IMG/VR virus record: IMGVR_UViG_3300044644_001125
Span: 186,001-250,000 of that record
Reading direction: 5' to 3' (one strand)
DNA: 64,000 bases
Shown here: in pieces, positions 1-64,000 of the stretch
How positions within the stretch are numbered: the first letter of the stretch is position 1
Layout of the letters: the number at the start of each line of letters is the position of its first letter
Program-made: the position numbers and the translations under genes
The notes under the pieces: model-generated
The model's database searches: none
Seen by the model: only the letters and a program-made list of their open reading frames with translations
What the model was told of the DNA's origin: nothing

Positions 1-339
1 AGTACAAAATTCTACAACATCGTTGTAAAAAATGTTGGTGGTACACCAATCAATTTACAACCATTGGATGATGCTCCAAACGAAGCATTTGAAAAAATCA
101 TGCGCGTTATGCCAAGTGGTATTTTAGCATTCTACGCACCAGCGGACACATCTGGTGTTATCAGCGTAGTTGTTGATGGTCACGCTGCACCTGTAGCTAC
201 TACTGGTGATGCAACTAAACCAGGCTTACAAGAAATCATTCGTGCATTAGGTACAACTGTTGGTGCATCTGATGGTTTATCTGGTGTTGACGTATCTGGT
301 ACTACTGTAACTTTAGGTACTGCATTCACTGTAGCTTAA
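1..339 (+). CDS. 5'-truncated protein, probably virion structural
   Basis: Frame 1 is open from base 1 to TAA at 337-339; T/G/V-rich; followed by a terminator. Confidence 0.55.
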   Translation, partial: STKFYNIVVKNVGGTPINLQPLDDAPNEAFEKIMRVMPSGILAFYAPADTSGVISVVVDGHAAPVATTGDATKPGLQEIIRALGTTVGASDGLSGVDVSGTTVTLGTAFTVA

Positions 340-382
340 TCATTTTTCGGAATTCCTCACCTTTGGGGGCCAGGGATGGGTT

Positions 383-411
383 AAAAAGGGCGGTTTTACC
401 GCCCTTTTTTT
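383..411 (+). terminator. Rho-independent terminator
   Basis: AAAAAGGGCGG-TTTTA-CCGCCCTTTTTTT. Confidence 0.85.
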
Positions 412-418
412 CGTCCTC

Positions 419-426
419 TAAATACT
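419..426 (+). promoter_or_regulatory. T4-like late promoter (C)TAAATA(C), representative copy
   Basis: The same motif precedes genes at ~824, 1903, 4144, 5808, 12381, 16455, 18730, 28394, 34613, 47664, 59374, and on the minus strand upstream of 14844, 28335, 41595, 43793. Confidence 0.8.
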
Positions 427-428
427 AA

Positions 429-824
429 ATGGAAACTTATCAAGTAATAACTACCGTTGATATTACCGTGTACTCATCGGATGAGTATGAAATCTCACAG
501 CTATCAAAAAACCAAAGAGCTAACTTCAATAGTCTAACACAAGCTATTGGATTGAGAAGCAACTTAGAATGGGATTCTTTACCCGTAAAATACACTGGAA
601 GTTTACCAGACCCAATCGAAGGCAAGGCAAATCACTGGATTTGGGAGTTCACAACCGAACGAGATCAAGTCTTTTTAAAGGATGACAACCCAGTTGGGCA
701 TCTTATTGATGACATCAATGGGGTTCCAATCATAGCAAATTTAACCAATACAGTCGATATTTACCCTGCTGCGTTTTGCACTCTAGGAAGGCAATGTAAC
801 GTCTGGTTAGCCAAAATCGGCTAA
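429..824 (+). CDS. hypothetical protein
   Basis: 131-aa ORF directly after a late promoter. Confidence 0.75.
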   Translation: METYQVITTVDITVYSSDEYEISQLSKNQRANFNSLTQAIGLRSNLEWDSLPVKYTGSLPDPIEGKANHWIWEFTTERDQVFLKDDNPVGHLIDDINGVPIIANLTNTVDIYPAAFCTLGRQCNVWLAKIG

Positions 825-832
825 ATACTAGT

Positions 833-1183
833 ATGAGACTACAAACATGGAAGGTACTGTTGAGCTTAACATTGGGCGCGATATCTGGTATTATCGGAGT
901 CTCTGTTTGGGCATTAGAAACAAATAATTATGACCTAACCAGACTAGGATTACTTATTCTATTCGCCATATGTGTATTAGGATCGGGTTGGATAATACTA
1001 ACACTTGCTACCGTATTTAAAACAATTGAACATACTCTTCTATCAGTCGATGAAATTAAAGAAGGTTTACTTGAGGCACAGCAACTACTTCGTGAATATG
1101 AAGAAGCATCATGCGCCTGTCATGGAGACCTCCTTGATGACGGCGACACAATTGAAGAATTTTTGTCTAACGACAACCGCTAA
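833..1183 (+). CDS. membrane protein, 2 predicted TM segments
   Basis: Two hydrophobic stretches in the N-terminal half; late promoter upstream. Confidence 0.7.
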   Translation: MRLQTWKVLLSLTLGAISGIIGVSVWALETNNYDLTRLGLLILFAICVLGSGWIILTLATVFKTIEHTLLSVDEIKEGLLEAQQLLREYEEASCACHGDLLDDGDTIEEFLSNDNR

Positions 1184-1205
1184 CGTTATTTTAGGAGATA
1201 ATACG

Positions 1206-1451
1206 ATGGCATCTGCACCACGAACAACACAATTAGAAAGAGAAAGTTTAGAAGCACATGTTGATTTGTGCGCGATCCGGTACGAACAACTCGATACTAG
1301 ATTAACTAACTTAGAAACCAAGGTTGATAATGTTCATGAGGACATTCTTAATGGTCAGAAAAGTTTAGTTAAAGTTATCGTGGGAACTGCAGGTACCGTT
1401 ATCACTGGAATTATCTCAATCGTAATTGCGTTATTAACAAAAACTAACTAA
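1206..1451 (+). CDS. coiled-coil protein with C-terminal TM (holin/XhlA-like topology)
   Basis: AGGAGA SD then ATG at 1206; heptads followed by IVGTAGTVITGIISIVIALL. Confidence 0.65.
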   Translation: MASAPRTTQLERESLEAHVDLCAIRYEQLDTRLTNLETKVDNVHEDILNGQKSLVKVIVGTAGTVITGIISIVIALLTKTN

Positions 1452-1461
1452 GGTTGTTATC

Positions 1462-1905
1462 ATGGCGTCACTATCTAAAAGATTAACAAACGTCATCAAT
1501 GCAACACATAAGAAATTAATCGAGAATAATCGCATATTACCAGTAGAAGTACCTGAAGGAATTCTAGTCGGAAACGTACTGATAGTATGCGATAATTCGG
1601 TTAAACATTTAATTCAAAGCAACGAATTTGTCTACCGAGATATTCACCTAAACAACGCCACTATTGCAATGGCTAATCTACTAGCCACAAATGCACCAAA
1701 ATTCAAGATAACCGAAATATACGAAGCCGACCGAGAATACTCCCGTTGGTTTATGGATAGTCAACTACTTAAAACTCGATACCACCAAGCAGAAGCCGCA
1801 TTAGAATTTCAAACAGCAGAGATATTCCTAGCAAGGTATACCGAAAGCATTGATAAAGCACTGTCTGCTAAGAAAAGAGTTAACCTCCTAATTAGAAACA
1901 GCTAA
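1462..1905 (+). CDS. hypothetical protein
   Basis: 147-aa ORF in operon. Confidence 0.75.
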   Translation: MASLSKRLTNVINATHKKLIENNRILPVEVPEGILVGNVLIVCDNSVKHLIQSNEFVYRDIHLNNATIAMANLLATNAPKFKITEIYEADREYSRWFMDSQLLKTRYHQAEAALEFQTAEIFLARYTESIDKALSAKKRVNLLIRNS

Positions 1906-1936
1906 ATACGTTATCTATCTTTAGGAACCCAAAAAA

Positions 1937-2734
1937 ATGAAAACAACTGATATCTTTAAAATCAACCGAGCATCGCATCGTCTAAATGAATCGATGGAGA
2001 AAACCTTTGGTCGTAAGTTAAACTTAGAAAGTTTTGACTTACCAAAGTTAGAAGATGCCCGTAACAAATTACGCACACAGTTAAGCCAAGAACGTGGTAA
2101 TGCTGGCTTCAACGAAAATTTAAACAATGATGCTTATATCCAAGCACAATGGATGCTAGATTCGATCAATTCTGAAATCTTACAGCGAGAAGAAGCAGGT
2201 CTTGATATTGTAGAAACTTCAACACAAGGTGGTCAAGTGAGAAAATTAAGAGAAGGTGAAATCCAACAAGCAAGTGCGATTGTAACTGCTAAAACTATGG
2301 TTGACCGTGTAGGTCGTTGGATTGAAGAATTATCTGGTATGGAAAACGATACATTGTTAACATTAGGCGATTCTATCAGAGACGAAATGAGTCAAGAACA
2401 AGCTAAACAGTTTATCTCAACGGTTGCACCTGCTATTCAAACAGCATTGACTTCATTAAAAGATACTCGTGAAGTATTAGCTTCTGGTGTTCGTCAGCTA
2501 ACAGGTGAAGAACAAAGTGCTGAAATGTTGGGTGGTCGTGTACCAGGGGAACCTGAACCAGAAATGGGTATGCCTGGTGAAGAACCAATGGAACCAGTTG
2601 CACCAGATATGATGAACCCAGATGATGAATTCGCAGTAGCTGAACCTGCTGCTGGTGGTTTTGAAGCTGCTGGTCGTGAAAAACGTGAAAGTATTAACTT
2701 CCACAATCGCGTTATGAAAGTATTGGCTGGCTAG
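1937..2734 (+). CDS. acidic helical head-associated (core/scaffold-like) protein
   Basis: Several L-x-E motifs (LNE-S, LRE-G, KRE-S), acidic Pro-rich tail; late promoter. Confidence 0.5.
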   Translation: MKTTDIFKINRASHRLNESMEKTFGRKLNLESFDLPKLEDARNKLRTQLSQERGNAGFNENLNNDAYIQAQWMLDSINSEILQREEAGLDIVETSTQGGQVRKLREGEIQQASAIVTAKTMVDRVGRWIEELSGMENDTLLTLGDSIRDEMSQEQAKQFISTVAPAIQTALTSLKDTREVLASGVRQLTGEEQSAEMLGGRVPGEPEPEMGMPGEEPMEPVAPDMMNPDDEFAVAEPAAGGFEAAGREKRESINFHNRVMKVLAG

Positions 2735-2736
2735 TT

Positions 2737-3024
2737 ATGAGATTCTCTGATTTAGATGAGAATTTTGTATTAGCAGAACTCGGTACATCACCAACAATGA
2801 TTGGCCAGACGGTGTCTGGCCAATCTGTTGCACCTCAAGGTGGTGTTAAGACTGCTGCTCCAGTTAATCAAGTAAGTCCGCAACAACAAGCGGCTATTAT
2901 AGTTAAACAGAAGCAAGACCAACGTACCCAATTACAGAATCAATTGAAACAGGCTCGTGATGCAGTTACGGCTGCTCAAAAGCAAGTTACTGATATTCAA
3001 AACCAACTGAGTAAACTAGGATGA
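2737..3024 (+). CDS. Q-rich coiled-coil protein
   Basis: 95-aa ORF. Confidence 0.7.
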   Translation: MRFSDLDENFVLAELGTSPTMIGQTVSGQSVAPQGGVKTAAPVNQVSPQQQAAIIVKQKQDQRTQLQNQLKQARDAVTAAQKQVTDIQNQLSKLG

Positions 3025-3407
3025 GATTTTACGAATTTAGTGGGGTTGATACTGGTATTGACCAATTTGCAGCATTACTTCATAACTTGGCTGGTAGAGC
3101 AGCTAGTGCTAAAAAACCATTGAAGATGAACTGGCAATCAGTTAGTCAACTAGGTAATAGCATTGGTATGGATTTGGTTAATTATGATACGTTTAAATCA
3201 ATGTATGATAATGATGCTGCTATCCAATCTATCACCAAAGACTTTGATAGGCAATATCTTGAATTAAAAGTTGCTGGTGTTTCTGACCAAGATGAAACTG
3301 ATGCCAATGCACCACCTAGTCAAAGTGTAGATGATATTGCTGCTGGTGCTGCTGAAAAGCAAATGGCACAATCTGAGAAAACTCCACCTGCTCCAAAATT
3401 AGCTTGA
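3021..3407 (+). CDS. hypothetical protein
   Basis: 128-aa ORF coupled by ATGA overlap. Confidence 0.7.
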   Translation: MRFYEFSGVDTGIDQFAALLHNLAGRAASAKKPLKMNWQSVSQLGNSIGMDLVNYDTFKSMYDNDAAIQSITKDFDRQYLELKVAGVSDQDETDANAPPSQSVDDIAAGAAEKQMAQSEKTPPAPKLA

Positions 3408-3438
3408 CATTCTGATGTATTCATGGGAAAATTGACCC

Positions 3439-4137
3439 ATGAATACATTAAATCCCCCTCGTATTATTGAACGTTATCAATATAAATCATGTGAGCAAAT
3501 TAACGATCTGGCTACAGGTAAAAGAAAGTACCTAACACCAGATGGTGAATACTTACCTTCAGTAACTACCATTCTTTCGTCTACCAAAGATCAGACACAC
3601 TTAGACCAATGGCGTGAACGCGTTGGCCATGAAAAAGCCAAGCAAATAACAAAAGATGCCGCTAATCTTGGTACTGCCATGCATAATAACTTAGAGAACT
3701 TTGTTTTCGGTAAACCAAGACAACAAGGTAGCAACTTAATTCACCAGAAAGCCAATCAGATGGCTAATGTTATTATTGAACATGGACTATCTAAAGTTTC
3801 TGAAATCTGGGCTATCGAACAAAGTCTTTACTACCCAGGCTTATACTCCGGTACTACCGATGGTATTGGTGTATATGAAGGTAAACCAGTTATTTTCGAT
3901 TACAAACAAACCAACAAACCCAAGAAAGAGGAATGGGTTCAAGATTACTATCTACAGTTAGTTTCTTATGCAATGGCTCACAACGAAGTCTATGGTACTG
4001 ATATCAAAGAAGGCGTTATCTTTATGTGTTCACAAGCATTCGAGTTCCAAAAGTTTGAATTAACTAGGGATAAGTTCCAGCATTATCAGAATATTTGGAT
4101 GGATAGAATTGAGCAACATTACCTAAAATTTGCTTAA
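3439..4137 (+). CDS. PD-(D/E)XK exonuclease (Cas4/RecB-like phage family)
   Basis: LPSVTTIL; IE..LY..G.YSGTTD; IFDYKQT; YYLQL..YA.AH. Confidence 0.85.
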   Translation: MNTLNPPRIIERYQYKSCEQINDLATGKRKYLTPDGEYLPSVTTILSSTKDQTHLDQWRERVGHEKAKQITKDAANLGTAMHNNLENFVFGKPRQQGSNLIHQKANQMANVIIEHGLSKVSEIWAIEQSLYYPGLYSGTTDGIGVYEGKPVIFDYKQTNKPKKEEWVQDYYLQLVSYAMAHNEVYGTDIKEGVIFMCSQAFEFQKFELTRDKFQHYQNIWMDRIEQHYLKFA

Positions 4138-4170
4138 AATCGCCTAAATACTAGATATTAGGAGAAACTC

Positions 4171-5694
4171 GTGTCGGTAATTCAAATTAGTCGAATACAA
4201 CAACGTCGTGGTAAAAAGAATTCAACCAGTGGAGTTCCACAATTGAGTTCTGCTGAACTTGCGTGGGCGGTTGATACACAAGAACTTTACATCGGTAACG
4301 GTAGTGTTGCTGAAGGCGCACCATACGTCGGTAATACACGAATCCTTACCGAACATGAAAACATATTACTATACGCATCTGGTTATTCATTTGCACACGG
4401 TGATGATTCTATAGATTACACTACAACAGCAACCCGTACTATACAAAGTAAACTAGATGAGTATGTTTCAGTATTAGATTTCGGTGCAGTCGGTGATAAT
4501 CTTACTGATAATACCGCAGCGTTCCAAGCGGCATTAGACCAACTATTCAAAAATACCGATACTACTAAGTACAAAGTTTTAGTAGTACCGAATGGCACTT
4601 ACAAGTTTTTAAATGACTTGCATATCCCTAGCAATGCCATTATTCGTGGTGAAACTAGAAATGCAACGTTGAACATTGGTACATCTACTATTAACGTTAT
4701 TTCTGGTTTAGAAGCCAGACCTATCAATATTGAGTTGTCAAATTTAACCATTCAACGTACCACTGGTCAATTAGATTTAACTAGTTCTAAAGCAGTAAAA
4801 GTAGAAAATGTTAAATTTGTTGGTGATTATACCCTAGATACTGATATAATCGATCCATTATCTGAGTATGCAGCTGTCATTTGGCAAAATGAATTTATTG
4901 CAAATGCTACCACTGATTTAACTTTTGAAAAATGTGAGTTTGATTCTGTTAGTATCGCGGTTAGATGCACACAACTAGGTGCATTTAGAACCGATGTTAT
5001 TTTTGATAATTGTGTATTCGCAACAAACTTCAATAGTATCGAAATCGATGGATACACCAAACAAGAAAATGCGTGGCTAATCACTGATTGCAAATTCAAT
5101 GAAGTATTCAATAATGCGTTCTATTCTAATTACGGTTCAGGAACCGTTATTCAGAACTCGTCATTTAAGGTTTGTGGTAATGGAGTTAATAATGCAGCAT
5201 ACCCATTGGTCCCAGTGATTTACTTCGGCGAAAAGATAAACAATATCGCAGTTGGGTGTAGATGCGATAGACAACAAGCAATTAGTAATACCGTGTCGTC
5301 TGATACATTAGCTATTGCTACCGCAGTAAATGCCAATCTAGCTGAATTTGTTGAGTATAATAGTCATGATATCGTAACTACAAATAGTAACGTATTAACT
5401 GTATTCTCAACAAAAAATCGTTATATTAAGATTAATTACACGCTAACGTTGGGTAGTTATACCAGAACTGGGGTGTTAACGATATCAGTTGATGATTTGT
5501 ACACCGATGCATCAATTAGTGATCAATACGAATACTCTGCTGGCTCAGATGCCATTCTTGGATTTGAATTTGCTGCAGTTATAAAAGACAATGATGCTAA
5601 TTCAATAAATGATACTATTGCATTACTTTACAGTAATCCACCAGCTACAGGTGATGCTGGTACAATCACATATTCCGTATCTTACGGCGTTTAA
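4171..5694 (+). CDS. virion protein with pectate-lyase-3-like beta-helix
   Basis: N-terminal IQQRRG...ELAWAVDTQELYIG; SVLDFGAVGDNLTDNTAAFQAA motif; GTG start after AGGAG. Confidence 0.75.
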   Translation: MSVIQISRIQQRRGKKNSTSGVPQLSSAELAWAVDTQELYIGNGSVAEGAPYVGNTRILTEHENILLYASGYSFAHGDDSIDYTTTATRTIQSKLDEYVSVLDFGAVGDNLTDNTAAFQAALDQLFKNTDTTKYKVLVVPNGTYKFLNDLHIPSNAIIRGETRNATLNIGTSTINVISGLEARPINIELSNLTIQRTTGQLDLTSSKAVKVENVKFVGDYTLDTDIIDPLSEYAAVIWQNEFIANATTDLTFEKCEFDSVSIAVRCTQLGAFRTDVIFDNCVFATNFNSIEIDGYTKQENAWLITDCKFNEVFNNAFYSNYGSGTVIQNSSFKVCGNGVNNAAYPLVPVIYFGEKINNIAVGCRCDRQQAISNTVSSDTLAIATAVNANLAEFVEYNSHDIVTTNSNVLTVFSTKNRYIKINYTLTLGSYTRTGVLTISVDDLYTDASISDQYEYSAGSDAILGFEFAAVIKDNDANSINDTIALLYSNPPATGDAGTITYSVSYGV

Positions 5695-5838
5695 AACAAT
5701 AACAAATCTTCAAAAACTAACCGGGGTGCAATTAGCACCCTTTTCTTTCAACCGTTGCATGATTGCGAGTTTAGTGCTAGAATGCCAAAATCTAGTGAAA
5801 ATCTAGCCTAAATATCATACAATCAATAAGAGGCACGC

Positions 5839-6831
5839 ATGGCAATCAGAATATTAACTGAAAAATCGACATACACTGTCGATTATCCTACTGCAATTGA
5901 GTTTGCAGAACAACAAGCCGAAGTCTTTTGGCTACCAGGTGAAATCGAGGTCGAAAAAGACCTGCATGATATGAAAACAACCTTCACCGAATCAGAATAT
6001 CATGGAGTTATCTCAACTCTAAAATTGTTTACAATATATGAGCTATCAGTTGGTAATGATTACTGGCAGAACTATGTTTCTAAAGTATTCCCGAGACCAG
6101 ACATCCAAAGAATGGCTGCTACCTTTTCATTTATGGAATTAGGGGTTCATGCACCATTCTACAACAAAATTAACGAAGTACTTGGTTTAGATACCGATGA
6201 GTTTTACAGTGATTATATGAACGACGAAGTTCTTAAAAATCGCATGGCTTGGATTGGTAAACGTACCGAAAAACGTGATACAGTTTATGATATCTTAAAG
6301 TCAGTTGGTATCTTCTCTATGATTGAAGGTGCTATTCTATACAGTTCATTTGCTTTCTTAAAGCATTTCAATAGTGTAGGTAAAAATAAGCTCAGTGCCA
6401 TAAACTCCGGAATCAACTTCTCGGCTATCGATGAAACTTTGCACAGTCAAGCAGGTGCTTGGTTATTCAGAACATTGTTATCAGAGGCTATCGCTGACAA
6501 TGCGTTAACTGAAGAAGAATTAAAAAGTCTAAAAGATGATTTAGTCGAAACAGCCAACTTGATTCTTGAGCATGAAACTGTTATTATTAATAAGATATTC
6601 GAAAAAGGTCCAATCCGTGGTATTACGGATAAGCAGTTGATTCATTTTGTTGAATCAAGATTGGATACTTGTTTGAAAAACTTGGGTTACAAAGCTATCT
6701 TTAAACCCACGTACAACCCTATCGAAGAATGGTTCATGAAAGATTTGAATTCGAGTGTTCTACACGATTTCTTTTCAAGTACTGGATCGGATTATACACG
6801 CGCTTGGATTGAAGGACGTTTCACATGGTAA
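5839..6831 (+). CDS. nrdB: ribonucleotide reductase class I beta subunit
   Basis: FWLPGE, ELGVHAPFY, IEG..LYSSF, DETLH. Confidence 0.93.
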   Translation: MAIRILTEKSTYTVDYPTAIEFAEQQAEVFWLPGEIEVEKDLHDMKTTFTESEYHGVISTLKLFTIYELSVGNDYWQNYVSKVFPRPDIQRMAATFSFMELGVHAPFYNKINEVLGLDTDEFYSDYMNDEVLKNRMAWIGKRTEKRDTVYDILKSVGIFSMIEGAILYSSFAFLKHFNSVGKNKLSAINSGINFSAIDETLHSQAGAWLFRTLLSEAIADNALTEEELKSLKDDLVETANLILEHETVIINKIFEKGPIRGITDKQLIHFVESRLDTCLKNLGYKAIFKPTYNPIEEWFMKDLNSSVLHDFFSSTGSDYTRAWIEGRFTW

Positions 6832-9401
6832 AAAAAGAACAATCAATTTATGCTGAATTAGGCGAGGAACGTAAACGCCTACAAGAAGAAGGTAAACTGC
6901 CTGAATGGGTAACCACACCAGCATGGCAAATGCTAAAAGAAAATTACCTATCTGAGAAGTACCCTGATTTATACTCGGTTTATCATCGAGTAGCCGATCA
7001 TGCTGCAAAGTATACAAATAATCAAGAAGAATGGAGTGCCAAGTTCTTTGAATTGCTTTGGAATGGTTGGTTAGCTGCTTCAACTCCAGTTCTATCTAAT
7101 ATGGGTACTGGTATTGGTTGTGCAGTGTCTTGTTCTGGTGGTTATATCAATGATAGCGTATATGACTTTTATGATGCACAAAAAGAAGCCGCAGTTCTGT
7201 CTAAAAATGGATTTGGTACTTCTGGTTACTTAGGTGCTATCAGACCACGCGGTTCTAAAATTGCAGGTATGAAAGGTGCTGCATCTGGTGTATTGCCAGT
7301 ATTCAAAGACTTTGTACAGCTATCACGTGATATCAGCCAAGGTAGCCAACGAAGAGGTGCTTGGGCTGGTTATATCGAAATCGATCATGGTGATTTCCAT
7401 GAATTAGTTAATTACATTGGTAAAAACCCAGACGATGCTAATATTGGTTGGAATGTAACTGATGCGTTTATTGCTAGATTAGATGCTGGTGATCCTGATG
7501 CAATTGAACGCTATCAAAAAGCACTTAAATTGAAAATGATTACAGGTAAAGGTTACTTTTTCTTTGTTGATAAAGTAAACCGCCAAGCACCTCAGATGTT
7601 TAAAGACAAAGGATTGGAGATTAAAGCATCTAATCTCTGCTTAACTGGTGATACATTAATCAAAATCAAGATTGCTGATGCTATTAACAGTATTAAGTTA
7701 GAAGACTTTGTTCAATACTACACCGCCGATTCTACAGTGCAAGTACAAACTTACTTAGATGGTAATGTCCATTGGTCATCAGTTAGTGCTGCTGCTCAAA
7801 CTGCGATTGTTACTGAGTTGTATGAAATTTCAACAAAAGATAGTATGATTAAATGTACTAGTAATCACAAAATCTTTACGGTTAACCGTGGTTATGTAGA
7901 AGCTAAGGACTTAACGGAAACCGATTATCTTTTAGCGAGTAACGGTGAAGTTGCTAGTATTACAGTTAATATTATTGAAGTTGAAGAAACTCCAGTATAT
8001 GACATCACGGTACCAGAAACAGAATGCTTCTTTGCCAATGATCTTTTAGTACACAACTGCTCAGAAATTGCATTATTTTCAGACGAAGACCATACATTCT
8101 CATGTGTATTATCTTCAATGAATGCGTCACTTTACGATGAGTGGAAAGATACTGACGCAGTGTTTAATGCAACTGTTTTCTTAGACTGTGTTAACCAAGA
8201 TTTAATTGAAATTGGTAAAACAAAACGTGGTATGGAAAAAGTTGTTCGATTTGCTGAGAAAAGCCGTGCATTAGGTTTAGGTATGCTTGGTTTCCATACT
8301 TATCTACAAGATAACATGATCGCATTTGATTCAATGGAAGCCTATTACAAGAATACTGAAATCTTTAAGCATTTACATGATGAATCTAAAAGAGCATCTG
8401 AGTGGATGGCTTCAGCATTTGGAGAACCTGAATGGTGTGAAGGTTACGGTGTTAGAAACGTAACGAGAATCGCGATTGCGCCGAATATGTGTGTAACAGC
8501 GGATACTAAGATTGTTCTAGGTGACCAATCAGTTGTTGATTATGCTACCTTGATTGGTAAAATGGGTCTTGATTATGATGCTATACGAGCAACAAATGAT
8601 AAACAATGGCATTCTGCCGTTACTCCAGTAGTAGTTGCAACTCCTGAAGGTACTAAAACTGTTGATAAAATCTGGTATAACGGTATTGAAACTGTTTATA
8701 TGGTAACTTTCACGAAAGGCGATGAATACTATTCAATTACCTGTACGGAAAAACATAAGTTTAGACGTATCGATGGTGAATGGATTGAAGCACATGATTT
8801 AGTTAAAGGTGAGCAGTTTGACAATGGTTGGACTTTTGAAGTTATTGAAGAAATGCCGCTACAAGAAGCGACTTTTGACATCGAAGTTCCAGACGAGCAC
8901 TGTTATCTTTTAGAATCAGGTATTGTTAGTCATAACTCGTCTTCATTAATTTGTGGTTCTGTATCACAAGGTATTGAGCCAATCTACAAAAACGCATACG
9001 TGCAAAACACGGCTGCTGGTAAGATTGATCGAGTTAACCCAACTTTATTACGATTAATGAAAGAAAAAGGTGTTTATTCTGATAAGATCGTTAAAGATAT
9101 TATTGATAATCACGGTTCAGTACAACACGTTGACTGGCTAACAGATGATGAAAAAGCTGTATTTAAAACAGCATTTGAAATTCCACAAACCCAGATCATT
9201 CGATTGGCTTCTGCTAGACAACGGTTTATTGACCAAGCACAAAGTATTAACTTATTCTTTAGTGCTGAAGAAGATGAAGAATACATTAGTGAAGTTCATA
9301 AAATGGCATTCAAAGATCCGTATGTTAAATCACTGTATTACATTAGATCTGAGAATGGTGTTGATGTAAACAAATCAGCATGCGTTGCATGTGAAGGCTA
9401 A
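6825..9401 (+). CDS. nrdA: ribonucleotide reductase class I alpha subunit with two inteins
   Basis: STPVLSN, VSCSG, SNL/CSEI, IAPN/SSS, QAQSINL, KSLYY, C-terminal CVAC. Confidence 0.95.
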   Translation: MVKKEQSIYAELGEERKRLQEEGKLPEWVTTPAWQMLKENYLSEKYPDLYSVYHRVADHAAKYTNNQEEWSAKFFELLWNGWLAASTPVLSNMGTGIGCAVSCSGGYINDSVYDFYDAQKEAAVLSKNGFGTSGYLGAIRPRGSKIAGMKGAASGVLPVFKDFVQLSRDISQGSQRRGAWAGYIEIDHGDFHELVNYIGKNPDDANIGWNVTDAFIARLDAGDPDAIERYQKALKLKMITGKGYFFFVDKVNRQAPQMFKDKGLEIKASNLCLTGDTLIKIKIADAINSIKLEDFVQYYTADSTVQVQTYLDGNVHWSSVSAAAQTAIVTELYEISTKDSMIKCTSNHKIFTVNRGYVEAKDLTETDYLLASNGEVASITVNIIEVEETPVYDITVPETECFFANDLLVHNCSEIALFSDEDHTFSCVLSSMNASLYDEWKDTDAVFNATVFLDCVNQDLIEIGKTKRGMEKVVRFAEKSRALGLGMLGFHTYLQDNMIAFDSMEAYYKNTEIFKHLHDESKRASEWMASAFGEPEWCEGYGVRNVTRIAIAPNMCVTADTKIVLGDQSVVDYATLIGKMGLDYDAIRATNDKQWHSAVTPVVVATPEGTKTVDKIWYNGIETVYMVTFTKGDEYYSITCTEKHKFRRIDGEWIEAHDLVKGEQFDNGWTFEVIEEMPLQEATFDIEVPDEHCYLLESGIVSHNSSSLICGSVSQGIEPIYKNAYVQNTAAGKIDRVNPTLLRLMKEKGVYSDKIVKDIIDNHGSVQHVDWLTDDEKAVFKTAFEIPQTQIIRLASARQRFIDQAQSINLFFSAEEDEEYISEVHKMAFKDPYVKSLYYIRSENGVDVNKSACVACEG
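7638..8057 (+). mobile_element. mini-intein 1 in NrdA (140 aa)
   Basis: SNL|CLTGDT...CTSNHKIF...VYDITV..TECFFANDLLVHN|CSEI; no endonuclease domain. Confidence 0.92.
8490..8936 (+). mobile_element. mini-intein 2 in NrdA (149 aa)
   Basis: IAPNM|CVTADT...CTEKHKF...TFDIEV..EHCYLLESGIVSHN|SSS. Confidence 0.92.
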
Positions 9402-9451
9402 ATCACAAGGGTGGTAGCAATACCACCCTTTACTTTTTGAGGAGAAACCCT

Positions 9452-9667
9452 ATGACACCTGAAAACTTCTGCTACTGGCTGCAAGGTAAAGCTGAATTGC
9501 ATCCAAATCCACCGACCAAAGAACAGTGGCAAGCCATTCGAGAACATTTGGATTTAGTAATGACCAAAGTTACGCCACCTGTACAATACGATAACGTCTT
9601 TCCTAGTTTCTTTGAAGACGACTATATCGATTTTAACAAGATCGATCCACTTACATTAACCTGTTAG
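9452..9667 (+). CDS. conserved phage hypothetical (MTPENFCYWLQG)
   Basis: GAGGAG SD before ATG 9452. Confidence 0.65.
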   Translation: MTPENFCYWLQGKAELHPNPPTKEQWQAIREHLDLVMTKVTPPVQYDNVFPSFFEDDYIDFNKIDPLTLTC

Positions 9668-9675
9668 GAAAAACC

Positions 9676-10443
9676 ATGAGTGCAGAATCAAAAACAAACG
9701 TATCAACAGAAGTAACGGATACCAGTGTTAGTGCATCCGCTAGTGCTGAAGCAAGTGCAGAAACATCGACTGAAACTACGGTAGGTGGTGTATCTATGGG
9801 TGCCGAGGCGTCTGCTGACGCCGAGGCCAGTGCACAAGCCGGTGCAAGTGTTGGTTTTAATGGTACCGATATCGTAGCAGAAGCCGGTGCGGGTGTTGAA
9901 GCACATGCTGATGCCCATGCAGATGCTTCAATCGGAGATACTAGCACAGTAAAAGCTACAGTATCAGCAGATGCAAATGCTGAAGCACACGCGGGTGTTG
10001 AAGCAGAAGCCTCGATAGGTGCGCATGGTATTCAAGGTAATGCCGGTGCTTCTGCTGGTGCTAGTACAGGTGTTGGTATTGGTGCGGAAATTAGTAGTAA
10101 TGGTGTAACTGCAGGTGCTACCGCTGGCGTTAGTATTGGTGCCCAAGTTGGTGCTAATATTGGTGGTGGAGTTTCACTCGATGGTAATACTGTCACACTA
10201 GATGCCGCTGGTAAAATTGCATTACTTGCAGGGGTTGACATTGATACCCATATTTCGGTTGATACTACTCCAGTAGTTAACGTGGCAACTACAGTTGCAG
10301 CACCAGTGGTTGATGCTGGTAAAACTGTAGGAAATGCAGTAGTTAACACAGCATCTGATGTTGGTAATACAGTGGTTAATGTGGGAAATGACATCGGTCA
10401 CGCGGCAAGTAATACGTTCAAGAAAATCGGCAAGTGGTTTTAG
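9676..10443 (+). CDS. Ala/Gly-rich repetitive beta-strand protein
   Basis: Recurrent GAxAxAxAxAxA-x-G-xxG pattern; SD AGGA. Confidence 0.7.
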   Translation: MSAESKTNVSTEVTDTSVSASASAEASAETSTETTVGGVSMGAEASADAEASAQAGASVGFNGTDIVAEAGAGVEAHADAHADASIGDTSTVKATVSADANAEAHAGVEAEASIGAHGIQGNAGASAGASTGVGIGAEISSNGVTAGATAGVSIGAQVGANIGGGVSLDGNTVTLDAAGKIALLAGVDIDTHISVDTTPVVNVATTVAAPVVDAGKTVGNAVVNTASDVGNTVVNVGNDIGHAASNTFKKIGKWF

Positions 10444-10501
10444 TTGACAACAAGCCAGTTAAGTAGTACAATCTTATTTTAACTTAAATTCAAGGATTAT
10501 C

Positions 10502-10798
10502 ATGCTTTTTATCAATAAAGGTTTAACAAACGGCGAAGTAGTTACTTTAAAACTTACCAGTGGTGAAGAACTTATCGGTAAGTTAGTTGAAGAAACTGAT
10601 ACCGCGTATAAAGTATCAAAACCAATGGTATTAACGATGGATCCAGCTGGTGGTATTGGCATGACTCCGTACTTATTCACTGTTAGCCCAGATGCTGATG
10701 TTTCCGTGTTCAAATCAGCAATCGCTGCTGCCATGGGATCTGCTAAGGCAATGGCAGATTCATACTTAACTGGTACCACTGGCATCGCTCTAGCATAA
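10502..10798 (+). CDS. Sm/Lsm-like small beta protein
   Basis: GEVVTLKLTSGEELIGKLVEE; upstream TTGACA-17-TACAAT at 10444-10472. Confidence 0.55.
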   Translation: MLFINKGLTNGEVVTLKLTSGEELIGKLVEETDTAYKVSKPMVLTMDPAGGIGMTPYLFTVSPDADVSVFKSAIAAAMGSAKAMADSYLTGTTGIALA

Positions 10799-10800
10799 CC

Positions 10801-11049
10801 ATGAAAAATATCTCACTAGTTACGTTAGTTGATATCGCTATGAGTATCGACGAAGAAGATCCGATTGATTTTGGTATTCTTGGTCAAACCAAAGAGTCTG
10901 CATTTGCGATGGTTGGTGCTTCAGTGCTTGAAATGTTCGATAAACGAGCATACAATGACGACGACAAGTTAATCTTACTTTCAACTATTACTAAGTTAAC
11001 CGTTGAAAACATGGTTTTAAACATTAAACTACTAAGAGGCGAACAATGA
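10801..11049 (+). CDS. hypothetical protein
   Basis: 82-aa ORF in operon. Confidence 0.65.
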   Translation: MKNISLVTLVDIAMSIDEEDPIDFGILGQTKESAFAMVGASVLEMFDKRAYNDDDKLILLSTITKLTVENMVLNIKLLRGEQ

Positions 11050-11348
11050 AGTGTGAAAAAGGTGATCTTGCTGAAATCATTTACTCGATCAGAGATTCCA
11101 ATAGAGGTAAAACGGTTTTGGTTGAAACTTACATTGGTCATTTCCAAGAAGGTGAAGAATTCAACTTTAATGGTCTAGTTTGTCAAGCACATACCACAGA
11201 TCATTATTGGTGGGTTGCTGCTGATTACGGATTAAAAGGAATGTTTGGTGAATCACCAAAACTTTACATCCCAGACACATGGTTAGAACCAATTCGACCA
11301 ACACTCGGTGTTACTGAAACCGAAGAAGAACTCGATTTGGTATCATAA
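11046..11348 (+). CDS. hypothetical protein
   Basis: 100-aa ORF, ATGA coupled. Confidence 0.65.
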   Translation: MKCEKGDLAEIIYSIRDSNRGKTVLVETYIGHFQEGEEFNFNGLVCQAHTTDHYWWVAADYGLKGMFGESPKLYIPDTWLEPIRPTLGVTETEEELDLVS

Positions 11349-11351
11349 AAC

Positions 11352-11379
11352 AAAAAGGCTACTTAGGTAGCCTTTTTTT
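11352..11379 (+). terminator. Rho-independent terminator
   Basis: AAAAAGGCTAC-TTAG-GTAGCCTTTTTTT. Confidence 0.85.
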
Positions 11380-11390
11380 GCATTTACCTA

Positions 11391-11418
11391 TTGACAACCC
11401 AAAAATATCGTATATAAT
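11391..11418 (+). promoter_or_regulatory. sigma70-type promoter
   Basis: TTGACA-16-TATAAT; a late TAAATA also at ~11485. Confidence 0.7.
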
Positions 11419-11521
11419 AGGCTCCATATTTAGCTAAAACTGCTCAAAAACGCGTAGTTTGAAACTAAATGATTTTAATTAAGTTAAATACTAATGTACG
11501 TTTCGATAAGAAACCAGATAA

Positions 11522-11745
11522 ACGGCTGAGTCATTTAAAGTAGTATGGATTCAGTCCGCGAGTCTTGGCCAATTAGAAACCCGTAGTTATTAGGGTAGCC
11601 ATGCTCGCCAAAGGGACAATATCTTCTTTAGTATTTTGAAGTTTGTTCCAATGGAGATTGCCACGCGAAAACAAAGGGTTCAACGAACCTCGTGTAGTAA
11701 CTCCCTTAATGTAATGTTACTTGATTGTCAGGTAACACCAAATGA
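11522..11745 (+). ncRNA. candidate structured 5' leader RNA
   Basis: ORF-free and GC-richer than flanks; nested stems GCTGAGTC/GATTCAGT, GCGAG-TGGC/GCCA-CTCGC, ACCC/GGGT, GGGACAA/TTGTTCC, GGAG-CACG/CGTG-CTCC, GGTTC/GAACC. Confidence 0.55.
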
Positions 11746-11760
11746 AAGGAGTTTTCAGTT

Positions 11761-12336
11761 ATGAAAAACAAAATTAAAATAGCATTGCGATTAGGTGCAT
11801 TGCTAATGGGTTCAATCAGTGCTGTTTCACATGCAAGTATTAAGCTAGAACATCACATTATTGTTGCTATCCCACCAGAATTAACAATAGTTCATGCAGA
11901 ACCATTTAATAGCCAGTTAGAATGCCTCGCGTTAAACATATATCGTGAAGCAGGTGGTGAGCCTTATGAGGGCAAAGTTGCGGTGGCACAAGTTACCATG
12001 AATCGTGTAGCACACCCAGCGTATCCAAAAGATATCTGCAATGTAGTTCATCAAAAGAAGTATGTTAGAAATCACGCAGTATGCCAATTCTCTTGGTACT
12101 GCATGAAACATAGACCAGTAGATGAAATGAACTATGCTTTGTGTCGTGAAATTGCCAGAAAGGTTATGTTTTCTGGTTATAGAATGCGCAAATTTAAAGA
12201 TGCTCTTTACTTTCATACCGTAGCGGTTAAACCAGTTTGGCGTAACAGTTTCGATATGATTGGCCGTACTGGACATCACTTGTTTTATCGACCCAAATCT
12301 CGAAAAGGTGAGATTATGTTGGCATCAGCCGATTAG
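11761..12336 (+). CDS. cell wall hydrolase, SleB/Hydrolase_2 family, with signal peptide
   Basis: CLALNIYREAGGE..GKVAVAQVTMNRV....YPKDICNVV.Q; QFSWYC; ALYFH; GHHLFY. Confidence 0.9.
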   Translation: MKNKIKIALRLGALLMGSISAVSHASIKLEHHIIVAIPPELTIVHAEPFNSQLECLALNIYREAGGEPYEGKVAVAQVTMNRVAHPAYPKDICNVVHQKKYVRNHAVCQFSWYCMKHRPVDEMNYALCREIARKVMFSGYRMRKFKDALYFHTVAVKPVWRNSFDMIGRTGHHLFYRPKSRKGEIMLASAD

Positions 12337-12404
12337 ATTTAACAAGGACCTAGCTGAGTGGTGGTCTAACTGCCACTCACTAAATATCTGTTTTGAGGCT
12401 TAAA

Positions 12405-12797
12405 ATGGATAACATAATCGTAGTAACACCCCCAGATGACATTCACCATGATGGTTTTAGACTACTTCTAGTTGATTTATCACCAGACCAATTTCAAATA
12501 GTTTCAGATAGTTTACTAAATCTCAAATCATTACCGAATGTTGTTGTCTATTCTTGGAATTCCAATGATTTAGACGAATGGCTATTACAAAAGAAAAAGA
12601 AAAGCGATCTAATTATCTTCAATGCAAGCAGTTCATGTGATAGACTCATTGGCTATCTAGCAGCACAGATAAATACATATTATTTTGGTACGCTAAGAAG
12701 TTTAGCTACCGTTAACAATCGAGTACTGCACAATACCGACCAATGTATTGATTTACTCGACAACTATATAACCCAATATAAGGATTCAATAAATTGA
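12405..12797 (+). CDS. hypothetical protein
   Basis: ORF after late promoter and GAGG SD. Confidence 0.7.
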   Translation: MDNIIVVTPPDDIHHDGFRLLLVDLSPDQFQIVSDSLLNLKSLPNVVVYSWNSNDLDEWLLQKKKKSDLIIFNASSSCDRLIGYLAAQINTYYFGTLRSLATVNNRVLHNTDQCIDLLDNYITQYKDSIN

Positions 12798-13027
12798 AAG
12801 TAAATGGCACAAAAGTTACCGTGAAGGAAACTGAAAACATAACGCAAGCATTACGTAGATTCAAGAAATCAGTTAAGAATAACGGTGTATTAGACCGTAT
12901 TCGAGAGTTGGAATACTACGAAAAACCAAAAACCACACGCAAGAAAGCAAAAGCAGCAGCAGTTGCACGTAATCGTAAAAGAGAACGTTTAGATAAACTG
13001 CCTGGCAAACCAGGTTCTAAAAAATAA
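12794..13027 (+). CDS. rpsU: ribosomal protein bS21 homolog
   Basis: VTVKETENITQALRRFKK...RELEYYEKP...RKKAKAAAVAR. Confidence 0.88.
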   Translation: MKVNGTKVTVKETENITQALRRFKKSVKNNGVLDRIRELEYYEKPKTTRKKAKAAAVARNRKRERLDKLPGKPGSKK

Positions 13028-13087
13028 TGTAGACATTACTAGCCATATGATGTATAATTGAGTTTTTAACTTGATTTGGAATTACAA

Positions 13088-13693
13088 ATGGCTAATACCG
13101 CTATCTGCATTGACTTAGAAACACTAGATACTTTACCAACAGCAACAATCTTAACCATTGGTGCTGTTAAATTTGATCCATATGGACATGAAGCAGTTGA
13201 CCATCAAATGGAACCCTTTTATGTTAAGATTGATTTAGCTAGTTGCGAACCATATAACTTAACAATCTCAGATGAAACTATTGCTTGGTGGGCTAAACAA
13301 GGCCCTGAAGCACACAAAGAAGCATTTGAAGGCACTGATAGAATCCCAATCGAAGATGCCATGCATCAATTGTTTTCTTTTGCACGTGGATGTAAGACTT
13401 TTTGGAGTCACGGTGCTGGATTTGATATTGTTATATGTGAAAACATATTCCGTAAAGTTGGTAGAGCAATTCCTTGGAAATATCATGAAATTCGTGATAC
13501 TCGTACTATCTATGACTTAGGTATTGACAACGACTTTCCAGATATTGAAGTTAAGCATCATGCACTTCAAGATGCGCACGCTGAAGCAGTTGCTGTACAG
13601 AACGTATACCGTAAGATTATGGAAATGAAAACCGTGAAGCCAATCGCAGAACCTTTACATTTCTCTAGTAGCGCGATCAGTTCTAAGGTTTAA
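13088..13693 (+). CDS. DEDD 3'-5' exonuclease (DexA-like)
   Basis: IDLETL, ILTIGAVKF, TIAWW, WSHGAGFDI, RDTRT, HHALQDA. Confidence 0.85.
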   Translation: MANTAICIDLETLDTLPTATILTIGAVKFDPYGHEAVDHQMEPFYVKIDLASCEPYNLTISDETIAWWAKQGPEAHKEAFEGTDRIPIEDAMHQLFSFARGCKTFWSHGAGFDIVICENIFRKVGRAIPWKYHEIRDTRTIYDLGIDNDFPDIEVKHHALQDAHAEAVAVQNVYRKIMEMKTVKPIAEPLHFSSSAISSKV

Positions 13694-13792
13694 CATTTTC
13701 GGGCACTAGTTCCTAGTGCCCAGCTTAAATACATTGACAAGTAACTATTAACCAGATACAATTAACCTTTAATACCAATACCGGAGACAAGT

Positions 13793-14092
13793 ATGTCAAC
13801 AGACGTAACAATTAGTGAAAATGTAGAATGCACCTTGCAACCACCTAACTTATGGAATGTTGTATTCCATAATGATGACCTAACACCAATGGAATTGGTT
13901 ATTGAAATTCTTGTTAATTTGTTTAAATTACCAGAGCAACAAGCAATAGATGTAACCTTAGAGATACATAATTCAGGTAGCGCAATTGCTGGCATTTATC
14001 CGTTTGACATTGCCGAGCAAAAAGCATTAGAATCAGTTGCCGTTGCACGAGCTAACGGTGCACCTTTGATGGTCACGGCAGAACAGGACTAA
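13793..14092 (+). CDS. clpS: ATP-dependent Clp protease adaptor ClpS
   Basis: WNVVFHNDDLTPMELVI...LEIHNSGSAIAGIY. Confidence 0.9.
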   Translation: MSTDVTISENVECTLQPPNLWNVVFHNDDLTPMELVIEILVNLFKLPEQQAIDVTLEIHNSGSAIAGIYPFDIAEQKALESVAVARANGAPLMVTAEQD

Positions 14093-14095
14093 ACT

Positions 14096-14251
14096 ATGAA
14101 ACAGAAAAAGCTAGTTAAACAAATGTACCAAGCCTGCTTGGAAAATGATACAGAAGCAATCATTGAGTTGCGGAAGAAAGAGTTTGAGAAGGTAGTCAAA
14201 CATCGAGACAAGAAAAAAGCATTTAACGGCAAGTGGACTGTTATTCGATAA
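14096..14251 (+). CDS. small basic hypothetical protein (51 aa)
   Basis: MKQKKLVKQMYQAC...; not in the ORF track. Confidence 0.5.
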   Translation: MKQKKLVKQMYQACLENDTEAIIELRKKEFEKVVKHRDKKKAFNGKWTVIR

Positions 14252-14254
14252 TAA

Positions 14255-14566
14255 TTACTTGATATCTTTGATCTCATTATTGATTTTAATGTCCGATTTT
14301 CTACGTTCGTGATCGATTACTTTGCTTCGTAAATGTAGAACAACTCGGACTTTTTCATTCAACCGGATTAAATCATGATCAAGCATACGAATTCTGTCGA
14401 TTAGTGCTATTAATGATTCGTCGGCCTCATTTATTAGTGGGTCTACCTCATTTACAACCCAACGCCAAATGAATAAAATGATATATGCAATCCCGCATAC
14501 TGCGACAATTGGATATCCGTATTTTGAAACTAAATCTGCGACTTGTTGTACTAATTGCTCATCCAT
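14255..14566 (-). CDS. small membrane protein (GYPI motif, TM plus coiled coil)
   Basis: Similar to neighbour 14566-14844. Confidence 0.7.
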   Translation of the reverse strand: MDEQLVQQVADLVSKYGYPIVAVCGIAYIILFIWRWVVNEVDPLINEADESLIALIDRIRMLDHDLIRLNEKVRVVLHLRSKVIDHERRKSDIKINNEIKDIK

Positions 14567-14844
14567 TAGTCTTTTCTCATGTCTGTTTTTTCAGTGACAC
14601 GAGAAATTCGTTCTACATCTTGGTGAAGGCCAAGTGCAGAACTTACCAACGTATCAATTCGTATGATATCAGTATTCATTGTTTTTACTCTGGTATTAAG
14701 TTCATTGATTATGTGAATCATTCCTTTGATTGACGCTATCACTCTTGATAAGATGAACTTCAGGGTAATGAATACGAACCATCCAGCAGTTAAAGCAGAG
14801 ACAATTGGAAAACCAATGTCTGATATAAACTTGAAATAGTCCAT
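14566..14844 (-). CDS. small membrane protein (GFPI motif, TM plus coiled coil)
   Basis: Minus-strand late promoter at ~14865; GGAG SD. Confidence 0.7.
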   Translation of the reverse strand: MDYFKFISDIGFPIVSALTAGWFVFITLKFILSRVIASIKGMIHIINELNTRVKTMNTDIIRIDTLVSSALGLHQDVERISRVTEKTDMRKD

Positions 14845-14944
14845 TATTTCGCTCCAGTTATCTAGTATTTACCTGGATTTGATTAAATAGTTGACATTAT
14901 GTACAGATTACTGTATACTTGATTTTGAACTACTAGGAGATAGC

Positions 14945-15208
14945 ATGGAACTGTTAAAATTTCCAACAAAAGATCAACGAGAACTCAACAATGTACTTGC
15001 TCGCAAAGCACAAATGATGGAAGTGCTATGTGCAATGATTGAGATGGTTGAAGAAGATGAAATCACTGAGTTTGTTTGTGCATCATTGGATGGATTTGGC
15101 GACATGCAAGTTCATTTATGTGCATCAGATTACGTTAGTGGGGTTGGGATGTTTGAATTAGGTAAACAAACCCTTATTAATCTATCATTAAGTGGAGAAG
15201 AAGAGTAA
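14945..15208 (+). CDS. hypothetical protein
   Basis: AGGAG SD, ATG 14945; TTGACA-17-TATACT upstream. Confidence 0.65.
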   Translation: MELLKFPTKDQRELNNVLARKAQMMEVLCAMIEMVEEDEITEFVCASLDGFGDMQVHLCASDYVSGVGMFELGKQTLINLSLSGEEE

Positions 15209-15372
15209 TGTCTGCAGGTAAATGGCATGGTGGCAAAGGCGATAAAGATCGTACTTCTGACATCAACAAATTTCGTAATAACTACGATTTAATCGACTGG
15301 TCTAAGGGTAAAGAGCCCAAAGAACCAGTTAAAACTGAACCCGAATTATCAACAAAAACCGAAGAGGCATAA
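15208..15372 (+). CDS. small hypothetical (HGGKGD motif, 54 aa)
   Basis: TAATG-coupled ORF, not in the track. Confidence 0.55.
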   Translation: MSAGKWHGGKGDKDRTSDINKFRNNYDLIDWSKGKEPKEPVKTEPELSTKTEEA

Positions 15373-15374
15373 AC

Positions 15375-15581
15375 ATGGCAGTAACATCAAAAGCAAACCC
15401 AATGCAAACTCGTAATGGTCGTCCAAGATTAGGCCCATTGAATATTGCTCAATTGACTAAGATTCTTGAAAACTCGAGCACTCGTAAAAAAACGAAAGCT
15501 AAGATTCAAAACCGTATTCGTGCATTGAAATCTCGCCATGGGTATGTTGAACCAGTTGTAGCCGATGAGTCGGTTGACTAA
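15375..15581 (+). CDS. small basic hypothetical protein
   Basis: 68-aa ORF. Confidence 0.6.
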   Translation: MAVTSKANPMQTRNGRPRLGPLNIAQLTKILENSSTRKKTKAKIQNRIRALKSRHGYVEPVVADESVD

Positions 15582-15876
15582 ATAGCTTTGCTAGTTTAGC
15601 TTTAAACTAGCCGGTATTGAAGAAAGATTAGTAGTTTTGGGAACTTTGTCGTTAATTCGACTCCTATAATGGATGAAGGTCTATGACCATCAACTAAAAA
15701 TCATGTGTTAGCAGGTTTTATAAATTTTGTCATTTGCTGCCTGACGTATATATGATGTTTTGTCTTTTGTGGATTGTTCGTTGTCAGAATCTAAGTTATT
15801 GAACCTAAGATTTGTCAATTGTTCACCTAAAACTCTACTTTCTTCGATCCGTATTACTAATCAAATAGGAGTTAAC

Positions 15877-16446
15877 ATGCAAATCACCTTACGTAAAGCA
15901 AACGCTATTCAAAACGCAATTCACGATACTATTCGTTCAATTGATATTAAACTCAACGTCGAACTTAACGAATTCCAAGATGCAGCTACTGTATTAGCAG
16001 ATGCAAATGCTCAATTATATACCAATGATGCACGTAGAGAAGCATTGTTACTTGCTTTATACAATATTCGTGGTTTGGTTGGTGTGGCTAACTCAAGTTC
16101 AGGTATTGATTTGAACTTAGCAAAAGCAGCATTCTTAGATAAACGAGTTATCCAACTAGAAGATATTGCTAGAGTTCCAGCTGCTACTGAATTACAAGTA
16201 TTAACTGGTAAACTAGACAAAATTAAAACACGTGTTACTGATGAAACCCGATATGGTATTTCTCGTGACACCGTGACAACGACTATCGTATCCCAAGAGC
16301 AAATCGATGCTGCTAAAGATGCGATTAAACAACTCAAAAAACAAAAGTTAGCATTAACTGACCAAGTTTTAGAGTTAAACATCAAAACTGAAATTCCATT
16401 GACTGATGATGTAGTTAATACATTGAAAGCTGAAGGGATTTTGTAA
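15877..16446 (+). CDS. coiled-coil hypothetical protein
   Basis: AGGAG SD then MQITLRKANAIQ. Confidence 0.75.
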   Translation: MQITLRKANAIQNAIHDTIRSIDIKLNVELNEFQDAATVLADANAQLYTNDARREALLLALYNIRGLVGVANSSSGIDLNLAKAAFLDKRVIQLEDIARVPAATELQVLTGKLDKIKTRVTDETRYGISRDTVTTTIVSQEQIDAAKDAIKQLKKQKLALTDQVLELNIKTEIPLTDDVVNTLKAEGIL

Positions 16447-16470
16447 GTTTTGGCTAAATACTGGTATGCT

Positions 16471-16541
16471 GTGGACCTACGTAAGGGGATGGTGGGCTTA
16501 AAGAACCCACTAGCGGTGTTCGAATCATCGGGTCTGCACCA
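16471..16541 (+). tRNA. atypical tRNA; anticodon AAA (Phe) with C.A mismatch, or 9-nt loop around UAA
   Basis: Acceptor GTGGACC/GGTCTGC+A+CCA, T arm CGGTG-TTCGAAT-CATCG, short D arm CGT-AAGGGG-ATG; late promoter 16 nt upstream. Confidence 0.75.
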
Positions 16542-16574
16542 TACTTCATTCTAACCTTATTATAGGTATTTCAA

Positions 16575-16850
16575 ATGCAACAAATCCAAGCAAGTCACAT
16601 CTTAGTTCCATCTCTAATCGCAGCCAATGAAGTATTGGCTAAACTAAAAGATAATGGAGACTTTGCTACCTTAGCAGCAAATTACAGTTCATGTCCAAGC
16701 GGAAAAGCATCTGGTGGCGACTTAGGCTCATTTGGTAAAGGAATGATGGTTCCTGAATTCCAAGATGCCGCATTCGCATTAGAGGTAGGTCAATTAAGTG
16801 AAGCAGTTCAAACTCAGTTTGGTTGGCATTTAATCAAACGTACTGCCTAA
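16575..16850 (+). CDS. ppiC: parvulin-type peptidyl-prolyl isomerase
   Basis: ASHILV, FATLAANYSSCPSG..GGDLGSF..G.MVPEF..AAF, TQFGWHLI. Confidence 0.92.
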   Translation: MQQIQASHILVPSLIAANEVLAKLKDNGDFATLAANYSSCPSGKASGGDLGSFGKGMMVPEFQDAAFALEVGQLSEAVQTQFGWHLIKRTA

Positions 16851-17161
16851 GTATAATACAACGAAAACTTTTTCAATTCTTCAAGTGTTAGATTGTTCTT
16901 AGTTCGGTTAGCCTTGACACTAATAACTTGAAGATTATCGAAGGTGTACCCAACGGATGAGTCAATTCTATCAAATGATACTGAATTATCTTTTGGCTCA
17001 CCTCGATTCCAAACTAAAGGCATTCCTAATATCGGACAAGTAATCGGAAAGTCAATCTGATACAAGTCTGCTATCGTCAAATCAAACTCTATATTCCTTT
17101 TCTTCGCAGAACTTTTCAATCTGCTATGAATCTTTCTTACATCTGGTAATTTCGTACTCAT
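16847..17161 (-). CDS. HNH-like (His-Me finger) endonuclease
   Basis: CPILG...SFDRIDSSVGYTFDNLQVISVKANRTK; isolated on the minus strand. Confidence 0.75.
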   Translation of the reverse strand: MSTKLPDVRKIHSRLKSSAKKRNIEFDLTIADLYQIDFPITCPILGMPLVWNRGEPKDNSVSFDRIDSSVGYTFDNLQVISVKANRTKNNLTLEELKKFSLYYT

Positions 17162-17227
17162 TTCATTTCTCTGTTGACTTTCGCATATTTAGGTGCTATC
17201 ATTCCCTAAACTTAACTAGGAGAACCA

Positions 17228-17746
17228 ATGAAAATAACAGCGTACAAATGCGAAGATACAGGTCAAGTCTTTGAACATCTAAAAGATTATCGAACTCATC
17301 GTGCAAAGATTAGTCACCAATTGAAAAAGGAACGTATATGGCGTGAAAAGGCTTTATGGTTGAAACGTAAATGGCAAGAGATGTACAATGCAGTTAGCAC
17401 AATCCAAGAATTTGAACAGTGGGTTACTGACAACTGGGATGTATTTGAAGAAAACTATCGTCATCAGTCATGCTATATTAATCGCCGCTATACGTTGCCA
17501 AAGTTAGTACAGTTCAAAGTGATACAGTCGCATTATGTGGATGGAATATGGAAATGCCAAGCTAAGTTACAGTTATCTGCTGACACACCGTCATTTATCA
17601 GTAACTATTTCAGATTTGATGATGGACCATTTGAAACATCCAGTGGCGGTGGAAGCCATAAAAACTACAACCAGTATTTTCACATCAAATCGGAAAAGTT
17701 CCATGTCTTAACAACCCGATACTTTCTAACAAAGGAGCCAGTATGA
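17228..17746 (+). CDS. hypothetical protein
   Basis: AGGAG SD, 172 aa. Confidence 0.7.
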   Translation: MKITAYKCEDTGQVFEHLKDYRTHRAKISHQLKKERIWREKALWLKRKWQEMYNAVSTIQEFEQWVTDNWDVFEENYRHQSCYINRRYTLPKLVQFKVIQSHYVDGIWKCQAKLQLSADTPSFISNYFRFDDGPFETSSGGGSHKNYNQYFHIKSEKFHVLTTRYFLTKEPV

Positions 17747-18210
17747 TTAAACCAATTGCCTATATATTAGTTGGAATACCAGCATCTGGTAAATCAACTT
17801 GGGCAGAAAAACAGGAGTGGATCGAAGAATGTGCTTATATCAGCACCGACCATCACGTTGAAGAGTATGCTAAATTAGTAGATAAGACCTATAGCGAAGT
17901 CTTTGATGATTATATGCCAACTGCAATTAACCTAATGGCTGCTGATGTATTAGATGCGGTTAAAGATAATATGGATATCGTTTGGGATCAAACCAGCACT
18001 ACCGTGAAATCAAGAAGACGTAAGTTTAAAATGTTAACTGGTTATCACATGATTGCTGTTGTTTTTAGAATACCAGATGACAATACACTAGCTAAAAGAT
18101 TATCGAACAGACCTGGTAAGAATATTCCATGGGATGTAGTTGAAAAAATGAAATCACAATTCGTGATGCCAACTAAAGAGGAGGGGTTTGATGAAATCTG
18201 GTTCACGTGA
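17743..18210 (+). CDS. P-loop kinase (AAA_33/PNK-like)
   Basis: LVGIPASGKSTW, ISTD, VWDQT....SRR. Confidence 0.85.
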   Translation: MIKPIAYILVGIPASGKSTWAEKQEWIEECAYISTDHHVEEYAKLVDKTYSEVFDDYMPTAINLMAADVLDAVKDNMDIVWDQTSTTVKSRRRKFKMLTGYHMIAVVFRIPDDNTLAKRLSNRPGKNIPWDVVEKMKSQFVMPTKEEGFDEIWFT

Positions 18211-18733
18211 TATCTGGGTAACTTCGGATTTACATTTCGGGCATGTTGGAATTTGTAAATTTCTAAAAGATGATGGATCTAAGGTTAGACCATGGGATTC
18301 CTATGAGGAAATGGACGCGGAGTTGATTAAACGGTTTAATGACAAAGTCAAGCCAACTGACAAATGCTATATCTTGGGTGATGTTGCGATTAATCGTCGT
18401 GCATTACCAACCCTAGCACGGCTGAACTGCAAAGACTTAGTTTTAATCAAAGGAAACCACGATTTGTTTAGGTTAGAAGAGTATACTCCGTACTTTCGTG
18501 ATATCCGTGCGTACATGGTATTTGAAGATATCCTGTTAAGTCATATCCCAGTGCATCCGCAATCGTTAGCACGATGGCAAGGACAGATACACGGCCATTT
18601 ACACAATGACTTGGTATTAAACAATGGAGTGCCTGATTTACGGTACTTTAATGCCTGTGTAGAGCAGCATGATTTCGCACCTATCTTGTTACAGGACGCG
18701 ATTTCTCATCTAAAGGAGCGCATTACGGGCTAA
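18191..18733 (+). CDS. calcineurin-like metallophosphoesterase
   Basis: SDLHFGH, ILGD, GNHD, LSHIP, HGHLH. Confidence 0.9.
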   Translation: MKSGSRDIWVTSDLHFGHVGICKFLKDDGSKVRPWDSYEEMDAELIKRFNDKVKPTDKCYILGDVAINRRALPTLARLNCKDLVLIKGNHDLFRLEEYTPYFRDIRAYMVFEDILLSHIPVHPQSLARWQGQIHGHLHNDLVLNNGVPDLRYFNACVEQHDFAPILLQDAISHLKERITG

Positions 18734-18769
18734 ATACTCTTATACTTACTAATTAGGAGTTTAACAAAT

Positions 18770-20455
18770 ATGCCCTTACAAATACGCAGAGGTCTTGAAG
18801 CCCAACGTGTAGCATTGACAACACCATTAGCCGATGGCGAATTGTTATGGACTACCGACCTCAAAAGAATATTTATTGGTGATGGTGTGACGGCAGCTAG
18901 TCAATTATCACCAGTAATTAACTTTAACGCAGAGGATGCGCAAGATGCAGCCGCTGCGTTGTTCACACATACAGACCACACTGGTATTACATTTACATAT
19001 GATGATGCCAATGATAAAATCATTGCAGTAGTATCTGCATCCGGTACTAGTTCATTTGACACGGTAACTGCAACTAAAATCATTGGTTCTTTATATGCCG
19101 CTGATGGTACAACAAAACTTATCGACACTACTACCGGTGAAGTAACTACAAATACTAGTGGTACTCATTTCGGTGCAGTATACACAACTAACAAAAGTAC
19201 AAAAATTATTGATGGATCTACTGGTGAAATCACTGCAAATACAACTGGTTCGCATTTTGGTTCAGTCACTGGTGATTTAAAAGCATCGAATGGCACTGTA
19301 TTCTTCAATGCATCTGGTGCAGGCCAATTAATTGGTAATCTTTCAGGTACTGCTACTAGTGCAGCGCAAATTACAACAGTTGGTAATACTTCCTATGTTG
19401 GTGATCCATTACTCGCTGATTACTTTATCACTTATGTTAATGCTGCATCTGGTAGTCAAGCACCGCAAACCCACACTGCATTAAAATTCAACCAATACAA
19501 TCATACATTAACAGTTGATAATGTTGTAGCAAATTTAACTGGAAGCGTTACTGGTAATACCACTGGTTATCACTCTGGCGACACGAAAGGTTCTGTATTT
19601 GCTGATGATAGTTCAGTTATCGTTGATGGTATTGGTTTTAAATTATTAGCACCCTTACATGCTAACGTTGTTAGTGATGCTGGAACTATTTTAGTTAATG
19701 CGGCATCTGGTTATATTTCAGGTACTAACGTATCTGCTACTTCATTGCATGCAAATCAAGCAACCATTGGTACAGATACCAATTCTGTTGGGTCGTTATC
19801 TGCATTTAATTCGATTGGCACTTTTGCTAATTTATATGCTACTACCACAAATACAAATCCGTCTTTGACATATAACATGGCCGGTGGTACAAATAATGCA
19901 CCAGAAACAGTTACTGCTAGTGATTTATTAGGTACATTAGTATTCAATGGATATAATGGTAATGATTACGTACCCGCAGTGACTATTAGTTGCACAGCAA
20001 ACGATGATGTTACGAATAATGGCATTCCAGGTAGATTTGAAGTAAAAACAACAGGATCTAATGGTCTTACCTCTAATATTTTAGCATTTGATAGTACCGG
20101 TACACTAATTGTTGGTAGAGTAGCGAGTGAATTACAGGGCTTCGTTATTGCAAGTGATGAATCGGTTATTATTGATTCTGATACGAAAACAATTACAGGT
20201 ACATTAGTTGGTGATGTTAAAGGTTCGGTATTCGCTGATGATAGTACTATCCTAGTTGATGGTGTTAATGGTGTTCTTAAAGGTCATTTAGAAGGTACTG
20301 CGGCTGGCGTTTCTGTTTATGCCGATGCAACTACTAGAGATGCAGCGATTCCTGAGCCAGTTGTTGGTATGATGGTCGTTGTATTAAATAGTGGTACTCC
20401 AAAGTTACAAGTTAACTTAACTGGTACGTTAGTTGGTTGGACAGATTTGAATTAA
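18770..20455 (+). CDS. tail-fibre-like virion protein
   Basis: MPLQIRRG...LADGELLWTTD N-terminus; T/G/S-rich; repeated GDxKGSVFADDS. Confidence 0.7.
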   Translation: MPLQIRRGLEAQRVALTTPLADGELLWTTDLKRIFIGDGVTAASQLSPVINFNAEDAQDAAAALFTHTDHTGITFTYDDANDKIIAVVSASGTSSFDTVTATKIIGSLYAADGTTKLIDTTTGEVTTNTSGTHFGAVYTTNKSTKIIDGSTGEITANTTGSHFGSVTGDLKASNGTVFFNASGAGQLIGNLSGTATSAAQITTVGNTSYVGDPLLADYFITYVNAASGSQAPQTHTALKFNQYNHTLTVDNVVANLTGSVTGNTTGYHSGDTKGSVFADDSSVIVDGIGFKLLAPLHANVVSDAGTILVNAASGYISGTNVSATSLHANQATIGTDTNSVGSLSAFNSIGTFANLYATTTNTNPSLTYNMAGGTNNAPETVTASDLLGTLVFNGYNGNDYVPAVTISCTANDDVTNNGIPGRFEVKTTGSNGLTSNILAFDSTGTLIVGRVASELQGFVIASDESVIIDSDTKTITGTLVGDVKGSVFADDSTILVDGVNGVLKGHLEGTAAGVSVYADATTRDAAIPEPVVGMMVVVLNSGTPKLQVNLTGTLVGWTDLN

Positions 20456-20555
20456 GTTATCTGGTGGGCGTTTCACGCCCACTTTTCAAATAGCAGTTGC
20501 TTCTCTTCGTAAATAGTTGTATACTTTGATTTTCGAACATTTAATCGGTGAGACT

Positions 20556-20903
20556 ATGACCATTCTAAAAGATAATTCAACTACATTACCCTACAATAGT
20601 ACAATATCAGGTACATGTTCCCTGCCCAATAGTGCACTTTCGGGAGCTACTGGATTAACTAACTCGGGAGCTACTGGTTCGGCTAATCCAACGATAAGAT
20701 CCGGTGGTTCTTTGATTAGTTCGACATCTAATGGTATTATGCGAGATACTACACTAGAACCAATCAGTAGTAGATTAGCCGCCATTGAAGAACGGCTTGC
20801 TATTTTAAATCCAGACTTACAAAAACTTGAAAAGTATTCGGCATTAAAGCAAGCATACGATAACTACAAATTACTTGAAACTTTATGTAAGGAGAATCCA
20901 TGA
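20556..20903 (+). CDS. hypothetical protein
   Basis: C-terminal RLAAIEERLAILNP..KLEKY.ALK.AY. Confidence 0.6.
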   Translation: MTILKDNSTTLPYNSTISGTCSLPNSALSGATGLTNSGATGSANPTIRSGGSLISSTSNGIMRDTTLEPISSRLAAIEERLAILNPDLQKLEKYSALKQAYDNYKLLETLCKENP

Positions 20904-21032
20904 AAACCGAAAAACCAAAAGATAATTCAACCAAACCTCAGCAACCGTTCACAAACATGAGTAGAATTAAAGCAATGTTCGCTGCGGCTGAAGCTGAACT
21001 CCGTAAACAATTTGAATCCAAAAAGGTATAGT

Positions 21033-21692
21033 ATGCAAGTAAAATTAGTATCACATTCAACACCAACCGCTGAGTTTGCAGACCAAGGTATTGCAGATGT
21101 GCAAGAGTTAATTGCGTTTTGTGCTAGAGTAAGTAATCCTAGCAACCAGTTTAATACTGAAACTTCTGAAAAACTCATCAAGTATTTGCTTAAACATAAG
21201 CATTTTAGTCCACTTGAAATGGTTCATGCGTGTGTTGAAATTGAAACGACTCGTGATATTGCTCGTCAAATGTTACGTCACGCATCTTTTAGATTCCAAG
21301 AGTTTTCTCAACGATACGCTGATCCTACCAAGGAATTGTCATTTGTGTTAAGAGAAGCAAGACTTCAAGATGACAAAAATAGACAAAACAGCATTGTAGT
21401 TGATGATAACGAACTGCATGAATGGTGGGAAACTGCACAACAAGAAGTGATTGCACTAGTTAAAAGGCATTATGTTGAAGCAATCAATCGTGGTATTGCT
21501 AAAGAATGTGCTAGAGTTATCTTACCTGAAGGAAATACAGTAAGTAAACTTTACATGTCTGGTAGTATTCGTAGTTGGATTCATTATATTGATGTTCGTG
21601 CTGATGAAAGCACCCAATTAGAACATAGAGTAGTTGCATTGGCGTGTGCTAACGCAATTTCTGCTATTTTCCCAATGGCTGAAAACATCTAA
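21033..21692 (+). CDS. thyX: flavin-dependent thymidylate synthase
   Basis: CARVSNP, HFSPLE, RDIARQMLRHASFRFQEFSQRY, ECARVILP. Confidence 0.95.
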   Translation: MQVKLVSHSTPTAEFADQGIADVQELIAFCARVSNPSNQFNTETSEKLIKYLLKHKHFSPLEMVHACVEIETTRDIARQMLRHASFRFQEFSQRYADPTKELSFVLREARLQDDKNRQNSIVVDDNELHEWWETAQQEVIALVKRHYVEAINRGIAKECARVILPEGNTVSKLYMSGSIRSWIHYIDVRADESTQLEHRVVALACANAISAIFPMAENI

Positions 21693-21973
21693 TGTCTGAC
21701 TTGTTTGGTTTGCACCGATTATTGGTCAACTGCGGCATTACAATTCAATATGATGGTGAATATATTCCATTTGTACCGCCGCATGAATTTGATCGTGTAG
21801 TTTTAACAATGGATAAAGATTCATTTGAGATGTTAGCGGACCACATATCAGATGCAAACCAAATTCGCTACAGATTAGCGCAATCAGAGTACGAGGCCGA
21901 GATGCGGGATTTGTATCCTGCATTGGCCTCTGCTTACGAAAATTACCAAGTTATTCTTAAATTAGTCGAATAG
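21692..21973 (+). CDS. hypothetical protein
   Basis: 93-aa coupled ORF. Confidence 0.6.
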   Translation: MSDLFGLHRLLVNCGITIQYDGEYIPFVPPHEFDRVVLTMDKDSFEMLADHISDANQIRYRLAQSEYEAEMRDLYPALASAYENYQVILKLVE

Positions 21974-22025
21974 TTCTTGATTTTTCTGAAATCGCGCTAT
22001 ATACTATTATCTCGAGGAAAATAGA

Positions 22026-22226
22026 ATGATCGACTTAATCATATCAACGTATGCAATGCTATTCTTAGCAACATACATGATGCCAACCTTTGTTGCCATA
22101 GCAAGAAATCACAATCAAACTACAACCATTGCTATTCTAAATCTAGTATTTGGCTGGTCTGTTATTGGTTGGGTTATTTTGTTGCTTTGGTCAGCCAATT
22201 ATAATACAAAACAGGAATTAAGATGA
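22026..22226 (+). CDS. superinfection immunity protein (T4 Imm-like)
   Basis: YMMPTFVAIARNH...ILNLVFGWSVIGWVILLLW. Confidence 0.8.
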   Translation: MIDLIISTYAMLFLATYMMPTFVAIARNHNQTTTIAILNLVFGWSVIGWVILLLWSANYNTKQELR

Positions 22227-23062
22227 GAGATTATTGGAGTTGCAGTGATTTTGCTGATAAAATCCGAGGTACTGCTAAACCAGAATGGGGTACTGGTACT
22301 GAATGGGATTATTGGGAAATTCATGCTAAACAAACACATCCTATTCGTTACTGGATAGTTGAAACGGCATTCGATGCGGTTCAAGATTTTATTTGGTGGC
22401 CAGTTGACACCCTATACGACATCAAGTATTATTGCATCAACCGTTGGGTTACTAAAACTCACCAATTGACAGCTAGTAAGAAAGATCTCAAACCAGGTGA
22501 ATGGTGTGATGTGGGTGGTAGATTCTTACCTTGTTTATTCAACGAATTGGTTGACTTTGTTGAAGTTGAATTAGCTGGTAGTAAGTTGATGTGGATGGAC
22601 GAAGAAGAATTCAAAAAACAAAAAGCACCATTCTGGGCTAGAGGTCCATTCAAAACCCGTACATGGCGTAGTCGTGAATTGGGAATGGAATACTTGGCAT
22701 GGGCTTCAGACTTAACATATGATAATCATTGGGGTGTTGATGAAGACCATGCAAATTATGGTGAACTAACCACACAAGCGTTAAATGCACGTGAAATTAA
22801 AGAGCTTTACCTTTGGTGGACTGAAGTTTACCCAACTAGACCAGACCCATATGATGAATCAGGCTTTGCTGCATATCATGAAGCAAGAGCAGAAGCGAAT
22901 GGTGGTAAGTATAACTGGGATTGCGATGAAAAAACCGAAGAAGAACGCCAAGAACTAAAATCAGTACTAGATGAAAGTACTCGAATTGAACAGCTATACG
23001 AATCCGAAGATACTGCAATGATGATTCGATTAATTAAAGTAAGAGATGGACTATGGACTTAA
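22223..23062 (+). CDS. Trp-rich conserved phage hypothetical
   Basis: 279-aa ORF. Confidence 0.75.
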   Translation: MRDYWSCSDFADKIRGTAKPEWGTGTEWDYWEIHAKQTHPIRYWIVETAFDAVQDFIWWPVDTLYDIKYYCINRWVTKTHQLTASKKDLKPGEWCDVGGRFLPCLFNELVDFVEVELAGSKLMWMDEEEFKKQKAPFWARGPFKTRTWRSRELGMEYLAWASDLTYDNHWGVDEDHANYGELTTQALNAREIKELYLWWTEVYPTRPDPYDESGFAAYHEARAEANGGKYNWDCDEKTEEERQELKSVLDESTRIEQLYESEDTAMMIRLIKVRDGLWT

Positions 23063-23244
23063 ATAAGCATACATTTGATTGCCCAGTTTGTAACAAAACT
23101 AGGCTATATTTTGAAAAATACGATTCCTATTACTGCGAAGACTGCAAAGAATGGTCTGAAGAACCGTGCGACGACAAAGATTGTGACTATTGTAGCACCA
23201 GACCAATAACATTAACCCTTGAGGAGATTAACAATGACCGATAA
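23053..23244 (+). CDS. small Cys-rich zinc-binding protein
   Basis: CPVC, CEDC, CDDKDCDYC. Confidence 0.65.
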   Translation: MDLNKHTFDCPVCNKTRLYFEKYDSYYCEDCKEWSEEPCDDKDCDYCSTRPITLTLEEINNDR

Positions 23245-23479
23245 CGAAAACAAACCAACTGTGGAAACAGAATACATGGCTATTGGCACACCAGTGCTTC
23301 AACTAATGAACAAATTAGTGTCTTTTTATCAACCTGCAACGATTGCAAGCGTTTTCATCATGGAAGGTGCTAAACTACTAAGAAGACTTTTTAAAACTGA
23401 TGCGTACTTTAAACTATTAGATAGTATTTTTGACGAATGCCGTAAACTTAAACCTGAAGAAGATCCAACGGAAGAATAA
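23234..23479 (+). CDS. hypothetical protein
   Basis: GAGGAG SD. Confidence 0.6.
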   Translation: MTDNENKPTVETEYMAIGTPVLQLMNKLVSFYQPATIASVFIMEGAKLLRRLFKTDAYFKLLDSIFDECRKLKPEEDPTEE

Positions 23480-23817
23480 TGAAACCACAAACACCAGCAT
23501 TGAACATTTCTAAAACAGGTGAGTGGAAAGATGCTACTGCTTATAAATTATCATGTGATTGTCACGATAATGACCACTCGGTTGATATGTGGCTAGAAGT
23601 AGACCCAGATACCGAGTTTAAAGATATAACCATTAGTTTCCACGTGCAAACAACCGCACCATTTTGGGAAAAAGGTTTCAATAGATTTAAACTGATCTGG
23701 CAATTACTTACTACTGGTTATTATAAATCGGAACATCACTTCATTCTTAATGAACAAACAGCCACTACACTGGTTGATGTAATCAAAAAAGACTTGACCA
23801 AGTTCAAGAAACTTTGA
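23479..23817 (+). CDS. hypothetical protein
   Basis: 112-aa coupled ORF. Confidence 0.65.
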   Translation: MKPQTPALNISKTGEWKDATAYKLSCDCHDNDHSVDMWLEVDPDTEFKDITISFHVQTTAPFWEKGFNRFKLIWQLLTTGYYKSEHHFILNEQTATTLVDVIKKDLTKFKKL

Positions 23818-23860
23818 TAGTATATGTCAACCTTAACCAATTATCTAATAGGCGATATAC

Positions 23861-25123
23861 ATGTCTACAGTTAAAAGAAAAACACAAAATGATCATCTAA
23901 CAGAAGCTAGAGCAGCTAAAGGTAAAGATCTATCACCAAAATGGGATGGATGTGACGAATGGGATACTAGAACATTTAGTTTAAACTTCCATTGGGCTAT
24001 GAAGTATTATAACATCGAGAAATCTGCCAAGGATTTAAAACCAGCAGTTATCAAATGGATGGGATTAAACGGATTCACTACTGATCAAGTAGATATCTAC
24101 AAAAAAGGTGCTGATTGGCGTTCTAATACATCAATTGGCGGTATAGCCAGTTGCCTATTAAAAGGGATGCCAGCACAACGTGATGATTTCAATAACGGTG
24201 CTGATACGTCTGTTTGGCTAAGAACAAGAATCCTTGAAATTATCGACGATTGTAACAAGGATATACAAGAAGAATCAGAAGATGTCAAACCTGCAGCACC
24301 AGTTAACATTCAAGAAAGACTAAAAGATATTAGTCTAAGCATGACGAATGAATTAGAAGATGCAATTGAGTCTTGGATTGAAAACCCAGATACGTTTAAT
24401 CCAAAAGCATTCAATATTCATAACTTATTAAAAGGTAAATCTGCTAAATCAAACCATGTAAGAATCATCAAAGATTATTACACACCGATGTTAACTGAGT
24501 TTGAGGAATTGGCCGGTCCAGCACCTACTAAACCAGTAGATTATAAAGAACCAGAAGTAACCGAAGATGAAGAAATAGTAGATCCTTATCTTAAAGAAAA
24601 GGACATCTATGACCAACTAAAAGAAGGTTATAAACAACGTACTAAAAAGAATATCACAAGTATTATCAATTTCTTGAAAGATATCATGAGTGCATGTGAC
24701 ATGATTATACAAGAAGATAAAGCTAATAGAGTACCACGTGTTAAAAAGTCAGTTTCTAAAGAGAAACTAGTTGAAAAACTCAACTACTTAAAAACAGATT
24801 CTAATTCTAAGTTAGTATCTATTAATCCAGTAACTATCATTGGTGCTGCTATACTATGGTGTTATGATAGTAAAACTAAGAAGTTGTTCAGGTATCTAGC
24901 GGACGACATAGATGGACCATTAGGTGTCAAAGGTACGACTATAATAGGTTACGACCCAAATAAATCGATTGGTAAAACAATCAGGAAACCAGCCGAACAA
25001 CTGGCAATATTCAAGGCCGGTAGTAAGACTGCCATTAATAAGTTCTTTGATAGTCTGACTACCGTTGAAATAAAGGCAAATGGTAGAATAAATCCCAACC
25101 AGATACTTGTTAAAGTACATTAA
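23861..25123 (+). CDS. conserved T4-like-phage hypothetical protein
   Basis: 420 aa; C-terminal LWCYDSKTKKL..Y.A.....L.VKGTTI...KTIRKP; terminator 25126-25157. Confidence 0.7.
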   Translation: MSTVKRKTQNDHLTEARAAKGKDLSPKWDGCDEWDTRTFSLNFHWAMKYYNIEKSAKDLKPAVIKWMGLNGFTTDQVDIYKKGADWRSNTSIGGIASCLLKGMPAQRDDFNNGADTSVWLRTRILEIIDDCNKDIQEESEDVKPAAPVNIQERLKDISLSMTNELEDAIESWIENPDTFNPKAFNIHNLLKGKSAKSNHVRIIKDYYTPMLTEFEELAGPAPTKPVDYKEPEVTEDEEIVDPYLKEKDIYDQLKEGYKQRTKKNITSIINFLKDIMSACDMIIQEDKANRVPRVKKSVSKEKLVEKLNYLKTDSNSKLVSINPVTIIGAAILWCYDSKTKKLFRYLADDIDGPLGVKGTTIIGYDPNKSIGKTIRKPAEQLAIFKAGSKTAINKFFDSLTTVEIKANGRINPNQILVKVH

Positions 25124-25218
25124 CTTAAAAACCCAGACTTAAAAATCTGGGTTTTTTGTTTGACATCTTACAATTAGTAAGTTAGTATATGCCCAACTTA
25201 AACCAACCAGAGAACATC

Positions 25219-26223
25219 ATGAGAATAGGATTTGCTAGTAAATACGTTCAACAAACGTCAAAAGGCGTGGTCAACGTACCAGAATTAAACATGGGTACTA
25301 CTACAATCGCTTGGCTTAATCGTCAATCACGGGCAGTAGCAGAACAAAAACTAACTGATTTAATGCAAGCTAACTTAACTGCTACCTATAAGTTAGTTGA
25401 ACGTGTTGGTCAGTTACCTGAATCACTAAGAATGCTTCGTATTGGCTCTGATGTTCTAACTGCTTATACCCACAAAGATTTCATCGATTTCTACCAACAA
25501 CCCGATGTCATCAACTACTTAGAACAAGGATTCAGTAAAATTGGCAATCTAGCACGTGAAAAGCAAGTTAGATTGAGTTTCCATCCAGGTCAGTTCTGCT
25601 GTATTGTTAGTGATAGACCAGAAGTCGTTGATAGTTCACTCGAAGAGCTCGAATACCATGCAAATATGGCACGCTGGATGGGCTATGGTCGATCTAAATT
25701 AGATTTTAAACTCAACGTACACCTTAGTGGTAAACTAGGCTCTGATGGCTTTAATGCAGCTTGGAATCGCATGAGTCCAGAACTTAGAAATACATTAACC
25801 TTAGAAAACGACGAGTATCAAAAAGGTCTCGATGATCTTTTAGTTCTAAAAGATAAGGCAGGCATCGTGCTTGATATTCATCATCATTTGATTATGACTG
25901 GTGAGTATATCAAAGATACTGATCCACGAATCCAACATGTTATTGATAGTTGGCAAGGAGTTAGACCAGTTATCCACTATAGTCAATCTAAAGAAGAGTT
26001 TTTAGGTAAATACAGGGATATACCAGCAATGGATACGCTATTGTTGGAATCAAACAAAAGTAAACTTCGTGCACACAGCGATATGTTCAACAACACCAAA
26101 ATTAACGACTGGGCTTTGACTCATCTTAGTTGGGCTGATATTATGTGCGAAGCAAAATCAAAAAACCTAGCATCTCAACAACTATTTGACCAGCATGAGC
26201 AAAATAACAGTACTATGCGTTAA
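25219..26223 (+). CDS. uvsE: UV damage endonuclease
   Basis: RIGFASKY, MLRIGSD, RLSFHPGQF, LEYH, LENDE, LDIHHH, IHYSQS, LRAHSD, MCEAKSK. Confidence 0.92.
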   Translation: MRIGFASKYVQQTSKGVVNVPELNMGTTTIAWLNRQSRAVAEQKLTDLMQANLTATYKLVERVGQLPESLRMLRIGSDVLTAYTHKDFIDFYQQPDVINYLEQGFSKIGNLAREKQVRLSFHPGQFCCIVSDRPEVVDSSLEELEYHANMARWMGYGRSKLDFKLNVHLSGKLGSDGFNAAWNRMSPELRNTLTLENDEYQKGLDDLLVLKDKAGIVLDIHHHLIMTGEYIKDTDPRIQHVIDSWQGVRPVIHYSQSKEEFLGKYRDIPAMDTLLLESNKSKLRAHSDMFNNTKINDWALTHLSWADIMCEAKSKNLASQQLFDQHEQNNSTMR

Positions 26224-26893
26224 ATTCGGAACAGCTTACTCTACTGATTACGTGATTAGATTACGTAATATGGTAGCTAGATACTTAACCGTTCCATATG
26301 AATTCGTTTGTCTAACAGATGATACAACACCAATCGAAGGTGTTAGACTTATCGTACAACCAACCGCAGATTATAAACGTGGTTGGTGGTACAAAGTCCA
26401 TATGTTCGACCCTAATTTACAAGTTGAAGATACTATCCTATATTTCGACTTAGATGTTGTTATCACTGGTAATATTGATAAGTTGATATCGAAAGCAGGA
26501 AACTTCTATGGTATTCGCGACTTCAATCGTAAGTTCAACAAGGACTATAAATGTTTAAATAGCTCAGTTATGACATGGTCACATGGTGATCATGGTATTA
26601 TATGGGAACAATTTAGAAAACTACCAGGAGAAGCTATGCGAGTTCATGGCGACCAAGATTGGATATGGCGGATTGCTAAGTCTAAAATTACTTTCTGGCC
26701 TGATTCATGGATACAAAGTTACAAATGGGAAGTTCGTAATAGAAATGAGTTAGTAATAACCGATGGTAAACGAAACTTTGAGTCTAAAGTAGACAACCCA
26801 GTTATATCAGACGAATGCTGTGTATTAGTATTCCACGGCGAACCAAAACCACACGAAGTTCAAGACCAGTTCATTATTGATAACTGGGTATAA
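26195..26893 (+). CDS. GT-A glycosyltransferase (GT8-like)
   Basis: KFGTAY, FVCLTDD, WWYKVHMF, YFDLDVV, NSSVM, GDQDWI, VFHGEPKP. Confidence 0.8.
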   Translation: MSKITVLCVKFGTAYSTDYVIRLRNMVARYLTVPYEFVCLTDDTTPIEGVRLIVQPTADYKRGWWYKVHMFDPNLQVEDTILYFDLDVVITGNIDKLISKAGNFYGIRDFNRKFNKDYKCLNSSVMTWSHGDHGIIWEQFRKLPGEAMRVHGDQDWIWRIAKSKITFWPDSWIQSYKWEVRNRNELVITDGKRNFESKVDNPVISDECCVLVFHGEPKPHEVQDQFIIDNWV

Positions 26894-27007
26894 GGAGATT
26901 GAAATGTTAAGAAAGTTACTAGAAGCATTGGTTGCAGCAACCATTTTGAAAATTAAAGAAGTCGATTACAGACGGCCATATGTAAGATCGGTGGTTGTTA
27001 TCGAAAG

Positions 27008-27301
27008 ATGGAAATAACAACCGTGGATTTCCAACGGTGGTTTTTGGAAGGTATTCTGAAATCGAATATATGTAAAATCAGATTTACCAGGGTATCTGGT
27101 GGAATTAGTACAATGCGTTGTACATTAAAACCAGAATACATCCCGGAATATACCGGTGATGCTGAGAAGTTAGCAGTAGCTAATCGCATGAGGCAAGTCA
27201 ATCATATTCTTGCAGTTTGGAATATTGATAAGAATGGATGGCGTTGTTTTAAAATTGAAAACTTAATAGATATGGAGATAGTAGATGCATTACCTATTTG
27301 A
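27008..27301 (+). CDS. WYL/SH3-like phage protein
   Basis: IRFTRVSG...MRCTL...VWNIDKNGWRCF. Confidence 0.65.
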   Translation: MEITTVDFQRWFLEGILKSNICKIRFTRVSGGISTMRCTLKPEYIPEYTGDAEKLAVANRMRQVNHILAVWNIDKNGWRCFKIENLIDMEIVDALPI

Positions 27302-27980
27302 TGTGGATGGAACATTAACCCCAAGCCGAGAAAAAATCAATCCAGCATTTGGTCATTGGTTTCTAGGATTTGCACGATCACACGACGTATCTCTTGTTTC
27401 TGGTGGTGATTATCAGAAAACCTTAGAGCAACTAGGTCCTGAGATAATAGATGCCGCCAAGTTCGTATTCAGTTGTTCTGGTAATGTTATTCGTGAAAAC
27501 GGTGAAATATTACATGAACATTCTTGGACAGTACCAGAACCCGTACTGGATTACCTAAAATCTGAATTATTCACAAGTCCATACGAAGAACGTTTCGGTA
27601 AGCATTTTGAACATCGCACAGGTATGCTTAACTTTTCTATCGTTGGTAGAAATGCAAAAGGTCGCGATAGACTAGATTACTACCAATGGGATTTGAAGAA
27701 TGGTGAGCGTACTAGAATAGTAAATACCATCAATGATACATGGCCTGACTTACATGCAGTTGTAGGTGGCGAAACTAGTATTGATATAGCGAGTATCGGT
27801 GCAGATAAATCTCAAGTCCTAGAATGGATTAAGGGCGATATCCTCTTCATCGGCGATAGAACCGACCCAATTGGTAATGATTATCCATTGGCTTGTGCTA
27901 CAGTCGAACAACGTCGAGGAACGTTTGAGACTGTTACTAGTTGGAAAGATACTTGGGAAATACTTAAGAAAATTGATTAA
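27285..27980 (+). CDS. HAD-IIB hydrolase, phosphomannomutase-like
   Basis: LFDVDGTLTPSR, IE.R.GMLNFS..GR, GGETSIDI, DK, FIGD...GND. Confidence 0.85.
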   Translation: MHYLFDVDGTLTPSREKINPAFGHWFLGFARSHDVSLVSGGDYQKTLEQLGPEIIDAAKFVFSCSGNVIRENGEILHEHSWTVPEPVLDYLKSELFTSPYEERFGKHFEHRTGMLNFSIVGRNAKGRDRLDYYQWDLKNGERTRIVNTINDTWPDLHAVVGGETSIDIASIGADKSQVLEWIKGDILFIGDRTDPIGNDYPLACATVEQRRGTFETVTSWKDTWEILKKID

Positions 27981-27983
27981 AGA

Positions 27984-28008
27984 AAAGGGGCTTAATAGCC
28001 CCTTTTTG
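27984..28008. terminator. bidirectional terminator
   Basis: AAAAGGGGCT-TAAT-AGCCCCTTTTT between convergent genes. Confidence 0.8.
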
Positions 28009-28335
28009 TTACTTCTTCTTTCTACCACGTGGTGGTTTGTTCTGTGGTGCCTTTGGTTTGTTCTCAGGTTTTTTAGGTACTGATGATACAACCGCTTGTT
28101 CAATCTTCGTTTCTACTGCAGCAGCAACAACTGGTTTCTTAATAGTAGGTTTCTTTTTAGCCGGTTCTTTTTCAACTTCAGTTTCTACTACTGGCTCTGC
28201 TACAACTTCCACATTAACTTCTGTTTTAGGTGCACGCGGTTTATACTTGCGTTTTGGCTTAACTGCTACTTCCACTTCAATGATTTGTTCCGCTTGTGGT
28301 GCTTTTTTGAACAGATTTTTGATAAAATCAAACAT
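28009..28335 (-). CDS. Lys/Pro-rich histone-like protein
   Basis: Basic low-complexity; AGGAG SD; late promoter at ~28375 (minus). Confidence 0.65.
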   Translation of the reverse strand: MFDFIKNLFKKAPQAEQIIEVEVAVKPKRKYKPRAPKTEVNVEVVAEPVVETEVEKEPAKKKPTIKKPVVAAAVETKIEQAVVSSVPKKPENKPKAPQNKPPRGRKKK

Positions 28336-28430
28336 GTACTACTCCTTTGGGGTTTTGTTTAAGATATCGTATTTAGTTTACGCAAAAATCGGATAAATAC
28401 CAGATACATAAACTATTTAAAGGAACATCC

Positions 28431-28811
28431 ATGTCAGCACACCCGACCATTGACCACTACGACGGAGATAGAGAATATACAGTAGGAACTGTCGTTATAT
28501 TCGGTGGAGAACGAGAAGTCACAATATCAACTCAATACTCAGATACTAGAGTTGCTGGCGTGGTAGCAGCCATTGCAGATCCAGCACACCTATTTCCTGG
28601 ATTTAACATTCCAGTAGCTAGTCATGGCAGAGCGCCATGCAGAGTAGTAGGTAAAGTTGAAAAAGGTGATCTTTTGGTAACTTCAAGAATCGCAGGCGTT
28701 GCAGTAGTTCCAACCAGTGGTGCAATTGCTGGTACAATTATCGGTAAAGCATTACAAGAGTTTAGTTCCGACCATATCGGTACAATAGAAATCGCAGTTG
28801 GCTGCGCATAA
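28431..28811 (+). CDS. tail-associated protein (peptidase-G2-like C-terminal module)
   Basis: GTVVIFGG..EV, RVAGVV, GRAPCRVVG.VEKGDLLVTS. Confidence 0.55.
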   Translation: MSAHPTIDHYDGDREYTVGTVVIFGGEREVTISTQYSDTRVAGVVAAIADPAHLFPGFNIPVASHGRAPCRVVGKVEKGDLLVTSRIAGVAVVPTSGAIAGTIIGKALQEFSSDHIGTIEIAVGCA

Positions 28812-28822
28812 TAGGAAATAAT

Positions 28823-29359
28823 ATGACTATAACTACAATTAACATTGGTAATATTGCAAACGACGGGTTAGGTGATGATCTAAGAACCGCATTTGAAAAA
28901 GTAAATGCTAATTTTCAAGCATTAAACATAACAGCATCAACAACCGATGTACCTGGTTATAGTATATTCAAAGAAAAAGTTGATAATAACTTAGTGTTTA
29001 GAACCTTACAATCAGGGACTAATATCGCAATCACTGAAACACCTGATGCAATCACGATTGCTAGTAGTGCACCAATCGCATTTAAAAAGATATCAACCGA
29101 TAATGGTTCGATTTCCGCAAGCAGTTTTCAAGATATTTCAATTGTAGGAACTAACGATATTACTGTTGCGTCTTCAGCATCAACTATAACAGTTGGTAGT
29201 ACATTACCGGTAACCGATATTTTAACAACTTATGATTTTGGTCCAATCACTGGCGATTTTACAAATGCTATTCAATTACTATTAGCCAACACGTCTATTA
29301 ATTTTGGTACAATATCAGTACCTAGTATGTTTAATTTAGACTGCGGAACATTAGGATAA
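28823..29359 (+). CDS. baseplate/tail protein with T4 gp9/gp10-like N-terminus
   Basis: INIGNIANDGLGDDLRTAFEKVNANF. Confidence 0.75.
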   Translation: MTITTINIGNIANDGLGDDLRTAFEKVNANFQALNITASTTDVPGYSIFKEKVDNNLVFRTLQSGTNIAITETPDAITIASSAPIAFKKISTDNGSISASSFQDISIVGTNDITVASSASTITVGSTLPVTDILTTYDFGPITGDFTNAIQLLLANTSINFGTISVPSMFNLDCGTLG

Positions 29360-29365
29360 TAACCA

Positions 29366-32300
29366 ATGGCTATTACATGGGTTACGCCAGCTGGTGGTTT
29401 AGGTACATTTCAAGAACGAATAATAACTGAGATTCAGATCACTGCGACATCAACAATTGGCGCTATTACATTTGAAATAATCGCAGGTGCATTGCCACGC
29501 GGTTTGAGATTGGTTAGTAATACAACTCACACAGGCAATATAACATCTGCATATATCAAAGGAAGTCCAGTAGAAGTAACAAAATTAACAACCTGCAGAT
29601 TTGTAATCAGAGCAACTGATGGTGTTGATATCATCGATAGAACCTTCAACATTATAATTGATGGTGCTGATACACCAGAATGGGTTACACCAGAGGGTTA
29701 TTTGGATGCTGGTATTGCAGGTACTCATTACGTATTAGATAATAGTTACGTTAGCATTCAACTACAAGCTACTGATAGTGATATCACTGCTGGTGGTACA
29801 CTTACCTATCGACTACTTCCAAACGCTGGTGAATTCCCACCTGGCTTAACACTAGATAGTGATGGCCTTATAACTGGATTCACAGACCCTATTTTTGCTA
29901 CACCATACACGGGTCCAACCACAGGTGGTTATGACACCGCACCTTGGGATATCATACCATTAGACTTTGTTAAATTATCATCATCAGGTTACGATACTTA
30001 TTTTTATGATAATGTCACGTTCGATTATTCAGAAGTTGATAATACACCAACTCGATTAAGTAGAGATTATGTATTTTCGGTTGAAGTATCTGACGGATTT
30101 TACGCTGAAACAAGAATGTTCAGAATTTATGTCGTAACAGATGAATACTTAGCAACATTAAACATTGGTGTGAATAGAAAACCAATTTGGATTACAAAAC
30201 CATACCTAGGAAAGTACAGAGCTAACAACTATGTAACTATTCCACTTGACGTATACGATCCACCCTCATTACAGGGTACGATTACTTACTTCTTACTGAA
30301 CAACAATCCCGACGGATCATTAAGCCAATTACCACCTGGTATGGATTATGATTCGATGACTGGTGATATCGCTGGTAGAATTCCATATCAAGCTAGAGTA
30401 ACAAAAAGTTATAAATTCACGATGCTCGCGGTGAATTTCCCATTATCCGTATCTGACTCAGTGATTGTGTCCACTAGTATGATTGCAACTGCTAATCAAA
30501 TCATAGTAGCGGATACGTCTGCATTAAGTTATCAGATACAGTTACCAGCAAATCCACAGAATGGTGATAGATTAAGCGTTGTCGATAGTAAAAATACGTT
30601 TGCTACTAACCACATCACAGTCGAGTCTAAAACAAACGCGACAATCGAAGACACCAATTCTGTAATTTTAGATATCACCGGTGCGCAAGTAACTTTCGTA
30701 TATAGCGCAAGCACCAGTAATTGGGTATTGCAATATATACCATTCGGATATGTAGGTGAAATAGCAACCGATAACGTAATAACTGTAAATAACAATCATA
30801 CTGCATCAAACAATGATTTTCTACAACTCGATTCATCTACTAGTACATTCAATGTAACTTTACCATCATCACCGGTAAATGGTGCGAAAATAAGCATCAT
30901 TGATTATACTGGTTCACTTGAATTGCATAATGTAATTGTAATACCAAGCACTGGTGATACGGTATACGATGACAATGCATTGGTATTGGATGTTTCTGGT
31001 ACCTATATCACACTAACTTATGAGTTAACAAGTAAAAATTGGAATCTACAATACAATCCAGTTGGTTATTTAAGTGATCCTATCAATATTGGATTATTTC
31101 CATCACCGCTATACGATTATAATGTAACTGCAATTGACCATGTATTGGTTAGATTAGATTCAAGAAACAATGCAATTAACGTAATCTTACCAAGGAATCC
31201 AAGTAATGGGTTTATGGTAGGTATTGCTGATGTTTTTGGGAATTGCAACGAACACCCTATCACCATTATACCAAATACACCCGATTCAGTAATAAACGAT
31301 TCATCTCTTGTATTAGATGTAAATGGCGCTGTTGTTATTTTAGTCTATAGCCGACCAACAAACAACTGGGAATTGCAATTTATACCAAGCAATACCGGAA
31401 GCTATGGATTGACTAGTACTGCATTAACACCGTCGGTTCTCGTTAATGATTTGAACAGCAACGTCGCTATCACTTCCACGTTAGTCGGTGATTGGAATGC
31501 AACTACGACCTATAATATCAACGATGCCGTTAGATTTAGTGGATTTGTTTATATTTGTTTGATTAGAAATACAAATAAGAACCCACTCGATACCAACTAT
31601 TGGATATCTGGGGTAACTTCTGAACCAAGAACATTCACAGTCGATGTTATTGGTGAAATTGAAAGTGCAATTAGTTGGGTTACTAAACCAAACTTAGGAA
31701 CTATTAAACCTAATAGACCTTGCACAATCCAGTTAGAAGCATCTAATTTGATTAAAGGTGGTAATGTTTCATACAAACTAACAAGTGGTAATTTGCCTTC
31801 TGGTTTAACTCTACTACCTTCTGGATTTATCGAAGGTAAAGTCAGACAATTCCAAGACATCGAAAATAACTTACCAGGTTTAACTAGATTCTTCGACCAT
31901 GATTCTAGCTTAGTTGATTCAACCGCATCAAGAAGTTATAATATGACGTTTGATGGTAATACCACAACCTTCGATAAAAAGCACACATTCACGGTAGTAG
32001 CAAGAGATTCGGTTAATCTAGTTGAACTACCACAAACTTTCGAGTTAACAGTTAAAACTGATTCGGAATTAGTATACGCTAATCTATACTTAAAAGCCTT
32101 TATGCCAAAAGATCAACGTCTTGAATGGCATAAATTCATTACTGATGATTGCATTTTCAAATCAGCTGATCTATACAGATATGGTGATGTGAACTTTGGA
32201 ATTCAATCCGAATTAAAAACATTACTGTTCGCTGGTATTGAATCATCCAAAGCAGAAACGTATGTGCAAGCAATGAGCCGAAATCACACCAAAAAACAAA

Positions 32301-32974
32301 TGCTATTTGGTGATGTGAAAATCGCAGTCGCTTTAGATGAAACAACTCAACAACCGATTTATGAAGTAGTTTACGTTGATTTAGTAGACCAATTCGAAAA
32401 AAATAACACCAGTATCAGTAAAATGATGGAATTACCTGATAATACCGATAGTAAAGTTCTTATCAGCTACGAAAATATCACAATAGACAGTGATATTCCA
32501 TTTGTAAGTGATAGTGATAAACAAAGAGTATTCCCAAATTCAATCAAGAATATGAGAAAACAAGTTGAAACTACTGGTACAAGAGATAGAACCTATCTTC
32601 CACTTTGGATGAGAAGTATCCAGCCTAATACAAATCACGAACCAGGGTTTACTAGAGCTCTCGTGTTGTGCTATACCAAACCAAACCACGGTTCAATCAT
32701 AGCAAGTAGAATAAAAGCAAAAATAAACACAGCATCGCGTGGTAATTGGTCACCAAATGCGTATTATCAAGTAGGTGATACCGTAAAATACCTTAGTTTT
32801 TACTATACATGCACGTTAAACAATAGTAACACTAAACCAACAGATGAACACTCGTGGAGTCGTAATTTTGATTTCAAATTACTGGACTTCACCGCAGATA
32901 GATATATCATCGACACACTTGATAATAAAGTGGGTGATAAATATCTAGTATTCCCAACCCATAGAGAACCATAA
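29366..32974 (+). CDS. large virion/baseplate protein with Ig-like (He_PIG) repeats and CBM-like motifs
   Basis: Repeated G.LP.GL.L...G.I.G; three LP.SP.NG...I.D...L..TGA units; W.....Y..GD.V.Y.G..Y.C twice. Confidence 0.75.
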   Translation: MAITWVTPAGGLGTFQERIITEIQITATSTIGAITFEIIAGALPRGLRLVSNTTHTGNITSAYIKGSPVEVTKLTTCRFVIRATDGVDIIDRTFNIIIDGADTPEWVTPEGYLDAGIAGTHYVLDNSYVSIQLQATDSDITAGGTLTYRLLPNAGEFPPGLTLDSDGLITGFTDPIFATPYTGPTTGGYDTAPWDIIPLDFVKLSSSGYDTYFYDNVTFDYSEVDNTPTRLSRDYVFSVEVSDGFYAETRMFRIYVVTDEYLATLNIGVNRKPIWITKPYLGKYRANNYVTIPLDVYDPPSLQGTITYFLLNNNPDGSLSQLPPGMDYDSMTGDIAGRIPYQARVTKSYKFTMLAVNFPLSVSDSVIVSTSMIATANQIIVADTSALSYQIQLPANPQNGDRLSVVDSKNTFATNHITVESKTNATIEDTNSVILDITGAQVTFVYSASTSNWVLQYIPFGYVGEIATDNVITVNNNHTASNNDFLQLDSSTSTFNVTLPSSPVNGAKISIIDYTGSLELHNVIVIPSTGDTVYDDNALVLDVSGTYITLTYELTSKNWNLQYNPVGYLSDPINIGLFPSPLYDYNVTAIDHVLVRLDSRNNAINVILPRNPSNGFMVGIADVFGNCNEHPITIIPNTPDSVINDSSLVLDVNGAVVILVYSRPTNNWELQFIPSNTGSYGLTSTALTPSVLVNDLNSNVAITSTLVGDWNATTTYNINDAVRFSGFVYICLIRNTNKNPLDTNYWISGVTSEPRTFTVDVIGEIESAISWVTKPNLGTIKPNRPCTIQLEASNLIKGGNVSYKLTSGNLPSGLTLLPSGFIEGKVRQFQDIENNLPGLTRFFDHDSSLVDSTASRSYNMTFDGNTTTFDKKHTFTVVARDSVNLVELPQTFELTVKTDSELVYANLYLKAFMPKDQRLEWHKFITDDCIFKSADLYRYGDVNFGIQSELKTLLFAGIESSKAETYVQAMSRNHTKKQMLFGDVKIAVALDETTQQPIYEVVYVDLVDQFEKNNTSISKMMELPDNTDSKVLISYENITIDSDIPFVSDSDKQRVFPNSIKNMRKQVETTGTRDRTYLPLWMRSIQPNTNHEPGFTRALVLCYTKPNHGSIIASRIKAKINTASRGNWSPNAYYQVGDTVKYLSFYYTCTLNNSNTKPTDEHSWSRNFDFKLLDFTADRYIIDTLDNKVGDKYLVFPTHREP

Positions 32975-32975
32975 C

Positions 32976-33611
32976 ATGACAGATACTACCATCAATATCA
33001 CAGCAATTGACAATATCAATGACTTATTCCCCTATCCAGGTGAAGACAATGATACTCAAACATTCCGTGATAACTTTAATACCATCAAAGTTGGCCTTAA
33101 AGCAGCACATACCGATTTACACGATCTGTATACAAATACGGCAAGAACGGATGCAGCAGTAACCGATTTTGGTAATAATACCGTCAAAAATGCAGTATTA
33201 CTCGCTGCACAAGAAGCAGTTTATGATTTTAAATCAGTTCAAACAACTGACGTGACTATTGACTATAATAACGGTTTATATCAAATCGTTAAAGTTGGTA
33301 ACGATATTGGTATTTCATTTACCAACTTACCAAATGACACACCAGCTGCTAAAGTTGGTAAAATTAGATTAGAACTAACATCTTCAGTTGCTTCCGGTTC
33401 AACCGAAGATAAAGGACCATTAGTTACTTTTAGATCTACTAATGGAGTTTCTATCAAATACGGTACTGGTTTCCCAACAGCAAATGACAGTTCAACAACT
33501 CCACACTTGCGTGTTTTCAGTACAAATGAACCAGTTATCTTAGAAATTTGGCAATATTCATCTACCATCTATATAAGATACCTTGGAACATTTAGCGAAA
33601 TGCCAGTATGA
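32976..33611 (+). CDS. virion structural protein
   Basis: FPYPGEDNDTQTFRDNF; in a late operon. Confidence 0.6.
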   Translation: MTDTTINITAIDNINDLFPYPGEDNDTQTFRDNFNTIKVGLKAAHTDLHDLYTNTARTDAAVTDFGNNTVKNAVLLAAQEAVYDFKSVQTTDVTIDYNNGLYQIVKVGNDIGISFTNLPNDTPAAKVGKIRLELTSSVASGSTEDKGPLVTFRSTNGVSIKYGTGFPTANDSSTTPHLRVFSTNEPVILEIWQYSSTIYIRYLGTFSEMPV

Positions 33612-33841
33612 ACCACCCATTCGCTCCAGATTTTACCGACATGAGAGACGATGAAGTTGAATTAAAACTCAACGAACTCATGAAAAAATATCACACGGCA
33701 TATAGACTAGGTAACCAAGAACTCTTGACACAGTTGGCTACCTTTGTTAATATCTATAAAGAAGAACTCTCCAATAGATTCCGTGCTAAGATTACCCAAT
33801 CCGAAAATGGTGACCTTGGAGAACTCATTAACGTAGATTAG
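33608..33841 (+). CDS. hypothetical protein
   Basis: 77-aa coupled ORF. Confidence 0.65.
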   Translation: MNHPFAPDFTDMRDDEVELKLNELMKKYHTAYRLGNQELLTQLATFVNIYKEELSNRFRAKITQSENGDLGELINVD

Positions 33842-33850
33842 GAGTTCCAA

Positions 33851-34306
33851 ATGACCAATACTGTCGACCAATTAGTCACAGGCGTTTTAAGACATGGCCC
33901 AGATATTCTGGGCTATTGTACTTGTACCGATGACATTTCAAAGTACGTCAATTATCTGTTAGATGAAAGACTTAATTATCCAATACCACTGCAAGAAACC
34001 AATCCAAACAACTGGTTTATCCCAGATTCTTACAAAAACTTAGATATAGCAGAATGGTGTTTAGCCAAATGTAAATCAGATATCGAATTAGCAAGAGTTG
34101 AATTAGAACTAGCCGAGTTCAAATCTCGTAATCTATTCCCAGTCCTACAATGCATGCTTTATATCGTTGATACCCTTCGTACACATAATATAGTATGGGG
34201 CGTGGGTAGAGGAAGTTCAGTATCAAGTTACGTCTTATTCCTTATCGGTGTCCATAAAATCGATAGTATCAAATACGGTTTAGACATTAAAGAGTTTTTG
34301 CGTTGA
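33851..34306 (+). CDS. stand-alone fragment similar to the DnaE (Pol III alpha) catalytic region
   Basis: R...EL..F......YIVD......IVWGVGRGSSVSSYVLFLIGVHKID.IKY.L. Confidence 0.75.
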   Translation: MTNTVDQLVTGVLRHGPDILGYCTCTDDISKYVNYLLDERLNYPIPLQETNPNNWFIPDSYKNLDIAEWCLAKCKSDIELARVELELAEFKSRNLFPVLQCMLYIVDTLRTHNIVWGVGRGSSVSSYVLFLIGVHKIDSIKYGLDIKEFLR

Positions 34307-34378
34307 TAATTAACCCTTGACAAACAATGCTAATTCAGCTAAACTAAACCCACTTTCAACTTAACAAGGACTTTACAA

Positions 34379-34615
34379 ATGATTACATTAAATACAACCG
34401 ATGCAGGCGACGTAACAGTAGTATCACTCAATGGCACCTATGCTAGTAACATCTATCACATCGAACCAGAAAACTTCCACGCATTCGCTATCGAAAACTT
34501 TGATGCCGAAAACGCGTCACAAGAAGAACTAGAAAGAATCTGCAAACTTTGGGATGATCGACTCCTATTCAAATATCTTAACTTCCCAAACTTCGCAGCT
34601 GCGATGGCTGACTAA
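34379..34615 (+). CDS. hypothetical protein
   Basis: AGGA SD; sigma70-like promoter upstream. Confidence 0.6.
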   Translation: MITLNTTDAGDVTVVSLNGTYASNIYHIEPENFHAFAIENFDAENASQEELERICKLWDDRLLFKYLNFPNFAAAMAD

Positions 34616-34644
34616 ATACTGCTTTACATTCCAGGAGAATTACA

Positions 34645-34845
34645 ATGTCAAACCAAACCTATACTACCGCAAAAGGTAAAAAAATCGATATGCAGGCGTT
34701 AGCATCAAAATATGAACTCACCCCAGCAGTTGGCAATTATCGTGTAAATTCACGCGGTGATGAGATCGGTACAGGTGGTCAAATCGTTCGTACACGTGAA
34801 CAAGTGTTACAAGATTATTATGACCAAAATCCACGCGACATCTAA
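34645..34845 (+). CDS. hypothetical protein
   Basis: Late promoter and AGGAG SD. Confidence 0.7.
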   Translation: MSNQTYTTAKGKKIDMQALASKYELTPAVGNYRVNSRGDEIGTGGQIVRTREQVLQDYYDQNPRDI

Positions 34846-34857
34846 TAGGTATTAACC

Positions 34858-35208
34858 ATGAGTGAAGTGATTACAATCGACCGTACAATTCACAAAAACA
34901 TCCTTGTGAAAAACATGAAACATAGCGAAACTGTATTACAATCTGGTATTGTACTACGTTCTGATAATTCTTCGGCACATGGGATACGTCCACGCTGGGC
35001 TCAGGTGTTCATGGTCGGGCCTGAGCAGCATGATGTTAAACCAAACGACTTCATTTTGCTGGAACATGGCAGATGGTCACGTAAGATTCAGGTTGAAACA
35101 CCAGATGGACCGATTGATTTACAACTTGCCGACCCTAATGGTATACTTTTAGTTAGCGACGTAGAGCCACCAATTGGCGATCAATACATACCATCTAACA
35201 AAGTCTAA
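34858..35208 (+). CDS. GroES-like co-chaperonin
   Basis: SGIVL...RPRWAQVFMVGP.Q..VK..DFILLEHGRW. Confidence 0.75.
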   Translation: MSEVITIDRTIHKNILVKNMKHSETVLQSGIVLRSDNSSAHGIRPRWAQVFMVGPEQHDVKPNDFILLEHGRWSRKIQVETPDGPIDLQLADPNGILLVSDVEPPIGDQYIPSNKV

Positions 35209-35217
35209 GGAGAATTC

Positions 35218-35709
35218 ATGTCACAAGTTTATACCAGAATGCTTGTTTATTCATTAGACGAACCGTCTAATTTGATTAACATCCATGATGCCAGATATAA
35301 CAAGACTATTCACATACCACTAAATGCAGGATATTCTCCCGAAAATGCAGTTTTGGGATGGTTGAATTCTAAACACATTCCACATTTAGGTGTAGTAGAA
35401 AATCACGTGATATGCGAATTTGATGGTCCTGTTCCATCAACCGACGAGTTCAATATACCTACATCTCACGTTCTTGAAGTTTCAACCGTGAAAAACGATG
35501 CCGGTGTTTATCAACTAAAGATCCATTCTGCTCGGTATACTCAATCCGTTTACACCGAGATTAAAGATGGTTATGAAACCATCGAAAATGCGTATGTCTG
35601 GTTAAAGAATCACGGATTTACTATTGTTTCAGCTGATGCTGATTCATTAAAAATGTTTGTTGTAACAAGTACGTTTAAACCCCTTTACTCTACACCTGAA
35701 TTAGTGTAA
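35218..35709 (+). CDS. hypothetical protein
   Basis: AGGAG SD, 163 aa. Confidence 0.65.
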   Translation: MSQVYTRMLVYSLDEPSNLINIHDARYNKTIHIPLNAGYSPENAVLGWLNSKHIPHLGVVENHVICEFDGPVPSTDEFNIPTSHVLEVSTVKNDAGVYQLKIHSARYTQSVYTEIKDGYETIENAYVWLKNHGFTIVSADADSLKMFVVTSTFKPLYSTPELV

Positions 35710-35723
35710 ACTAATCTTTTCTT

Positions 35724-35819
35724 GGCTAAAAGATGATTGCCTTATGGTTCGATTATCTTTTAGCCGTTTTTCATACTAAAAGCAATTATCTTTTAGTCGT
35801 TTTCAATTATCTTTTAGAG
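35724..35819. repeat. intergenic cluster of CTAAAAGAT-type motifs in both orientations
   Basis: GGCTAAAAGATGAT...ATTATCTTTTAGCC; CTAAAAG-CAATTAT-CTTTTAG; CAATTATCTTTTAG. Confidence 0.8.
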
Positions 35820-35826
35820 GTATCAA

Positions 35827-36204
35827 ATGAGTACTAACGTTTTTGAAGATCAAAAATTCTGCATGGAAGCATGGGGTCAATCAACTACTACTTTCAATCC
35901 ATCACAATACAACATGTATCTTAATTTAGTAGCTGAAGAATATACTGAATTACAAGAAGCGATTGAAGATAAAGATGCAGTTGAACAAATTGACGCATTG
36001 GCAGATATCATTGTGGTATGCGCTGGTGCTTTGTTGTCACGTGGCGTAGATCCAAATTCCATATGGAATGAAGTTATACGCTCCAATAAGAGCAAAATTG
36101 ATCCTGAAACTGGCACCGTTCTACGTCGAGAAGATGGTAAGGTCATTAAACCCGCGACATTCTCTGAACCGAATCTAGCACAGTTTCTTGAAAACGTAGC
36201 ATAA
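35827..36204 (+). CDS. MazG-like nucleotide pyrophosphohydrolase
   Basis: EEY.EL.EA......EQIDALAD; EVIRSN.SK; REDGKV.KP. Confidence 0.85.
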   Translation: MSTNVFEDQKFCMEAWGQSTTTFNPSQYNMYLNLVAEEYTELQEAIEDKDAVEQIDALADIIVVCAGALLSRGVDPNSIWNEVIRSNKSKIDPETGTVLRREDGKVIKPATFSEPNLAQFLENVA

Positions 36205-36266
36205 TATTGATCTACCAAGGAAATAGCCAGTTGGCTATTTCCTGTTTATACCTACAGGAATTCAAT

Positions 36267-36479
36267 ATGACAGACTTTGAACAAAAACGACTTTCGATCA
36301 TTACAAATATGTGTTATAGTGCACGTCCTGATTTCGAATATTTACCAAGACCAACTGGTGAAACCAAGCATGTAAGACGTGCTTACGATCCACGAATGAA
36401 AACTACTTCGTTATGGTGTAGTATGGCTAAGATATTCGATAATGACATCCTTCCACATATGAACTTTAAAGAGAATTAA
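36267..36479 (+). CDS. hypothetical protein
   Basis: AGGA SD. Confidence 0.55.
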   Translation: MTDFEQKRLSIITNMCYSARPDFEYLPRPTGETKHVRRAYDPRMKTTSLWCSMAKIFDNDILPHMNFKEN

Positions 36480-36482
36480 GAT

Positions 36483-37415
36483 ATGGCAATTCCACAATTA
36501 TGGGTTGAAAAATACAGACCGTCCACACTCGAAGGATATGTTTTCACTGATCCTAAACAAAAAGCAACTATTGAAAAGTGGGTTAAAGAGAAAAACATTG
36601 GGCATTTGGGTCTCAGCGGTCCGGGAGGAGTTGGTAAAACAACTCTGGCACGATTACTTGTAAATGAACTAGGTGTTAATCCATACGATTTCTTAGAAAT
36701 TAATGCAAGTCGAAATTCTAGTATCGACGAAGTCAGAGACCGTATAACAAACTTTGCTCAAATGATGCCATTCGGCGCATTTAAGATTATATTACTAGAT
36801 GAAGCTGATGGCGTGTCCTTCGCAGGCCAACAGGCATTGCGTGGTGTTATCGAGGCATATAGCGATACTGCACGGTTTATTCTAACCTATAATTATCCGC
36901 ATCGAATCATCCCTGCGTTGAAAAGTCGTTGTCAAGGATTTCATATCGAGAAACCTGATGTAACCGAGTTTACTACTAGAGTTGCCACCATTTTAATCAA
37001 CGAAAACGTTGAATTTTCATTGGATGTTCTCGATTCGTATGTCAGAGCAACCTACCCAGATTTGCGGAAATGTATCAACGAATTACAACAAAATACGATT
37101 TCAAATAAGTTAGTGTCGCCAGGTGATGGTGATAATAGCACAGCTGAATGGCGTTTTCAGATGGTTGAGTTATTCAAAGCTGGTAAGATAAACGATGCAC
37201 GTGCATTACTATGTGGTAAAATCTCAGCAGATGAAATGGAAGACGTGTATAGATTTATCTATGATAACCTATCCATTTTCAGTGAGGATTCCACCGTTCA
37301 AGATTCTATCATCTTAATTGTTAAGCAATCTTTAGTGGACCACCAGGCGGTGGCAGATCCAGAAATTAACCTGGCTGCTTGTCTAATCCGAATCATGAGA
37401 CTACTAAATAAGTGA
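36483..37415 (+). CDS. clamp loader subunit (RFC-small/T4 gp44-like)
   Basis: LWVEKYRP, GPGGVGKTT, EINAS, IILLDEAD, ALKSRC. Confidence 0.93.
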   Translation: MAIPQLWVEKYRPSTLEGYVFTDPKQKATIEKWVKEKNIGHLGLSGPGGVGKTTLARLLVNELGVNPYDFLEINASRNSSIDEVRDRITNFAQMMPFGAFKIILLDEADGVSFAGQQALRGVIEAYSDTARFILTYNYPHRIIPALKSRCQGFHIEKPDVTEFTTRVATILINENVEFSLDVLDSYVRATYPDLRKCINELQQNTISNKLVSPGDGDNSTAEWRFQMVELFKAGKINDARALLCGKISADEMEDVYRFIYDNLSIFSEDSTVQDSIILIVKQSLVDHQAVADPEINLAACLIRIMRLLNK

Positions 37416-37858
37416 TGAAACCTAAATTTATACACGCATTCATGAAAACTGCCTTTACATTCGCTGAATTAAGTACAGCAGAAAAGATGAAGGTTGGTTC
37501 TATCGTAGTTAAAGATAACCGGATCATATCGATTGGTTATAATGGCACGCCTTCAGGTTGGTCAAATGACTGTGAAGACCGGATAGTAAACCCAGATACA
37601 GGTGAAGTTGAATTAAAAACTAAACCAGAGGTAGCGCATTCCGAATCCAACGCTATTTTGAAATTAGCTAGAAGTCACGAGTCTGCGTTAGATGCCTCGC
37701 TGTTCATAACACACTCACCCTGTATAAACTGCGCAAAAATGATTTACCAAGCAGGAATCTCAGAGGTATACTATTCAATTGAGTATAAATCAACTGATGG
37801 TATCGAGTTCCTGAAAAAATGCAACATCCCCGTCCATCAAGTAAAGGAAACACAATGA
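37412..37858 (+). CDS. dCMP deaminase
   Basis: KVGSIVV, SIGYNGTPSG, HSESNA, THSPCINC. Confidence 0.92.
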   Translation: MMKPKFIHAFMKTAFTFAELSTAEKMKVGSIVVKDNRIISIGYNGTPSGWSNDCEDRIVNPDTGEVELKTKPEVAHSESNAILKLARSHESALDASLFITHSPCINCAKMIYQAGISEVYYSIEYKSTDGIEFLKKCNIPVHQVKETQ

Positions 37859-38163
37859 AAGAACGCTTCATGATCATAACTTACGTACTAATCAAAAACG
37901 GTTCATACGATGAGTTAACTGATTTCAAAAACCGAGTATCACCTAAAAATTTGCAACAAGCAAGTGTAATCTTAGATCTTAAAGATCAGAAAGTTATCAA
38001 GAACAGTCTACAAAAAAAGTATGATTTCTTAGAAGTATTGACTATCTATAGAAACGCAATTGGTGCCCAACTAGACCCATATATTGCTCATCTTGGATTA
38101 GAGTTCGGTTCTGATACAGTTGAGTCATCTGAAGCAGTTAATGCTGAATTCACTGAGGCTTAG
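37855..38163 (+). CDS. hypothetical protein
   Basis: Coupled ORF, ATG 37855. Confidence 0.65.
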   Translation: MKERFMIITYVLIKNGSYDELTDFKNRVSPKNLQQASVILDLKDQKVIKNSLQKKYDFLEVLTIYRNAIGAQLDPYIAHLGLEFGSDTVESSEAVNAEFTEA

Positions 38164-38243
38164 TTAGGCTCGCGCCTAACGGCGCTCGCAAAGTATCAAA
38201 AGGGTCTATCCAATAGGCCCTTTTCTTTACCCATCGAAAAAGG

Positions 38244-38271
38244 TTGACATCCATTCGATTTTAGGTATAAT
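38244..38271 (+). promoter_or_regulatory. sigma70-type early promoter, Lcl cluster 1
   Basis: TTGACA-16-TATAAT. Confidence 0.8.
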
Positions 38272-38296
38272 ACATACAGTATCAACTACTAGGAGA

Positions 38297-38383
38297 ATGA
38301 AAATGTTTTACACTCTTACTTTTATCGCATTCTTATTTGTTTTCGCTTTTATGCTTGCTGATTTTCTTACGGACTTCGAATGA
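38297..38383 (+). CDS. 28-aa hydrophobic peptide
   Basis: AGGAG SD; MKMFYTLTFIAFLFVFAFMLADFLTDFE; ATGA-coupled to the next gene. Confidence 0.55.
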   Translation: MKMFYTLTFIAFLFVFAFMLADFLTDFE

Positions 38384-38673
38384 ACATCGAAATAGCACCT
38401 ATTGAATTCCAAAAAGAGTTGAGCTGGGAAGATGCCAGGTTGTACTGCTTTTCGTTTACTATTGATGGGAAAATTGGATGGCGTTTACCTACCAATAAGG
38501 AACAAGAGTTTCTAAAATCACAAAACATTGAAAGTTCCGATGAATGGTATTGGACTTCTAACGACGATGGCGACTGGGTAGTATGCTACAACTGGCATTC
38601 CGAACTGGGATCTCATAGCTTTAAAGAACACATTCGTTACGCTAGACCAGTGAGAGATCTAAAAGATAATTGA
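38380..38673 (+). CDS. DUF1566/Lcl-like paralog 1
   Basis: EIAP..SW..A..YC...IDGKIGWRLPT..WYWTS..RPVR. Confidence 0.8.
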   Translation: MNIEIAPIEFQKELSWEDARLYCFSFTIDGKIGWRLPTNKEQEFLKSQNIESSDEWYWTSNDDGDWVVCYNWHSELGSHSFKEHIRYARPVRDLKDN

Positions 38674-38717
38674 ATCAACGCGAGCACCGCTAGGTGCGAG
38701 CTATCAAGGAAAACAGT

Positions 38718-39056
38718 ATGAACATCGAAATAGCACCAGAAAAGTATTGGACTCGCCTATCCTACGATGAAGCAGTATTCTATTGCTTCACGCTAGGTTA
38801 TCGTTTACCAACCGAAAAAGAATTCCTTGAACTCTCAGTTGCTGAATTTAGATTTGAAGGGCCTTATTGGTCTAGTGAACCTCCTCGTCTTGAGTTCAGA
38901 TATGTTTATATTAACTTACAAAAAGGCAGAGGTGGTTGCACCAGTTCACGTGTTAGTAGTAAATGTTTGGTTTTGCCAATTAGAACTAAACAACCTATTC
39001 TCAAAACGCCAAATCTTTTCAAACGGATTATTAACAGACTATGTACATCGAAATAG
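38718..39056 (+). CDS. DUF1566/Lcl-like paralog 2 (divergent)
   Basis: EIAP, YC..LGYRLPT, YWSS, VLPIR. Confidence 0.75.
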   Translation: MNIEIAPEKYWTRLSYDEAVFYCFTLGYRLPTEKEFLELSVAEFRFEGPYWSSEPPRLEFRYVYINLQKGRGGCTSSRVSSKCLVLPIRTKQPILKTPNLFKRIINRLCTSK

Positions 39057-39394
39057 CACCACCCGAATATCAGGTTAAAATGCCACAAAATACAGCAAAG
39101 ATGTATTGTTTCTCCCTTAACATTGACGGTAAGGTAGGCTGGCGTGAACCAACCACAGATGAATTGCATAAGATTTCGAAATCTATAGATTATGATGAAT
39201 GGATTTCTAACCGTGGTTTTTGGAGTTCCGATGGTTATACTATCTTACGTGATTGTTGGTCATTTCCTTGGTCACTTATCAATGACTACGAACTTAATAC
39301 TCCACGTTTGGTAGTCCCAGTTAGAACCCTACCAGAAGTCGGTTGGTTTGGTAGGTTGATCTACAAATGGAACGGATATAGAGAAATCCTATGA
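39041..39394 (+). CDS. DUF1566/Lcl-like paralog 3 (divergent)
   Basis: YCFSLNIDGKVGWREPT, FWSS, VPVR. Confidence 0.75.
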   Translation: MYIEIAPPEYQVKMPQNTAKMYCFSLNIDGKVGWREPTTDELHKISKSIDYDEWISNRGFWSSDGYTILRDCWSFPWSLINDYELNTPRLVVPVRTLPEVGWFGRLIYKWNGYREIL

Positions 39395-39726
39395 ACTTTG
39401 AAACAGCACCGAAGTCAGCAGTAATTGAAGCAAACTACGATGATGCCAGATTCTACTGTATGGCAAACATTGAGGGTAAAACAGGTTGGAGATTACCAAC
39501 TATGGATGAATTGAATCAAATATACCTTGATAATCGATTACAGGTGCAAAAGTTTGAACCAGTTTGTTACTGGTCATGCACTCCGTATAATGTACTCGAT
39601 AACCCAGTTTTTGACAAAGCCGTTTGGACTCAAGATTTCAGAAAAGGATTCCAAACGTATTGCATACCAGGCAAAAACAATATACCATACAATAGGTATT
39701 TTGTATTACCTGTTCGTGATCTCTAA
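39391..39726 (+). CDS. DUF1566/Lcl-like paralog 4
   Basis: GKTGWRLPTMDEL, YWS, VW.QDF..G, VLPVR. Confidence 0.8.
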   Translation: MNFETAPKSAVIEANYDDARFYCMANIEGKTGWRLPTMDELNQIYLDNRLQVQKFEPVCYWSCTPYNVLDNPVFDKAVWTQDFRKGFQTYCIPGKNNIPYNRYFVLPVRDL

Positions 39727-39752
39727 AAGATAATTAAACCAAGGAATCTAAC

Positions 39753-40040
39753 ATGAAAAGCATTGACGTATACAAACCAACCCACGATGATTGGTACCCT
39801 TCATACCAAGTAGAAGGTTGGGATAACCTACAACTTGTTTGTGTTTCCTTTATTCAGACTGGTCCAGATCCAGCAAGGGGGAATGGCCAATGGCGTGTTT
39901 GCGTTTGGGGTGCAGATGATTGCGGTATGGAAAGAGACTACGACGATCGCAGTGAAGCTATGACTATGTTCTATCGCGTTATCAGTTGGGAGTTTGTAGA
40001 CCTTAAGTTGCTACGTGAACATGGGTTTGTTAGTGCATGA
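39753..40040 (+). CDS. hypothetical protein
   Basis: AGGA SD; unrelated to its neighbours. Confidence 0.65.
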   Translation: MKSIDVYKPTHDDWYPSYQVEGWDNLQLVCVSFIQTGPDPARGNGQWRVCVWGADDCGMERDYDDRSEAMTMFYRVISWEFVDLKLLREHGFVSA

Positions 40041-40330
40041 AATATGAAATCGCGCCTAAATCCACTGAAACCTATTTAAATTGGGGTGATGCCCGTTTGT
40101 ATTGTTTTGCTCTTAATATCGATGGAAAAACCGGTTGGCGATTGCCTACTATCAATGAACTTATCGAAATCTATTATTCGCAACATGATTTAAGAATGGA
40201 TAATTACTGGTCATCTACAGTTGCATGTGACGATACCTACGCAGAAATGTTTGCATTTCACAGGCATATCGAACGTAGAGGTTCAAAATCATGGGGTCAA
40301 TACGTTAGAGCAGTTAGGTCTATTGCTTGA
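40037..40330 (+). CDS. DUF1566/Lcl-like paralog 5
   Basis: GWRLPT..EL, YWSST, YVRAVR. Confidence 0.85.
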   Translation: MKYEIAPKSTETYLNWGDARLYCFALNIDGKTGWRLPTINELIEIYYSQHDLRMDNYWSSTVACDDTYAEMFAFHRHIERRGSKSWGQYVRAVRSIA

Positions 40331-40431
40331 GGTTTATTGCTGGTTTTGGGTTATTATTGTGTGTTGCGAGCACCGCTAGGTGCGAGCTTGTTATAATGAA
40401 AAGGGCCCACATGCGTGAGCCCCATTATCTT

Positions 40432-41595
40432 TTAATCCAACCGTTTACATTTCCAGCCGCCTCGATGGGTTTCTCTAACGCCATTGGAAACTTTTTGCAT
40501 ACCTCGGTATGATAAATTATTATCTTTACAGAATTGACGCATATCACCAACTTTGAAAACTTCACCTTGTGGGTTAATGACATCCCAGTAAACTGGTGTT
40601 CGTTCAACTCGATAATTGATACAGGTCCAACCATGATAATGGCGTTGAGAACCAGATGCCACTTTACACATAGCAGAATAACTAAGGTCATGTTCTACAC
40701 AAAACTTTTTAAAATCATCTGGACAATGGACATTGCCATCTGGGTCAGTGGCCTCCCATTTACACATAGTCGTCAGTCGTTCCGTTTCTAAATGCTTACA
40801 CTTCCAACCACGATGTGTATCTTGTCTGCCATTTGATACGTCTTTCATACACCCTGGATTCAATCCATTTTCTCTACAAAAACGTTCAAGATTTTTAATT
40901 TGAAATACAACACCTAACGGATTTGTAAGTTCCCAATGTTGATCGTGAGGATGATCCATCGTGTTTTTATCCAGCTTCACTTTGGTATTTTTGCGAATCA
41001 CTTCTTCACGAACCTCTTGTGGCGTGCTCAAACACACGCAAGTCCATCCTTTGTGATTCGTTATTTTTCCTTTATCAACCGCATTCATACATGATCGATT
41101 TAACCCGTTGTCCCTGCAATATTTTTCAAGATTGTTAATCTCAATAACTTCGCCGGTTGGAGATGTCAATCTCCAGCGTTTAGTTGCTCGAATCTTCGTA
41201 ACCGTGTTGTTTTTCAACCTAGTTTGATACCCTTTCTTCGCACTCTTACTGGTAGTAACAAATTTCACAGTACCACCATTGTCAACACAATGTTTATTCA
41301 ATGAAAGTGGTTCTTTTCGATGTTTCTTGATGATATCCTGTTCGTACCAATAAACCGCATCAACGTCAGTAGATTCAAATATAATCTCATATTCAAATGC
41401 ACCTTTCCCGTATTCATCGATTAATGCTTCGACATAAGTACTACTAGTAAAGTAGTAAATCCAAAAATCATCTTTTGGTAGTCGTTTTCGATCGATATTT
41501 AATTTACGGTATCCGTAATAGAACTGACCTGTTGGTTTGCATACAAGTTTATACACGTATGCTGGCACACCCGTGCCGTTTTGATAAATACTCAT
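40432..41595 (-). CDS. free-standing GIY-YIG/Seg-like homing endonuclease with repeated C-terminal DNA-binding modules
   Basis: YVYKL....G.FYYGYR...YFTSS; four W.L..P.G....NL..FC..NGL...M..V..G...H.GW.C units; TATAAATA at 41653-41660 (minus). Confidence 0.75.
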   Translation of the reverse strand: MSIYQNGTGVPAYVYKLVCKPTGQFYYGYRKLNIDRKRLPKDDFWIYYFTSSTYVEALIDEYGKGAFEYEIIFESTDVDAVYWYEQDIIKKHRKEPLSLNKHCVDNGGTVKFVTTSKSAKKGYQTRLKNNTVTKIRATKRWRLTSPTGEVIEINNLEKYCRDNGLNRSCMNAVDKGKITNHKGWTCVCLSTPQEVREEVIRKNTKVKLDKNTMDHPHDQHWELTNPLGVVFQIKNLERFCRENGLNPGCMKDVSNGRQDTHRGWKCKHLETERLTTMCKWEATDPDGNVHCPDDFKKFCVEHDLSYSAMCKVASGSQRHYHGWTCINYRVERTPVYWDVINPQGEVFKVGDMRQFCKDNNLSYRGMQKVSNGVRETHRGGWKCKRLD

Positions 41596-41703
41596 GCTGA
41601 TGTTTCCTCTAAATGTTAGATTGGTTGGGCTTTACCGAGCCGCGAACCTACTACTATTTATACGGAATACAAAAAAGAGCCCGTTAAGGCTCTTTTTTTC
41701 ACA

Positions 41704-42138
41704 TCAAGAATCTAATTGTTTACATGTCCATCCCTTGTGACTTTTCCTAACTCCCCGTGATACCTTTCCCATAGTAGACGGATCTAAGCCATTTTCTTTA
41801 CAAAACAGTTCAAGATTACGTATTGTGAATGTGTTGCCTTCAGAATTAGTTAATTCCCAAGTTTTGGTATTAGCCTCGTTTGCAGCTGCCATTGATAAAT
41901 TACCATTTGCAATCCGCGATGCCAATGATTTCTGCGCATTTTCTTTGGTTATCCCACGTTCTCTACAAGTTATCGCAGCTTTATCAGCAGCTATCTGAAA
42001 TGTTCCGTTATTAGTTTTAGTAACTTTTGCTTTTGCCGCACCGGTCACATACGAGTTATTAGCCAATCTAGTTTCACGGATCTTTTGTCCAACTGTTTTA
42101 GTTTCTGCTGTGGTTTCTGTATCTTCAGTCATGTTCAC
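41704..42138 (-). CDS. endonuclease-associated repeat-domain protein without nuclease domain
   Basis: One copy of the same W.L...G..F..NL..FC..NGL module. Confidence 0.65.
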   Translation of the reverse strand: MNMTEDTETTAETKTVGQKIRETRLANNSYVTGAAKAKVTKTNNGTFQIAADKAAITCRERGITKENAQKSLASRIANGNLSMAAANEANTKTWELTNSEGNTFTIRNLELFCKENGLDPSTMGKVSRGVRKSHKGWTCKQLDS

Positions 42139-42236
42139 CTCTGATTAATATTCAAAAAGAATTCATATTATACTATATATTCGCGAGGCACGCTAGTGCC
42201 GAGCCATTGAAAAAGGGCCCGAAGGCCCTTTCTTGG

Positions 42237-43793
42237 TTAATCATCTTCACCATAATATCGCAATACTTCTGCAACGACCTTTGATCTTTCAATATCAGAA
42301 TGATTAAAATGAACAATCGAGATTGCTGAATCTGCTTCCTTTGCACTTTCATACAATTCCATGAAATTCCTCAATCCATTACGATCACCCCTATCACTCT
42401 GCGCTAAATCACCCGTAATTATCAATTTACTCGACGAAGCTATTCGAGTAAGAAGCATTTTCATTTGATTGGGTGTGGTTAACTGCGCCTCATCTGCAAT
42501 AATAACTGAATTCTGTAAGTTTCGCCCTCTAAGGCACCCTATTAATGCAAATTCAATAACTTTTTCATTGACATAATGATTTACCGTATCTGGACTCCAA
42601 TTATCTTCAAGTATATCAACGATGCTCAATACATACGGTTCGATTTTATCACGTACTCCGCCCGGTAAGGCACCAATAATTTCATCAGTAGCGTATAGCG
42701 GTCTAGCAATCACCAGTTTATCATATTTTCCCTTTTTTAACTGATCAATTCCATACTGCACTGCTAATAAAGTGTTGTGATTCACAATAAACTCATCAGT
42801 AACATACAGATGATCCTCACTATCAATCAAGATACACTGACATTCTTCCATCTCAGCTTCTACAACTGAGAGCACTGGCATTAACTCTAAAGGACTCTCA
42901 ACGATACTAAACCGAATATGAACACCAGTGTCTTTGATACAAGCAGAACCACCGATAGAACGAACTAAGTAGACAACCGAGTCTTGTAACAAGGCACCAG
43001 CAGTAAAGACTAGGTTACCAGAATCGACAGCATGGATGCTGGTATCGAGTAGACCTTGTAGTAATTTAACTTTTTGTGAACGAGAAGCGTTGAGATATTC
43101 CGCTGGGATAGCTTTATCGTCTTTTAAAAGCATAGTACCTAATTGGAAAGGGTCGATTGGTAGTTCTACATCGTCCATGATTTCGTGTTTAGGTAGGCGA
43201 ATATAAGGCATAATAGAGCCATGATAACGCAGTTTAAGTAGTTCTAGCGTATTGATGACTGCAGGTTTATTATCAATGAATACTTCCCATAGGTGTTCTG
43301 CGCAGGCTAGAGTAGAACGACCATCGTGCAAGGTGATTGAATACGTTTGTTTACTACCTTGTGGGAATAAGCCGACGACATTAGCGGTATTACCATCAGG
43401 AGTAGTGACTTTATCACCTACTGCGATATCACCCATAGTAGTCCACCCGCCAGGGATTTTGATTTTGGAGGTTAGCGGTTGAGCTTTACCAGTACCAGCT
43501 GGACCGATAGCAAAAACAATTTGTTTTTTAGGATTGTTAAGTTCCATTAAGTATTGTTCTTGGCTAAGGTTTTTGGGGTGAATTTGAACCCGTTTACGTT
43601 TAGCAGCCAACCGTTGATCGATTGACATTTGTTGTGGGTCTGGTTGTTGCTGGTGGTTTTGTTGATGGGACTGCTGGTGATTTCTACTGGAGTTTTTACT
43701 ACGGGCTTTTTTGCTTTGGGGTGGGGTGTTTGGTTCATGCGTTTCGTTGAAATACTCGCGTGAATCCGTGTGTCTTGATCTTTTTCTCGTCAT
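42237..43793 (-). CDS. phoH: PhoH-family ATPase with intein
   Basis: GPAGTGK|...|TLLA, IARP, GALPG, RGR, IIADEAQ, RI, ITGD..QSD, DIERS. Confidence 0.92.
   Translation of the reverse strand: MTRKRSRHTDSREYFNETHEPNTPPQSKKARSKNSSRNHQQSHQQNHQQQPDPQQMSIDQRLAAKRKRVQIHPKNLSQEQYLMELNNPKKQIVFAIGPAGTGKAQPLTSKIKIPGGWTTMGDIAVGDKVTTPDGNTANVVGLFPQGSKQTYSITLHDGRSTLACAEHLWEVFIDNKPAVINTLELLKLRYHGSIMPYIRLPKHEIMDDVELPIDPFQLGTMLLKDDKAIPAEYLNASRSQKVKLLQGLLDTSIHAVDSGNLVFTAGALLQDSVVYLVRSIGGSACIKDTGVHIRFSIVESPLELMPVLSVVEAEMEECQCILIDSEDHLYVTDEFIVNHNTLLAVQYGIDQLKKGKYDKLVIARPLYATDEIIGALPGGVRDKIEPYVLSIVDILEDNWSPDTVNHYVNEKVIEFALIGCLRGRNLQNSVIIADEAQLTTPNQMKMLLTRIASSSKLIITGDLAQSDRGDRNGLRNFMELYESAKEADSAISIVHFNHSDIERSKVVAEVLRYYGEDD
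42774..43484 (-). mobile_element. intein in PhoH Walker A (237 aa, Ala1, class-3-like)
   Basis: GK|AQPLTSKIKIPGGW...ACAEHLW...CQCILID...VNHN|T; decayed LAGLIDADG-like LLQGLLDTS. Confidence 0.9.
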
Positions 43794-43965
43794 GCTTTGA
43801 AGTCCTTTTTGGTTGAAGTTTGAACTGCGTTAAGTACTGCACTGCTTGTATTTAGTTATTGGATAGGTTATGATATGCCACGGCTCGCACCTATCGGTGC
43901 TCGCGACAATACACAATAATACAGGCTCGCGAGAATACAATGCAATACAATACAGTAATATATGC

Positions 43966-43993
43966 TTGACATCAGTTATCTTTTAGTTATAAT
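43966..43993 (+). promoter_or_regulatory. sigma70-type early promoter, Lcl cluster 2
   Basis: TTGACA-TCAGTTATCTTTTAGT-TATAAT; near-identical copy at 50432. Confidence 0.85.
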
Positions 43994-44021
43994 ACGCAAA
44001 ACTCAACTAATAGGAACCAAC

Positions 44022-44288
44022 ATGAAATACTATCAACATACTGTTTACATACGCGAAGATTCCACTGGGTTAACTGCGCATCGTAACGCAGGCGATTCAG
44101 AATGGGGTGAAATAGAAAGCTGTTCTGAAAAACTAGATGTGGTTTGGGTTTGTTGTAATGAGTTTGGTAAGGAAATACATAAAATATACGACAATCGTAT
44201 AGATGCTGAGTCTTATGCCTGTTCTTGCAATCGCTTTAGAGGCGATGATTCTGAAAACGTAATTGTAGAATGTTTGGAAATCCTATGA
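44022..44288 (+). CDS. hypothetical protein
   Basis: AGGA SD, ATG 44022. Confidence 0.65.
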   Translation: MKYYQHTVYIREDSTGLTAHRNAGDSEWGEIESCSEKLDVVWVCCNEFGKEIHKIYDNRIDAESYACSCNRFRGDDSENVIVECLEIL

Positions 44289-44578
44289 ACTTTGAAATAG
44301 CACCAAAAGAAACCGAGATCCAAGCCAACTGGGATGATGCCCGATTGTATTGTTTTGCTCTTAATATTGATGGTAAGACTGGATGGAGATTACCAACCAA
44401 AGACGAATTGAATGAAATATATCAATCAAAAAATGATTTTGAGGAGGAATGGTATTGGTCCTCTACTGAGTGCAATGACGATAACGCCTGGGGTCAGTGT
44501 TTCTACGGCGGAGCCCATTCCGACGGCGATAAGAACTACGGCGACATCTACGTTAGAGCAGTTAGAGATATAACATGA
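44285..44578 (+). CDS. DUF1566/Lcl paralog 6 with DGR-type variable region
   Basis: WSSTE-CNDDN-AW-GQC-F-YG-G...K...YVRAVR; NNC/NNT codons. Confidence 0.88.
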   Translation: MNFEIAPKETEIQANWDDARLYCFALNIDGKTGWRLPTKDELNEIYQSKNDFEEEWYWSSTECNDDNAWGQCFYGGAHSDGDKNYGDIYVRAVRDIT

Positions 44579-44865
44579 AATTCGAAATAGCACCAAAATC
44601 GACTGAAATCCGAACCAACTGGGATAATGCAAGATTGTATAGTTTCTTTCTTACAATCGATGGAAAATCAGGATGGAGGTTACCTACTAAAAACGAATTT
44701 AGTGAAATTTGGAAATCCGATAACGATTTCGATGGTTGGTATTGGTCTTCGACCGAAATTGATACCACACGCGCCTGGGTAAAAAGTTTCTTGTCAAACA
44801 GTTTTCACAAGGCAAATAAACTTGATGATAAGATTATAACTAGGTTAGTTCGGGATTTACTATGA
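44575..44865 (+). CDS. DUF1566/Lcl paralog 7
   Basis: GWRLPT, YWSSTE, AW..SF. Confidence 0.85.
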   Translation: MKFEIAPKSTEIRTNWDNARLYSFFLTIDGKSGWRLPTKNEFSEIWKSDNDFDGWYWSSTEIDTTRAWVKSFLSNSFHKANKLDDKIITRLVRDLL

Positions 44866-45158
44866 AATTCGAAATAGCACCAAAAGAAACCGAGATACTA
44901 GCCAACTGGGATGATGCCAGATTGTATTGTTTTGCTCTTCGTATAGATGGTAAAACAGGATGGCGGTTGCCAACCAAGAAAGAGTTGAATATAATGGTTG
45001 ATTTTCTCAATGGTAATGATTATTATTGGACTAGCGAAGAATGGGGTGATGTAAGCATTTGGGTTCAAAAAGGCTTCGCGTATCGAGGAATTCACCACCA
45101 GTTTCATGCCCATCGTGAAAGTAAAAATAAGGTTAGAGCCGTGAGATCTAAAAGATAA
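44862..45158 (+). CDS. DUF1566/Lcl paralog 8
   Basis: GWRLPT, YWTS, VRAVR. Confidence 0.82.
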   Translation: MKFEIAPKETEILANWDDARLYCFALRIDGKTGWRLPTKKELNIMVDFLNGNDYYWTSEEWGDVSIWVQKGFAYRGIHHQFHAHRESKNKVRAVRSKR

Positions 45159-45379
45159 TGAAATCAAAAATTGAAATAGCACCTACATCAGAAAATTGGT
45201 TATCATACGATGAGGCATTGCTATATTGCTTTGCCTTGAACATCGATGGTAAGATTGGATGGAGAATGCCAACTGACAAAGAATTTCAATACCATTATAA
45301 CATACGAGGATGGTACTTAAATGAGCAATGTCCAGAACCATTACCCGTAACACCAGTGCGAGATCTAAAAGATGATTGA
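45158..45379 (+). CDS. DUF1566/Lcl paralog 9 (internally shortened)
   Basis: YCFALNIDGKIGWRMPT, TPVRDLKD. Confidence 0.75.
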   Translation: MKSKIEIAPTSENWLSYDEALLYCFALNIDGKIGWRMPTDKEFQYHYNIRGWYLNEQCPEPLPVTPVRDLKDD

Positions 45380-45602
45380 AATAGCACCTGAAGTATATTG
45401 GAAAAAGTTAAACTATTACGAGGCAATCATGTACTGCTTTAGTCTGAATATTGATGGTAAAATAGGTTGGAGATTACCTAATAGTGTTGAATACGAACTT
45501 ACTGAAAAAACTGGATGGGTAGTTGAAGACTTGCACACTTTTCCCAATACTTTTAAGTTACGTGTTCAGTTTTTAACAACCCCAGTGCGAGATATAACAT
45601 GA
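45372..45602 (+). CDS. DUF1566/Lcl paralog 10 (shortened)
   Basis: YCFSLNIDGKIGWRLP, TPVRDI. Confidence 0.75.
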   Translation: MIEIAPEVYWKKLNYYEAIMYCFSLNIDGKIGWRLPNSVEYELTEKTGWVVEDLHTFPNTFKLRVQFLTTPVRDIT

Positions 45603-45862
45603 ACTTTGAGTTTGCAAACGAGAAATATTGGAAAGATTTGACATTCGATGAAGCTAAGATGTATTGCTTCTCTCTTACGATTAATGGTAAGACTGGTTGG
45701 AGATTACCGACTAGTGCAGAACATGCCTTAATTGGTGTGACTCTGTGGGAACAATTTAATCAACTGAGAAGTTCATGCTATCTTTTTTGGGATAGTGAGA
45801 GTGAAAGTAATACCACTGAAGTTTCGAATACCATACCAGTGCGAGATATAATCGATGATTGA
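45599..45862 (+). CDS. DUF1566/Lcl paralog 11
   Basis: YCFSL.INGKTGWRLPT, IPVRDI. Confidence 0.75.
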   Translation: MNFEFANEKYWKDLTFDEAKMYCFSLTINGKTGWRLPTSAEHALIGVTLWEQFNQLRSSCYLFWDSESESNTTEVSNTIPVRDIIDD

Positions 45863-46106
45863 AGTAGGAAAACCACCAGAAAACCGAATGTCGTATGTAG
45901 ATGCTGTGTTGTATTGTTTTTGTTTAGGTGATGGTTGGAGACTGCCAACCCTTGACGAATACAAAGCCATTGAACATGTTATGTGGTACCAAAATGATGA
46001 TTTACAAGATAGTCCCTGTGAATTTCACGTAATACCAGTTAGAGATATTGAACCTACTATGATTAATAGAATACTTTGTCTGATTCACCCAAGGTTTAAA
46101 AGATGA
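45855..46106 (+). CDS. DUF1566/Lcl paralog 12 (shortened)
   Basis: YCFCLGDGWRLPT, IPVRDI. Confidence 0.72.
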   Translation: MIEVGKPPENRMSYVDAVLYCFCLGDGWRLPTLDEYKAIEHVMWYQNDDLQDSPCEFHVIPVRDIEPTMINRILCLIHPRFKR

Positions 46107-46396
46107 TTGAAATAGCACCTAAAGAATATTGGAAAACTGACTTGAATTGGTACGAAGCCAAGATGTATTGTTTTTGTCTTGATATAGATGGTAAAACCGG
46201 TTGGCATTTGCCTGATATGAATTATTTCCACACAAACAAAGTCACACGAGCTGTCAATGATTGGTACTGGACTTCCGAGGACCTTGGATCGGATGCAATG
46301 CAAGTGCGTCCATACGGAATGCACTTTATCGAATGGGACAAGAATGATGCTGGACCTGCTGTTACTATGCCGGTAAGAGATCTAAAAGATAATTGA
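46103..46396 (+). CDS. DUF1566/Lcl paralog 13
   Basis: YCFCLDIDGKTGWHLP, WYWTS, MPVRDLKD. Confidence 0.78.
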   Translation: MIEIAPKEYWKTDLNWYEAKMYCFCLDIDGKTGWHLPDMNYFHTNKVTRAVNDWYWTSEDLGSDAMQVRPYGMHFIEWDKNDAGPAVTMPVRDLKDN

Positions 46397-46405
46397 AAAT
46401 AAAGG

Positions 46406-46517
46406 TTGACATTACTGCTCAATAGAGTTACAATTAACTATATTATGAAATTACCCAAAAGAAGTTAACGAGAAACCTTGAAAAAAGGTTGACAGTCCCC
46501 ATAATCTAAGTTATACT
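46406..46517 (+). promoter_or_regulatory. two tandem sigma70 promoters facing a non-coding region
   Basis: TTGACA-17-TACAAT (46406-46434) and TTGACA-17-TATACT (46489-46517). Confidence 0.75.
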
Positions 46518-46649
46518 TAATCATATTCTACTCAAAAGCAGTTTACCGAGACCATCTCAAATCCATACCGACACCAAGTCTATTACTCAATTATCTTTTA
46601 GAGACCATCTCAATACTAATTCAATTATCTTTTAGGCACCCGCCAAACT

Positions 46650-47092
46650 TGCTCGTCGAATTACTAGATAGAACATAGAAAGACGAGAGAATTGCTAAGA
46701 AAGCCGCGCACAGGCGACCATTACGTGCCCTTAAACCCTAGTCTACTTGTCACATAGGGGATGGAAGTTCCGAATTTAGCAACGGAGATGTAACTCACTA
46801 CCCCACCAGATGAGTTATGGGATATGCCTTCATACAACCCATTTGAGTTACAGCAAAAAGATATAACAAAGGCTAAAGATGGGTTGAGAAAACCCGCGTT
46901 TGTTGGATGAGGTAGCAGTTGTTCAGCAAGCCACCGTCAGATTAATAAGACTGAGCTCGAGGTACCGGCTGACCGCCTCTGTAATGCTCTACTGCTGCTG
47001 TGATGCGATACTTGTACGCAGAACCTTTCATAGTTGTTCCATGAAAGTGCTTTGAATTAACCCGAGTTTTTCGGGTTAAGATGTTCCGCTCC
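46650..47092 (+). ncRNA. candidate large structured non-coding RNA
   Basis: ORF-free, GC-richer; stems CCCTA/TAGGG, TCCG/CGGA, GTAACTCA/TGAGTTAC, GGGTT/AACCC, GTAGCAGT/ACTGCTGC, TCAG/CTGA, GAGG/CCTC, TGCG/CGCA, CTTTCAT/ATGAAAG, TTAACCCGA/TCGGGTTAA. Confidence 0.6.
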
Positions 47093-47159
47093 ACATACCG
47101 CAGTATTAAAAGCCTCTATTATTAAAGCTATTAATGATTCTATTATAAATCTATTATTG

Positions 47160-47540
47160 TAGGAGCACCTAAAAGATAATAGATTCTACTTTATCTTCCC
47201 TTATATCCTACCTGCTTAAGCCACGCGCACATACATTTTGAACCTAAAAGATAATTGCCTTATAGCTGTTTCCATTCGCGCACATACATTTTAGATGCAT
47301 TCGAACCCATACATTTTAGCTTTTTACCAGATGCACACATACATTATAAACTCCATACGAACACATACATTTTAAACTAAAAGATAATTCAATTAATAAC
47401 TCAACTATAAGATCATTAATACAAAACATCATAACTAAAAGATAATAGATCAAATATAAACATCATCTATAAGACAATCATCTTTTAGTAATAGACATCA
47501 TCTATAAGTCTATAATAGTTTAATCATCTTTTAGTATTAT
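47160..47540. repeat. AT-rich iteron-like repeat region (candidate origin)
   Basis: 5x CATACATT, 4x CTAAAAGATAAT then 2x inverted ATCATCTTTTAG, 2x ACATCATCTATAAG. Confidence 0.65.
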
Positions 47541-47686
47541 TCTTTTAAATGGACAGTTACGTCCAAAATCTGGTGGGTTCAATTATCTATTTCATTTCTA
47601 TATGTGCGAGCGCGAATAGCGCGAGCTATCAGAGATACATTCAACAACCAATCCAAAATCGCCTAAATACGACAATAGGAGAATTT

Positions 47687-48220
47687 ATGGCAACAGACAT
47701 TAAAGACGTAATACAGAATATTGAACAGATTTATGGTTCTAATAACAGTCTCGCTTTGCTAAAAGATTTCGAACGGGTTATAGATGAATTAGACACATAT
47801 GTCTATGATAACTGGATTGATGGTGAATTAGTTGTTGGACCAAATGAAAGTCGTTACTTTGTTGAATGTACTTTTATGTGGCCTAAAAAGCAAATGCCAG
47901 AACCCATTGGTGGATTAAGACTAATGGAGTATGGGTGTAAAGTTGAGTTTGCTAGTTCCCATTTTTCAAGAGTTCGAAAGATTAAGAAAGTTGATGACAT
48001 CAGACCAGGCACGCGTAAAGGTAAGATTGACCGCGAAGAAGTTTGGCTAGTTAAAATTGGCATGCCAAAGAAACTCATGACTGATATCACACGTGGTTAT
48101 ACTAATTTGGATAAAAACAAGTTAGATGATATTGCTACGATGAATCGTGGAGTGAATGCGCATGTTGACCCAGCTGAAACACAAGCAATGGAGGCTGAGA
48201 ATGAACTTCCACCACTCTAA
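47687..48220 (+). CDS. conserved phage hypothetical protein
   Basis: Late promoter, AGGAG SD, ATG 47687. Confidence 0.75.
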   Translation: MATDIKDVIQNIEQIYGSNNSLALLKDFERVIDELDTYVYDNWIDGELVVGPNESRYFVECTFMWPKKQMPEPIGGLRLMEYGCKVEFASSHFSRVRKIKKVDDIRPGTRKGKIDREEVWLVKIGMPKKLMTDITRGYTNLDKNKLDDIATMNRGVNAHVDPAETQAMEAENELPPL

Positions 48221-48938
48221 CTTAACCGAAGGGTTAAGACCTTTAGATTTAGAACATATGATTTACCCATTCTTTGAGATTGATACGTATCGGTCTAAGA
48301 TGGGTGAAGATCAAGATGTTTGTGTTTTGAGTTTCCAACTTAAAGATAGATCACCTGCCAAAGACTTAATGGATTTCATTGAAAAAGGATACCATTATGT
48401 GTTGGATGCTGATGTAAGTGCTGGTGAATCGAATGCAGGTGATTACTATGTATTCGTTGAATTACCAAGAGAATCTCATTTAGCCAATCATATCACTGAA
48501 ATCTTATATGGCGTTACTAAGTTGACTGGTATTAAAGACTTTAAGTTCAAGTTTCATACCAATGAAGCTGAACACGAAGCCAATGAAGAAACTTTAACTG
48601 CTATAGTTCCGTCTAGCCCAGCTGACTACGTTGCTATGTTAGGTGATATCAGAACTGAAGGCATTCGTAAATTCTTTACAAAGACTTTAATGGATGATTT
48701 TACCTTAGAAGACGATGTTATCACTATTGTAAAACCTTATGGTAATCGAATCAAACTTCGATTGGTACAAGAGAATGCCATTTTAGAAGGTACTGAAGGT
48801 TATGCAATGGATGAAGCCACTATGAGTGAAATCTTTTGGTTAACTAAAGTACTAGGTGATTATAACATCAACAAAATAGGTGAGAACTTTGTGTTTACTA
48901 ACGATTCAAACACAATGCTATTGAAAAGGATTGACTAA
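48201..48938 (+). CDS. hypothetical protein (LTE-G leader)
   Basis: GAGG SD, ATG 48201. Confidence 0.72.
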   Translation: MNFHHSNLTEGLRPLDLEHMIYPFFEIDTYRSKMGEDQDVCVLSFQLKDRSPAKDLMDFIEKGYHYVLDADVSAGESNAGDYYVFVELPRESHLANHITEILYGVTKLTGIKDFKFKFHTNEAEHEANEETLTAIVPSSPADYVAMLGDIRTEGIRKFFTKTLMDDFTLEDDVITIVKPYGNRIKLRLVQENAILEGTEGYAMDEATMSEIFWLTKVLGDYNINKIGENFVFTNDSNTMLLKRID

Positions 48939-49554
48939 TATGTATGAAATAACAAAAGCTGACTTGGCGGCTATATTACCAAATAACAAACACATTGATG
49001 AATGGAAAGCGGCATTAGATAAGATTTTACCAAAGTATGAAATCAATACCAAGTTACGAGTTGCTGCATTTATTGCTCAATGTTCACATGAAAGTGGTCA
49101 GTTTACTGTCTTACGTGAAAACTTGAACTATCGTGCTGAAACCTTAGTTAAAGTATTCCCCAAGTACTTTCCTACATTAGCAGTAGCCAATCAATATGCA
49201 AAGCAACCAGAAAAGATTGCAAATAAAGTATATGGTGGTAGAATGGGTAATGGTCCAGAAGCTACTGGTGAAGGTTTTAAGTTTTGTGGTCGTGGTTTAA
49301 TCCAATTGACTGGTAAAGCAAATTACCTTAGCATGGCTAAAGACTTAGGTGTAGAAGTAGATCATTTATGTGAATACTTGTGTAGCATGGAAGGTGCTTT
49401 AGAATCTGCTTGCTGGTTCTGGGATAAACATGACCTTAATACCTATGCAGACAAGAAAGACATGCTAACCATTACTAAGAAAATCAATGGTGGCACTAAT
49501 GGTTTAAAAGAACGCAATGCGAATTATGCATTGGCCCTTAAACATTTACCTTAA
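48931..49554 (+). CDS. glycoside hydrolase family 19 (chitinase-like endolysin)
   Basis: AAFIAQCSHESG, ENLNY, GRGLIQLTGK.NY, TKKINGG.NGL. Confidence 0.92.
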   Translation: MTNMYEITKADLAAILPNNKHIDEWKAALDKILPKYEINTKLRVAAFIAQCSHESGQFTVLRENLNYRAETLVKVFPKYFPTLAVANQYAKQPEKIANKVYGGRMGNGPEATGEGFKFCGRGLIQLTGKANYLSMAKDLGVEVDHLCEYLCSMEGALESACWFWDKHDLNTYADKKDMLTITKKINGGTNGLKERNANYALALKHLP

Positions 49555-49563
49555 TTTGGGAAT

Positions 49564-50361
49564 ATGGATTACTACAAGATTTTAGGTTTATCGCGTGGCG
49601 CATCGGCTGATGAAATAAAGAAAGCCTATCGCTCACTGGCAATGAAACATCACCCAGACCGAGGTGGTTCTGAAGAACAATTTAAAGACATTGCAACGGC
49701 TTATGAAGTCTTAAGTGACCCAGTTAAAAAACAACGGGTTGATAATGGACAAGATCCAAATGGACCTGAACCGCAATTCAATGGTGGATTTAATCCATTT
49801 GAATTTTTCCATGGCGGTGGTCCTCATGGGTTTCATCACGTACAACGTAATACCAGTCTTTCTATCCATGTAGAAGTTTCACTTGAAGAAGTACTAACTG
49901 GTAAATCATTTGATGCTGACTTGGCTTACCCATCTGGTCAGAAGAAAACGATTAAACTTGAAGTTCCTGCTGGTGTGTTACATGGTCAGCAGATTCGATA
50001 TCAAGGTCTGGGTGATGATTCGATTGCTGGTATTCCTCCTGGTGATTTGATTGTTAATATTAACATTAGACCTCATCGAATGTTTAGACGTGAAGGTGAT
50101 GCGCTAGTAGTTGAAAAAACCATATCAGTTTGGGATGCTCTTTTAGGTACTAAACTTGAAATTCATACCCTAGATGACAGAACGCTAAACCTGACAATCC
50201 CAGCTGGTATCCAACCAGAAACTGTTTTAAGTTGTAATGGTGAGGGATTGCCTAATATGCAAACTAAACGTCGTGGTAATCTTTTGATTAAAGTTAAAAT
50301 CAAGATACCCAAAGACTTAACACCAGATCAAATACTGCACATACAAGCAGTTGCTACTTAA
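49564..50361 (+). CDS. dnaJ: DnaJ-class molecular chaperone without zinc finger
   Basis: DYY.ILG, HHPDRGG, F..I..AYEVLSD; DnaJ_C GDL.V.I...H..F.R.G. Confidence 0.92.
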   Translation: MDYYKILGLSRGASADEIKKAYRSLAMKHHPDRGGSEEQFKDIATAYEVLSDPVKKQRVDNGQDPNGPEPQFNGGFNPFEFFHGGGPHGFHHVQRNTSLSIHVEVSLEEVLTGKSFDADLAYPSGQKKTIKLEVPAGVLHGQQIRYQGLGDDSIAGIPPGDLIVNINIRPHRMFRREGDALVVEKTISVWDALLGTKLEIHTLDDRTLNLTIPAGIQPETVLSCNGEGLPNMQTKRRGNLLIKVKIKIPKDLTPDQILHIQAVAT

Positions 50362-50431
50362 ATTCAATACCCAGCTATAGTCTGGGTATTCTTTTATTAG
50401 GCTCGCACCTAACGGTGCTCGCAAATAATGG

Positions 50432-50459
50432 TTGACATCGGTTATCTTTTAGTTATAAT
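50432..50459 (+). promoter_or_regulatory. sigma70-type early promoter, Lcl cluster 3
   Basis: TTGACA-TCGGTTATCTTTTAGT-TATAAT. Confidence 0.85.
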
Positions 50460-50484
50460 ACGCAAAACTTAACCGGAGGCAATC

Positions 50485-50685
50485 ATGAGAAAATCCCTAT
50501 CACATAAAGAAATCTTAATGCTAAAACTCGATAATCTTTTAGCGACTGCTGAATCACTCGAGGACAAACTCGTAACCGAGAATAATCAATGGCAATATCG
50601 TGCAACCGTCCTACGTAGCGATATTCAAAATTTGATTGACTATGTAGAATGGTCGGTTGAAGAGGCTGAACATCATGAACTTTGA
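50485..50685 (+). CDS. small coiled-coil hypothetical protein
   Basis: GGAGG SD. Confidence 0.6.
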   Translation: MRKSLSHKEILMLKLDNLLATAESLEDKLVTENNQWQYRATVLRSDIQNLIDYVEWSVEEAEHHEL

Positions 50686-50968
50686 AATAGCACCTAAATC
50701 AACTGAGATACAAGCCAATTGGGATAATGCCAAGTTGTATTGCTTTTCTCTCAATATCAATGGAAAAACTGGATGGAGATTACCTACCAAAGACGAACTA
50801 GATGAAATATACCAATCCGAAAATGATTTTAGGAATACATTTTACTGGTCATCTACTGTGGGTAATGGCAACGGCGCCTTGGCTCAGAGTTTCCGCACTG
50901 GCAAACAGTATGACGCCAGTAAGGACAGCGGCGGCGGCCACGTTAGAGCCATTAGGGATTTAACATGA
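50675..50968 (+). CDS. DUF1566/Lcl paralog 14 with DGR-type VR
   Basis: NNC/NNT-patterned 3' end. Confidence 0.88.
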   Translation: MNFEIAPKSTEIQANWDNAKLYCFSLNINGKTGWRLPTKDELDEIYQSENDFRNTFYWSSTVGNGNGALAQSFRTGKQYDASKDSGGGHVRAIRDLT

Positions 50969-51261
50969 AATACGAAATAGCACCTAAATCAACTGAAACA
51001 AGATTAACATGGGAAGAAGCTAGAATGTATTGCTTTTCTCTTAATATCGATGGTAAGATCGGATGGAGATTACCCACTAAAGAAGAACTCAACGAGATTT
51101 ATGAATCAGTAAACGATTTCGAGAAGGCTTGGTACTGGTCCTCTACTGAGAACAATGGCAACACCGCCTGGAGTCAGGGTTTCAACGGTGGCTACCGGAG
51201 CAACGGCGGCAATAAGGTCAACGGCCTTAACTACGTTAGAGCCATCAGATCAATCCCTTAA
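50965..51261 (+). CDS. DUF1566/Lcl paralog 15 with DGR-type VR
   Basis: gag aac aat ggc aac acc gcc tgg agt cag ggt ttc aac ggt ggc...aat aag gtc aac...tac gtt aga gcc. Confidence 0.9.
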   Translation: MKYEIAPKSTETRLTWEEARMYCFSLNIDGKIGWRLPTKEELNEIYESVNDFEKAWYWSSTENNGNTAWSQGFNGGYRSNGGNKVNGLNYVRAIRSIP

Positions 51262-51349
51262 CCTTTAGTATTTTTTGCGAGGCATAAAGCCTAAAAGATG
51301 ATTAATAATAATGCGAGCACCGTTAGGTGCGATTCAATAGGAAAACCAA

Positions 51350-51640
51350 ATGAACTTTGAAATAGCACCTAAATCAACTGAGATAAAAGCAAATTGGGAT
51401 GATGCCAGATTATATTGCTTTGCTCTTAATATAGATGGTAAGACTGGATGGAGATTACCAAATAAAGAAGAATTGAATGAAATCTATGAATCCGAAAATG
51501 ATTTTAGGAATACATTTTACTGGTCATCTACCGAGAACGATGACAGCAACGCATGGATGCAGTCCTTCAACAGTGGTGGTCAGACCTTCAACCTCAAGAG
51601 CATCGACATACTCTACGTTAGAGCAGTGAGAGATATATGA
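51350..51640 (+). CDS. DUF1566/Lcl paralog 16 with DGR-type VR
   Basis: NNC/NNT-patterned 3' end. Confidence 0.9.
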   Translation: MNFEIAPKSTEIKANWDDARLYCFALNIDGKTGWRLPNKEELNEIYESENDFRNTFYWSSTENDDSNAWMQSFNSGGQTFNLKSIDILYVRAVRDI

Positions 51641-51930
51641 ACTTTGAAATAGCACCTAAATCAACTGAGATCCAAGCCAATTGGTATGATGCCAGATTAT
51701 ATTGCTTTGCTCTTAATATAGATGGTAAGACTGGATGGAGATTACCTACCTTAGAAGAATTAAATGAAATTTATGAATCAGAAAATGATTTTGAAAAATG
51801 GGGATATTGGTCTTCTACTGAGAGCAGTGGCGACTACGCCTGGAAGCAGAATTTCAACGGTGGCAACCAGTACACCGGTAATAAGAACTACGGCGGCTAC
51901 TACGTTAGAGCCATCAGATCAATCCCTTAA
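51637..51930 (+). CDS. DUF1566/Lcl paralog 17 with DGR-type VR
   Basis: cag aat ttc aac ggt ggc aac cag tac acc ggt aat aag aac tac. Confidence 0.9.
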   Translation: MNFEIAPKSTEIQANWYDARLYCFALNIDGKTGWRLPTLEELNEIYESENDFEKWGYWSSTESSGDYAWKQNFNGGNQYTGNKNYGGYYVRAIRSIP

Positions 51931-52019
51931 CCTTTGGTATTTTTTTGCGAGGCATAAAGCCTAAAAGATGATTAATAATAATGCGAGCACCGCTAGGTGC
52001 GATCCAATAGGAAAACCAA

Positions 52020-52313
52020 ATGAACTTTGAAATAGCACCTAAATCAACTGAAATTAGACTAAACTGGTTTGATGCCAAGTTGTATTGCTTTGCTCTTAAC
52101 ATAGATGGTAAGACTGGATGGAGATTGCCAGATGAAGAAGAACTCAACGAGATTTATGAATCAGAAAACGATTTCGTTGGTAACTACTACTGGTCCTCTA
52201 CTGAGATCAATAGCTACCTTGTCTGGAGTCAGAGTTTCAGTAATGGCGATCAGGGCAACAGCTCTAAGTACTACGGCTCTGTCTATGTTAGAGCCATCAG
52301 ATCAATCCCTTAA
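52020..52313 (+). CDS. DUF1566/Lcl paralog 18 with DGR-type VR
   Basis: NNC/NNT-patterned 3' end. Confidence 0.9.
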   Translation: MNFEIAPKSTEIRLNWFDAKLYCFALNIDGKTGWRLPDEEELNEIYESENDFVGNYYWSSTEINSYLVWSQSFSNGDQGNSSKYYGSVYVRAIRSIP

Positions 52314-52400
52314 CCTTTTGGCTTTTTGCGAGGCATAAAGCCTAAAAGATGATTAATAACATTGCGAGCACCGCTAGGTGCGAGCCAATAGGAAAACCAA

Positions 52401-52712
52401 ATGAAATTTGAAATAGCACCCAAATCAACAGAGATTCGAGCCAATTGGTATGATGCCAGATTATATTGCTTTGCTCTTAACATAGATGGTAAGACTGGAT
52501 GGAGATTACCAAATAAAGAAGAATTGGATGAAATATACCAATCCGAAAATGATTCCGAAAATGATTTCGAAATTGGTTGGGATTGGTATTGGTCCTCAAC
52601 TGAGTACAATGATGACTTAGTCGTCTGGATTCAGTATTTCTATAATGGGCTTCAGAATAACGGTAAAAAGAACAGCCGCAGCGGATACGTTAGAGCCATC
52701 CGAGATATCTAA
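52401..52712 (+). CDS. DUF1566/Lcl paralog 19 with DGR-type VR
   Basis: Patterned 3' end; duplicated SENDSEND upstream. Confidence 0.88.
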   Translation: MKFEIAPKSTEIRANWYDARLYCFALNIDGKTGWRLPNKEELDEIYQSENDSENDFEIGWDWYWSSTEYNDDLVVWIQYFYNGLQNNGKKNSRSGYVRAIRDI

Positions 52713-52734
52713 ATTTTAATTAAATGGTAGACAA

Positions 52735-53415
52735 ATGAATATTAATCAAGAAATTGCAAGAGTAAAATATCGCCTTAGTAAATTAGAACAACAGCGAGAT
52801 GAATTCCGGAGTATGTTTTTACCAAACAATCGTGATAACAAGGTTGATTGTAATTATAACAAAAACCGTGTTGATAAATGGAGACTGCCTAATGTCTCTA
52901 ACTACGAAGTTAAAGAATGGTTAATTAACCTTGCATACGGTGTGCGTTCAAAATTCGTGACCGCTGATGAATTAATGCATAAATTGCACTCATTGCCTAC
53001 CGAGGTGCATGAGCGTATAATGTGGCACGCAAGTACTGATGGTGGGCAATGTTTCGAAGATCTGTTTAGTGGTGATAGTTCACCTGTTACTGAATCCGCT
53101 GCAAGTGAATCGAATTTTGAAATAGCCCCAAAATCAACCGAAGTTAAAACTAATTGGTACTATGCCAAACTGTATTGTATTGCTCTTAATATCGATGGAA
53201 AGACTGGTTGGCGTATGCCATCTAAAGAAGAACTAAATCAGATATACGAATCTGAAAATGATTTTGAGAAGGATTGGTATTGGTCATCCACTGAGGCTAT
53301 TGGTGAACAAGGTCATGGTGATTATGCTTGGTATCAGCATTTTGGTCCATATCCGGTACCGGACTTCTACAAGAAGTCTTACAAAAGATACATTAGAGCT
53401 ATCAGATCAATATAG
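52735..53415 (+). CDS. DUF1566/Lcl paralog 20 fused to a ~125-aa unrelated N-terminal domain
   Basis: Lcl domain starts at NFEIAPKSTE. Confidence 0.82.
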   Translation: MNINQEIARVKYRLSKLEQQRDEFRSMFLPNNRDNKVDCNYNKNRVDKWRLPNVSNYEVKEWLINLAYGVRSKFVTADELMHKLHSLPTEVHERIMWHASTDGGQCFEDLFSGDSSPVTESAASESNFEIAPKSTEVKTNWYYAKLYCIALNIDGKTGWRMPSKEELNQIYESENDFEKDWYWSSTEAIGEQGHGDYAWYQHFGPYPVPDFYKKSYKRYIRAIRSI

Positions 53416-53443
53416 TTCTCGCGAACCAAACAGGAGACAAAAA

Positions 53444-53740
53444 ATGAACTTTGAAATAGCACCTAAATCGACTGAGATACAAACCAACTGGGAAGAAGCT
53501 AGAATGTATTGCTTTTCTCTTAATATCGATGGTAAGATCGGATGGAGATTGCCAACTAAAGAAGAACTAAACGACATTTATGAATCAGAAAATGATTTTG
53601 AAGAATGGTACTACTGGTCCTCTACTGAGTCCAATGGCTCAAAAGCATGGTTTCAGAATTTCAACGTTGGCCACCAGAGCAGTCACGGCGTTAAGAACAA
53701 CGGCAACATCTACGGTAGAGCCATTAGAGATTTACTATGA
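53444..53740 (+). CDS. DUF1566/Lcl paralog 21 with DGR-type VR
   Basis: AGGAG SD, ATG 53444; patterned 3' end. Confidence 0.9.
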   Translation: MNFEIAPKSTEIQTNWEEARMYCFSLNIDGKIGWRLPTKEELNDIYESENDFEEWYYWSSTESNGSKAWFQNFNVGHQSSHGVKNNGNIYGRAIRDLL

Positions 53741-54042
53741 ACTTTGAAATAGCACCTAAATCAACTGAGATCCAATCCAATTGGGATGATGCCAAGTTGT
53801 ATTGTTTTTCCCTTAATATCGATGGTAAGACTGGATGGAGATTACCTACCAAACAAGAACTGAATGAGATATACCAATCAGAAAATGATTTTGAAAACAA
53901 TTGGTATTGGTCCTCGACCGAGTACTCCTCGACTGAGTACGATGGCATCTTCGTCTGGTATCAGAATATGTCAAACGGAGTTCAGTACAACCGTACTAAG
54001 AACGGCAGCTACTACGTTAGAGCCATTAGATCAATCACTTAA
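53737..54042 (+). CDS. DUF1566/Lcl paralog 22 with DGR-type VR
   Basis: 15-nt tandem duplication (SSTEY x2) at the VR start. Confidence 0.9.
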   Translation: MNFEIAPKSTEIQSNWDDAKLYCFSLNIDGKTGWRLPTKQELNEIYQSENDFENNWYWSSTEYSSTEYDGIFVWYQNMSNGVQYNRTKNGSYYVRAIRSIT

Positions 54043-54056
54043 CCTTTTGGATTATC

Positions 54057-54350
54057 ATGAACTTTGAAATAGCACCAAAATCAACTGAGATAAAAGCAAA
54101 TTGGGATGATGCCAGATTATATTGCTTTGCTCTTAACATAGATGGTAAGACAGGGTGGCGTATGCCATCTAAAGAAGAACTCAACGAGATTTATGAATCA
54201 GTAAACGATTTCGAGAAGGCTTGGTACTGGTCCTCTACTGAGAATAATGGCAACTACGCCTGGGATCAGTTTATGTCGAATGGCTACCAGGCCAGCGGCA
54301 ATAAGAACTACGGCACCTTCTACGTTAGAGCAGTTAGATCAATCCCTTAA
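54057..54350 (+). CDS. DUF1566/Lcl paralog 23 with DGR-type VR
   Basis: Patterned 3' end followed by a hairpin at 54365. Confidence 0.9.
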   Translation: MNFEIAPKSTEIKANWDDARLYCFALNIDGKTGWRMPSKEELNEIYESVNDFEKAWYWSSTENNGNYAWDQFMSNGYQASGNKNYGTFYVRAVRSIP

Positions 54351-54529
54351 CCTTTAGTATTTTTGCGAGCTCCGCTAGGAGCGAGCCAATAAACAATTAA
54401 CCCTTGACTTATCGAATATTCCCTGTATACTACAACTTCGCTACATACTGTAATACAGAAAAACAAACCTTGACTTGTACTAGAAAACAAGTTAAACTAA
54501 CTATAACATTAATAACCTAGGAGTTACGA

Positions 54530-56107
54530 ATGATTGAACCGAGTAAAAACTTACAATCAATCTTTGAGGCAGCAACTGAGATTGCAAAAGAACACAGTCA
54601 TGAGTATATTACTCTTGAACATATTGCGTATGCAATCATGAGTGATCAAGATTCATATAACTTAATCGAAGGTTTTGGAGCAGATGCTAAGTTTATTAAA
54701 ATGAACTTAGATCACTATTTGAAAACCAATTTGGCTGAAATCGTAATCGATGATCCTAATCACGTACCACGTAAAACCAATTCGGTTGACCGTGTATTAC
54801 ATCGTTGCTTTACTCAAGTTGTATTCAGTGGTCGTAATACAACTGAAGTTACTGATGTTATCATTAGTATCTTAAGTGAAAAGAACAGTTTTGCTTACTA
54901 CTTCTTTAATCGTGGTGGTGTTTCTAAAGAAAAGTTTGCTAAACACTTTAATGCCAATCGTGAAGATGGTGACTTGGGTGATCAAGCAGTTGGTAGTGCG
55001 AAAAACCCAGATAAGTTATTGGATGCGTATTGCACTAACTTGAGTGCACTTGCTCGTGATAATAAAATCGATCCAGTTATCGGTCGTGAAACCGAGTTAG
55101 AAGAAATCCAATTGATTCTTGCTCGTAGACATAAGTGTAATGTACTTTTAACCGGTTCGCCAGGCACTGGTAAGACTCAAATTTTTTCTGGCCTAGCCCG
55201 TAAAATTCACGAGAAAGATGTACCTAAGTTTATTCAAGACCACGAAGTTTATTCGCTAGATATTAGTTCATTATTGGCTGGTACTAAGTATCGTGGTGAT
55301 TTTGAAGAACGCATCAAAGGTGTTCTTGCGGCATTAGAGAAAAAAGGTAAAGTAATCTTATTCATTGATGAAGCTCATATGATGCAAGGTGCTGGTGCTT
55401 CAAGTAATAGTGCAAATGACTTATCTAACATGCTGAAACCTTTATTAACTAAAGGTACAATTAAGATTGTTGCTTCTACTACATGGGAAGATTATCGTAA
55501 ACATTTTGAGAATGACCGTGCATTAATGCGTCGATTCCAAAGAGTTGCATTCGATGAACCATCACCAGAAATGGCAGTTAAAATCTTAAAAGGTATTCGT
55601 AAGTATTATGAAGCACATCATAATGTGAAAATTACCAATGCTGCGATTGAACAAGCTGTTAAGTTATCGGTTAAGTACATCAATGACAAGCATCTACCAG
55701 ATAAAGCAATTGACATTATCGATTGTGCATCTGCTCGTTATAAATTGAATGATGATCCAACAACTGAGGGTGTAACTCAAATTGTTGATGTTGAGCAGAT
55801 TTCATTTGAGATTTCTAAGATGCTTGGTATGCCACTCGAAGCAATGACACAGCGTGAAAGTGCTAATATGATGGAACTTGAATCTGTGATGAAAGCCTCG
55901 ATCTTTAATCAAGATAAGGCTATCGATCAATTAGTTGATAAAATCTTCTTATCGCAGGCTGGAATGAAAGCACCTAACAAACCAATTGGTTCATTTTTAC
56001 TAACTGGATCCAGCGGAACTGGAAAATGTCTGGAAAAACAACAACTTATAACAGTGCGGATGAATCCAGACATGCACCGTTTTGCTAAAGCACGTAACCT
56101 AATTTAG
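54530..56107 (+). CDS. clpA: ClpA-like ATPase N-half (499 aa) plus 26-aa split-intein N-fragment
   Basis: Clp_N, DPVIGRE, GSPGTGKT, LFIDEAH, AL.RRF, LPDKAID, GSSGTGK|CLEKQQL...NLI*. Confidence 0.92.
   Translation: MIEPSKNLQSIFEAATEIAKEHSHEYITLEHIAYAIMSDQDSYNLIEGFGADAKFIKMNLDHYLKTNLAEIVIDDPNHVPRKTNSVDRVLHRCFTQVVFSGRNTTEVTDVIISILSEKNSFAYYFFNRGGVSKEKFAKHFNANREDGDLGDQAVGSAKNPDKLLDAYCTNLSALARDNKIDPVIGRETELEEIQLILARRHKCNVLLTGSPGTGKTQIFSGLARKIHEKDVPKFIQDHEVYSLDISSLLAGTKYRGDFEERIKGVLAALEKKGKVILFIDEAHMMQGAGASSNSANDLSNMLKPLLTKGTIKIVASTTWEDYRKHFENDRALMRRFQRVAFDEPSPEMAVKILKGIRKYYEAHHNVKITNAAIEQAVKLSVKYINDKHLPDKAIDIIDCASARYKLNDDPTTEGVTQIVDVEQISFEISKMLGMPLEAMTQRESANMMELESVMKASIFNQDKAIDQLVDKIFLSQAGMKAPNKPIGSFLLTGSSGTGKCLEKQQLITVRMNPDMHRFAKARNLI
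56027..56104 (+). mobile_element. split intein N-fragment (26 aa)
   Basis: Cys directly after the Walker A Lys, then stop at 56105-56107. Confidence 0.8.
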
Positions 56108-57236
56108 CAAAATCTTCAAGAATTACTCGTCTGGTTTCTTGAACACTAGACGAGTACATTTCATATACATACCAACCTTGCATTTCCGCGATTTCTTTTT
56201 TGTACATATCGAATTGATATTTCGCGTCTGCTGTTCTACCATCAAATACCTGACTCCAATTATCCCATTTTTCTTGGTCCCAAATGGGATTTGGGTGGAA
56301 ACATTCACCGTGGTATTCGATGATAATTGCTAATGATGGGATGGTTAAATCGTAGTAGAACCAACGCATTTCGTCTTCGTCAAATATAGCCCATTCTTGG
56401 TTTCCTTCAACCCCAATATAGTATGTTATCTCATACTTATCCAATAGATTTATTATATCCGAAAGAGCAACCAATGATTCGGCACTTGCAGATGATGAAT
56501 TTGTATTTTTACGCTTCCGATTGGCTCGCATATCATTGTATAATCTGGTTCCTTCCTCTATACCATGCTTTGCTATATAAGATTCCAGCGTTGGACTTCG
56601 TTTTTTATTGATTCCCGGTATAGATTCCATGTGGGTTGACCAGTTCTCGTTTCTTTCTTTAAACTTGATAGCACCGAGTTCCTCGCCGTATTTTTTCTGA
56701 TATGTTTCCAATGTATTGGTTGCTTGAACCTGACGCACCAATTCCTTTGCTTCTGCTTCGGTGTATCCTTTCTTAGTCCAATATTTTACATTACGTTGAG
56801 ACACATCATCTCGGCCTCTAGTTTTATCTGCTGATATCAGAGATTTTCTACGCTGAGTTTCACTGGAATGATCGAAGTGTGCAGTTTTCCTAGAGTTAGC
56901 ATCCAAATAAATTATAGTACCATGCATTACGCCATACATTGTTACGTGATAATTTAAGGAACCTATCTTGTACGTTTTTAAATCCAGCCATCTAGCAGCC
57001 CAACCAGATAATCCATACTTAATGAATTTAACAAATGTTTCTCGTCTATCGTTAGTGTATAAACCTTGTTTATCGATTTCTGAAATCTCTTCCAGTTCTG
57101 CTTCGGTTAATGGTCTATCACCAAATGCTTCCTTGTAAAATGGACTGTCCGTTATTCTTGCATGAATTGGTTTAATCAAATCTGGGTTGTATCGTCTTTT
57201 AGTTCTGGCGACAGGTGTTTCAATCGTAGTTTCCAT
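56085..57236 (-). CDS. Vsr-like/PD-(D/E)XK free-standing homing endonuclease
   Basis: Repeated Y..K.G.EEG modules; C-terminal FYYDL.I....IIEYHGECFH...D..K...A...G. Confidence 0.75.
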   Translation of the reverse strand: METTIETPVARTKRRYNPDLIKPIHARITDSPFYKEAFGDRPLTEAELEEISEIDKQGLYTNDRRETFVKFIKYGLSGWAARWLDLKTYKIGSLNYHVTMYGVMHGTIIYLDANSRKTAHFDHSSETQRRKSLISADKTRGRDDVSQRNVKYWTKKGYTEAEAKELVRQVQATNTLETYQKKYGEELGAIKFKERNENWSTHMESIPGINKKRSPTLESYIAKHGIEEGTRLYNDMRANRKRKNTNSSSASAESLVALSDIINLLDKYEITYYIGVEGNQEWAIFDEDEMRWFYYDLTIPSLAIIIEYHGECFHPNPIWDQEKWDNWSQVFDGRTADAKYQFDMYKKEIAEMQGWYVYEMYSSSVQETRRVILEDFAKLGYVL

Positions 57237-57272
57237 AGTTTTATCCTCTTTTGGTTAATTTGTAATATCGTG

Positions 57273-57300
57273 TTGACAAGTAAGATACATATGTTATAAT
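57273..57300 (+). promoter_or_regulatory. sigma70 promoter (extended -10) for the clpA C-half
   Basis: TTGACA-16-TATAAT with TGn. Confidence 0.75.
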
Positions 57301-57339
57301 GAGTCTTCATTCTATTTATTAACCATCAGGAGAGCTACA

Positions 57340-58578
57340 TTGATTACAGAAACACTACCAATTGGAAAAATGTTTGAGATATTGGAACAATATGAGAAAT
57401 TACGCTTCTCCCCAGATCGGGAACAGTTCCTTAATACTCCATTACAAATCCAAAACGAAAACGGCGAATGGATTGACATATCGGCCGCCATTACTAAAGA
57501 AGATACCGGTAGAGAAGTAAGATTCGATAACGGTGATTCGTTAAAAGCTGCTGATAGACATCGCATTTTTAACGGTGAAACCTGCATTTTCTTTGATTCA
57601 CTTAACGTAGGTGATTCTTTGAAAAAAGCTAACGGTGAAACCATCACAGTAACAGAAATTAACACAATCCCAGATACCCTATACTACGACCTTACAGTCG
57701 AGAGTGATACACATTTATACCAAACTGCTAATGGGATCGTCCATCATAACACGGAAACTTGTAGAAAACTAGCAGAAAAGATGCACATGCCATTAGTTCG
57801 TTTTGACATGAGTGAATACCAAGAGAAACACTCAGTGGCAAGATTGATTGGTTCACCTCCTGGTTATGTTGGATTTGAAGACAACGCAGGTCAGTTAATT
57901 ACTAAACTGCAAGAAAATCCACACTGTGTTCTGCTACTAGATGAAATCGAAAAAGCACATCCTGATGTAACAAATATCATGTTACAATTCATGGATAATG
58001 GATTTGTAACTGGTTCTAACGGTAAACAAGCAGATGGTCGTAACTGTATTCTTATTATGACGAGTAACTTGGGTGCTCGTGACAGTGAACGTAATACTAT
58101 CGGTTTTGGTGATTTAGCTAGAACTGGTGAAGATGATAAAGCAATTAACGAATACTTTGCACCTGAATTCCGCAATCGTTTAGATGCTATCATCAAGTTT
58201 GCTCCACTAGAACACAGCACAGTTCTTAAAATCGTGGATAAATTCATTGGTGAGTTAAACGCCCAGTTGAAAGACAAAGATATCTTAATTGAAATCGATG
58301 AAACTACTGCTGAATGGTTAGCTAAACTTGGTTACGATAAGAAAATGGGTGCTAGACCTCTTTCAAGAGTAATCGATACTAAACTGAAAAGTCCATTAAG
58401 TCGTCGTGTTTTATTTGGTGATTTGGTTAACGGTGGTCATGTTAAAGTTACTATTGAAAATGACGAACCCGTTTTCACAGTTTCTGAGTATGTTAAACCA
58501 GTAGTGGAATCAGATCAAAAACTGATCGTTGAAGATGGGCAATTGGTATTAGCTGATGATCACGCAGACGACAACTAA
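57340..58578 (+). CDS. clpA: split-intein C-fragment (137 aa) plus ClpA C-half (275 aa)
   Basis: AGGAG + TTG start; KAADRH (block B), YYDLTV..TH.Y.TANGIVHHN|TETCR; DMSEYQEKHSVARLIGSPPGYVG, LLLDEIEKAHP, PEFRNRLD, GARPL. Confidence 0.92.
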   Translation: MITETLPIGKMFEILEQYEKLRFSPDREQFLNTPLQIQNENGEWIDISAAITKEDTGREVRFDNGDSLKAADRHRIFNGETCIFFDSLNVGDSLKKANGETITVTEINTIPDTLYYDLTVESDTHLYQTANGIVHHNTETCRKLAEKMHMPLVRFDMSEYQEKHSVARLIGSPPGYVGFEDNAGQLITKLQENPHCVLLLDEIEKAHPDVTNIMLQFMDNGFVTGSNGKQADGRNCILIMTSNLGARDSERNTIGFGDLARTGEDDKAINEYFAPEFRNRLDAIIKFAPLEHSTVLKIVDKFIGELNAQLKDKDILIEIDETTAEWLAKLGYDKKMGARPLSRVIDTKLKSPLSRRVLFGDLVNGGHVKVTIENDEPVFTVSEYVKPVVESDQKLIVEDGQLVLADDHADDN

Positions 58579-59215
58579 GAAGTATTATGACAAGTGGCTT
58601 TACAAAGTCACAATAGATGTTAGTCAATACAGTGCTGCGTTGTTAAACTTCAATAAGTTCCGCAATCGTATGAAAGAATTCTGCGAAAACGGTTCTTATT
58701 GTTGGAGTTTTTCCAAACATCAACAACGTTTGTTGAACCTCCATAAAGATGCAATCATTGAATTGATTGATTTTGTAGATATGTATCCAAAAACGGATTG
58801 GACTGCTAGAACGGAATTTGACATTTCTATCTTTACAAATGACGTGAATATGTATAATGCGATGTGTGCTAAGTTTACTGTAATAGAAAGATGGGAACCT
58901 GACTTAACAAATCCTATATTGGATACACCCAATGTTATTTCTGTTAAGAAATTACCTTATGGTAAGTATAGGTTCAAGGTTTTCTTGAAACCACATAAGA
59001 TACTTGATCCAGCTGAAAAGCAGGAATATATCAAGTGGATGAATACACAAGTACCTCGTATTACATTCTCTGAAGCAATCCAAGATTGGATTATGTATAC
59101 AAGATGGTCTGGTGATGCAAGATATATCCTAGTAGAAGATGAACAAACTCTTTTGATGCTAAGGATGCGAAACCAAGCTATTATTGGTAGAATCTACGAA
59201 CATGTCGTAACTTAA
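58556..59215 (+). CDS. hypothetical protein
   Basis: 219-aa ORF overlapping the clpA end. Confidence 0.7.
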   Translation: MITQTTTKKYYDKWLYKVTIDVSQYSAALLNFNKFRNRMKEFCENGSYCWSFSKHQQRLLNLHKDAIIELIDFVDMYPKTDWTARTEFDISIFTNDVNMYNAMCAKFTVIERWEPDLTNPILDTPNVISVKKLPYGKYRFKVFLKPHKILDPAEKQEYIKWMNTQVPRITFSEAIQDWIMYTRWSGDARYILVEDEQTLLMLRMRNQAIIGRIYEHVVT

Positions 59216-59220
59216 CCCCA

Positions 59221-59249
59221 AAGGGTAGTACTCAGGTACTACCCTTTTT
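59221..59249 (+). terminator. Rho-independent terminator
   Basis: AAGGGTAGTAC-TCAG-GTACTACCCTTTTT. Confidence 0.85.
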
Positions 59250-59383
59250 CTTTATGGCTCGTGCCTATCGGCACTCGCTATCCAATATTAGAGTTAAACT
59301 TGTATATATCAATATATACGCATAATATGCGAGCTCCGCTAGGAGCGAGCCTAGAAATACCGAACTTTCAAGCTAAATACGGT

Positions 59384-59737
59384 ATGCAAAAAGAAAGTCA
59401 AATATTAATCTCTAACTACTCAAATGATTCGATGCCTACCGAATTTGCCTATACTTCTAAGCAAAAAGGTGCAGGTTATCAACATAATAACGATGGAAGT
59501 CATCTCGTTGTTTATCAATTTGACCAGTTTAAAGGTACAGTTAAAATCCAAGCAACCCTAGAGTTATATCCGGGTGAACAGGATTGGTTTGACGTGCCCG
59601 AAACAATCCTAGGCGGTGATAGTTCATACATATCCAGTGCAAATTCCTCATTCACATTCTGGGGTAAATTCATTTGGATTAGGGCTGCTTATCAACTAGA
59701 ACAAGGTACTATTGTACAAATCCGGTATCAGATTTAG
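59384..59737 (+). CDS. small beta-sandwich virion-type protein
   Basis: Late promoter at 59374, ATG 59384; G.V.IQATL...P...DWF...F.W.R. Confidence 0.65.
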   Translation: MQKESQILISNYSNDSMPTEFAYTSKQKGAGYQHNNDGSHLVVYQFDQFKGTVKIQATLELYPGEQDWFDVPETILGGDSSYISSANSSFTFWGKFIWIRAAYQLEQGTIVQIRYQI

Positions 59738-59758
59738 TACCAAGCAAAAGGAATACAA

Positions 59759-60607
59759 ATGCAATTACTAGAATTATTCGCATCGACCAAACGATTAACA
59801 GAAGACGCTAAGGAGTATTCTCCTATTGGTGCCCCATCAGAAGATGATTCGCAGGATATTGATTGGCTCGGTGACCTAAAGTTCTATATCGATAATGACG
59901 ATAAGTTACTGAATAACCACTTCTTTCCAGTTACCAAGAAACATCGCAAGTTTATTGGTAATCCAAATATCTATAAAATCTACATCAAACCTATATTAAC
60001 CAGTATTGACCAATACTGTGATCATTTTGATATTGAAGATCGAGATGAGAAATTCCCAGATTCTTTAATAAGAGAATTGGCAAGACACATCGCTGCTGAA
60101 CAAGAAGAGCATATTCATAATGGCGAGTATTTGAACTCAGTTAACACTGGTATTAAAGAAAGTGTAGAATTGCCTGGTAAAACCATAAGTGGTTCAATTC
60201 GTGAATTTAAGCATGGTGATACTAAAATCGCATATAGTCTACGCGATGATCATGTTGAGATATCATCTGTAAGAACACCACAAGCTAAAAGAGGTGCAGG
60301 TTCTGCTAGAGAAGCAATGTCTGAGTTTCTAAAAGCCACCGATAATGCAGGATTACCTACTAAATTGGCATCATCGCCATTAGATAACAAAACAAGTGGT
60401 AGTAAGCTAATTGCATTCTATAAATCACTTGGTTATAAGGAATCTGGTAATAAAATCAATGCGGTTGGTGATTTGGAATTAGTACGTCCGGTTGGTTCAA
60501 CTACTGAAGACGCGGCTGGTGTTGGTATTATTACCAAACAAAACTCAACAAAAGATGTTGGACCAGGCACTATTCGTAAAAACCTTAAGGCTTTTAAGTT
60601 GGTTTAA
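59759..60607 (+). CDS. modular head-type protein with internal GNAT-like domain
   Basis: MQLLELF..LTE leader; ISSVRTP..KRGAGSA...KLIAFYKSLGY. Confidence 0.6.
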   Translation: MQLLELFASTKRLTEDAKEYSPIGAPSEDDSQDIDWLGDLKFYIDNDDKLLNNHFFPVTKKHRKFIGNPNIYKIYIKPILTSIDQYCDHFDIEDRDEKFPDSLIRELARHIAAEQEEHIHNGEYLNSVNTGIKESVELPGKTISGSIREFKHGDTKIAYSLRDDHVEISSVRTPQAKRGAGSAREAMSEFLKATDNAGLPTKLASSPLDNKTSGSKLIAFYKSLGYKESGNKINAVGDLELVRPVGSTTEDAAGVGIITKQNSTKDVGPGTIRKNLKAFKLV

Positions 60608-60608
60608 T

Positions 60609-61229
60609 ATGCTACTTTTAGAATTGTTTAATGTCCGTGAAATGTCACAGATCATCGATCCAGTGACTCCAAAGATAGCAAGCCAAGCCGATAACTCGAT
60701 GTTCGCAAAATACAGACGTTTTTGCGAGCCAGTAGAGAAACTATCCGATACGATTACCTTGTACTACGGTGAAGGTAATACAAGAAATGTTTACATGGCA
60801 GCTAAAAGCGAAGGCGTTGAAGGTGATGAGAAAGTCGTTTACTTAATGGAATTTGAACGAGATTCAAATAGACTATTAGGTGAATTTGCTATCCAACGTT
60901 GGTTATGGATGGATAAAGCGTATAAAGGCGAACTTGGTAATCTTCCAACTCGCATGTTTAATGAACTTATAGACGATTACTTTACGGTTATTGCTGATTC
61001 AGAACAAACACCCGATGGTAAAAAGTTCTGGATGCGACAACTACATGCAGCATTTGGTAGTGGTTTAAATGTCTACTATGCCGATTTAAACAAAAATGTA
61101 TTAAAGCAATTACAGAAACCCGGTGATATTAGTCGTTATGACTTTGCTTATGGTGTTTGGACCAGAGCAGAATCTTCACTTGAAAAGGTTTTTGTTATTT
61201 CAAGCAAAAAACTGAGAGTGACGAAATGA
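60609..61229 (+). CDS. hypothetical protein with MLLLELF leader, possibly degenerate GNAT-like
   Basis: ATG 60609; DSEQTPDGKKFW. Confidence 0.6.
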   Translation: MLLLELFNVREMSQIIDPVTPKIASQADNSMFAKYRRFCEPVEKLSDTITLYYGEGNTRNVYMAAKSEGVEGDEKVVYLMEFERDSNRLLGEFAIQRWLWMDKAYKGELGNLPTRMFNELIDDYFTVIADSEQTPDGKKFWMRQLHAAFGSGLNVYYADLNKNVLKQLQKPGDISRYDFAYGVWTRAESSLEKVFVISSKKLRVTK

Positions 61230-61909
61230 ACATGAGAGATATACTAGATAAACTAGATTTGATTGAAGCTGTCGAAGATACTGATGTTGAGCCAAAAGAT
61301 AATGTACAAAACCCAGAACAACAAAATAGATTGGCACCTAACGGAAAACCAAGCAACTTAAATCCAGTTCAATACCAGCAGGTAAGAACACCTGAATTTA
61401 AGGCATGGTTTGGTGATTGGGAAAATAGCCCACAGTCTGCGAGTAAAGTCGTTGATGAGAATGGCGAACCTATGATAATGTATACTGGAACATCCAGTGA
61501 TAAGGATTTTGATAAATTCAAAACTCCAAAGAATGGTGTATGGTTCAGTAAATCAAGAGAATCCGCCGCAAATTATGCAATGCAGAATGATAGCCAAGAT
61601 GTAAAATATAACCCGAATACTGGAAAATATGATAACATCAATACTGCTAGTAGAGTAATACCGGTGTTCATAAATATTAAAACGCCACATACATCGACCA
61701 AATCCGACTTTGACAGAGTGAATGTTTCTAATTACAAAGCTGCTCAGGCAAAATTATTCAATGAGTTTCGTCAAGTAGGTTATGATGGTGTTCAATGGAA
61801 TTCATCAGATTGGGTGGCTATTGCCAATGCCAATCAATTCAAGTCTGCTATTGGTAATGCCGGATCTTTTAGCCAGAAATCCAGTAAAATTCACGAGAAA
61901 TTGCAATGA
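61226..61909 (+). CDS. ADP-ribosyltransferase-like (ART-PolyVal-type) protein 1
   Basis: VRTPEFKAWFGDW..SKVVDENGEPMIMYTGT; G.WFS; PVFINIK.P; GYDGV; NQFKSAIGN.G.FS. Confidence 0.7.
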   Translation: MNMRDILDKLDLIEAVEDTDVEPKDNVQNPEQQNRLAPNGKPSNLNPVQYQQVRTPEFKAWFGDWENSPQSASKVVDENGEPMIMYTGTSSDKDFDKFKTPKNGVWFSKSRESAANYAMQNDSQDVKYNPNTGKYDNINTASRVIPVFINIKTPHTSTKSDFDRVNVSNYKAAQAKLFNEFRQVGYDGVQWNSSDWVAIANANQFKSAIGNAGSFSQKSSKIHEKLQ

Positions 61910-62604
61910 ACATGAGAGATATCCTTGACAAGTTAAAACTGGTTGAATCTGAAGAACCCACCGCAGATACTACACAAGAACCAGTAAAACCAGAAACTAA
62001 AAGAAAATCGTTGGCCAAAGAACATGGTGAAGTATTCTCAATCGATGATGCTGTAATTGATGTCGATTTTAAAGCAGAATTTGCACCTAGACCACAATCA
62101 GTTATCGAATTCTACGTTCCAAAAGAATTACGTGGGCAAGGTATTGGTACCAAACTATTACAAATGGCTGTTTCCAAGTATCCAATGCTTGGTGGTCAAG
62201 TTAGTTCAATGGCTTCATTGAAGGTATTTTACAACTTAGATTTTAGAAATCCAAGTATTCCTAAAGGATCGATTCAAGATCATGTGGATATTATGAATGA
62301 TTATAGTTCAGTGTATATGGCACATACCGATGATAAAGGTGTACCGTACAGTAAACTTAAAACTGAATCAGTTGATATTAGAACTTTAGTTGATACTATT
62401 GATAAACTAGAATCAGAAATTCTAGCTGAAAAGTCTTTGAGTAAAGCACAACAACGGTTGTTTGGTGCGGTTAAACATGCCCAAGAAACTGGTGATGCAT
62501 CCAGTCCTAAAATAGCAAAGATGGCTAAGTCGATTAGTAAATCAGATGTTAAAGACTTTGCTAGCACTAAGCATAAAGGCCTACCTGAGAAAAAGAAGAA
62601 ATAG
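61906..62604 (+). CDS. GNAT-like domain fused to a DUF3008-like basic tail
   Basis: FYVPKELRGQGIGTKLL; KAQQRLFGA...MAKS.SK.DVKDFASTKHKGLPEKK. Confidence 0.7.
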   Translation: MNMRDILDKLKLVESEEPTADTTQEPVKPETKRKSLAKEHGEVFSIDDAVIDVDFKAEFAPRPQSVIEFYVPKELRGQGIGTKLLQMAVSKYPMLGGQVSSMASLKVFYNLDFRNPSIPKGSIQDHVDIMNDYSSVYMAHTDDKGVPYSKLKTESVDIRTLVDTIDKLESEILAEKSLSKAQQRLFGAVKHAQETGDASSPKIAKMAKSISKSDVKDFASTKHKGLPEKKKK

Positions 62605-62605
62605 T

Positions 62606-63418
62606 ATGGAAATCCGTTATCTTTTAGATAAGTTGAAGTTGATTGAGTCTGAGGTGGAACAGCCAAAAGATGATGAAGTTCAAGAACCCGTTAAGGCAGA
62701 ACCAGTCAAGCAAGAACCTCAAAAGGTTGATAAACCAGAACAACGATTGGCACCAAATGGAAAACCTTCCAAATTAAATGCTGGTCAATACCGCATGGTA
62801 AGAACCCCTGAATTCAAAGCATGGTTTGGTGATTGGGAACACGATGAACATAAGTATCAATCTAGTGAAATCGTTGGCGCGAATGAAGAACCATTAGTAT
62901 GCTATCGAGGCAACGTCGAAGATTTTGGTGATACATTCTCTTATGATAAGCAAAACCTAACACATAAATCAGTAAGTAATACATTTGGATTTTTCTTTAG
63001 TACAGACTCGAGCGATGCCACTCATTACACAGGTGACACGGGTAATACACAAGCCGTATTTTTAAATATAAGAAATCCATTAAGATTACGGCAAAAATAC
63101 ATTTCTGATATGGACGAGTTTGTTAAATTAATGAAAACCGCTAATGTGTCATTATCATCTGATACATTGGATAGTATCGTCAATTATTTGAATGGCATCC
63201 GTTCCTCATTTGATTTGCATGACACCCACAAATACTTAACCGGTGGTGGTTCATTACTACGTAATGATTTAATATCAGCTGGCTATGATGGTATGATGTT
63301 CCTCGAAAATAAACATGAAGGTGCAATCGTCGTTGCATTCAACCCAAACCAAGTTAAATCTGCGATTGGTAATGTAGGATTCAGTACCAAATCTGACAAA
63401 ATGCACGAGGAACTCTAA
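62606..63418 (+). CDS. ART-PolyVal-type protein 2
   Basis: ATG 62606; VRTPEFKAWFGDW, EPLVCYRG, GFFFS, VFLNIRNP, GYDG, AFNPNQVKSAIGN. Confidence 0.72.
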   Translation: MEIRYLLDKLKLIESEVEQPKDDEVQEPVKAEPVKQEPQKVDKPEQRLAPNGKPSKLNAGQYRMVRTPEFKAWFGDWEHDEHKYQSSEIVGANEEPLVCYRGNVEDFGDTFSYDKQNLTHKSVSNTFGFFFSTDSSDATHYTGDTGNTQAVFLNIRNPLRLRQKYISDMDEFVKLMKTANVSLSSDTLDSIVNYLNGIRSSFDLHDTHKYLTGGGSLLRNDLISAGYDGMMFLENKHEGAIVVAFNPNQVKSAIGNVGFSTKSDKMHEEL

Positions 63419-64000
63419 TGGAAATCCGTTATCTTTTAGACAAATTAAAGTTACTTGAATCTGAGCAATTACTAGCACCAAATGGAAAGCCAAGTAATTT
63501 GAATCCGGTTCAATACCAACAAGTAAGAACACCTGCTTTTAAAGCATGGTTTGGTGACAGTAAAGTAGTTGATGAAAACGGTGAACCCTTGGTTGTATAT
63601 CACGCAACTAATGCTGATTTTACTGAATTTGATACTAATTTAGGAAGCGGAGTAGCAGGTAAAGGTACTTACGTTACTTCAATAAAACCATCTAATGACA
63701 ACTATGGGAATTATGTAATGCCATTGTTTGTTAGTATTCGCAATCCTATCGACTTTTCAAGTGGTGATAAGGCAATAAACGATAAAGCTGAAGATTTAGG
63801 ATTGGAAGGATTATTCGAATTGTCAAGCCTAGCACAAATTGACAAGTGGAGTGGCGAGTTAAAACAAAAACTGCAACAAGAAGGATACGATGGTGCTGAA
63901 TTAAAGGGTGATGGTAATGCTAGATATTTCGTAGCATATAACTCGAATCAAATTAAATCTGCCATTGGTAATACCGGATCTTTCAGTCAGCAATCAAACA
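63418..64000 (+). CDS. ART-PolyVal-type protein 3, 3'-truncated by the window
   Basis: MEIRYLLDKLKLLESE...VRTPAFKAWFGDSKVVDENGEPLVVYHAT...GYDG..VAYNSNQIKSAIGN; not in the ORF track. Confidence 0.72.
   Translation, partial: MEIRYLLDKLKLLESEQLLAPNGKPSNLNPVQYQQVRTPAFKAWFGDSKVVDENGEPLVVYHATNADFTEFDTNLGSGVAGKGTYVTSIKPSNDNYGNYVMPLFVSIRNPIDFSSGDKAINDKAEDLGLEGLFELSSLAQIDKWSGELKQKLQQEGYDGAELKGDGNARYFVAYNSNQIKSAIGNTGSFSQQSN

What the first reader, a model, noticed from the sequence alone, without database searches (positions are those of the whole stretch)
46406..47092. Promoter-driven ~440-nt structured non-coding element
Seen: two consensus sigma70 promoters fire into 1.1 kb with no ORF of 60 aa or more. 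46650-47092 is GC-richer with at least ten stems. These include a long-range GTAGCAGT/ACTGCTGC helix enclosing two hairpins, a perfect 9-bp TTAACCCGA/TCGGGTTAA hairpin, and GTAACTCA able to pair with either of two TGAGTTA(C) partners (switch-like). Inference: a large phage ncRNA, such as a replication primer/R-loop RNA for the adjacent repeats or a scaffold RNA. It does not contain the inferred DGR template.
Basis: partly seen in the sequence, partly recalled or inferred. Interest (0 to 1): 0.7.

Follow-up and report, generated by a model that had tools for sequence, protein, structure and literature searches.

The report
Four-copy large structured phage RNA cassette
The flagged stretch is a real gene for a roughly 0.5-kb folded RNA in a 327-kb T4-like freshwater phage; its first third is the known Rfam motif Polynucleobacter-1, it sits in a 1.15-kb non-coding cassette repeated four times in the genome, and its function is unknown.

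Summary
Window 46703-46853 matches Rfam RF01718 (Polynucleobacter-1 RNA) at 68.3 bits against a cut-off of 37. It is therefore partly a known motif of unknown function.

New points:
- The conserved RNA runs from about 46640 to 47100. That is about three times the Rfam model.
- Covariation in 50 phage sequences supports about 11 helices, including two pseudoknots.
- The whole 1.15-kb non-coding cassette (about 46400-47565) occurs four times in the genome at 78-83% identity. It holds tandem sigma70-type promoters, a repeat leader, the RNA and iteron-like arrays.
- Related T4-like jumbo phages carry one copy at the locus syntenic with copy D. A Burkholderiales mobile-element class shares only the 5' domain.
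- In one freshwater sample, RNA-library contigs cover the leader and RNA but not the arrays.

The "switch" pairing is not supported, and folding energy alone is unremarkable (z -0.11).

The best reading is a discrete, promoter-driven structured-RNA gene acting independently of downstream genes. A transcription-primed replication origin remains a serious rival. I rate it a new variant of a known kind.

The parts
46400..47565 (+). Whole non-coding cassette, copy A of four in the genome.
   Evidence: Self-blastn and MAFFT. The other copies lie at genome 164987-166234 (+), 34306-35470 (-) and 310576-311796 (+), at 78-83% identity over about 1.15-1.25 kb. The same cassette occurs in 7 IMG/VR contigs.
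46406..46434 (+). Promoter P1, sigma70-type (TTGACA-17-TACAAT).
   Evidence: 11 of 12 matches. Conserved in copies A, B and C, degenerate in D.
46489..46517 (+). Promoter P2, sigma70-type (TTGACA-17-TATACT). The start site is expected near 46524.
   Evidence: 11 of 12 matches. The -35 element is invariant and the -10 is kept in all four copies.
46530..46635 (+). Leader built of 53-nt repeat units. Each unit ends in the 12-mer ATTATCTTTTAG (46590-46601 and 46624-46635). The unit number varies between copies and relatives.
   Evidence: The spacing of GAGACCATCTC is 53 nt, and L013 and L014 have extra units.
46652..46687 (+). 5' hairpin specific to the jumbo-type class (CTCGTC/GACGAG).
   Evidence: Copies B and D carry CTCACC/GGTGAG, which is two compensatory pairs. 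The same changes are seen in RNA-library contigs.
46703..46853 (+). 5' domain, equal to Rfam RF01718 Polynucleobacter-1 (helices P1-P5, invariant GGGAUGGAA and CACUA).
   Evidence: cmscan: 68.3 bits, gathering score 37, E 2e-12, full model 1-141. P1, P2 and P5 covary.
46881..46895 (+). Hairpin P6 (GGGTT/AACCC).
   Evidence: 4 pairs with changes on both sides, 85% paired (helix 7).
46900..46929 (+). Hairpin P7 (11 bp). Its loop carries the 5' strand of P8.
   Evidence: 11 of 11 pairs with compensatory changes, 90-92% paired.
46912..46998 (+). Long-range pseudoknot helix P8: 46912-46918 pairs with 46992-46998.
   Evidence: 7 of 7 pairs compensatory, 94-95% paired.
46936..46989 (+). Pseudoknotted core. 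P9 is 46936-46940/46969-46973, P10 is 46953-46956/46986-46989, and P11 is 46959-46963/46975-46979. The 46930-46985 stretch is identical in all four copies.
   Evidence: P9, P10 and P11 are 98-100% paired, with 3, 3 and 2 compensatory pairs respectively. Covariance model R1 scores 87.6 bits here.
47004..47079 (+). 3' hairpins. P12 is 47004-47007/47017-47020. P13 is 47025-47031/47041-47047. P14 is 47057-47065/47071-47079.
   Evidence: P13 has a completely different sequence in each of the four copies yet folds as a hairpin in each. P14 is conserved, and its T-class equivalent covaries.
47107..47548 (.). AT-rich repeat arrays. There are four copies of CTAAAAGATAAT (47169, 47244, 47377, 47435), five of ATACATTTT-type (47231-47365) and two of ATCTATAAG-type (47465, 47500). 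AT content is up to 0.82.
   Evidence: The ATACATTTT-type and ATCTATAAG-type repeats occur essentially only in the four cassettes. No RNA-library contig lies on the equivalent stretch of copy D.
47549..47563 (+). Conserved right-end motif ATGGAYAGYTACGTC. Homology between the four copies stops here.

Best explanation
WHAT IT IS (shown)
The flagged stretch is the core of a 1.15-kb non-coding cassette. The cassette occurs four times in a 327-kb T4-like jumbo phage from lake water. Each cassette carries tandem sigma70-type promoters and a repeat leader. It also carries a gene for a roughly 0.45-0.5-kb RNA with at least 11 covariation-supported helices and two pseudoknots. The first 150 nt of that RNA are the Rfam family Polynucleobacter-1 (RF01718). 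The rest is an undescribed extension shared with single-copy relatives in other T4-like jumbo phages.

HOW IT MOST LIKELY WORKS (inferred)
1. The host RNA polymerase fires from P2 (and P1) early in infection.
2. The transcript stops or is trimmed before the downstream repeat arrays.
3. It folds into a compact tertiary structure. A receptor-like CCUAAAC/GGGAUGG element and GAAA-type loops are present.
4. It acts as a free-standing RNA or RNA-protein particle, not as the leader of a neighbouring gene.
5. Four copies with rRNA-like tandem promoters raise the dose.
6. Oppositely oriented sets of the genome-wide 12-mer CTAAAAGATAAT flank the RNA gene. They tie its expression to the factor that acts at the phage's other sigma70-type promoters.

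HOW LIKELY
- About 0.9 that this is a discrete structured-RNA gene of an extended RF01718 family.
- About 0.45 that it acts in trans with dosage amplification as described.
- The biochemical activity itself is unknown.
For: - Family match: 68.3 bits against a cut-off of 37. Four genomic matches score 68-80 bits.
- Whole-cassette repetition.
- Homology extends well beyond the Rfam model in 90 viral and 27 metagenomic sequences.
- Covariation over the whole RNA: 87.3% of cells paired against 73.0% in shuffles, 48 pairs changed on both sides, 0 of 500 shuffles as high. Slid controls give 26-49%.
- Covariation in the 3' domain: 95.3% paired and 26 of 32 pairs compensatory.
- P13 is a different hairpin in every copy.
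- Promoters are conserved.
- Independence from downstream genes. Copy C points into the 3' end of the convergent large-terminase gene, and the downstream genes of A, B and D are unrelated (virion proteins, RNA ligase, an 801-aa protein).
- RNA libraries. In three rRNA-depleted libraries of one freshwater sample, contigs at least 95% identical to copy D cover the leader and RNA at depth 5.7-15. Flanking genes have depth 2-4.6. Nothing lies on the 730-nt array region.
- The T-class RNA ends in a covarying 7-bp stem followed by a T-run before the next gene.
Against: - No direct mapping of 5' and 3' ends. The RNA evidence is assembled contigs from one sample, which show presence and not absence. 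DNA carry-over cannot be excluded. One contig also extends upstream of P2.
- A pure RNA-gene reading does not explain why 450 bp of downstream repeat arrays are conserved in all four copies, including copy C.
- No terminator-like site was found after the RNA in this phage.
- No partner protein or target is identified.
- Single-sequence folding energy is unremarkable.
Confidence: 0.45

Rival explanations
1. Replication-origin module. The tandem promoters make a structured primer or activator RNA. Its 3' end hands over to DNA synthesis at the adjacent AT-rich iteron arrays. This would resemble ColE1 RNA II, the T7 primary origin (two promoters followed by an AT-rich stretch) or T4 oriF/oriG R-loops. 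The four cassettes would then be four origins of a 327-kb genome.
For: - Anatomy: two strong promoters, then a roughly 0.5-kb RNA, then 450 bp at up to 82% AT. Two of the repeat types there occur essentially only in the cassettes.
- The arrays are conserved even in copy C, which has no downstream gene.
- There are four dispersed copies, each close to a strand-switch and local minimum of cumulative GC skew.
- RNA-library coverage stops before the arrays.
- An RNase H gene sits directly upstream of copy D, within a recombination and replication gene neighbourhood (gp46-like SbcC, PD-(D/E)XK nuclease).
- Phages and integrative elements both need origins, so this function could be common to all carriers.
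Against: - T-class relatives have the same RNA followed by an intrinsic terminator and the next gene. They have no iteron or AT-rich array.
- GC skew follows gene orientation, so the minima are not independent evidence.
- No initiator gene is linked to the cassettes.
- Repeat spacing (25, 30, 26 nt) shows no simple helical phasing.
- No G-rich R-loop-promoting stretch is seen.
- The comparison with T4, T7 and ColE1 origins rests on my own knowledge, not on a test done here.
Confidence: 0.25
2. Cis-acting leader. The RNA would be a 5' UTR element that controls transcription into the downstream genes by attenuation or processive antitermination, as with HK022 put RNA. This follows the original labelling of Polynucleobacter-1 as a candidate cis-regulatory motif.
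For: - PMC2864571 lists the motif as likely cis-regulatory.
- In the T and B classes the RNA is followed by a terminator-like hairpin and then a co-oriented gene.
- Copy D and the T-class loci are both followed by a large protein with a similar MK..E.. N-terminus.
Against: - Copy C has no co-oriented downstream gene.
- 450-600 nt of repeat arrays separate the RNA from the next start codon.
- The downstream genes of the four copies are unrelated.
- No RNA-library contig bridges the RNA and the downstream gene.
Confidence: 0.12
3. Guide-type or bridge-type RNA for a small nuclease or recombinase. The neighbouring single-domain enzymes would use the RNA for target choice. These enzymes are a 144-aa GIY-YIG-only protein in the T class and a 188-aa catalytic-only tyrosine recombinase in the B class. 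The matched variable direct repeats R1 and R2 would be the specificity segments.
For: - The neighbours lack recognisable DNA-binding domains.
- R1 and R2 flank the 3' hairpin. They occur in 16 sequence variants among 105 sequences and always change together.
Against: - This phage has four RNA copies but no tyrosine recombinase and no DUF6641. Its only GIY-YIG protein is a full-length homing endonuclease about 5 kb away on the other strand.
- No complementary or additional copy of R1/R2 was found in up to 14 kb around each locus.
- Adjacency within the T class may be plain synteny.
- The R1/R2 pattern is not clear in the jumbo-type class.
Confidence: 0.05
4. Selfish or neutral repeated DNA, such as a miniature mobile element or recombination scar, without an RNA function.
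For: Four dispersed copies with sharp homology boundaries.
Against: - No terminal inverted repeats or target duplications at the boundaries.
- There is extensive compensatory base-pair change, which only selection on an RNA fold explains.
- Promoters are conserved.
- The element is conserved at a syntenic locus in distant phages.
Confidence: 0.03

Closest known systems
Polynucleobacter-1 RNA motif (Rfam RF01718; Weinberg et al. 2010, PMC2864571)
   Same: Window 46703-46853 matches the full 141-position model at 68.3 bits. It has the same helices and invariant GGGAUGGAA and CACUA. The habitat is also the same, freshwater (runs; the paper's table).
   Different: - The Rfam model is only the 5' third of the RNA found here.
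- The 3' two thirds, with two pseudoknots, are not in Rfam.
- My model of that part finds nothing in 39 loci of the Burkholderiales class.
- Here the RNA has its own tandem promoters, sits in a four-copy cassette, and is not tied to a downstream gene. The motif was proposed as cis-regulatory.
GOLLD and ROOL large phage-associated non-coding RNAs (own knowledge of the literature)
   Same: They are large, elaborately folded RNAs of unknown function, carried by phages and prophages and found by comparative genomics.
   Different: No sequence or structure match: no Rfam hit to these families at gathering or E<=1 thresholds. This RNA is somewhat smaller and is not next to tRNA genes here.
Transcription-primed origins: ColE1 RNA II, the T7 primary origin, T4 oriF/oriG (own knowledge)
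   Same: Promoter(s), then a transcript, then an AT-rich region. T7 has two tandem promoters before an AT-rich stretch. RNA II is a roughly 550-nt structured primer processed by RNase H. T4 has several dispersed origins.
   Different: - No homology was tested or found.
- Relatives keep the RNA without any AT-rich array.
- No mapped RNA-DNA transition.
- T4 origins need no conserved structured RNA.
HK022 put RNA and other promoter-proximal antitermination RNAs (own knowledge)
   Same: A structured RNA just downstream of strong early promoters and upstream of a terminator (T class).
   Different: put is about 70 nt with two stem-loops. Here the RNA is about 0.5 kb and pseudoknotted, and one copy has no downstream operon.
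HEARO/omega RNAs and IS110 bridge RNAs (own knowledge; reviews listed)
   Same: A large structured RNA next to a small nuclease or recombinase gene in mobile elements. Short variable segments change in a coordinated way.
   Different: No IscB, TnpB or IS110 protein is present. This phage lacks the neighbouring enzymes of the other classes. No target complementary to the variable segments was found.

Membership tests
Rfam RF01718 Polynucleobacter-1 RNA | Covariance-model score at or above the curated gathering score (37 bits) over the full model. | tested here: met
   68.3 bits, model positions 1-141 of 141, E 2.3e-12 in the 64-kb window. The four genomic copies score 68.3-80.1 bits.
Rfam RF01718 Polynucleobacter-1 RNA | The model's helices are maintained by compensatory change. 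| tested here: met
   - P1 and P2 are 100% paired with changes on both sides, and P5 is 85% paired.
- The outer helix GTAACTC/GAGTTAC changes in step in copies B, C, D and in L205.
- P3 and P4 are badly aligned by MAFFT between classes, so their tool counts are low.
Rfam RF01718 Polynucleobacter-1 RNA | Occurrence in Burkholderiales or in freshwater and estuary samples. | tested here: met
   The holders of the stretch are lake-water and freshwater metagenomes. The same motif occurs in Polynucleobacter and Burkholderiaceae genomes. It is sporadic there, in 2-3 of 121 genomes searched.
Rfam RF01718 Polynucleobacter-1 RNA | Proposed role as a cis-regulatory element in the 5' UTR of the downstream gene (PMC2864571). 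| tested here: not met
   - Copy C has no co-oriented downstream gene.
- 450-600 nt of arrays intervene before the next start codon.
- The downstream genes differ between copies.
- No RNA-library contig bridges to the downstream gene.
This is a proposed property, not a defining one, so membership stands.
Group I / group II introns and other large ribozymes in Rfam | A match to the family's covariance model. | tested here: not met
   There are no such hits at the gathering threshold in the window, or at E<=1 in 46300-47700. The only other hit is GIR1 at 17.3 bits against a cut-off of 100 (E 0.26), in the repeat arrays on the minus strand, which is a chance match.
GOLLD / ROOL / OLE / HEARO large ncRNAs | A match to the family's covariance model. 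| tested here: not met
   No hit.
Transcription-primed replication origin (ColE1/T7/T4 oriF type) | Promoter(s) directed into an AT-rich unwinding region with repeats. | tested here: met
   P1 and P2. The arrays are at up to 0.82 AT, with repeats specific to the cassettes.
Transcription-primed replication origin (ColE1/T7/T4 oriF type) | An RNA-to-DNA transition or start of replication mapped at the site; replication depends on the element. | not testable with these tools
   This needs infected cells (marker frequency, 2D gels, primer mapping).
Transcription-primed replication origin (ColE1/T7/T4 oriF type) | The feature set is conserved wherever the RNA occurs. | tested here: not met
   The T-class loci have the RNA, a terminator and then the next gene, with no arrays.

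The most novel reading that the evidence does not exclude
The RNA family is a programmable specificity RNA for minimal nucleases and recombinases of mobile elements. These would be the GIY-YIG-only protein in T4-like jumbo phages and the catalytic-only tyrosine recombinase in Burkholderiales elements. The matched variable repeats R1/R2 would serve as guide or handshake segments. The four promoter-driven copies in this phage would be a derived, protein-independent or differently partnered form. An almost equally novel alternative is a conserved RNA-II-like origin primer shared by jumbo phages and integrative elements.
Probability: 0.05. Interest if true: 0.9.

Novelty: new variant of a known kind. 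Interest (0 to 1): 0.6.

Why it matters
Large bacterial or phage RNAs with elaborate, pseudoknotted folds are rare, and they have repeatedly turned out to be ribozymes, guides or particle-forming RNAs.

This work makes several things possible:
- A small orphan Rfam motif, listed since 2010 as a possible 5' UTR element, becomes the front end of a roughly 0.5-kb RNA carried by T4-like jumbo phages of lakes.
- It provides a fold backed by covariation.
- It provides an experimentally convenient form. The RNA sits behind consensus sigma70 promoters, so it should express in ordinary bacteria.
- The four-copy cassette with private repeat arrays gives a concrete and testable candidate for multiple origins, or for a dosage-amplified early RNA, in a jumbo phage.

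If the function stays unknown, the practical gain is a better family model and a corrected annotation.

Tried and rejected
- blastn of 46400-47560 against 50,697 GenBank phage records gave no match.
- The GIR1 ribozyme hit in the arrays is a chance match (17 bits against a cut-off of 100).
- Folding energy as evidence of structure was rejected (z -0.11).
- A small 5' pseudoknot, 46703-46705 with 46713-46715, is not supported as aligned (54% paired).
- RNAalifold on a raw MAFFT alignment was too noisy to use.
- An all-against-all column-pair scan gave many spurious 3-bp 'helices'. Only stems of 4 bp or more with several covarying pairs were kept.
- I searched for a cis partner complementary to the covarying direct repeats R1/R2. 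Within the RNA, only one subclade showed a wobble-rich match near +100. In up to 14 kb of flanks, hits were at chance level.
- A P4 CI-type model, in which the hairpin loop pairs with R1/R2, was rejected because the loops do not change with the repeats.
- Covariance model R1 of the 3' domain found nothing in 39 Burkholderiales-class loci. A single 600-nt family spanning all three classes is therefore not shown.
- tblastn of the T-class neighbour proteins against this genome gave nothing.
- Cumulative GC skew as an origin test is confounded by gene orientation.
- A long-range helix 47000-47011/47083-47094, suggested by folding copies A and C, is broken in copies B and D.
- Literature searches for RNA-associated tyrosine recombinases and for DUF6641 found nothing relevant.
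- A mobile-element reading was rejected because there are no terminal repeats or target duplications.
Full report
**What is there**

The window is bases 186001-250000 of a 327,256-bp IMG/VR virus record with CheckV completeness 92%. The record encodes a T4-type major capsid protein (PF07068, 319.8 bits). It also encodes gp46-like and gp26-like proteins. It is therefore a T4-like jumbo phage. The DNA runs that hold it are lake-water and freshwater metagenomes.

Between the last small upstream gene (ending at 46396) and the next gene (start codon at 47687) no ORF reaches 60 aa.

A scan of the whole window against Rfam 15 gives exactly one hit. It is RF01718, Polynucleobacter-1 RNA, at 46703-46853 on the plus strand. 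The score is 68.3 bits against a gathering score of 37, over the full model. That family comes from the 2010 survey of 104 candidate structured RNAs. The survey lists it for Burkholderiales and freshwater/estuary samples as a probable RNA and probable cis-regulatory element, with no known function (PMC2864571). It is the only paper in the library that names the family.

**The unit is a four-copy cassette**

The genome holds four RF01718 matches of 68-80 bits. Self-comparison shows that the whole non-coding block is repeated, not just the motif. Window positions of about 46400-47565 recur at genome 164987-166234 (+), 34306-35470 (-) and 310576-311796 (+), at 78-83% identity.

The four copies share the following parts in order:
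- Promoter P1 (degenerate in copy D).
- Promoter P2.
- A leader of 53-nt repeat units, each ending in ATTATCTTTTAG.
- A highly conserved core, about 46636-47106, in which 46930-46985 is identical in all copies.
- About 450 bp of AT-rich arrays built from three short repeats.
- A conserved end motif at 47549-47563.

Homology stops sharply at both ends, and there are no terminal inverted repeats or target duplications.

The flanking genes differ between copies:
- Copy A is followed by virion structural proteins.
- Copy B is followed by a T4-type RNA ligase.
- Copy D is followed by an 801-aa protein.
- Copy C runs head-on into the 3' end of the large terminase gene.

Seven IMG/VR contigs carry the same full cassette.

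**The RNA is much larger than the Rfam model**

A degenerate pattern from the motif found 103 stretches in IMG/VR. Profile searches show that in most viral hits the similarity to this cassette runs on for about 270-300 nt, well past the 150-nt Rfam match. In 27 metagenomic sequences it spans about 390 profile positions.

Three classes emerge:
- **Class J** is the jumbo-type cassette described above.
- **Class T** is single-copy in other T4-like jumbo phage contigs, five of five records checked. It always sits after gp47, gp46, two small genes and a 144-aa GIY-YIG-only protein (PF19835). It sits before a low-complexity protein starting MK(I)..E... The gp51/gp26 baseplate-hub genes lie on the opposite strand.
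- **Class B** is the original Burkholderiales/freshwater class. It lies between a divergent DUF6641 gene and, about 1 kb downstream, a 188-aa catalytic-domain-only tyrosine recombinase. It is present in only 2-3 of 121 genomes sampled from that bacterial family, so it is carried on mobile elements.

Copy D of this phage is the orthologue of the class T locus. Its order is a gp46-like gene, three small paralogues, a PD-(D/E)XK nuclease, RNase H, the cassette, the 801-aa protein, and then a gp26-like gene on the minus strand. Copies A, B and C are therefore lineage-specific duplications.

A covariance model of the J/T 3' domain scores 87.6 bits on the window but finds nothing in 39 class B loci. 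Class B thus shares the 5' domain. By eye it also shares the 3' hairpin flanked by repeats and a terminal hairpin. Its middle part is different or too diverged to detect.

**Structure**

On energy alone the region is unremarkable. The minimum free energy is -117.1 kcal/mol against -116.5 +/- 5.8 for shuffles, giving z = -0.11. Counting stems by eye would therefore not have been evidence of structure. Covariation is.

On 50 J and T sequences, a structure of 66 pairs gave these results:
- 87.3% of cells are paired, against 73.0% after shuffling.
- 48 pairs are changed on both sides, against 33.3.
- The covariation score is 0.414, against 0.166.
- No shuffle out of 500 reaches any of these values.
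- Partners slid by 1-3 columns give only 26-49% pairing.

On a cleaner alignment of the 3' domain (38 sequences), 95.3% of cells pair and 26 of 32 pairs show compensatory change.

The supported helices are:

| Helix | Window positions |
|---|---|
| P1 | 46708-46711 / 46725-46728 |
| P2 | 46736-46740 / 46755-46759 |
| P5 | 46817-46821 / 46838-46842 |
| P6 | 46881-46885 / 46891-46895 |
| P7 | 46900-46910 / 46919-46929 |
| P8 | 46912-46918 / 46992-46998 |
| P9 | 46936-46940 / 46969-46973 |
| P10 | 46953-46956 / 46986-46989 |
| P11 | 46959-46963 / 46975-46979 |

The 5' strand of P8 lies in the loop of P7, and the 3' strand of P9 lies in the loop of P11. That gives two pseudoknots.

Further support comes from the four copies themselves. 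The class J 5' hairpin 46652-46657/46682-46687 carries two compensatory pairs. P13 (47025-47047) has four unrelated sequences in the four copies, all of which fold as hairpins. The outer helix of the Rfam model (46790-46796/46845-46851) changes in step in copies B, C, D and in L205.

Two further points are my own reading and were not tested. The invariant CCUAAAC...GGGAUGG arrangement resembles a tetraloop receptor, and GAAA-type loops are present.

In class T the RNA ends in a 7-bp stem (6 covarying pairs) followed by a T-run, just before the next gene.

**Transcription**

P1 and P2 each match 11 of 12 consensus positions with 17-nt spacers and are conserved between copies.

Only assembled contigs of public RNA libraries were available. 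In three rRNA-depleted metatranscriptome libraries from one freshwater sample, contigs at least 95% identical to copy D behave as follows:
- They cover its leader and RNA (locus L001 1215-1813, up to about window-equivalent 47015) at word depth 5.7-15.
- The flanking protein genes have depth 2-4.6.
- The 730 nt of arrays have no contig at all.

The first laying on the window shows the same picture. It also shows class T-like contigs at depth 10-57 in a marine metatranscriptome.

This is suggestive and not proof. Contigs show presence and not absence. DNA carry-over is possible. One contig reaches upstream of P2. Contig ends fall where the four copies converge or diverge. The 3' end is therefore uncertain, somewhere between about 47015 and 47110.

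**What it most likely does**

The following are firmly supported:
- This is a gene for a large structured RNA of an extended RF01718 family.
- It has its own promoters.
- It is amplified to four copies.
- It is not tied to a particular downstream gene.

My preferred reading (about 0.45) is a discrete early transcript that acts in trans as an RNA or RNA-protein particle. Copy number and rRNA-like tandem promoters would supply the dose.

The 12-mer CTAAAAGATAAT occurs 139 times in the genome where 0.2 are expected. It often overlaps or abuts sigma70-type promoters and often forms inverted pairs. It flanks the RNA core in opposite orientations, with two sites upstream and four downstream in copy A. 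That would couple the cassette to whatever factor acts at those promoters.

It explains the conserved, apparently untranscribed, cassette-specific arrays. It also fits the four dispersed copies, the neighbouring RNase H at copy D, and the fact that phages and integrative elements all need origins. It does not explain class T, where the RNA is followed by a terminator and a gene with no arrays. In addition, the GC-skew minima near the cassettes coincide with strand switches.

A cis-leader role (about 0.12) fits classes T and B better than this phage.

A guide-like role for the adjacent minimal nuclease or recombinase (about 0.05) is the most novel reading not excluded. It is prompted by an unexplained feature. 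In classes T and B, two direct repeats flank the 3' hairpin, for example ACTC-GGATAATG and ATCT-GGATAATA, or ACTC-AGCGAAAG and ATCT-AGCGAAAA. They occur in 16 variants among 105 sequences and always change together. No complementary partner was found in the RNA or its surroundings. This phage has no tyrosine recombinase, no DUF6641 and no 144-aa GIY-YIG homologue. No such partner is therefore obligatory.

**Verdict**

The finding is real, but part of it is already known. The 5' third of the RNA is a catalogued Rfam motif of unknown function. Three things are new: the full size and pseudoknotted fold of the RNA, its home in T4-like jumbo phages, and the four-copy promoter-RNA-array cassette. 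I rate it a new variant of a known kind, with interest 0.6.

Noticed in passing
Genome-wide; in the window e.g. 46382-46393, 46590-46601 (reverse orientation), 47169, 47244, 47377, 47435: The 12-mer CTAAAAGATAAT occurs 139 times in the 327-kb genome, where 0.2 are expected. Many copies lie in the spacer or -10 region of promoters (TTGACA-N9-ATTATCTTTTAGAAT) or directly upstream of TTGACA. Many form inverted pairs about 16 nt apart. It looks like the operator or promoter element of a phage-wide regulator. More than a dozen copies encode the C-terminus ..RDLKDN* of a small paralogous gene family.
   Followed up: partly
Window 43962-46396 (+); also genome 308588-309473 and 36254-37197 (-): There are tandem arrays of small paralogous genes of about 75-108 aa. 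A typical start is MKFEIAPKETE..NWDDARLYCFALNIDGKTGWRLPT. They lie directly upstream of cassettes A, C and D. One member tested has no Pfam or PHROG match.
   Followed up: partly
Related loci, e.g. L071, L048, L140, L226, at about +255 to +320 from the TAAACC of the motif: Two direct repeats of 12 nt or more flank the 3' hairpin of the RNA in classes T and B. There are 16 variants among 105 sequences, and the two repeats always change together. No complementary partner was found. This is unexplained.
   Followed up: partly
Whole genome G000: No reverse transcriptase (PF00078) was found at E<=0.001 anywhere in the record. A DGR inferred elsewhere in this window therefore lacks its enzyme.
   Followed up: partly
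Window 40432-41595 (-): A 387-aa free-standing homing endonuclease. It has a weak SegE-type GIY-YIG domain and a NUMOD-like domain, and its best PHROG hit is phrog_2081, annotated HNH endonuclease. It is the only PF19835 match in the genome.
   Followed up: no
Window 42237-43793 (-): A 518-aa PhoH-like protein. Its PhoH domain is confined to residues 341-514. The N-terminal 340 residues give P-loop (terminase, DnaC and primase-like) PHROG hits and a weak Hint-domain hit. It may be a fusion or an intein remnant.
   Followed up: no
L140, L222, L144, L162, L138 (bacterial and metagenomic class B loci): The Burkholderiales-class RNA lies in sporadic mobile elements. It sits between a divergent DUF6641 gene and a 188-204-aa tyrosine recombinase that consists of the catalytic domain only. 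An AAA ATPase lies nearby in L222.
   Followed up: partly
L036 7554-8060, L048 6692-8683, genome 311998-314403: The gene after the RNA in class T and after copy D encodes Ala/Gly-rich proteins of 168-801 aa with no family match. Their N-termini (MKI.EL..E..) remind me of T4 capsid-targeting sequences of internal head proteins. That is a recollection and was not tested.
   Followed up: no
Genome 310104-310523 (directly upstream of cassette D): An RNase H gene (PF00075, 158 bits) and a PD-(D/E)XK nuclease gene sit immediately before the ancestral copy of the cassette.
   Followed up: no
Window 47314-47382 (-): There is a weak GIR1 ribozyme 'match' of 17.3 bits against a cut-off of 100, with most of the model skipped. 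It lies in the repeat arrays and is a chance hit.
   Followed up: yes

What the first reader, a model, noticed from the sequence alone, without database searches (positions are those of the whole stretch)
54530..58578. clpA fractured by an atypically split intein (26-aa IntN, 137-aa IntC)
Seen: the N-half ends GSSGTGK|CLEKQQLITVRMNPDMHRFAKARNLI-stop. The C-half, 1.2 kb downstream, has its own TTGACA/TATAAT promoter, AGGAG and TTG start, then intein blocks B, F and G (…GIVHHN|TETCR). Trans-splicing would restore Walker A GTGK-TE of NBD2 and give a 774-aa ClpA (499+275). Established: fractured phage genes with split inteins are known, and atypical split inteins with very short N-fragments are rare and valued for protein labelling. 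Inference: a probably uncharacterised split intein, with ClpA assembly dependent on two separately transcribed halves.
Basis: partly seen in the sequence, partly recalled or inferred. Interest (0 to 1): 0.8.

Follow-up and report, generated by a model that had tools for sequence, protein, structure and literature searches.

The report
Split intein fracturing phage clpA
A giant freshwater phage carries its ClpA unfoldase gene in two pieces, broken at the ATP-binding loop by a self-splicing protein element (intein) that is split very near its start and holds a homing-endonuclease gene; it is a new, apparently working member of the rare "atypically split" inteins used for protein labelling.

Summary
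clpA is broken at the NBD2 Walker A motif (GTGK|TE). The N-half ends in a 26-aa IntN. The C-half starts with a 137-aa IntC behind a perfect sigma-70 promoter, AGGAG and TTG.

- **Intein identity:** IntC folds as a HINT domain (pLDDT 94.8; intein Z up to 15.6). All catalytic residues are kept. The closest solved relative is VidaL, a characterised atypically split intein.
- **Exteins:** an intein-less ortholog is exactly 774 aa and aligns without gaps.
- **Not an artefact:** the arrangement recurs with zero differences in contigs from four independent studies.
- **Under selection:** against a relative about 83% identical in DNA, dN/dS is 0.06 for IntN and IntC and 0.09 for the endonuclease.
- **Mobile:** identity to an intein-less strain jumps from about 89% to 100% exactly at the insertion site.
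- **Family:** at least 155 clusters, all in P-loop NTPases. Of the best 150, 122 start with IntC.

Splicing itself is untested. Verdict: a real, probably functional new member of a known kind; moderate interest.

The parts
54530..56026 (+). N-extein coding region: ClpA N-domain, NBD1 and the start of NBD2 up to the Walker A Lys499 (GSSGTGK)
   Evidence: ORF listing and Pfam hits Clp_N, AAA and AAA_lid_9. phrog_4871 profile positions 10-510. TIGR02639 ClpA. 91% identical to residues 1-499 of the intein-less 774-aa ortholog P0153.
56027..56107 (+). IntN, 26 aa, plus the TAG stop. A 12-aa strand core beginning with Cys1 is followed by a 14-aa tail.
   Evidence: Sequence. Six fractured clpA loci all have a 26-27-aa IntN with the same two-part layout. 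dN/dS is 0.056 against L003, on few sites. The core resembles the VidaL IntN printed in the PMC10264447 supplement.
56085..57236 (-). Free-standing putative homing endonuclease gene, 383 aa, with a C-terminal Vsr/DUF559-like nuclease domain. It overlaps the end of the N-half by 23 nt.
   Evidence: ORF. Homologs lie between the clpA halves in all six loci, at 27-71% identity and on either strand. D296, E307, G310, H314, D343 and K346 are invariant. Atlas neighbours carry DUF559, Vsr, DUF2726 or NUMOD3. One of six members hits DUF559 at E 1.7e-3. dN/dS is 0.09.
56079..56156 (.). Two hairpins between the convergent N-half and endonuclease genes: an 11-bp stem across the N-half stop codon and a 12-bp stem
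   Evidence: RNA fold of 56060-56200: -34 kcal/mol, z = -5.4 against shuffles. Their function, possibly termination, is inferred.
57273..57300 (+). Sigma-70 consensus promoter for the C-half: TTGACA, 16 nt with an extended TG, TATAAT
   Evidence: 12/12 match. One of five perfect matches in the window, all on the + strand, against 0.07 expected. Conserved in L003.
57328..57332 (+). Shine-Dalgarno AGGAG, 7 nt before the TTG start
   Evidence: Sequence. Conserved in L003.
57340..57750 (+). IntC, 137 aa, TTG start. It contains block B (His74), block F, and block G (His136-Asn137).
   Evidence: phmmer finds 155 relatives. K53, H74 and N137 are invariant. The family profile hits VidaL 6vgv at E 7.4e-10. 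AF2 pLDDT is 94.8. The top 50 Foldseek PDB hits are all HINT-fold domains, nearly all inteins. VIA-align Z is 11-15.6, with model residue 1 matching residues 11-14 of canonical inteins. TIGR01443 intein_Cterm scores above its cut-off. dN/dS is 0.062.
57751..58578 (+). C-extein, 275 aa, plus stop. It starts at Thr+1 of Walker A (TETCRK) and carries the rest of NBD2 and the D2-small domain.
   Evidence: Pfam AAA_2 and ClpB_D2-small. phrog_4871 positions 510-758. 94.5% identical to residues 500-773 of P0153. dN/dS is 0.024.

Best explanation
The 1,724-bp stretch 56027-57750 is a composite mobile element inserted between the Lys and Thr codons of the NBD2 Walker A motif of a jumbo-phage clpA. It consists of an intein split close to its N-terminus, at the S1-type site used by VidaL, with a free-standing Vsr/DUF559-like homing endonuclease gene lodged in the split on the opposite strand.

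Shown by sequence and computation:
- The gene is in two ORFs.
- The exteins abut exactly.
- IntC is a near-complete HINT domain lacking only the first 11-14 residues.
- The 12-residue core of IntN supplies that missing strand.
- Cys1, His74, His136, Asn137 and Thr+1 are conserved.
- Both halves, both intein parts and the endonuclease are under purifying selection.

Inferred mechanism:
1. The N-half is made from the upstream clpA promoter. The C-half is made from its own sigma-70 consensus promoter, AGGAG and TTG.
2. IntN docks into IntC to complete the fold.
3. Class-1 splicing follows: an N-S acyl shift at Cys1, transesterification to Thr+1, Asn137 cyclisation, then an O-N shift.
4. This restores GTGK-TE and yields a 774-aa ClpA. 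Until then NBD2 has no intact P-loop.
5. The spliced ClpA presumably works with the phage's own ClpP.

The endonuclease is inferred to cut intein-free alleles, so that the whole element spreads by homing together with about 30 nt of flanking extein.
For: Anatomy.

Extein junction:
- phrog_4871 and TIGR02639 profiles meet at one position.
- Contiguous Phosso ClpA reads GVGK|TE at the same place.
- The intein-less ortholog P0153/L004 is 774 aa and 92.2% identical without gaps.

Intein nature:
- Family alignment with invariant K53, H74 and N137, and H135, H136, Y127 and F12 above 90%.
- Profile against PDB: VidaL at 7.4e-10, then gp41-1, RadA, PolB16, DnaE and Cat inteins.
- AF2 pLDDT 94.8. The Foldseek top 50 are all HINT-fold domains, nearly all inteins.
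- VIA-align Z up to 15.6, with IntC residue 1 matching residues 11-14 of canonical inteins and residue 20 of fused VidaL.
- TIGR01443 scores above its cut-off.

Not an artefact: contigs with zero differences span both junctions in four runs from four studies.

Function:
- dN/dS against L003 is 0.057 for the N-extein, 0.056 for IntN, 0.062 for IntC, 0.024 for the C-extein and 0.09 for the endonuclease.
- The same fractured layout occurs in five further clpA loci down to 58% IntC identity, and in a recA locus.
- Promoter, RBS and TTG are conserved in L003.

Mobility:
- Intein-free alleles exist (L004, L005, L016, and a 1,778-nt contig in run X2).
- Identity between the window and L016 is 88.7% upstream of the site and 100% from 30 nt downstream of it.
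- Against L004 the 30 codons around the site are only 57% identical, in a protein 92% identical overall.

The phage encodes ClpP.
Against: - No experiment, transcript or peptide shows that either half is made or that splicing happens.
- The IntN-IntC complex could not be modelled.
- On its own, the IntC sequence hits Pfam Intein_splicing only at E 1e-3, below the gathering score. The case rests on the family profile and the predicted fold.
- Thr+1 is a less common nucleophile partner for Cys1, about 12% of inteins (PMC11766414). None of the characterised atypical split inteins whose junction residues I found in the papers read here (AceL-TerL, GOS-TerL, PolB16) pairs Cys1 with Thr+1; VidaL's junction appears only in a GFP-fusion construct (...SHN followed by SGKG).
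- Charge complementarity between IntN and IntC is seen here (+3 against -12) but is not general in the family.
- The endonuclease has no significant Pfam, NCBIfam or PDB match of its own. Its assignment rests on position, conserved motifs and language-model neighbours.
Confidence: 0.82

Rival explanations
1. The two halves associate through the intein fragments but do not splice. ClpA then works as a non-covalent two-chain enzyme, or the fragments only cleave.
For: Splicing was not observed. Thr+1 and an Ala at the block B 'TxxH' Thr position might suggest weak chemistry.
Against: Cys1, His74, His136, Asn137 and a Thr or Ser at +1 are invariant or nearly so across 111 family members. That conservation is needed only for catalysis. 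VidaL has the same Ala-x-x-His block B and splices with a half-time of about 1 minute (PMC13014065). An unspliced product would leave about 160 extra residues in the middle of the Walker A loop.
Confidence: 0.08
2. clpA is a dead gene. A mobile endonuclease gene landed in an intein and destroyed it, and the halves are decaying pseudogenes.
For: The gene is interrupted by a stop and a reverse-strand ORF. Intein-free alleles exist in close relatives.
Against: dN/dS is 0.02-0.06 in both exteins and both intein parts, at dS 0.3-0.9. No frameshifts or stops occur in six diverged loci. Promoter, RBS and start are conserved.
Confidence: 0.04
3. The insert is removed at the RNA level, for example as a group I intron carrying the endonuclease gene, giving a contiguous intein ORF.
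For: Phage homing endonucleases often reside in group I introns. Dassa et al. found Vsr-like endonucleases in recA introns (PMC2677866).
Against: No Rfam family matches 55800-57600 at E up to 1. The endonuclease gene is on the opposite strand. The C-half has its own consensus promoter, RBS and start. In relatives the endonuclease ORF overlaps the C-half start codon, which fits translational coupling rather than an intron. In 122 of the best 150 family proteins IntC lies at the very N-terminus.
Confidence: 0.02
4. Assembly or chimera artefact: in the real genome the intein is contiguous or absent.
For: The genome is a metagenome assembly. An intein-free allele co-occurs in run X2 at higher depth.
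Against: Contigs with zero differences cover both junctions in runs X1-X4 from four studies. L003, about 83% identical in DNA, has the same layout.
Confidence: 0.01

Closest known systems
VidaL intein (PDB 6VGV/6VGW), a natural atypically split intein from Antarctic lake metagenome data
   Same: - Best PDB match of the family profile, E 7.4e-10.
- Structural match with Z 14.2 and TM 0.67.
- Same split position right after the first strand, with IntC starting at the first helix.
- Cys1, an Ala-x-x-His block B, and a hydroxyl residue following the terminal Asn (Ser in the published GFP-fusion construct...SHN then SGKG; Thr here). VidaL's native insertion site is not given in the papers I could read.
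- The IntN cores are alike: CLPKEAVVQIRL in VidaL against CLEKQQLITVRM here.
   Different: - Only about 20-22% identical in IntC.
- IntN here is 26 aa against VidaL's 16 aa, with an extra 14-aa tail that is conserved within this clade.
- IntC here is 137 aa and the residue at +1 is Thr.
- The host gene is clpA NBD2; VidaL's host gene is not stated in the papers I could read.
- Untested biochemically.
Fractured genes (Dassa et al. [quoted passage not shown]
   Same: - Both gene parts stay in the original order and orientation in one locus.
- A split intein sits at the break.
- A free-standing endonuclease gene lies in between, with a Vsr-like nuclease motif set.
- Gene control elements accompany the insert.
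- The context is a phage.
   Different: - Those inteins are split at the canonical site between motifs N4 and C2, with an IntN of about 100 aa. Here the break is about 12 residues into the fold.
- There the endonuclease is on the same strand and often overlaps the downstream part. Here, and in L002, L003 and L006, it is on the opposite strand and the C-half has its own promoter. L008, L009 and the recA locus have the same-strand form.
- ClpA is not among their eight host enzyme types.
AceL-TerL, GOS-TerL and Cat-TerL atypical split inteins (PDB 6DSL)
   Same: Natural short-IntN inteins of 25-37 aa in phage P-loop ATPase genes. CatC is the best single-sequence PDB hit, E 0.026, with Z 12.4.
   Different: They are split one element later, after the first helix (S2 site; PMC13014065), have Cys+1 and sit in a different host gene. 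This same phage genome appears to carry two TerL-type split inteins of its own.
Contiguous ClpA mini-intein P0003 (metagenomic phage contig)
   Same: Same insertion site (GSGK|C ... HHN|TE), 53% identical in IntC, same IntN core.
   Different: One ORF of 919 aa with no endonuclease gene, and a shorter linker without the conserved IntN tail motif. It probably represents the state before endonuclease invasion, or after its loss.

Membership tests
Class 1 intein (HINT domain) | Cys or Ser as the first intein residue, directly after the N-extein | tested here: met
   Cys500 follows Walker A Lys499. The same GK|C junction occurs in all six clpA loci and in contiguous relatives.
Class 1 intein (HINT domain) | Block B histidine, block F, and block G ending His-Asn followed by Cys, Ser or Thr at +1 | tested here: met
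   His74 and Asn137 are invariant, and His135 and His136 exceed 90% in 111 sequences. Thr138 is at +1. TIGR01443 intein_Cterm scores 19.6 bits against a cut-off of 15.6.
Class 1 intein (HINT domain) | HINT fold | tested here: met
   AF2 with the family alignment gives pLDDT 94.8. The top 50 Foldseek PDB matches are all HINT-fold domains, nearly all inteins. VIA-align Z is 11-15.6.
Class 1 intein (HINT domain) | Exteins are contiguous in intein-free homologs | tested here: met
   P0153/L004 is 774 aa (499+275), aligns without gaps and is 92.2% identical. Profile positions abut.
Class 1 intein (HINT domain) | Protein splicing activity | not testable with these tools
   Only indirect support: dN/dS of about 0.06 on both intein parts.
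Naturally split intein with an atypical N-proximal split (VidaL-type, S1) | The intein coding sequence is broken into two ORFs, with a stop after IntN and an independent start for IntC | tested here: met
   TAG at 56105-56107. Promoter, AGGAG and TTG at 57273-57342. Confirmed in independent contigs.
Naturally split intein with an atypical N-proximal split (VidaL-type, S1) | A short IntN (15-37 aa in known cases), with IntC holding blocks B, F and G | tested here: met
   IntN is 26 aa and IntC is 137 aa. The known range is taken from PMC13014065.
Naturally split intein with an atypical N-proximal split (VidaL-type, S1) | The break falls right after the first strand(s) and before the first helix | tested here: met
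   IntC residue 1 aligns to residues 11-14 of NpuDnaE, RadA and GyrA inteins and to residue 20 of fused VidaL. IntC residues 8-18 form the first helix.
Naturally split intein with an atypical N-proximal split (VidaL-type, S1) | Trans-splicing of separately made fragments | not testable with these tools
   No expression or biochemical data are available.
Fractured gene (Dassa et al. 2009) | [quoted passage not shown] | tested here: met
   Layout shown. The endonuclease identity is inferred.
Fractured gene (Dassa et al. 2009) | Intein broken at the canonical endonuclease-domain site, between motifs N4 and C2 | tested here: not met
   The break is about 12 residues into the fold. This is therefore a variant of the arrangement.
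Vsr-like homing endonuclease family (Dassa et al. 2009) | Significant sequence or profile similarity to Vsr/DUF559 nucleases | tested here: inconclusive
   There is no Pfam, NCBIfam or PDB hit for the window protein, and PF03852 and PF04480 do not reach it in the genome scan. One of six homologs hits DUF559 at E 1.7e-3. The ten nearest named Atlas clusters for residues 270-383 share a family or clan with the best of them; the families listed are DUF559, DUF2726 and, further down, Vsr.
Vsr-like homing endonuclease family (Dassa et al. 2009) | Conserved acidic and His catalytic residues, including the family-specific Glu before the G-x-x-x-H motif | tested here: inconclusive
   D296, E307, G310, H314 and D343 are invariant in six homologs. 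They fit the pattern described in PMC2677866. The residue-by-residue match to E. coli Vsr is my own inference and was not aligned with a tool.

The most novel reading that the evidence does not exclude
The clpA element may be one tip of a large and largely undescribed natural reservoir.

- The intein family is confined to the Walker A loops of phage P-loop NTPases: Clp, SF2 helicases, RecA/UvsX, DnaB, PhoH, TerL and clamp loader.
- About four fifths of its 150 best sequence clusters are naturally split at the VidaL-type site.
- In the clpA and recA members checked here, IntN is a 12-residue strand followed by a short tail that looks like an amphipathic helix and that VidaL lacks.
- The composite unit IntN-endonuclease-IntC moves as a whole between phage strains, carrying about 10 codons of C-extein with it.

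If so, the allelic series found here would make the birth of split inteins directly testable. The series comprises the empty site, the contiguous mini-intein, and the split forms with the endonuclease on either strand.
Probability: 0.3. Interest if true: 0.65.

Novelty: new member of a known kind. Interest (0 to 1): 0.5.

Why it matters
**For protein engineering.** Natural split inteins with an IntN short enough for peptide synthesis are sought after for protein semisynthesis and labelling. Only a handful have been characterised: AceL-TerL, GOS-TerL, VidaL and PolB16 (PMC13014065, PMC10189870). Natural ones usually behave better than artificially split ones. This one adds a new host site (the ClpA NBD2 P-loop) and a Cys1/Thr+1 pair. 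It also points to more than 100 related natural candidates.

**For biology.**
- It shows a phage unfoldase whose second ATPase ring cannot form until two separately encoded chains are spliced.
- It gives a clean population-level picture of an intein-endonuclease element in motion: occupied and empty alleles occur in the same lakes, and a recombination breakpoint sits exactly at the insertion site.

Tried and rejected
- **Megablast against phage records:** no match for the locus.
- **Single-sequence AF2 of IntC:** useless, pLDDT 37. It worked only with the family alignment.
- **Pfam on IntC alone:** only sub-threshold hits. PHROGs found nothing.
- **An apparent intein match in Sinorhizobium phage Phosso:** the alignment started at residue 122, but this was a spurious extension. 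That ClpA is contiguous and has no intein.
- **The search for related loci with the family alignment:** failed, because no stretch was conserved enough. The single-protein scan of viral contigs found only intein-free relatives.
- **The endonuclease:** no hit in Pfam, NCBIfam or PDB by profile. PF03852 and PF04480 scans of the genome did not reach it.
- **Electrostatic steering between IntN and IntC:** true here but not general across the six loci, so dropped as a family feature.
- **Group I/II intron explanation:** no Rfam match.
- **Burton et al. 2020 (PMC7275667), the VidaL paper:** not held. The VidaL sequence came from the PMC10264447 supplement and from PDB alignments.
- **Literature search for ClpA, ClpB, ClpX or ClpC intein:** only an unrelated ClpP intein mention.
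- **Modelling the IntN-IntC complex:** not attempted, because joined sequences are not accepted by the tools.

Full report
**Context.** The window is bases 186001-250000 of a single 327,256-bp contig. It is a virus record, estimated 92% complete, with 38% G+C. Sequencing runs that hold the locus are lake and freshwater metagenomes. It is therefore an uncultured freshwater jumbo phage.

**Observation.**
- ORF 54530-56107 encodes 525 aa with Clp_N, AAA and AAA_lid_9 domains. It runs to GSSGTGK499, then a 26-residue tail that starts with Cys, then TAG.
- ORF 57340-58578 encodes 412 aa. It starts at TTG, seven bases after AGGAG, and 40 bases after a perfect extended sigma-70 promoter at 57273-57300.
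- The promoter is not a chance match. TTGACA-N16-18-TATAAT occurs five times in the window, always on the + strand, against 0.07 expected.
- Residues 138-412 of the C-half carry AAA_2 and ClpB_D2-small.
It overlaps the end of the N-half by 23 nt.

**The exteins fit exactly.**
- On the phage ClpA profile phrog_4871, the N-half covers positions 10-510 and the C-extein covers 510-758. TIGR02639 behaves the same way.
- Contiguous ClpA of Sinorhizobium phage Phosso reads GVGK|TEVAK at the join.
- The best test is a natural one. Protein P0153 comes from a 271,688-bp scaffold with the same upstream array of Lcl_C genes (L004). It is exactly 774 aa and aligns to 499+275 without a gap at 92.2% identity.

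**The intervening protein parts are an intein.**
- Alone, IntC gives only sub-threshold Pfam hits: Intein_splicing at E 1e-3 and PT-HINT at 4e-3. Its one weak PDB hit is the Cat-TerL atypical intein.
- An exhaustive phmmer search found 155 related cluster representatives.
- In an alignment of 111 of them, K53, His74 (block B) and Asn137 are invariant. F12, Y127, H135 and H136 are above 90%.
- The profile matches solved inteins. VidaL (6VGV) is best at E 7.4e-10, followed by gp41-1, RadA, PolB16, DnaE and Cat.
- With this alignment AlphaFold gives pLDDT 94.8. The top 50 Foldseek PDB matches are all HINT-fold domains, nearly all inteins. VIA-align gives Z from 11 to 15.6.
- NCBI's intein C-terminal model passes its cut-off.

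**Where the split lies.**
- IntC residue 1 aligns to residues 11-14 of canonical inteins (NpuDnaE, RadA, GyrA) and to residue 20 of fused VidaL. IntC residues 8-18 form the first helix.
- The break is therefore right after the first strand. This is the S1 site used by VidaL and PolB16, not the S2 site of AceL/GOS-TerL (PMC13014065).
- The 12-residue IntN core supplies the missing strand. It resembles the VidaL IntN printed in the PMC10264447 supplement.
- The other 14 IntN residues have no canonical counterpart. They are not junk, however. Six fractured clpA loci all have a 26-27-aa IntN with the same core-plus-tail layout, and a fractured recA has it too.

**Not an artefact.** Contigs with zero differences cover the N-half/stop/endonuclease junction and the endonuclease/promoter/C-half junction in four runs from four studies. 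One of those runs may be the source sample.

**Evidence for function.**
- L003 carries the whole arrangement at about 83% DNA identity, including promoter, AGGAG and TTG.
- Nei-Gojobori dN/dS values between the window and L003 are:

| Part | dN/dS |
|---|---|
| N-extein | 0.057 |
| IntN (few sites) | 0.056 |
| IntC | 0.062 |
| C-extein | 0.024 |
| Endonuclease | 0.09 |

- More distant loci keep the layout down to 58% IntC identity: L002, L006, L008 and L009. A decaying gene would not look like this.
- The phage also encodes ClpP, a likely partner.

**The middle gene.**
- Homologs of the 383-aa ORF lie between the halves in all six clpA loci. They are on the minus strand in four loci and on the plus strand in two.
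- D296, E307, G310, H314, D343 and K346 are invariant.
- It has no Pfam, NCBIfam or PDB hit of its own. One homolog hits DUF559 at E 1.7e-3. The nearest named Atlas clusters carry DUF559, DUF2726 or Vsr.
- The motif pattern fits the Vsr-like homing endonucleases that Dassa et al. found in fractured genes (PMC2677866). I call it a putative homing endonuclease of that fold. The residue-level match to Vsr is my own inference.

**Evidence for mobility.** Intein-free alleles occur in close relatives.
- L016 is an IMG/VR contig. It is 88.7% identical to the window over 3.6 kb upstream of the site. It is 100% identical for the 920 nt that start 30 nt downstream of the site, and 98.98% identical over 5.3 kb there.
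- Against L004, the 30 codons spanning the site are 57% identical, inside a protein that is 92% identical overall.
- In run X2, a 1,778-nt contig at depth 13.8 skips the element. Element-bearing contigs in that run have depth 3-4.
- A recombination breakpoint therefore sits at the insertion site, and the element travels with its first 10 or so C-extein codons. This is what endonuclease-driven homing with co-conversion predicts. Precise loss is an alternative that I cannot exclude.
- P0003 is a contiguous ClpA mini-intein at the same site, 53% identical, with no endonuclease gene.

**The family.**
- Of the best 150 relatives, 122 start with IntC. The other 28 have it inside the protein, and in most of these the intein follows the Walker A Lys (GK|C).
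- All identifiable C-exteins are P-loop NTPases: Clp-type 22, SF2 helicase 19, RecA 11, DnaB 4, PhoH 3, TerL 3 and others.

**Rivals.**
- RNA-level removal is unlikely. No Rfam family matches the insert, the endonuclease gene is on the opposite strand, and the C-half has its own expression signals.
- Non-splicing association cannot be excluded without an experiment. It would not, however, explain the invariant catalytic residues.

**Comparison and verdict.** This is a new, untested member of the known class of natural atypically split inteins, and its closest solved relative is VidaL. It sits in a variant of the known fractured-gene arrangement. I found no paper naming a ClpA, ClpB or ClpX intein, although the searchable library is limited. 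Interest is moderate. It would not surprise an intein specialist, but it is useful both as a candidate tool and as a natural system for studying how split inteins arise.

Noticed in passing
window 6825-9398 (+): The ribonucleotide reductase large subunit (Ribonuc_red_lgN/lgC) carries two contiguous mini-inteins in one ORF. Their junctions are ASNL|CLTGDT...LLVHN|CSE and APNM|CVTADT...GIVSHN|SSS.
   Followed up: partly
window 42240-43793 (-): A PhoH-like ATPase has an intein in its Walker A loop that begins with Ala rather than Cys or Ser (GTGK|AQPLTS...IVNHN|TLL). It also has an insert between the splicing blocks. This may be a class 2 or class 3 intein.
   Followed up: partly
L013 (genome 31500-41500, outside the window): 1148-2767, 6661-7395, 8438-9541: The large terminase appears fractured into three ORFs by two further atypically split inteins of the AceL/GOS-TerL type.
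- The IntN fragments are about 38 and 29 aa.
- The IntC fragments are about 113 aa (ending HSHQ|C) and 115 aa (ending SSN|C).
- Piece 1 also holds a contiguous intein starting with Ala in its P-loop.
- A 307-aa ORF and a 342-aa DUF7487 ORF sit just upstream of pieces 2 and 3 and overlap their starts.
   Followed up: partly
genome 46507-48057, 67963-69819, 60825-62936, 319186-322353 (outside the window): There are more inteins in the same phage.
- A UvsX/RecA-like protein has a contiguous intein very like VidaL (ECYDFEV.HPNHRY).
- A DnaB-like helicase has one at GGSG|C...SHN|TGKS.
- An SF2 helicase has one at GAGK|C...THN|T.
- A 1,056-aa protein, possibly the portal (not checked against any family), has a large intein.
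In all, the profile found intein-like domains in about ten ORFs of 327 kb.
   Followed up: partly
window about 50300-54350 (+); L004:169-4833: A tandem array of about ten small paralogous Lcl_C (DUF1566) genes lies just upstream of clpA. It is much more diverged between strains than the region downstream of clpA. In relative L004 an IS605 OrfB/TnpB-like gene is inserted in the array.
   Followed up: no
window 11391, 38244, 43966, 50432, 57273 (+): Five perfect TTGACA-N16-TATAAT promoters are present, all on the + strand, against 0.07 expected. Those at 43966 and 50432 have almost identical spacers, which suggests a repeated promoter cassette.
   Followed up: no
window 56079-56156: Two strong hairpins lie where the N-half and the reverse-strand endonuclease gene converge. 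One spans the N-half stop codon. The fold scores z = -5.4 against shuffles. No T-run follows, so a terminator role is uncertain.
   Followed up: no
genome 154746-155282 (+) and 306374-306634 (+), outside the window: The phage encodes its own ClpP (PF00574, E 2e-59), a likely partner of the spliced ClpA. A stand-alone 123-aa ORF is homologous to the nuclease domain of the clpA endonuclease, E 3e-9.
   Followed up: no
L014:2298-4817 and L015 (metagenome contigs): A phage recA is fractured in the same way. Its 118-aa N-part ends in a 32-aa IntN. A same-strand 289-aa NUMOD3 endonuclease ORF overlaps both neighbours. The C-part starts with a 138-aa IntC of this family.
   Followed up: partly

What the first reader, a model, noticed from the sequence alone, without database searches (positions are those of the whole stretch)
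59257..59350. Possible empty island: reverse and forward hairpins 50 bp apart around a palindrome
Seen: the same reverse...forward hairpin pair that encloses the 3.7-4 kb Lcl islands here encloses only 50 bp. That spacer includes GTATATAT-CA-ATATATAC. It sits between a terminator and a late promoter, as the filled islands do. Inference: an unoccupied or excised insertion site.
Basis: partly seen in the sequence, partly recalled or inferred. Interest (0 to 1): 0.6.

Follow-up and report, generated by a model that had tools for sequence, protein, structure and literature searches.

The report
Cargo-less pair of phage hairpin repeats
Two mirror-image copies of a 23-base hairpin repeat, the same repeat that borders the accessory-gene islands of this lake jumbo phage, sit 50 bases apart with no gene between them; it is a long-kept boundary element, not a fresh excision scar.

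Summary
Window 59256-59278 (+) and 59329-59351 (-) are two copies of a 23-nt repeat, GG-CTCG-N4-TANC-N4'-CTCG-C. It has 12 copies in the window and 52 in the 327-kb lake jumbo-phage genome, 49 of them outside any crudely called ORF.

Its 5-bp stem is kept by compensatory changes only: 98% of cells paired over 64 copies, and no G-T pairs. That points to a selected hairpin, probably acting as DNA.

The same forward...reverse pair does border the two roughly 4-kb Lcl_C islands. Island 2 is an insertion into a DnaJ-Clp backbone. A relative (L248) lacks 3.5 kb of island 1, with one hybrid hairpin at the junction, so cassettes come and go by recombination between same-orientation copies.

At this junction about 75 distant relatives have abutting genes and no hairpins. 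Every relative that has the hairpins (100%, 96% and 76% protein identity) has the same short gene-less spacer. The reverse copy shows two compensated base pairs. The palindrome is not conserved. Four lake data sets show no alternative form.

It is a stable cargo-less boundary pair, closest to PeSL and REP elements. No mobilising enzyme was found. The "empty site" reading is partly supported; "excised" is not.

The parts
58556..59215 (+). Upstream 219-aa gene, no family match. Conserved backbone gene that follows the Clp ATPase.
   Evidence: ORF list. No Pfam or PHROG family. Homologues in 80 IMG/VR loci, always followed directly by the 117-aa gene.
59220..59247 (+). Intrinsic-terminator hairpin (12-bp stem, 4-nt loop) followed by a T run up to 59255.
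   Evidence: Terminator scan. The stop-to-hairpin block that contains it (59216-59255) is 36/41 identical in the 76% relative L123.
59256..59278 (+). Forward copy of the 23-nt hairpin repeat (stem G+TGCC/GGCA+C, loop TATC).
   Evidence: Pattern match. Covariance model 44.1 bits, E 4.9e-8. 23/23 identical in L001, L124 and L123.
59279..59328 (.). 50-nt AT-rich spacer containing the palindrome at 59302-59319. Unconstrained filler.
   Evidence: Only 29/50 alignable to the 43-nt spacer of L123. The palindrome is broken in L124 and absent in L123. No promoter match above chance.
59329..59351 (-). Reverse copy of the hairpin repeat (stem G+CTCC/GGAG+C, loop TAGC on its own strand).
   Evidence: Pattern match. 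Covariance model 40.6 bits, E 3.1e-7. In L123 the stem is CCAC/GTGG: two base pairs changed on both sides.
59352..59361 (+). TAGAAATACC, a variant of the ATAAATAC box found upstream of 15 genes. Possible promoter element; function untested.
   Evidence: It reads AATAAATACC in L123 and TAGCAATACC in L001. Genome counts.
59384..59737 (+). Downstream 117-aa gene (weak match to phrog_13657). Backbone gene.
50400..54387 (.). Filled island 2: forward copy 50400-50422, an array of Lcl_C genes with inner reverse copies at 51313, 51983 and 52364, and the end copy 54365-54387.
   Evidence: DnaJ (49564-50361) and Clp lie 18-500 nt apart in distant relatives, abutting in L043/L050. The array is 1.26 kb shorter in L001.
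38167..42205 (.). Filled island 1: forward copy 38167-38189 and reverse copies at 38680, 40366 and 42183. Holds Lcl_C genes, a GIY-YIG endonuclease gene (40432-41595, minus strand) and a 144-aa gene.
   Evidence: The part 38703-42205 is missing in L248, with one hybrid hairpin at the joint.
43882..43904 (+). Forward copy ahead of a third Lcl_C array (44270-46396). No matching reverse copy was found.

Best explanation
The feature is a pair of inverted copies of a phage-specific 23-nt hairpin repeat. A conserved CTCG sits on each side of a freely varying but always complementary 4-nt stem, and the loop is TANC.

The hairpin is selected as a structure, most likely in DNA. Pairing is strictly Watson-Crick. 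Copies lie in either orientation to transcription. Many sit between a terminator and the next promoter, where little RNA is expected.

The repeats mark the edges of accessory-gene cassettes. Recombination between two copies of the same orientation removes or inserts the DNA between them and leaves one hybrid copy. That step is shown. The enzyme is unknown and the mechanism is inferred: either short-homology recombination by the phage's own machinery, or an unknown structure-specific protein.

The pair at 59256-59351, together with its terminator, was inserted once between two backbone genes in the ancestor of this small clade. It has been maintained since with no cargo. It is a minimal 'terminator, forward copy, filler, reverse copy' boundary module. 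It uncouples the two genes transcriptionally and could serve as a landing pad for hairpin-bearing cassettes.
For: 1. Family and placement. There are 52 copies in the genome. 49 lie outside any called ORF in a genome that is 89% ORF-covered. There are no copies in 79 loci of distant relatives.

2. Structure. Over 64 copies, 98.1% of stem cells are paired and 82 cells are changed on both sides. 0 of 500 shuffles reach this, there are no one-sided (G-T) pairs, and slid controls give 22-46% paired.

3. Orthologous compensation at this very locus. The reverse copy is CTCC/GGAG here and CCAC/GTGG in L123. The forward copy is 23/23 identical. Third codon positions of the neighbouring gene are 68% identical and the spacer is about 58%.

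4. The compensation lowers complementarity between the two copies, from 18/23 to about 15/23 (my count on the sequences). The local hairpins are therefore what is kept, not one long doublet hairpin.

5. Recombination at the repeats. L248 lacks 3.5 kb. Its single copy carries the left flank of window copy 38680 and the right flank of copy 42183. The sister contig L249 still has the island. G002/L003 has a promoter-ORF-terminator cassette between two same-orientation copies where G000 has one copy. Doublets are present or absent at the G000 23.5-kb junction.

6. Insertion into the backbone.

7. Placement beside regulatory signals. Nearby copies of the promoter-associated 9-mer ATCTTTTAG always point away from the hairpin, 21 to 0. 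Terminators directly precede forward copies.
Against: - Only 6 of 41 indel gaps between G000 and four relatives touch a hairpin. The repeats are not the main driver of indels.
- No locus shows the same forward...reverse pair filled in one genome and empty in another.
- Inverted copies cannot excise cargo by simple recombination.
- No recombinase was found: Y1 transposase, serine resolvase, tyrosine integrase, reverse transcriptase and Avd are all absent.
- Reverse copies sit a constant 13-15 nt ahead of eight gene starts, most of them Lcl_C, which would also fit an RNA role.
- No transcript ends could be mapped, because the runs are held only as contigs.
Confidence: 0.55

Rival explanations
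1. RNA element. The hairpins act in the transcript as processing sites, 3'-end or 5'-end stabilisers, or translation insulators between cistrons. The pair brackets a transcript boundary.
For: Stem covariation. Reverse copies lie 13-15 nt upstream of eight gene starts, most of them Lcl_C. RNA contigs of run X23 stop at 59178 and resume at 59427. The region folds well as RNA, z -6.5.
Against: The same strand-specific flanks and loop are conserved in both orientations to transcription. Forward copies lie just after strong terminators and before promoters. No G-U pair occurs in 320 stem cells, which is unusual for RNA helices. No Rfam family matches. Contigs cannot show RNA ends.
Confidence: 0.2
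2. Selfish mobile doublet, REPIN-like or MITE-like. The two inverted copies plus spacer are one non-autonomous element, moved by a transposase supplied in trans.
For: 23-nt terminal inverted repeats. The 96-nt unit folds into one long hairpin. Similar doublets with 24-68-nt spacers occur elsewhere in G000 and in relatives, and are present or absent at the 23.5-kb junction.
Against: Spacers of different doublets are unrelated, and the two arms usually carry different stems. No target-site duplication is visible. No Y1/RAYT, resolvase or integrase was found. The ends of the four TnpB elements are unlike the repeat. The compensatory change in L123 preserves the local stem, not the arm-to-arm pairing.
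Confidence: 0.12
3. Excision scar or never-filled attachment site of an Lcl island.
For: Identical edge layout to the filled islands. The block is an insertion relative to the backbone. Cargo size between a forward copy and the last reverse copy ranges from 1 gene (L248) to about 12 genes.
Against: All four hairpin-bearing relatives and four lake populations show only the short form. The pair is maintained with compensatory change over about 20% divergence. The observed deletions leave one copy, not an inverted pair.
Confidence: 0.12
4. Relic of a diversity-generating retroelement. Lcl_C (DUF1566) genes are classic targets of such elements (from memory of that literature), and those targets carry a GC-rich hairpin with a 4-nt loop just after the variable region.
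For: Reverse copies lie 4-52 nt after the stops of Lcl_C genes. The genome has about 76 Lcl_C hits with hypervariable C-terminal parts.
Against: No reverse transcriptase and no Avd in the genome. The pair studied here is not next to any Lcl_C gene. Forward copies have no such context.
Confidence: 0.03

Closest known systems
PeSL cassettes (promoter-early stem-loops) of T4-like phages (PMC2839356; PMC4122927)
   Same: Short conserved intergenic elements that combine stem-loops with terminators and sigma-70-type promoters. They are concentrated among small accessory genes. ORFs between two same-orientation copies are gained or lost, leaving one copy.
   Different: Here the conserved unit is a separate 23-nt hairpin, not the terminator or the promoter itself. 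Its flanks and loop are invariant and its stem covaries freely. It occurs in both orientations and as inverted pairs. The pair studied encloses no promoter above chance. Minicircles were not tested.
REP / BIME / REPIN elements of bacteria
   Same: Short extragenic palindromes in many copies, found singly, as inverted doublets or in small tandem clusters, with the structure conserved.
   Different: No RAYT (Y1) gene in the phage, nor in two bacteria that carry the look-alike core. No GTAG-type 5' tetranucleotide. Doublet arms and spacers are not copies of one another.
Integron attC sites and gene cassettes
   Same: Arrays of small genes, each followed by a structure-conserved, sequence-variable hairpin site. 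Gain and loss happen at the sites.
   Different: No tyrosine integrase. The sites are 23 nt long with an invariant core, not attC-like. The cassettes here often carry their own promoters.
Unnamed 45-nt palindromic repeat of Gordonia, Nocardioides and some Alphaproteobacteria, found here
   Same: The same core, GGCTCG-N4-TANC-N4-CTCGC, with a covarying apical stem and a variable third loop base. It forms tandem clusters. One phage copy (G000 157098) carries the bacterial majority stem.
   Different: The bacterial form has an extra outer helix (TTCGA...ACCTCA plus a variable stem), sits in high-GC genomes and has only 8-24 copies per genome. The search pattern forced 16 of the 23 positions, so kinship is unproven.

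Membership tests
PeSL (T4-like phages) | Composite of a sigma-70-type early promoter and a stem-loop that terminates upstream transcription | tested here: inconclusive
   A terminator is present at 59220-59247, but the spacer has no promoter match above chance. Other copies of the repeat do precede TTGACA...TATAAT promoters.
PeSL (T4-like phages) | Lies among variable accessory genes (hyperplastic regions) | tested here: inconclusive
   The family does: about half of the copies lie within 150 nt of Lcl_C genes. This pair lies between two backbone genes.
PeSL (T4-like phages) | ORFs between two same-orientation copies are lost or gained, leaving one copy | tested here: met
   L248 against the window and L249; G002/L003 against G000. 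Shown for the family, not for this pair, whose copies are inverted.
PeSL (T4-like phages) | Circular excision products in infected cells | not testable with these tools
   Needs inverse PCR on an infected culture.
REP / REPIN | Short extragenic imperfect palindrome in many copies | tested here: met
   52 copies, 49 outside called ORFs.
REP / REPIN | Inverted doublets that are the replicating unit (arms and spacer copied together) | tested here: not met
   Doublets exist, but their spacers are unrelated and their arms carry different stems.
REP / REPIN | Cognate RAYT (Y1 transposase) in the genome | tested here: not met
   PF01797 is absent from the phage. The host is unknown.
MITE | Terminal inverted repeats with a target-site duplication and a conserved interior | tested here: not met
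   Inverted ends are present. No duplicated flank is seen and the interiors are unrelated.
Integron cassette array | IntI tyrosine recombinase and attC-type sites | tested here: not met
   PF00589 is absent.
Diversity-generating retroelement target | Reverse transcriptase, accessory protein and template repeat | tested here: not met
   PF00078 and PF05635 are absent. A template repeat was not searched for.
IS200/IS605 ends or PATE | Subterminal hairpins matching those of a resident TnpA/TnpB element | tested here: not met
   Four TnpB genes are present, but their ends carry other hairpins. No TnpA.

The most novel reading that the evidence does not exclude
The hairpin is the recognition site of an undescribed structure-specific DNA recombination or nicking system. 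That system would move gene cassettes without any known integrase, transposase or reverse transcriptase. Its site core (CTCG, stem, TANC, stem, CTCG) would be shared between a lake jumbo phage and the palindromic repeats of Gordonia, Nocardioides and some Alphaproteobacteria. The gene-less pair would then be a standing docking site.
Probability: 0.15. Interest if true: 0.8.

Novelty: new variant of a known kind. Interest (0 to 1): 0.5.

Why it matters
Jumbo phages carry large, fast-changing sets of accessory genes, and how those sets are shuffled is poorly known outside the T4 group.

Here a sharply defined, structure-constrained 23-nt hairpin marks the cassette edges. One clean event shows 3.5 kb lost or gained exactly between two copies. 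That gives a concrete site to test for a recombination mechanism and for a binding protein.

The pair studied shows that such boundary modules can persist without cargo. If the look-alike repeats in Actinomycetota are truly related, the element would link phage cassette shuffling to an unexplained bacterial repeat family, and might hint at the host.

Tried and rejected
- GenBank phages: no DNA or protein match for the junction genes. The nearest Clp is 38% identical.
- Rfam: nothing for the locus, for the bacterial look-alike, or for the Clp insert.
- Promoter in the spacer: my eye-read TTGTAT-N17-TAATAT does not pass the scan. The matches found are at chance level, and the spacer is not conserved.
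- The palindrome as a functional site: rejected. It is broken in L124 and absent in L123.
- T4-type late promoter: TATAAATA is depleted in this genome.
- Hairpins as the general cause of indels: only 6 of 41 gaps.
- Transposase or recombinase searches: Y1, resolvase, integrase, reverse transcriptase and Avd are all absent. The TnpB element ends are unrelated to the repeat.
- The 383-aa ORF in the Clp insert and the 387-aa GIY-YIG protein are unrelated.
- Long doublet hairpin as the selected structure: rejected, because the compensated change in L123 weakens arm-to-arm pairing.
- Literature search for the bacterial core string: no paper. A general search on jumbo-phage intergenic repeats gave nothing useful.
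- My first genome scan used a mistyped pattern and found nothing. It was corrected.
- Read laying showed no alternative junction. The runs are held only as contigs, so rare forms and RNA ends are invisible.

Full report
**Setting**

The window is bases 186001-250000 of a 327,256-bp IMG/VR virus record, with 36-40% G+C across the window. Relatives' contigs join the two ends of the record. It comes from lake water: 24 runs from 21 studies hold parts of the stretch. No GenBank phage is close. The nearest Clp protein is 38% identical.

**The observation**

Window 59256-59278 (+) and 59329-59351 (-) are two copies of a 23-nt repeat that I write GG-CTCG-N4-TANC-N4'-CTCG-C. They are separated by exactly 50 nt. 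The spacer contains the 8+2+8 palindrome at 59302-59319. A 12-bp terminator hairpin with a T run lies at 59220-59247.

- The loose pattern occurs 11 times in the window against 0.13 expected.
- A covariance model built from 64 copies finds 12 copies at 38-48 bits. The next hit scores 17 bits.
- Genome-wide there are 52 copies.
- 49 of them lie outside any crudely called ORF, although those ORFs cover 89% of the genome.

**The hairpin is a selected structure**

I aligned 64 copies from this genome and its close relatives and counted the 5-bp stem: the G of the first CTCG plus N4, against N4' plus the C of the second CTCG.

- 98.1% of stem cells are paired, and four of the five pairs change on both sides.
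- 82 cells carry double changes, and 0 of 500 shuffles reach this.
- Slid registers give 22-46% pairing.
- Not one pair is changed on one side only, so there are no G-T pairs.

Flanks and loop (T, A, any base, C) are invariant or nearly so. The strict Watson-Crick pairing, the use of both orientations relative to transcription, and the position of many copies between a terminator and the next promoter make a DNA-level structure more likely than an RNA one. This is an inference, not a demonstration.

**What the repeats border**

The genome has about 76 such hits.

In the window a forward copy opens each of two 4-kb blocks (38167 and 50400). Reverse copies follow Lcl genes inside the blocks and close them (42183 and 54365).

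Island 2 is an insertion into a conserved backbone. In distant relatives the DnaJ homologue (window 49564-50361) and the Clp ATPase lie 18-500 nt apart, only 18 nt in L043/L050. The Clp gene is followed by the 219-aa and 117-aa genes.

**Cassettes come and go at the repeats**

- Contig L248 (PhoH 80% identical) lacks window 38703-42205. That 3.5 kb holds Lcl genes, a GIY-YIG endonuclease gene and a 144-aa gene.
- At the joint there is one hairpin copy. Its left flank is that of window copy 38680 and its right flank is that of copy 42183. Both window copies have the same orientation.
- The sister contig L249 keeps the island, and its right-hand copy has the stem and loop seen in L248's single copy.
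- G002/L003 carries a promoter-ORF-terminator cassette between two same-orientation copies where G000 has a single copy.
- At the G000 23.5-kb junction four relatives have a forward/reverse doublet with 25-68-nt spacers, and G000 has none.
- The Lcl array of island 2 is 1.26 kb shorter in L001.

On the other hand, only 6 of 41 indel gaps between G000 and four relatives touch a hairpin. The repeats are sites of exchange, but not the main cause of indels.

**This junction in relatives**

- In about 75 distant relatives (219-aa protein 29-41% identical) the two genes abut, with 13-22 nt between the aligned ends. None of these loci holds the repeat anywhere.
- Three closer relatives have the pair:
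  - L001 (100%): identical apart from one base after the reverse copy.
  - L124 (96%): the pair is identical, but the palindrome has two changes that break it.
  - L123 (76%): details in the next list.
- In L123 the terminator block is 36/41 identical and the forward copy is 23/23 identical.
- Its spacer is 43 nt and barely alignable (29/50 with gaps), with no palindrome.
- Its reverse copy has stem CCAC/GTGG instead of CTCC/GGAG, that is, two base pairs changed on both sides.
- Its leader to the ATG is 25/32 identical.
- For scale, the neighbouring gene is 80% identical in DNA and 68% at third codon positions.

The compensated change lowers the complementarity between the two copies (18/23 here, about 15/23 in L123, my count on the sequences). 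So each local hairpin is what is maintained, not the long 96-nt fold predicted.

Contigs from four lake runs show no joint or alternative form at 59216-59383. Two DNA contigs span it without gaps. Contigs drop rare variants, so this shows presence of the short form, not absence of others.

**Reading**

The 168-bp block (terminator, forward copy, filler, reverse copy, leader) was inserted between two backbone genes in the ancestor of this small clade and has been kept since without cargo.

It has the edge layout of the islands, so "island without content" is a fair description. "Excised" is not supported, for three reasons:
- the pair is old;
- it is under selection;
- the documented deletions leave one copy rather than an inverted pair.

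"Unoccupied docking site" remains possible but has no positive evidence. No locus was found that is filled in one genome and empty in another between the same forward and reverse copies.

**Mechanism: what is shown and what is inferred**

Shown:
- the repeat family and its placement;
- the structural constraint on the stem;
- the insertion into the backbone;
- one precise hairpin-to-hairpin 3.5-kb indel, and one cassette between same-orientation copies.

Inferred:
- that the hairpin acts as DNA;
- that exchange uses either the phage's short-homology recombination (as proposed for PeSLs, PMC2839356) or an unknown structure-specific protein;
- that the pair insulates the two genes transcriptionally.

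No candidate enzyme was found. Y1 transposase, resolvase, tyrosine integrase, reverse transcriptase and Avd are all absent. The four TnpB elements have other end hairpins.

**Comparison with known systems**

The closest analogue is the PeSL cassette of T4-like phages (PMC2839356, PMC4122927). Both are intergenic stem-loop/promoter modules among accessory genes, at which ORFs are exchanged. The differences:
- the conserved unit here is a separate, sharply defined hairpin with a covarying stem;
- it occurs in both orientations;
- it can stand without a promoter.

It also resembles REP/REPIN elements in form. It lacks a RAYT gene, and its doublets are not copied as units. Integron, retroelement-target, MITE and IS200/IS605-end readings each fail a defining test (see the membership table).

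**A lead from bacterial genomes**

Most hits are one repeat family in Gordonia, Nocardioides, other Actinomycetota and a few Alphaproteobacteria. It is a roughly 45-nt palindrome whose apex is the same core, again with a covarying apical stem.

- There are 24 copies in one Gordonia genome and 8 in one Nocardioides genome, against 0 for the reversed pattern.
- It has no Rfam family.
- Neither genome has a RAYT gene.
- No paper holds the string.

The pattern forced 16 of the 23 positions, so kinship is unproven. One phage copy (G000 157098) does carry the bacterial majority stem.

**Verdict**

This is a real, well-defined element: a new variant of the PeSL/REP kind, with a committed but only partly demonstrated mechanism.

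Noticed in passing
window 54530-56107 (+), 56085-57236 (-), 57340-58578 (+): The Clp-type ATPase gene is fractured at the P-loop of its second ATPase domain. The first ORF ends GTGK followed by C plus 25 residues and a stop. The second ORF starts with about 137 extra residues ending VHHN, followed by TE. A 383-aa ORF lies between them on the other strand. This looks like an atypical split intein with a free-standing endonuclease-like gene. The gene is intact in L001, L123 and all distant relatives. An insert-free joint (about 55990 to 57781) is present in lake DNA run X4 and RNA run X23. Pfam Intein_splicing matches only weakly (E 0.0012)..
   Followed up: partly
window 42237-43793 (-), residues 104-340: The PhoH-like protein carries an insert of about 237 aa in its P-loop (GTGK | AQPL ... 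VNHN | TLL). Distant relatives lack it, and their two halves are contiguous. It is probably an intein beginning with Ala. The Hom_end_hint match is weak (E 0.002)..
   Followed up: partly
whole genome G000; e.g. window 50444-50452: The 9-mer ATCTTTTAG (extended consensus AATTATCTTTTAG) occurs 247 times against 6.5 expected, on both strands. It often forms inverted pairs 20-22 nt apart around a TTGACA box, or sits directly before TATAAT. It may be an operator or an extended early-promoter element. Copies near a hairpin always point away from it (21 to 0)..
   Followed up: partly
whole genome G000; window 38380-40330, 44270-46396, 50675-54350: Very large expansion of small Lcl_C (DUF1566) genes: about 76 domain hits, in arrays, with hypervariable C-terminal halves. 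No reverse transcriptase is present..
   Followed up: partly
G000 136646-137929, 172502-173779 (-), 182523-183791, 252990-254261 (all outside the window): Four TnpB-like genes (Cas12f1-like_TNB, E down to 1e-27) without any TnpA. Two of them are 92% identical elements of about 1.44 kb with their own end hairpins..
   Followed up: partly
window 40432-41595 (-): A free-standing GIY-YIG (SegE-like) endonuclease gene with a NUMOD-like domain lies inside island 1. A second GIY-YIG gene lies at G000 110456-110707, also near a hairpin copy..
   Followed up: no
loci L128-L247 (Gordonia, Nocardioides, other Actinomycetota, some Alphaproteobacteria): An apparently undescribed palindromic repeat of about 45 nt, with TTCGA-[core]-ACCTCA inside a variable outer stem. 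It occurs 8-24 times per genome, sometimes in tandem at about 40-nt spacing. It has no Rfam family, and the two genomes checked have no RAYT..
   Followed up: partly
window 61226-61909 and 62546-63418 (+): Two paralogous proteins with an ART-PolyVal ADP-ribosyltransferase domain (E 1e-15 and 8e-17). Between them lies a small GNAT/DUF3008 protein (61906-62604)..
   Followed up: no
whole genome G000: The T4 late-promoter octamer TATAAATA is strongly depleted (7 against 55 expected). ATAAATAC occurs 22 times, 19 of them not fully inside called ORFs, and 15 lie 4-56 nt upstream of starts..
   Followed up: no
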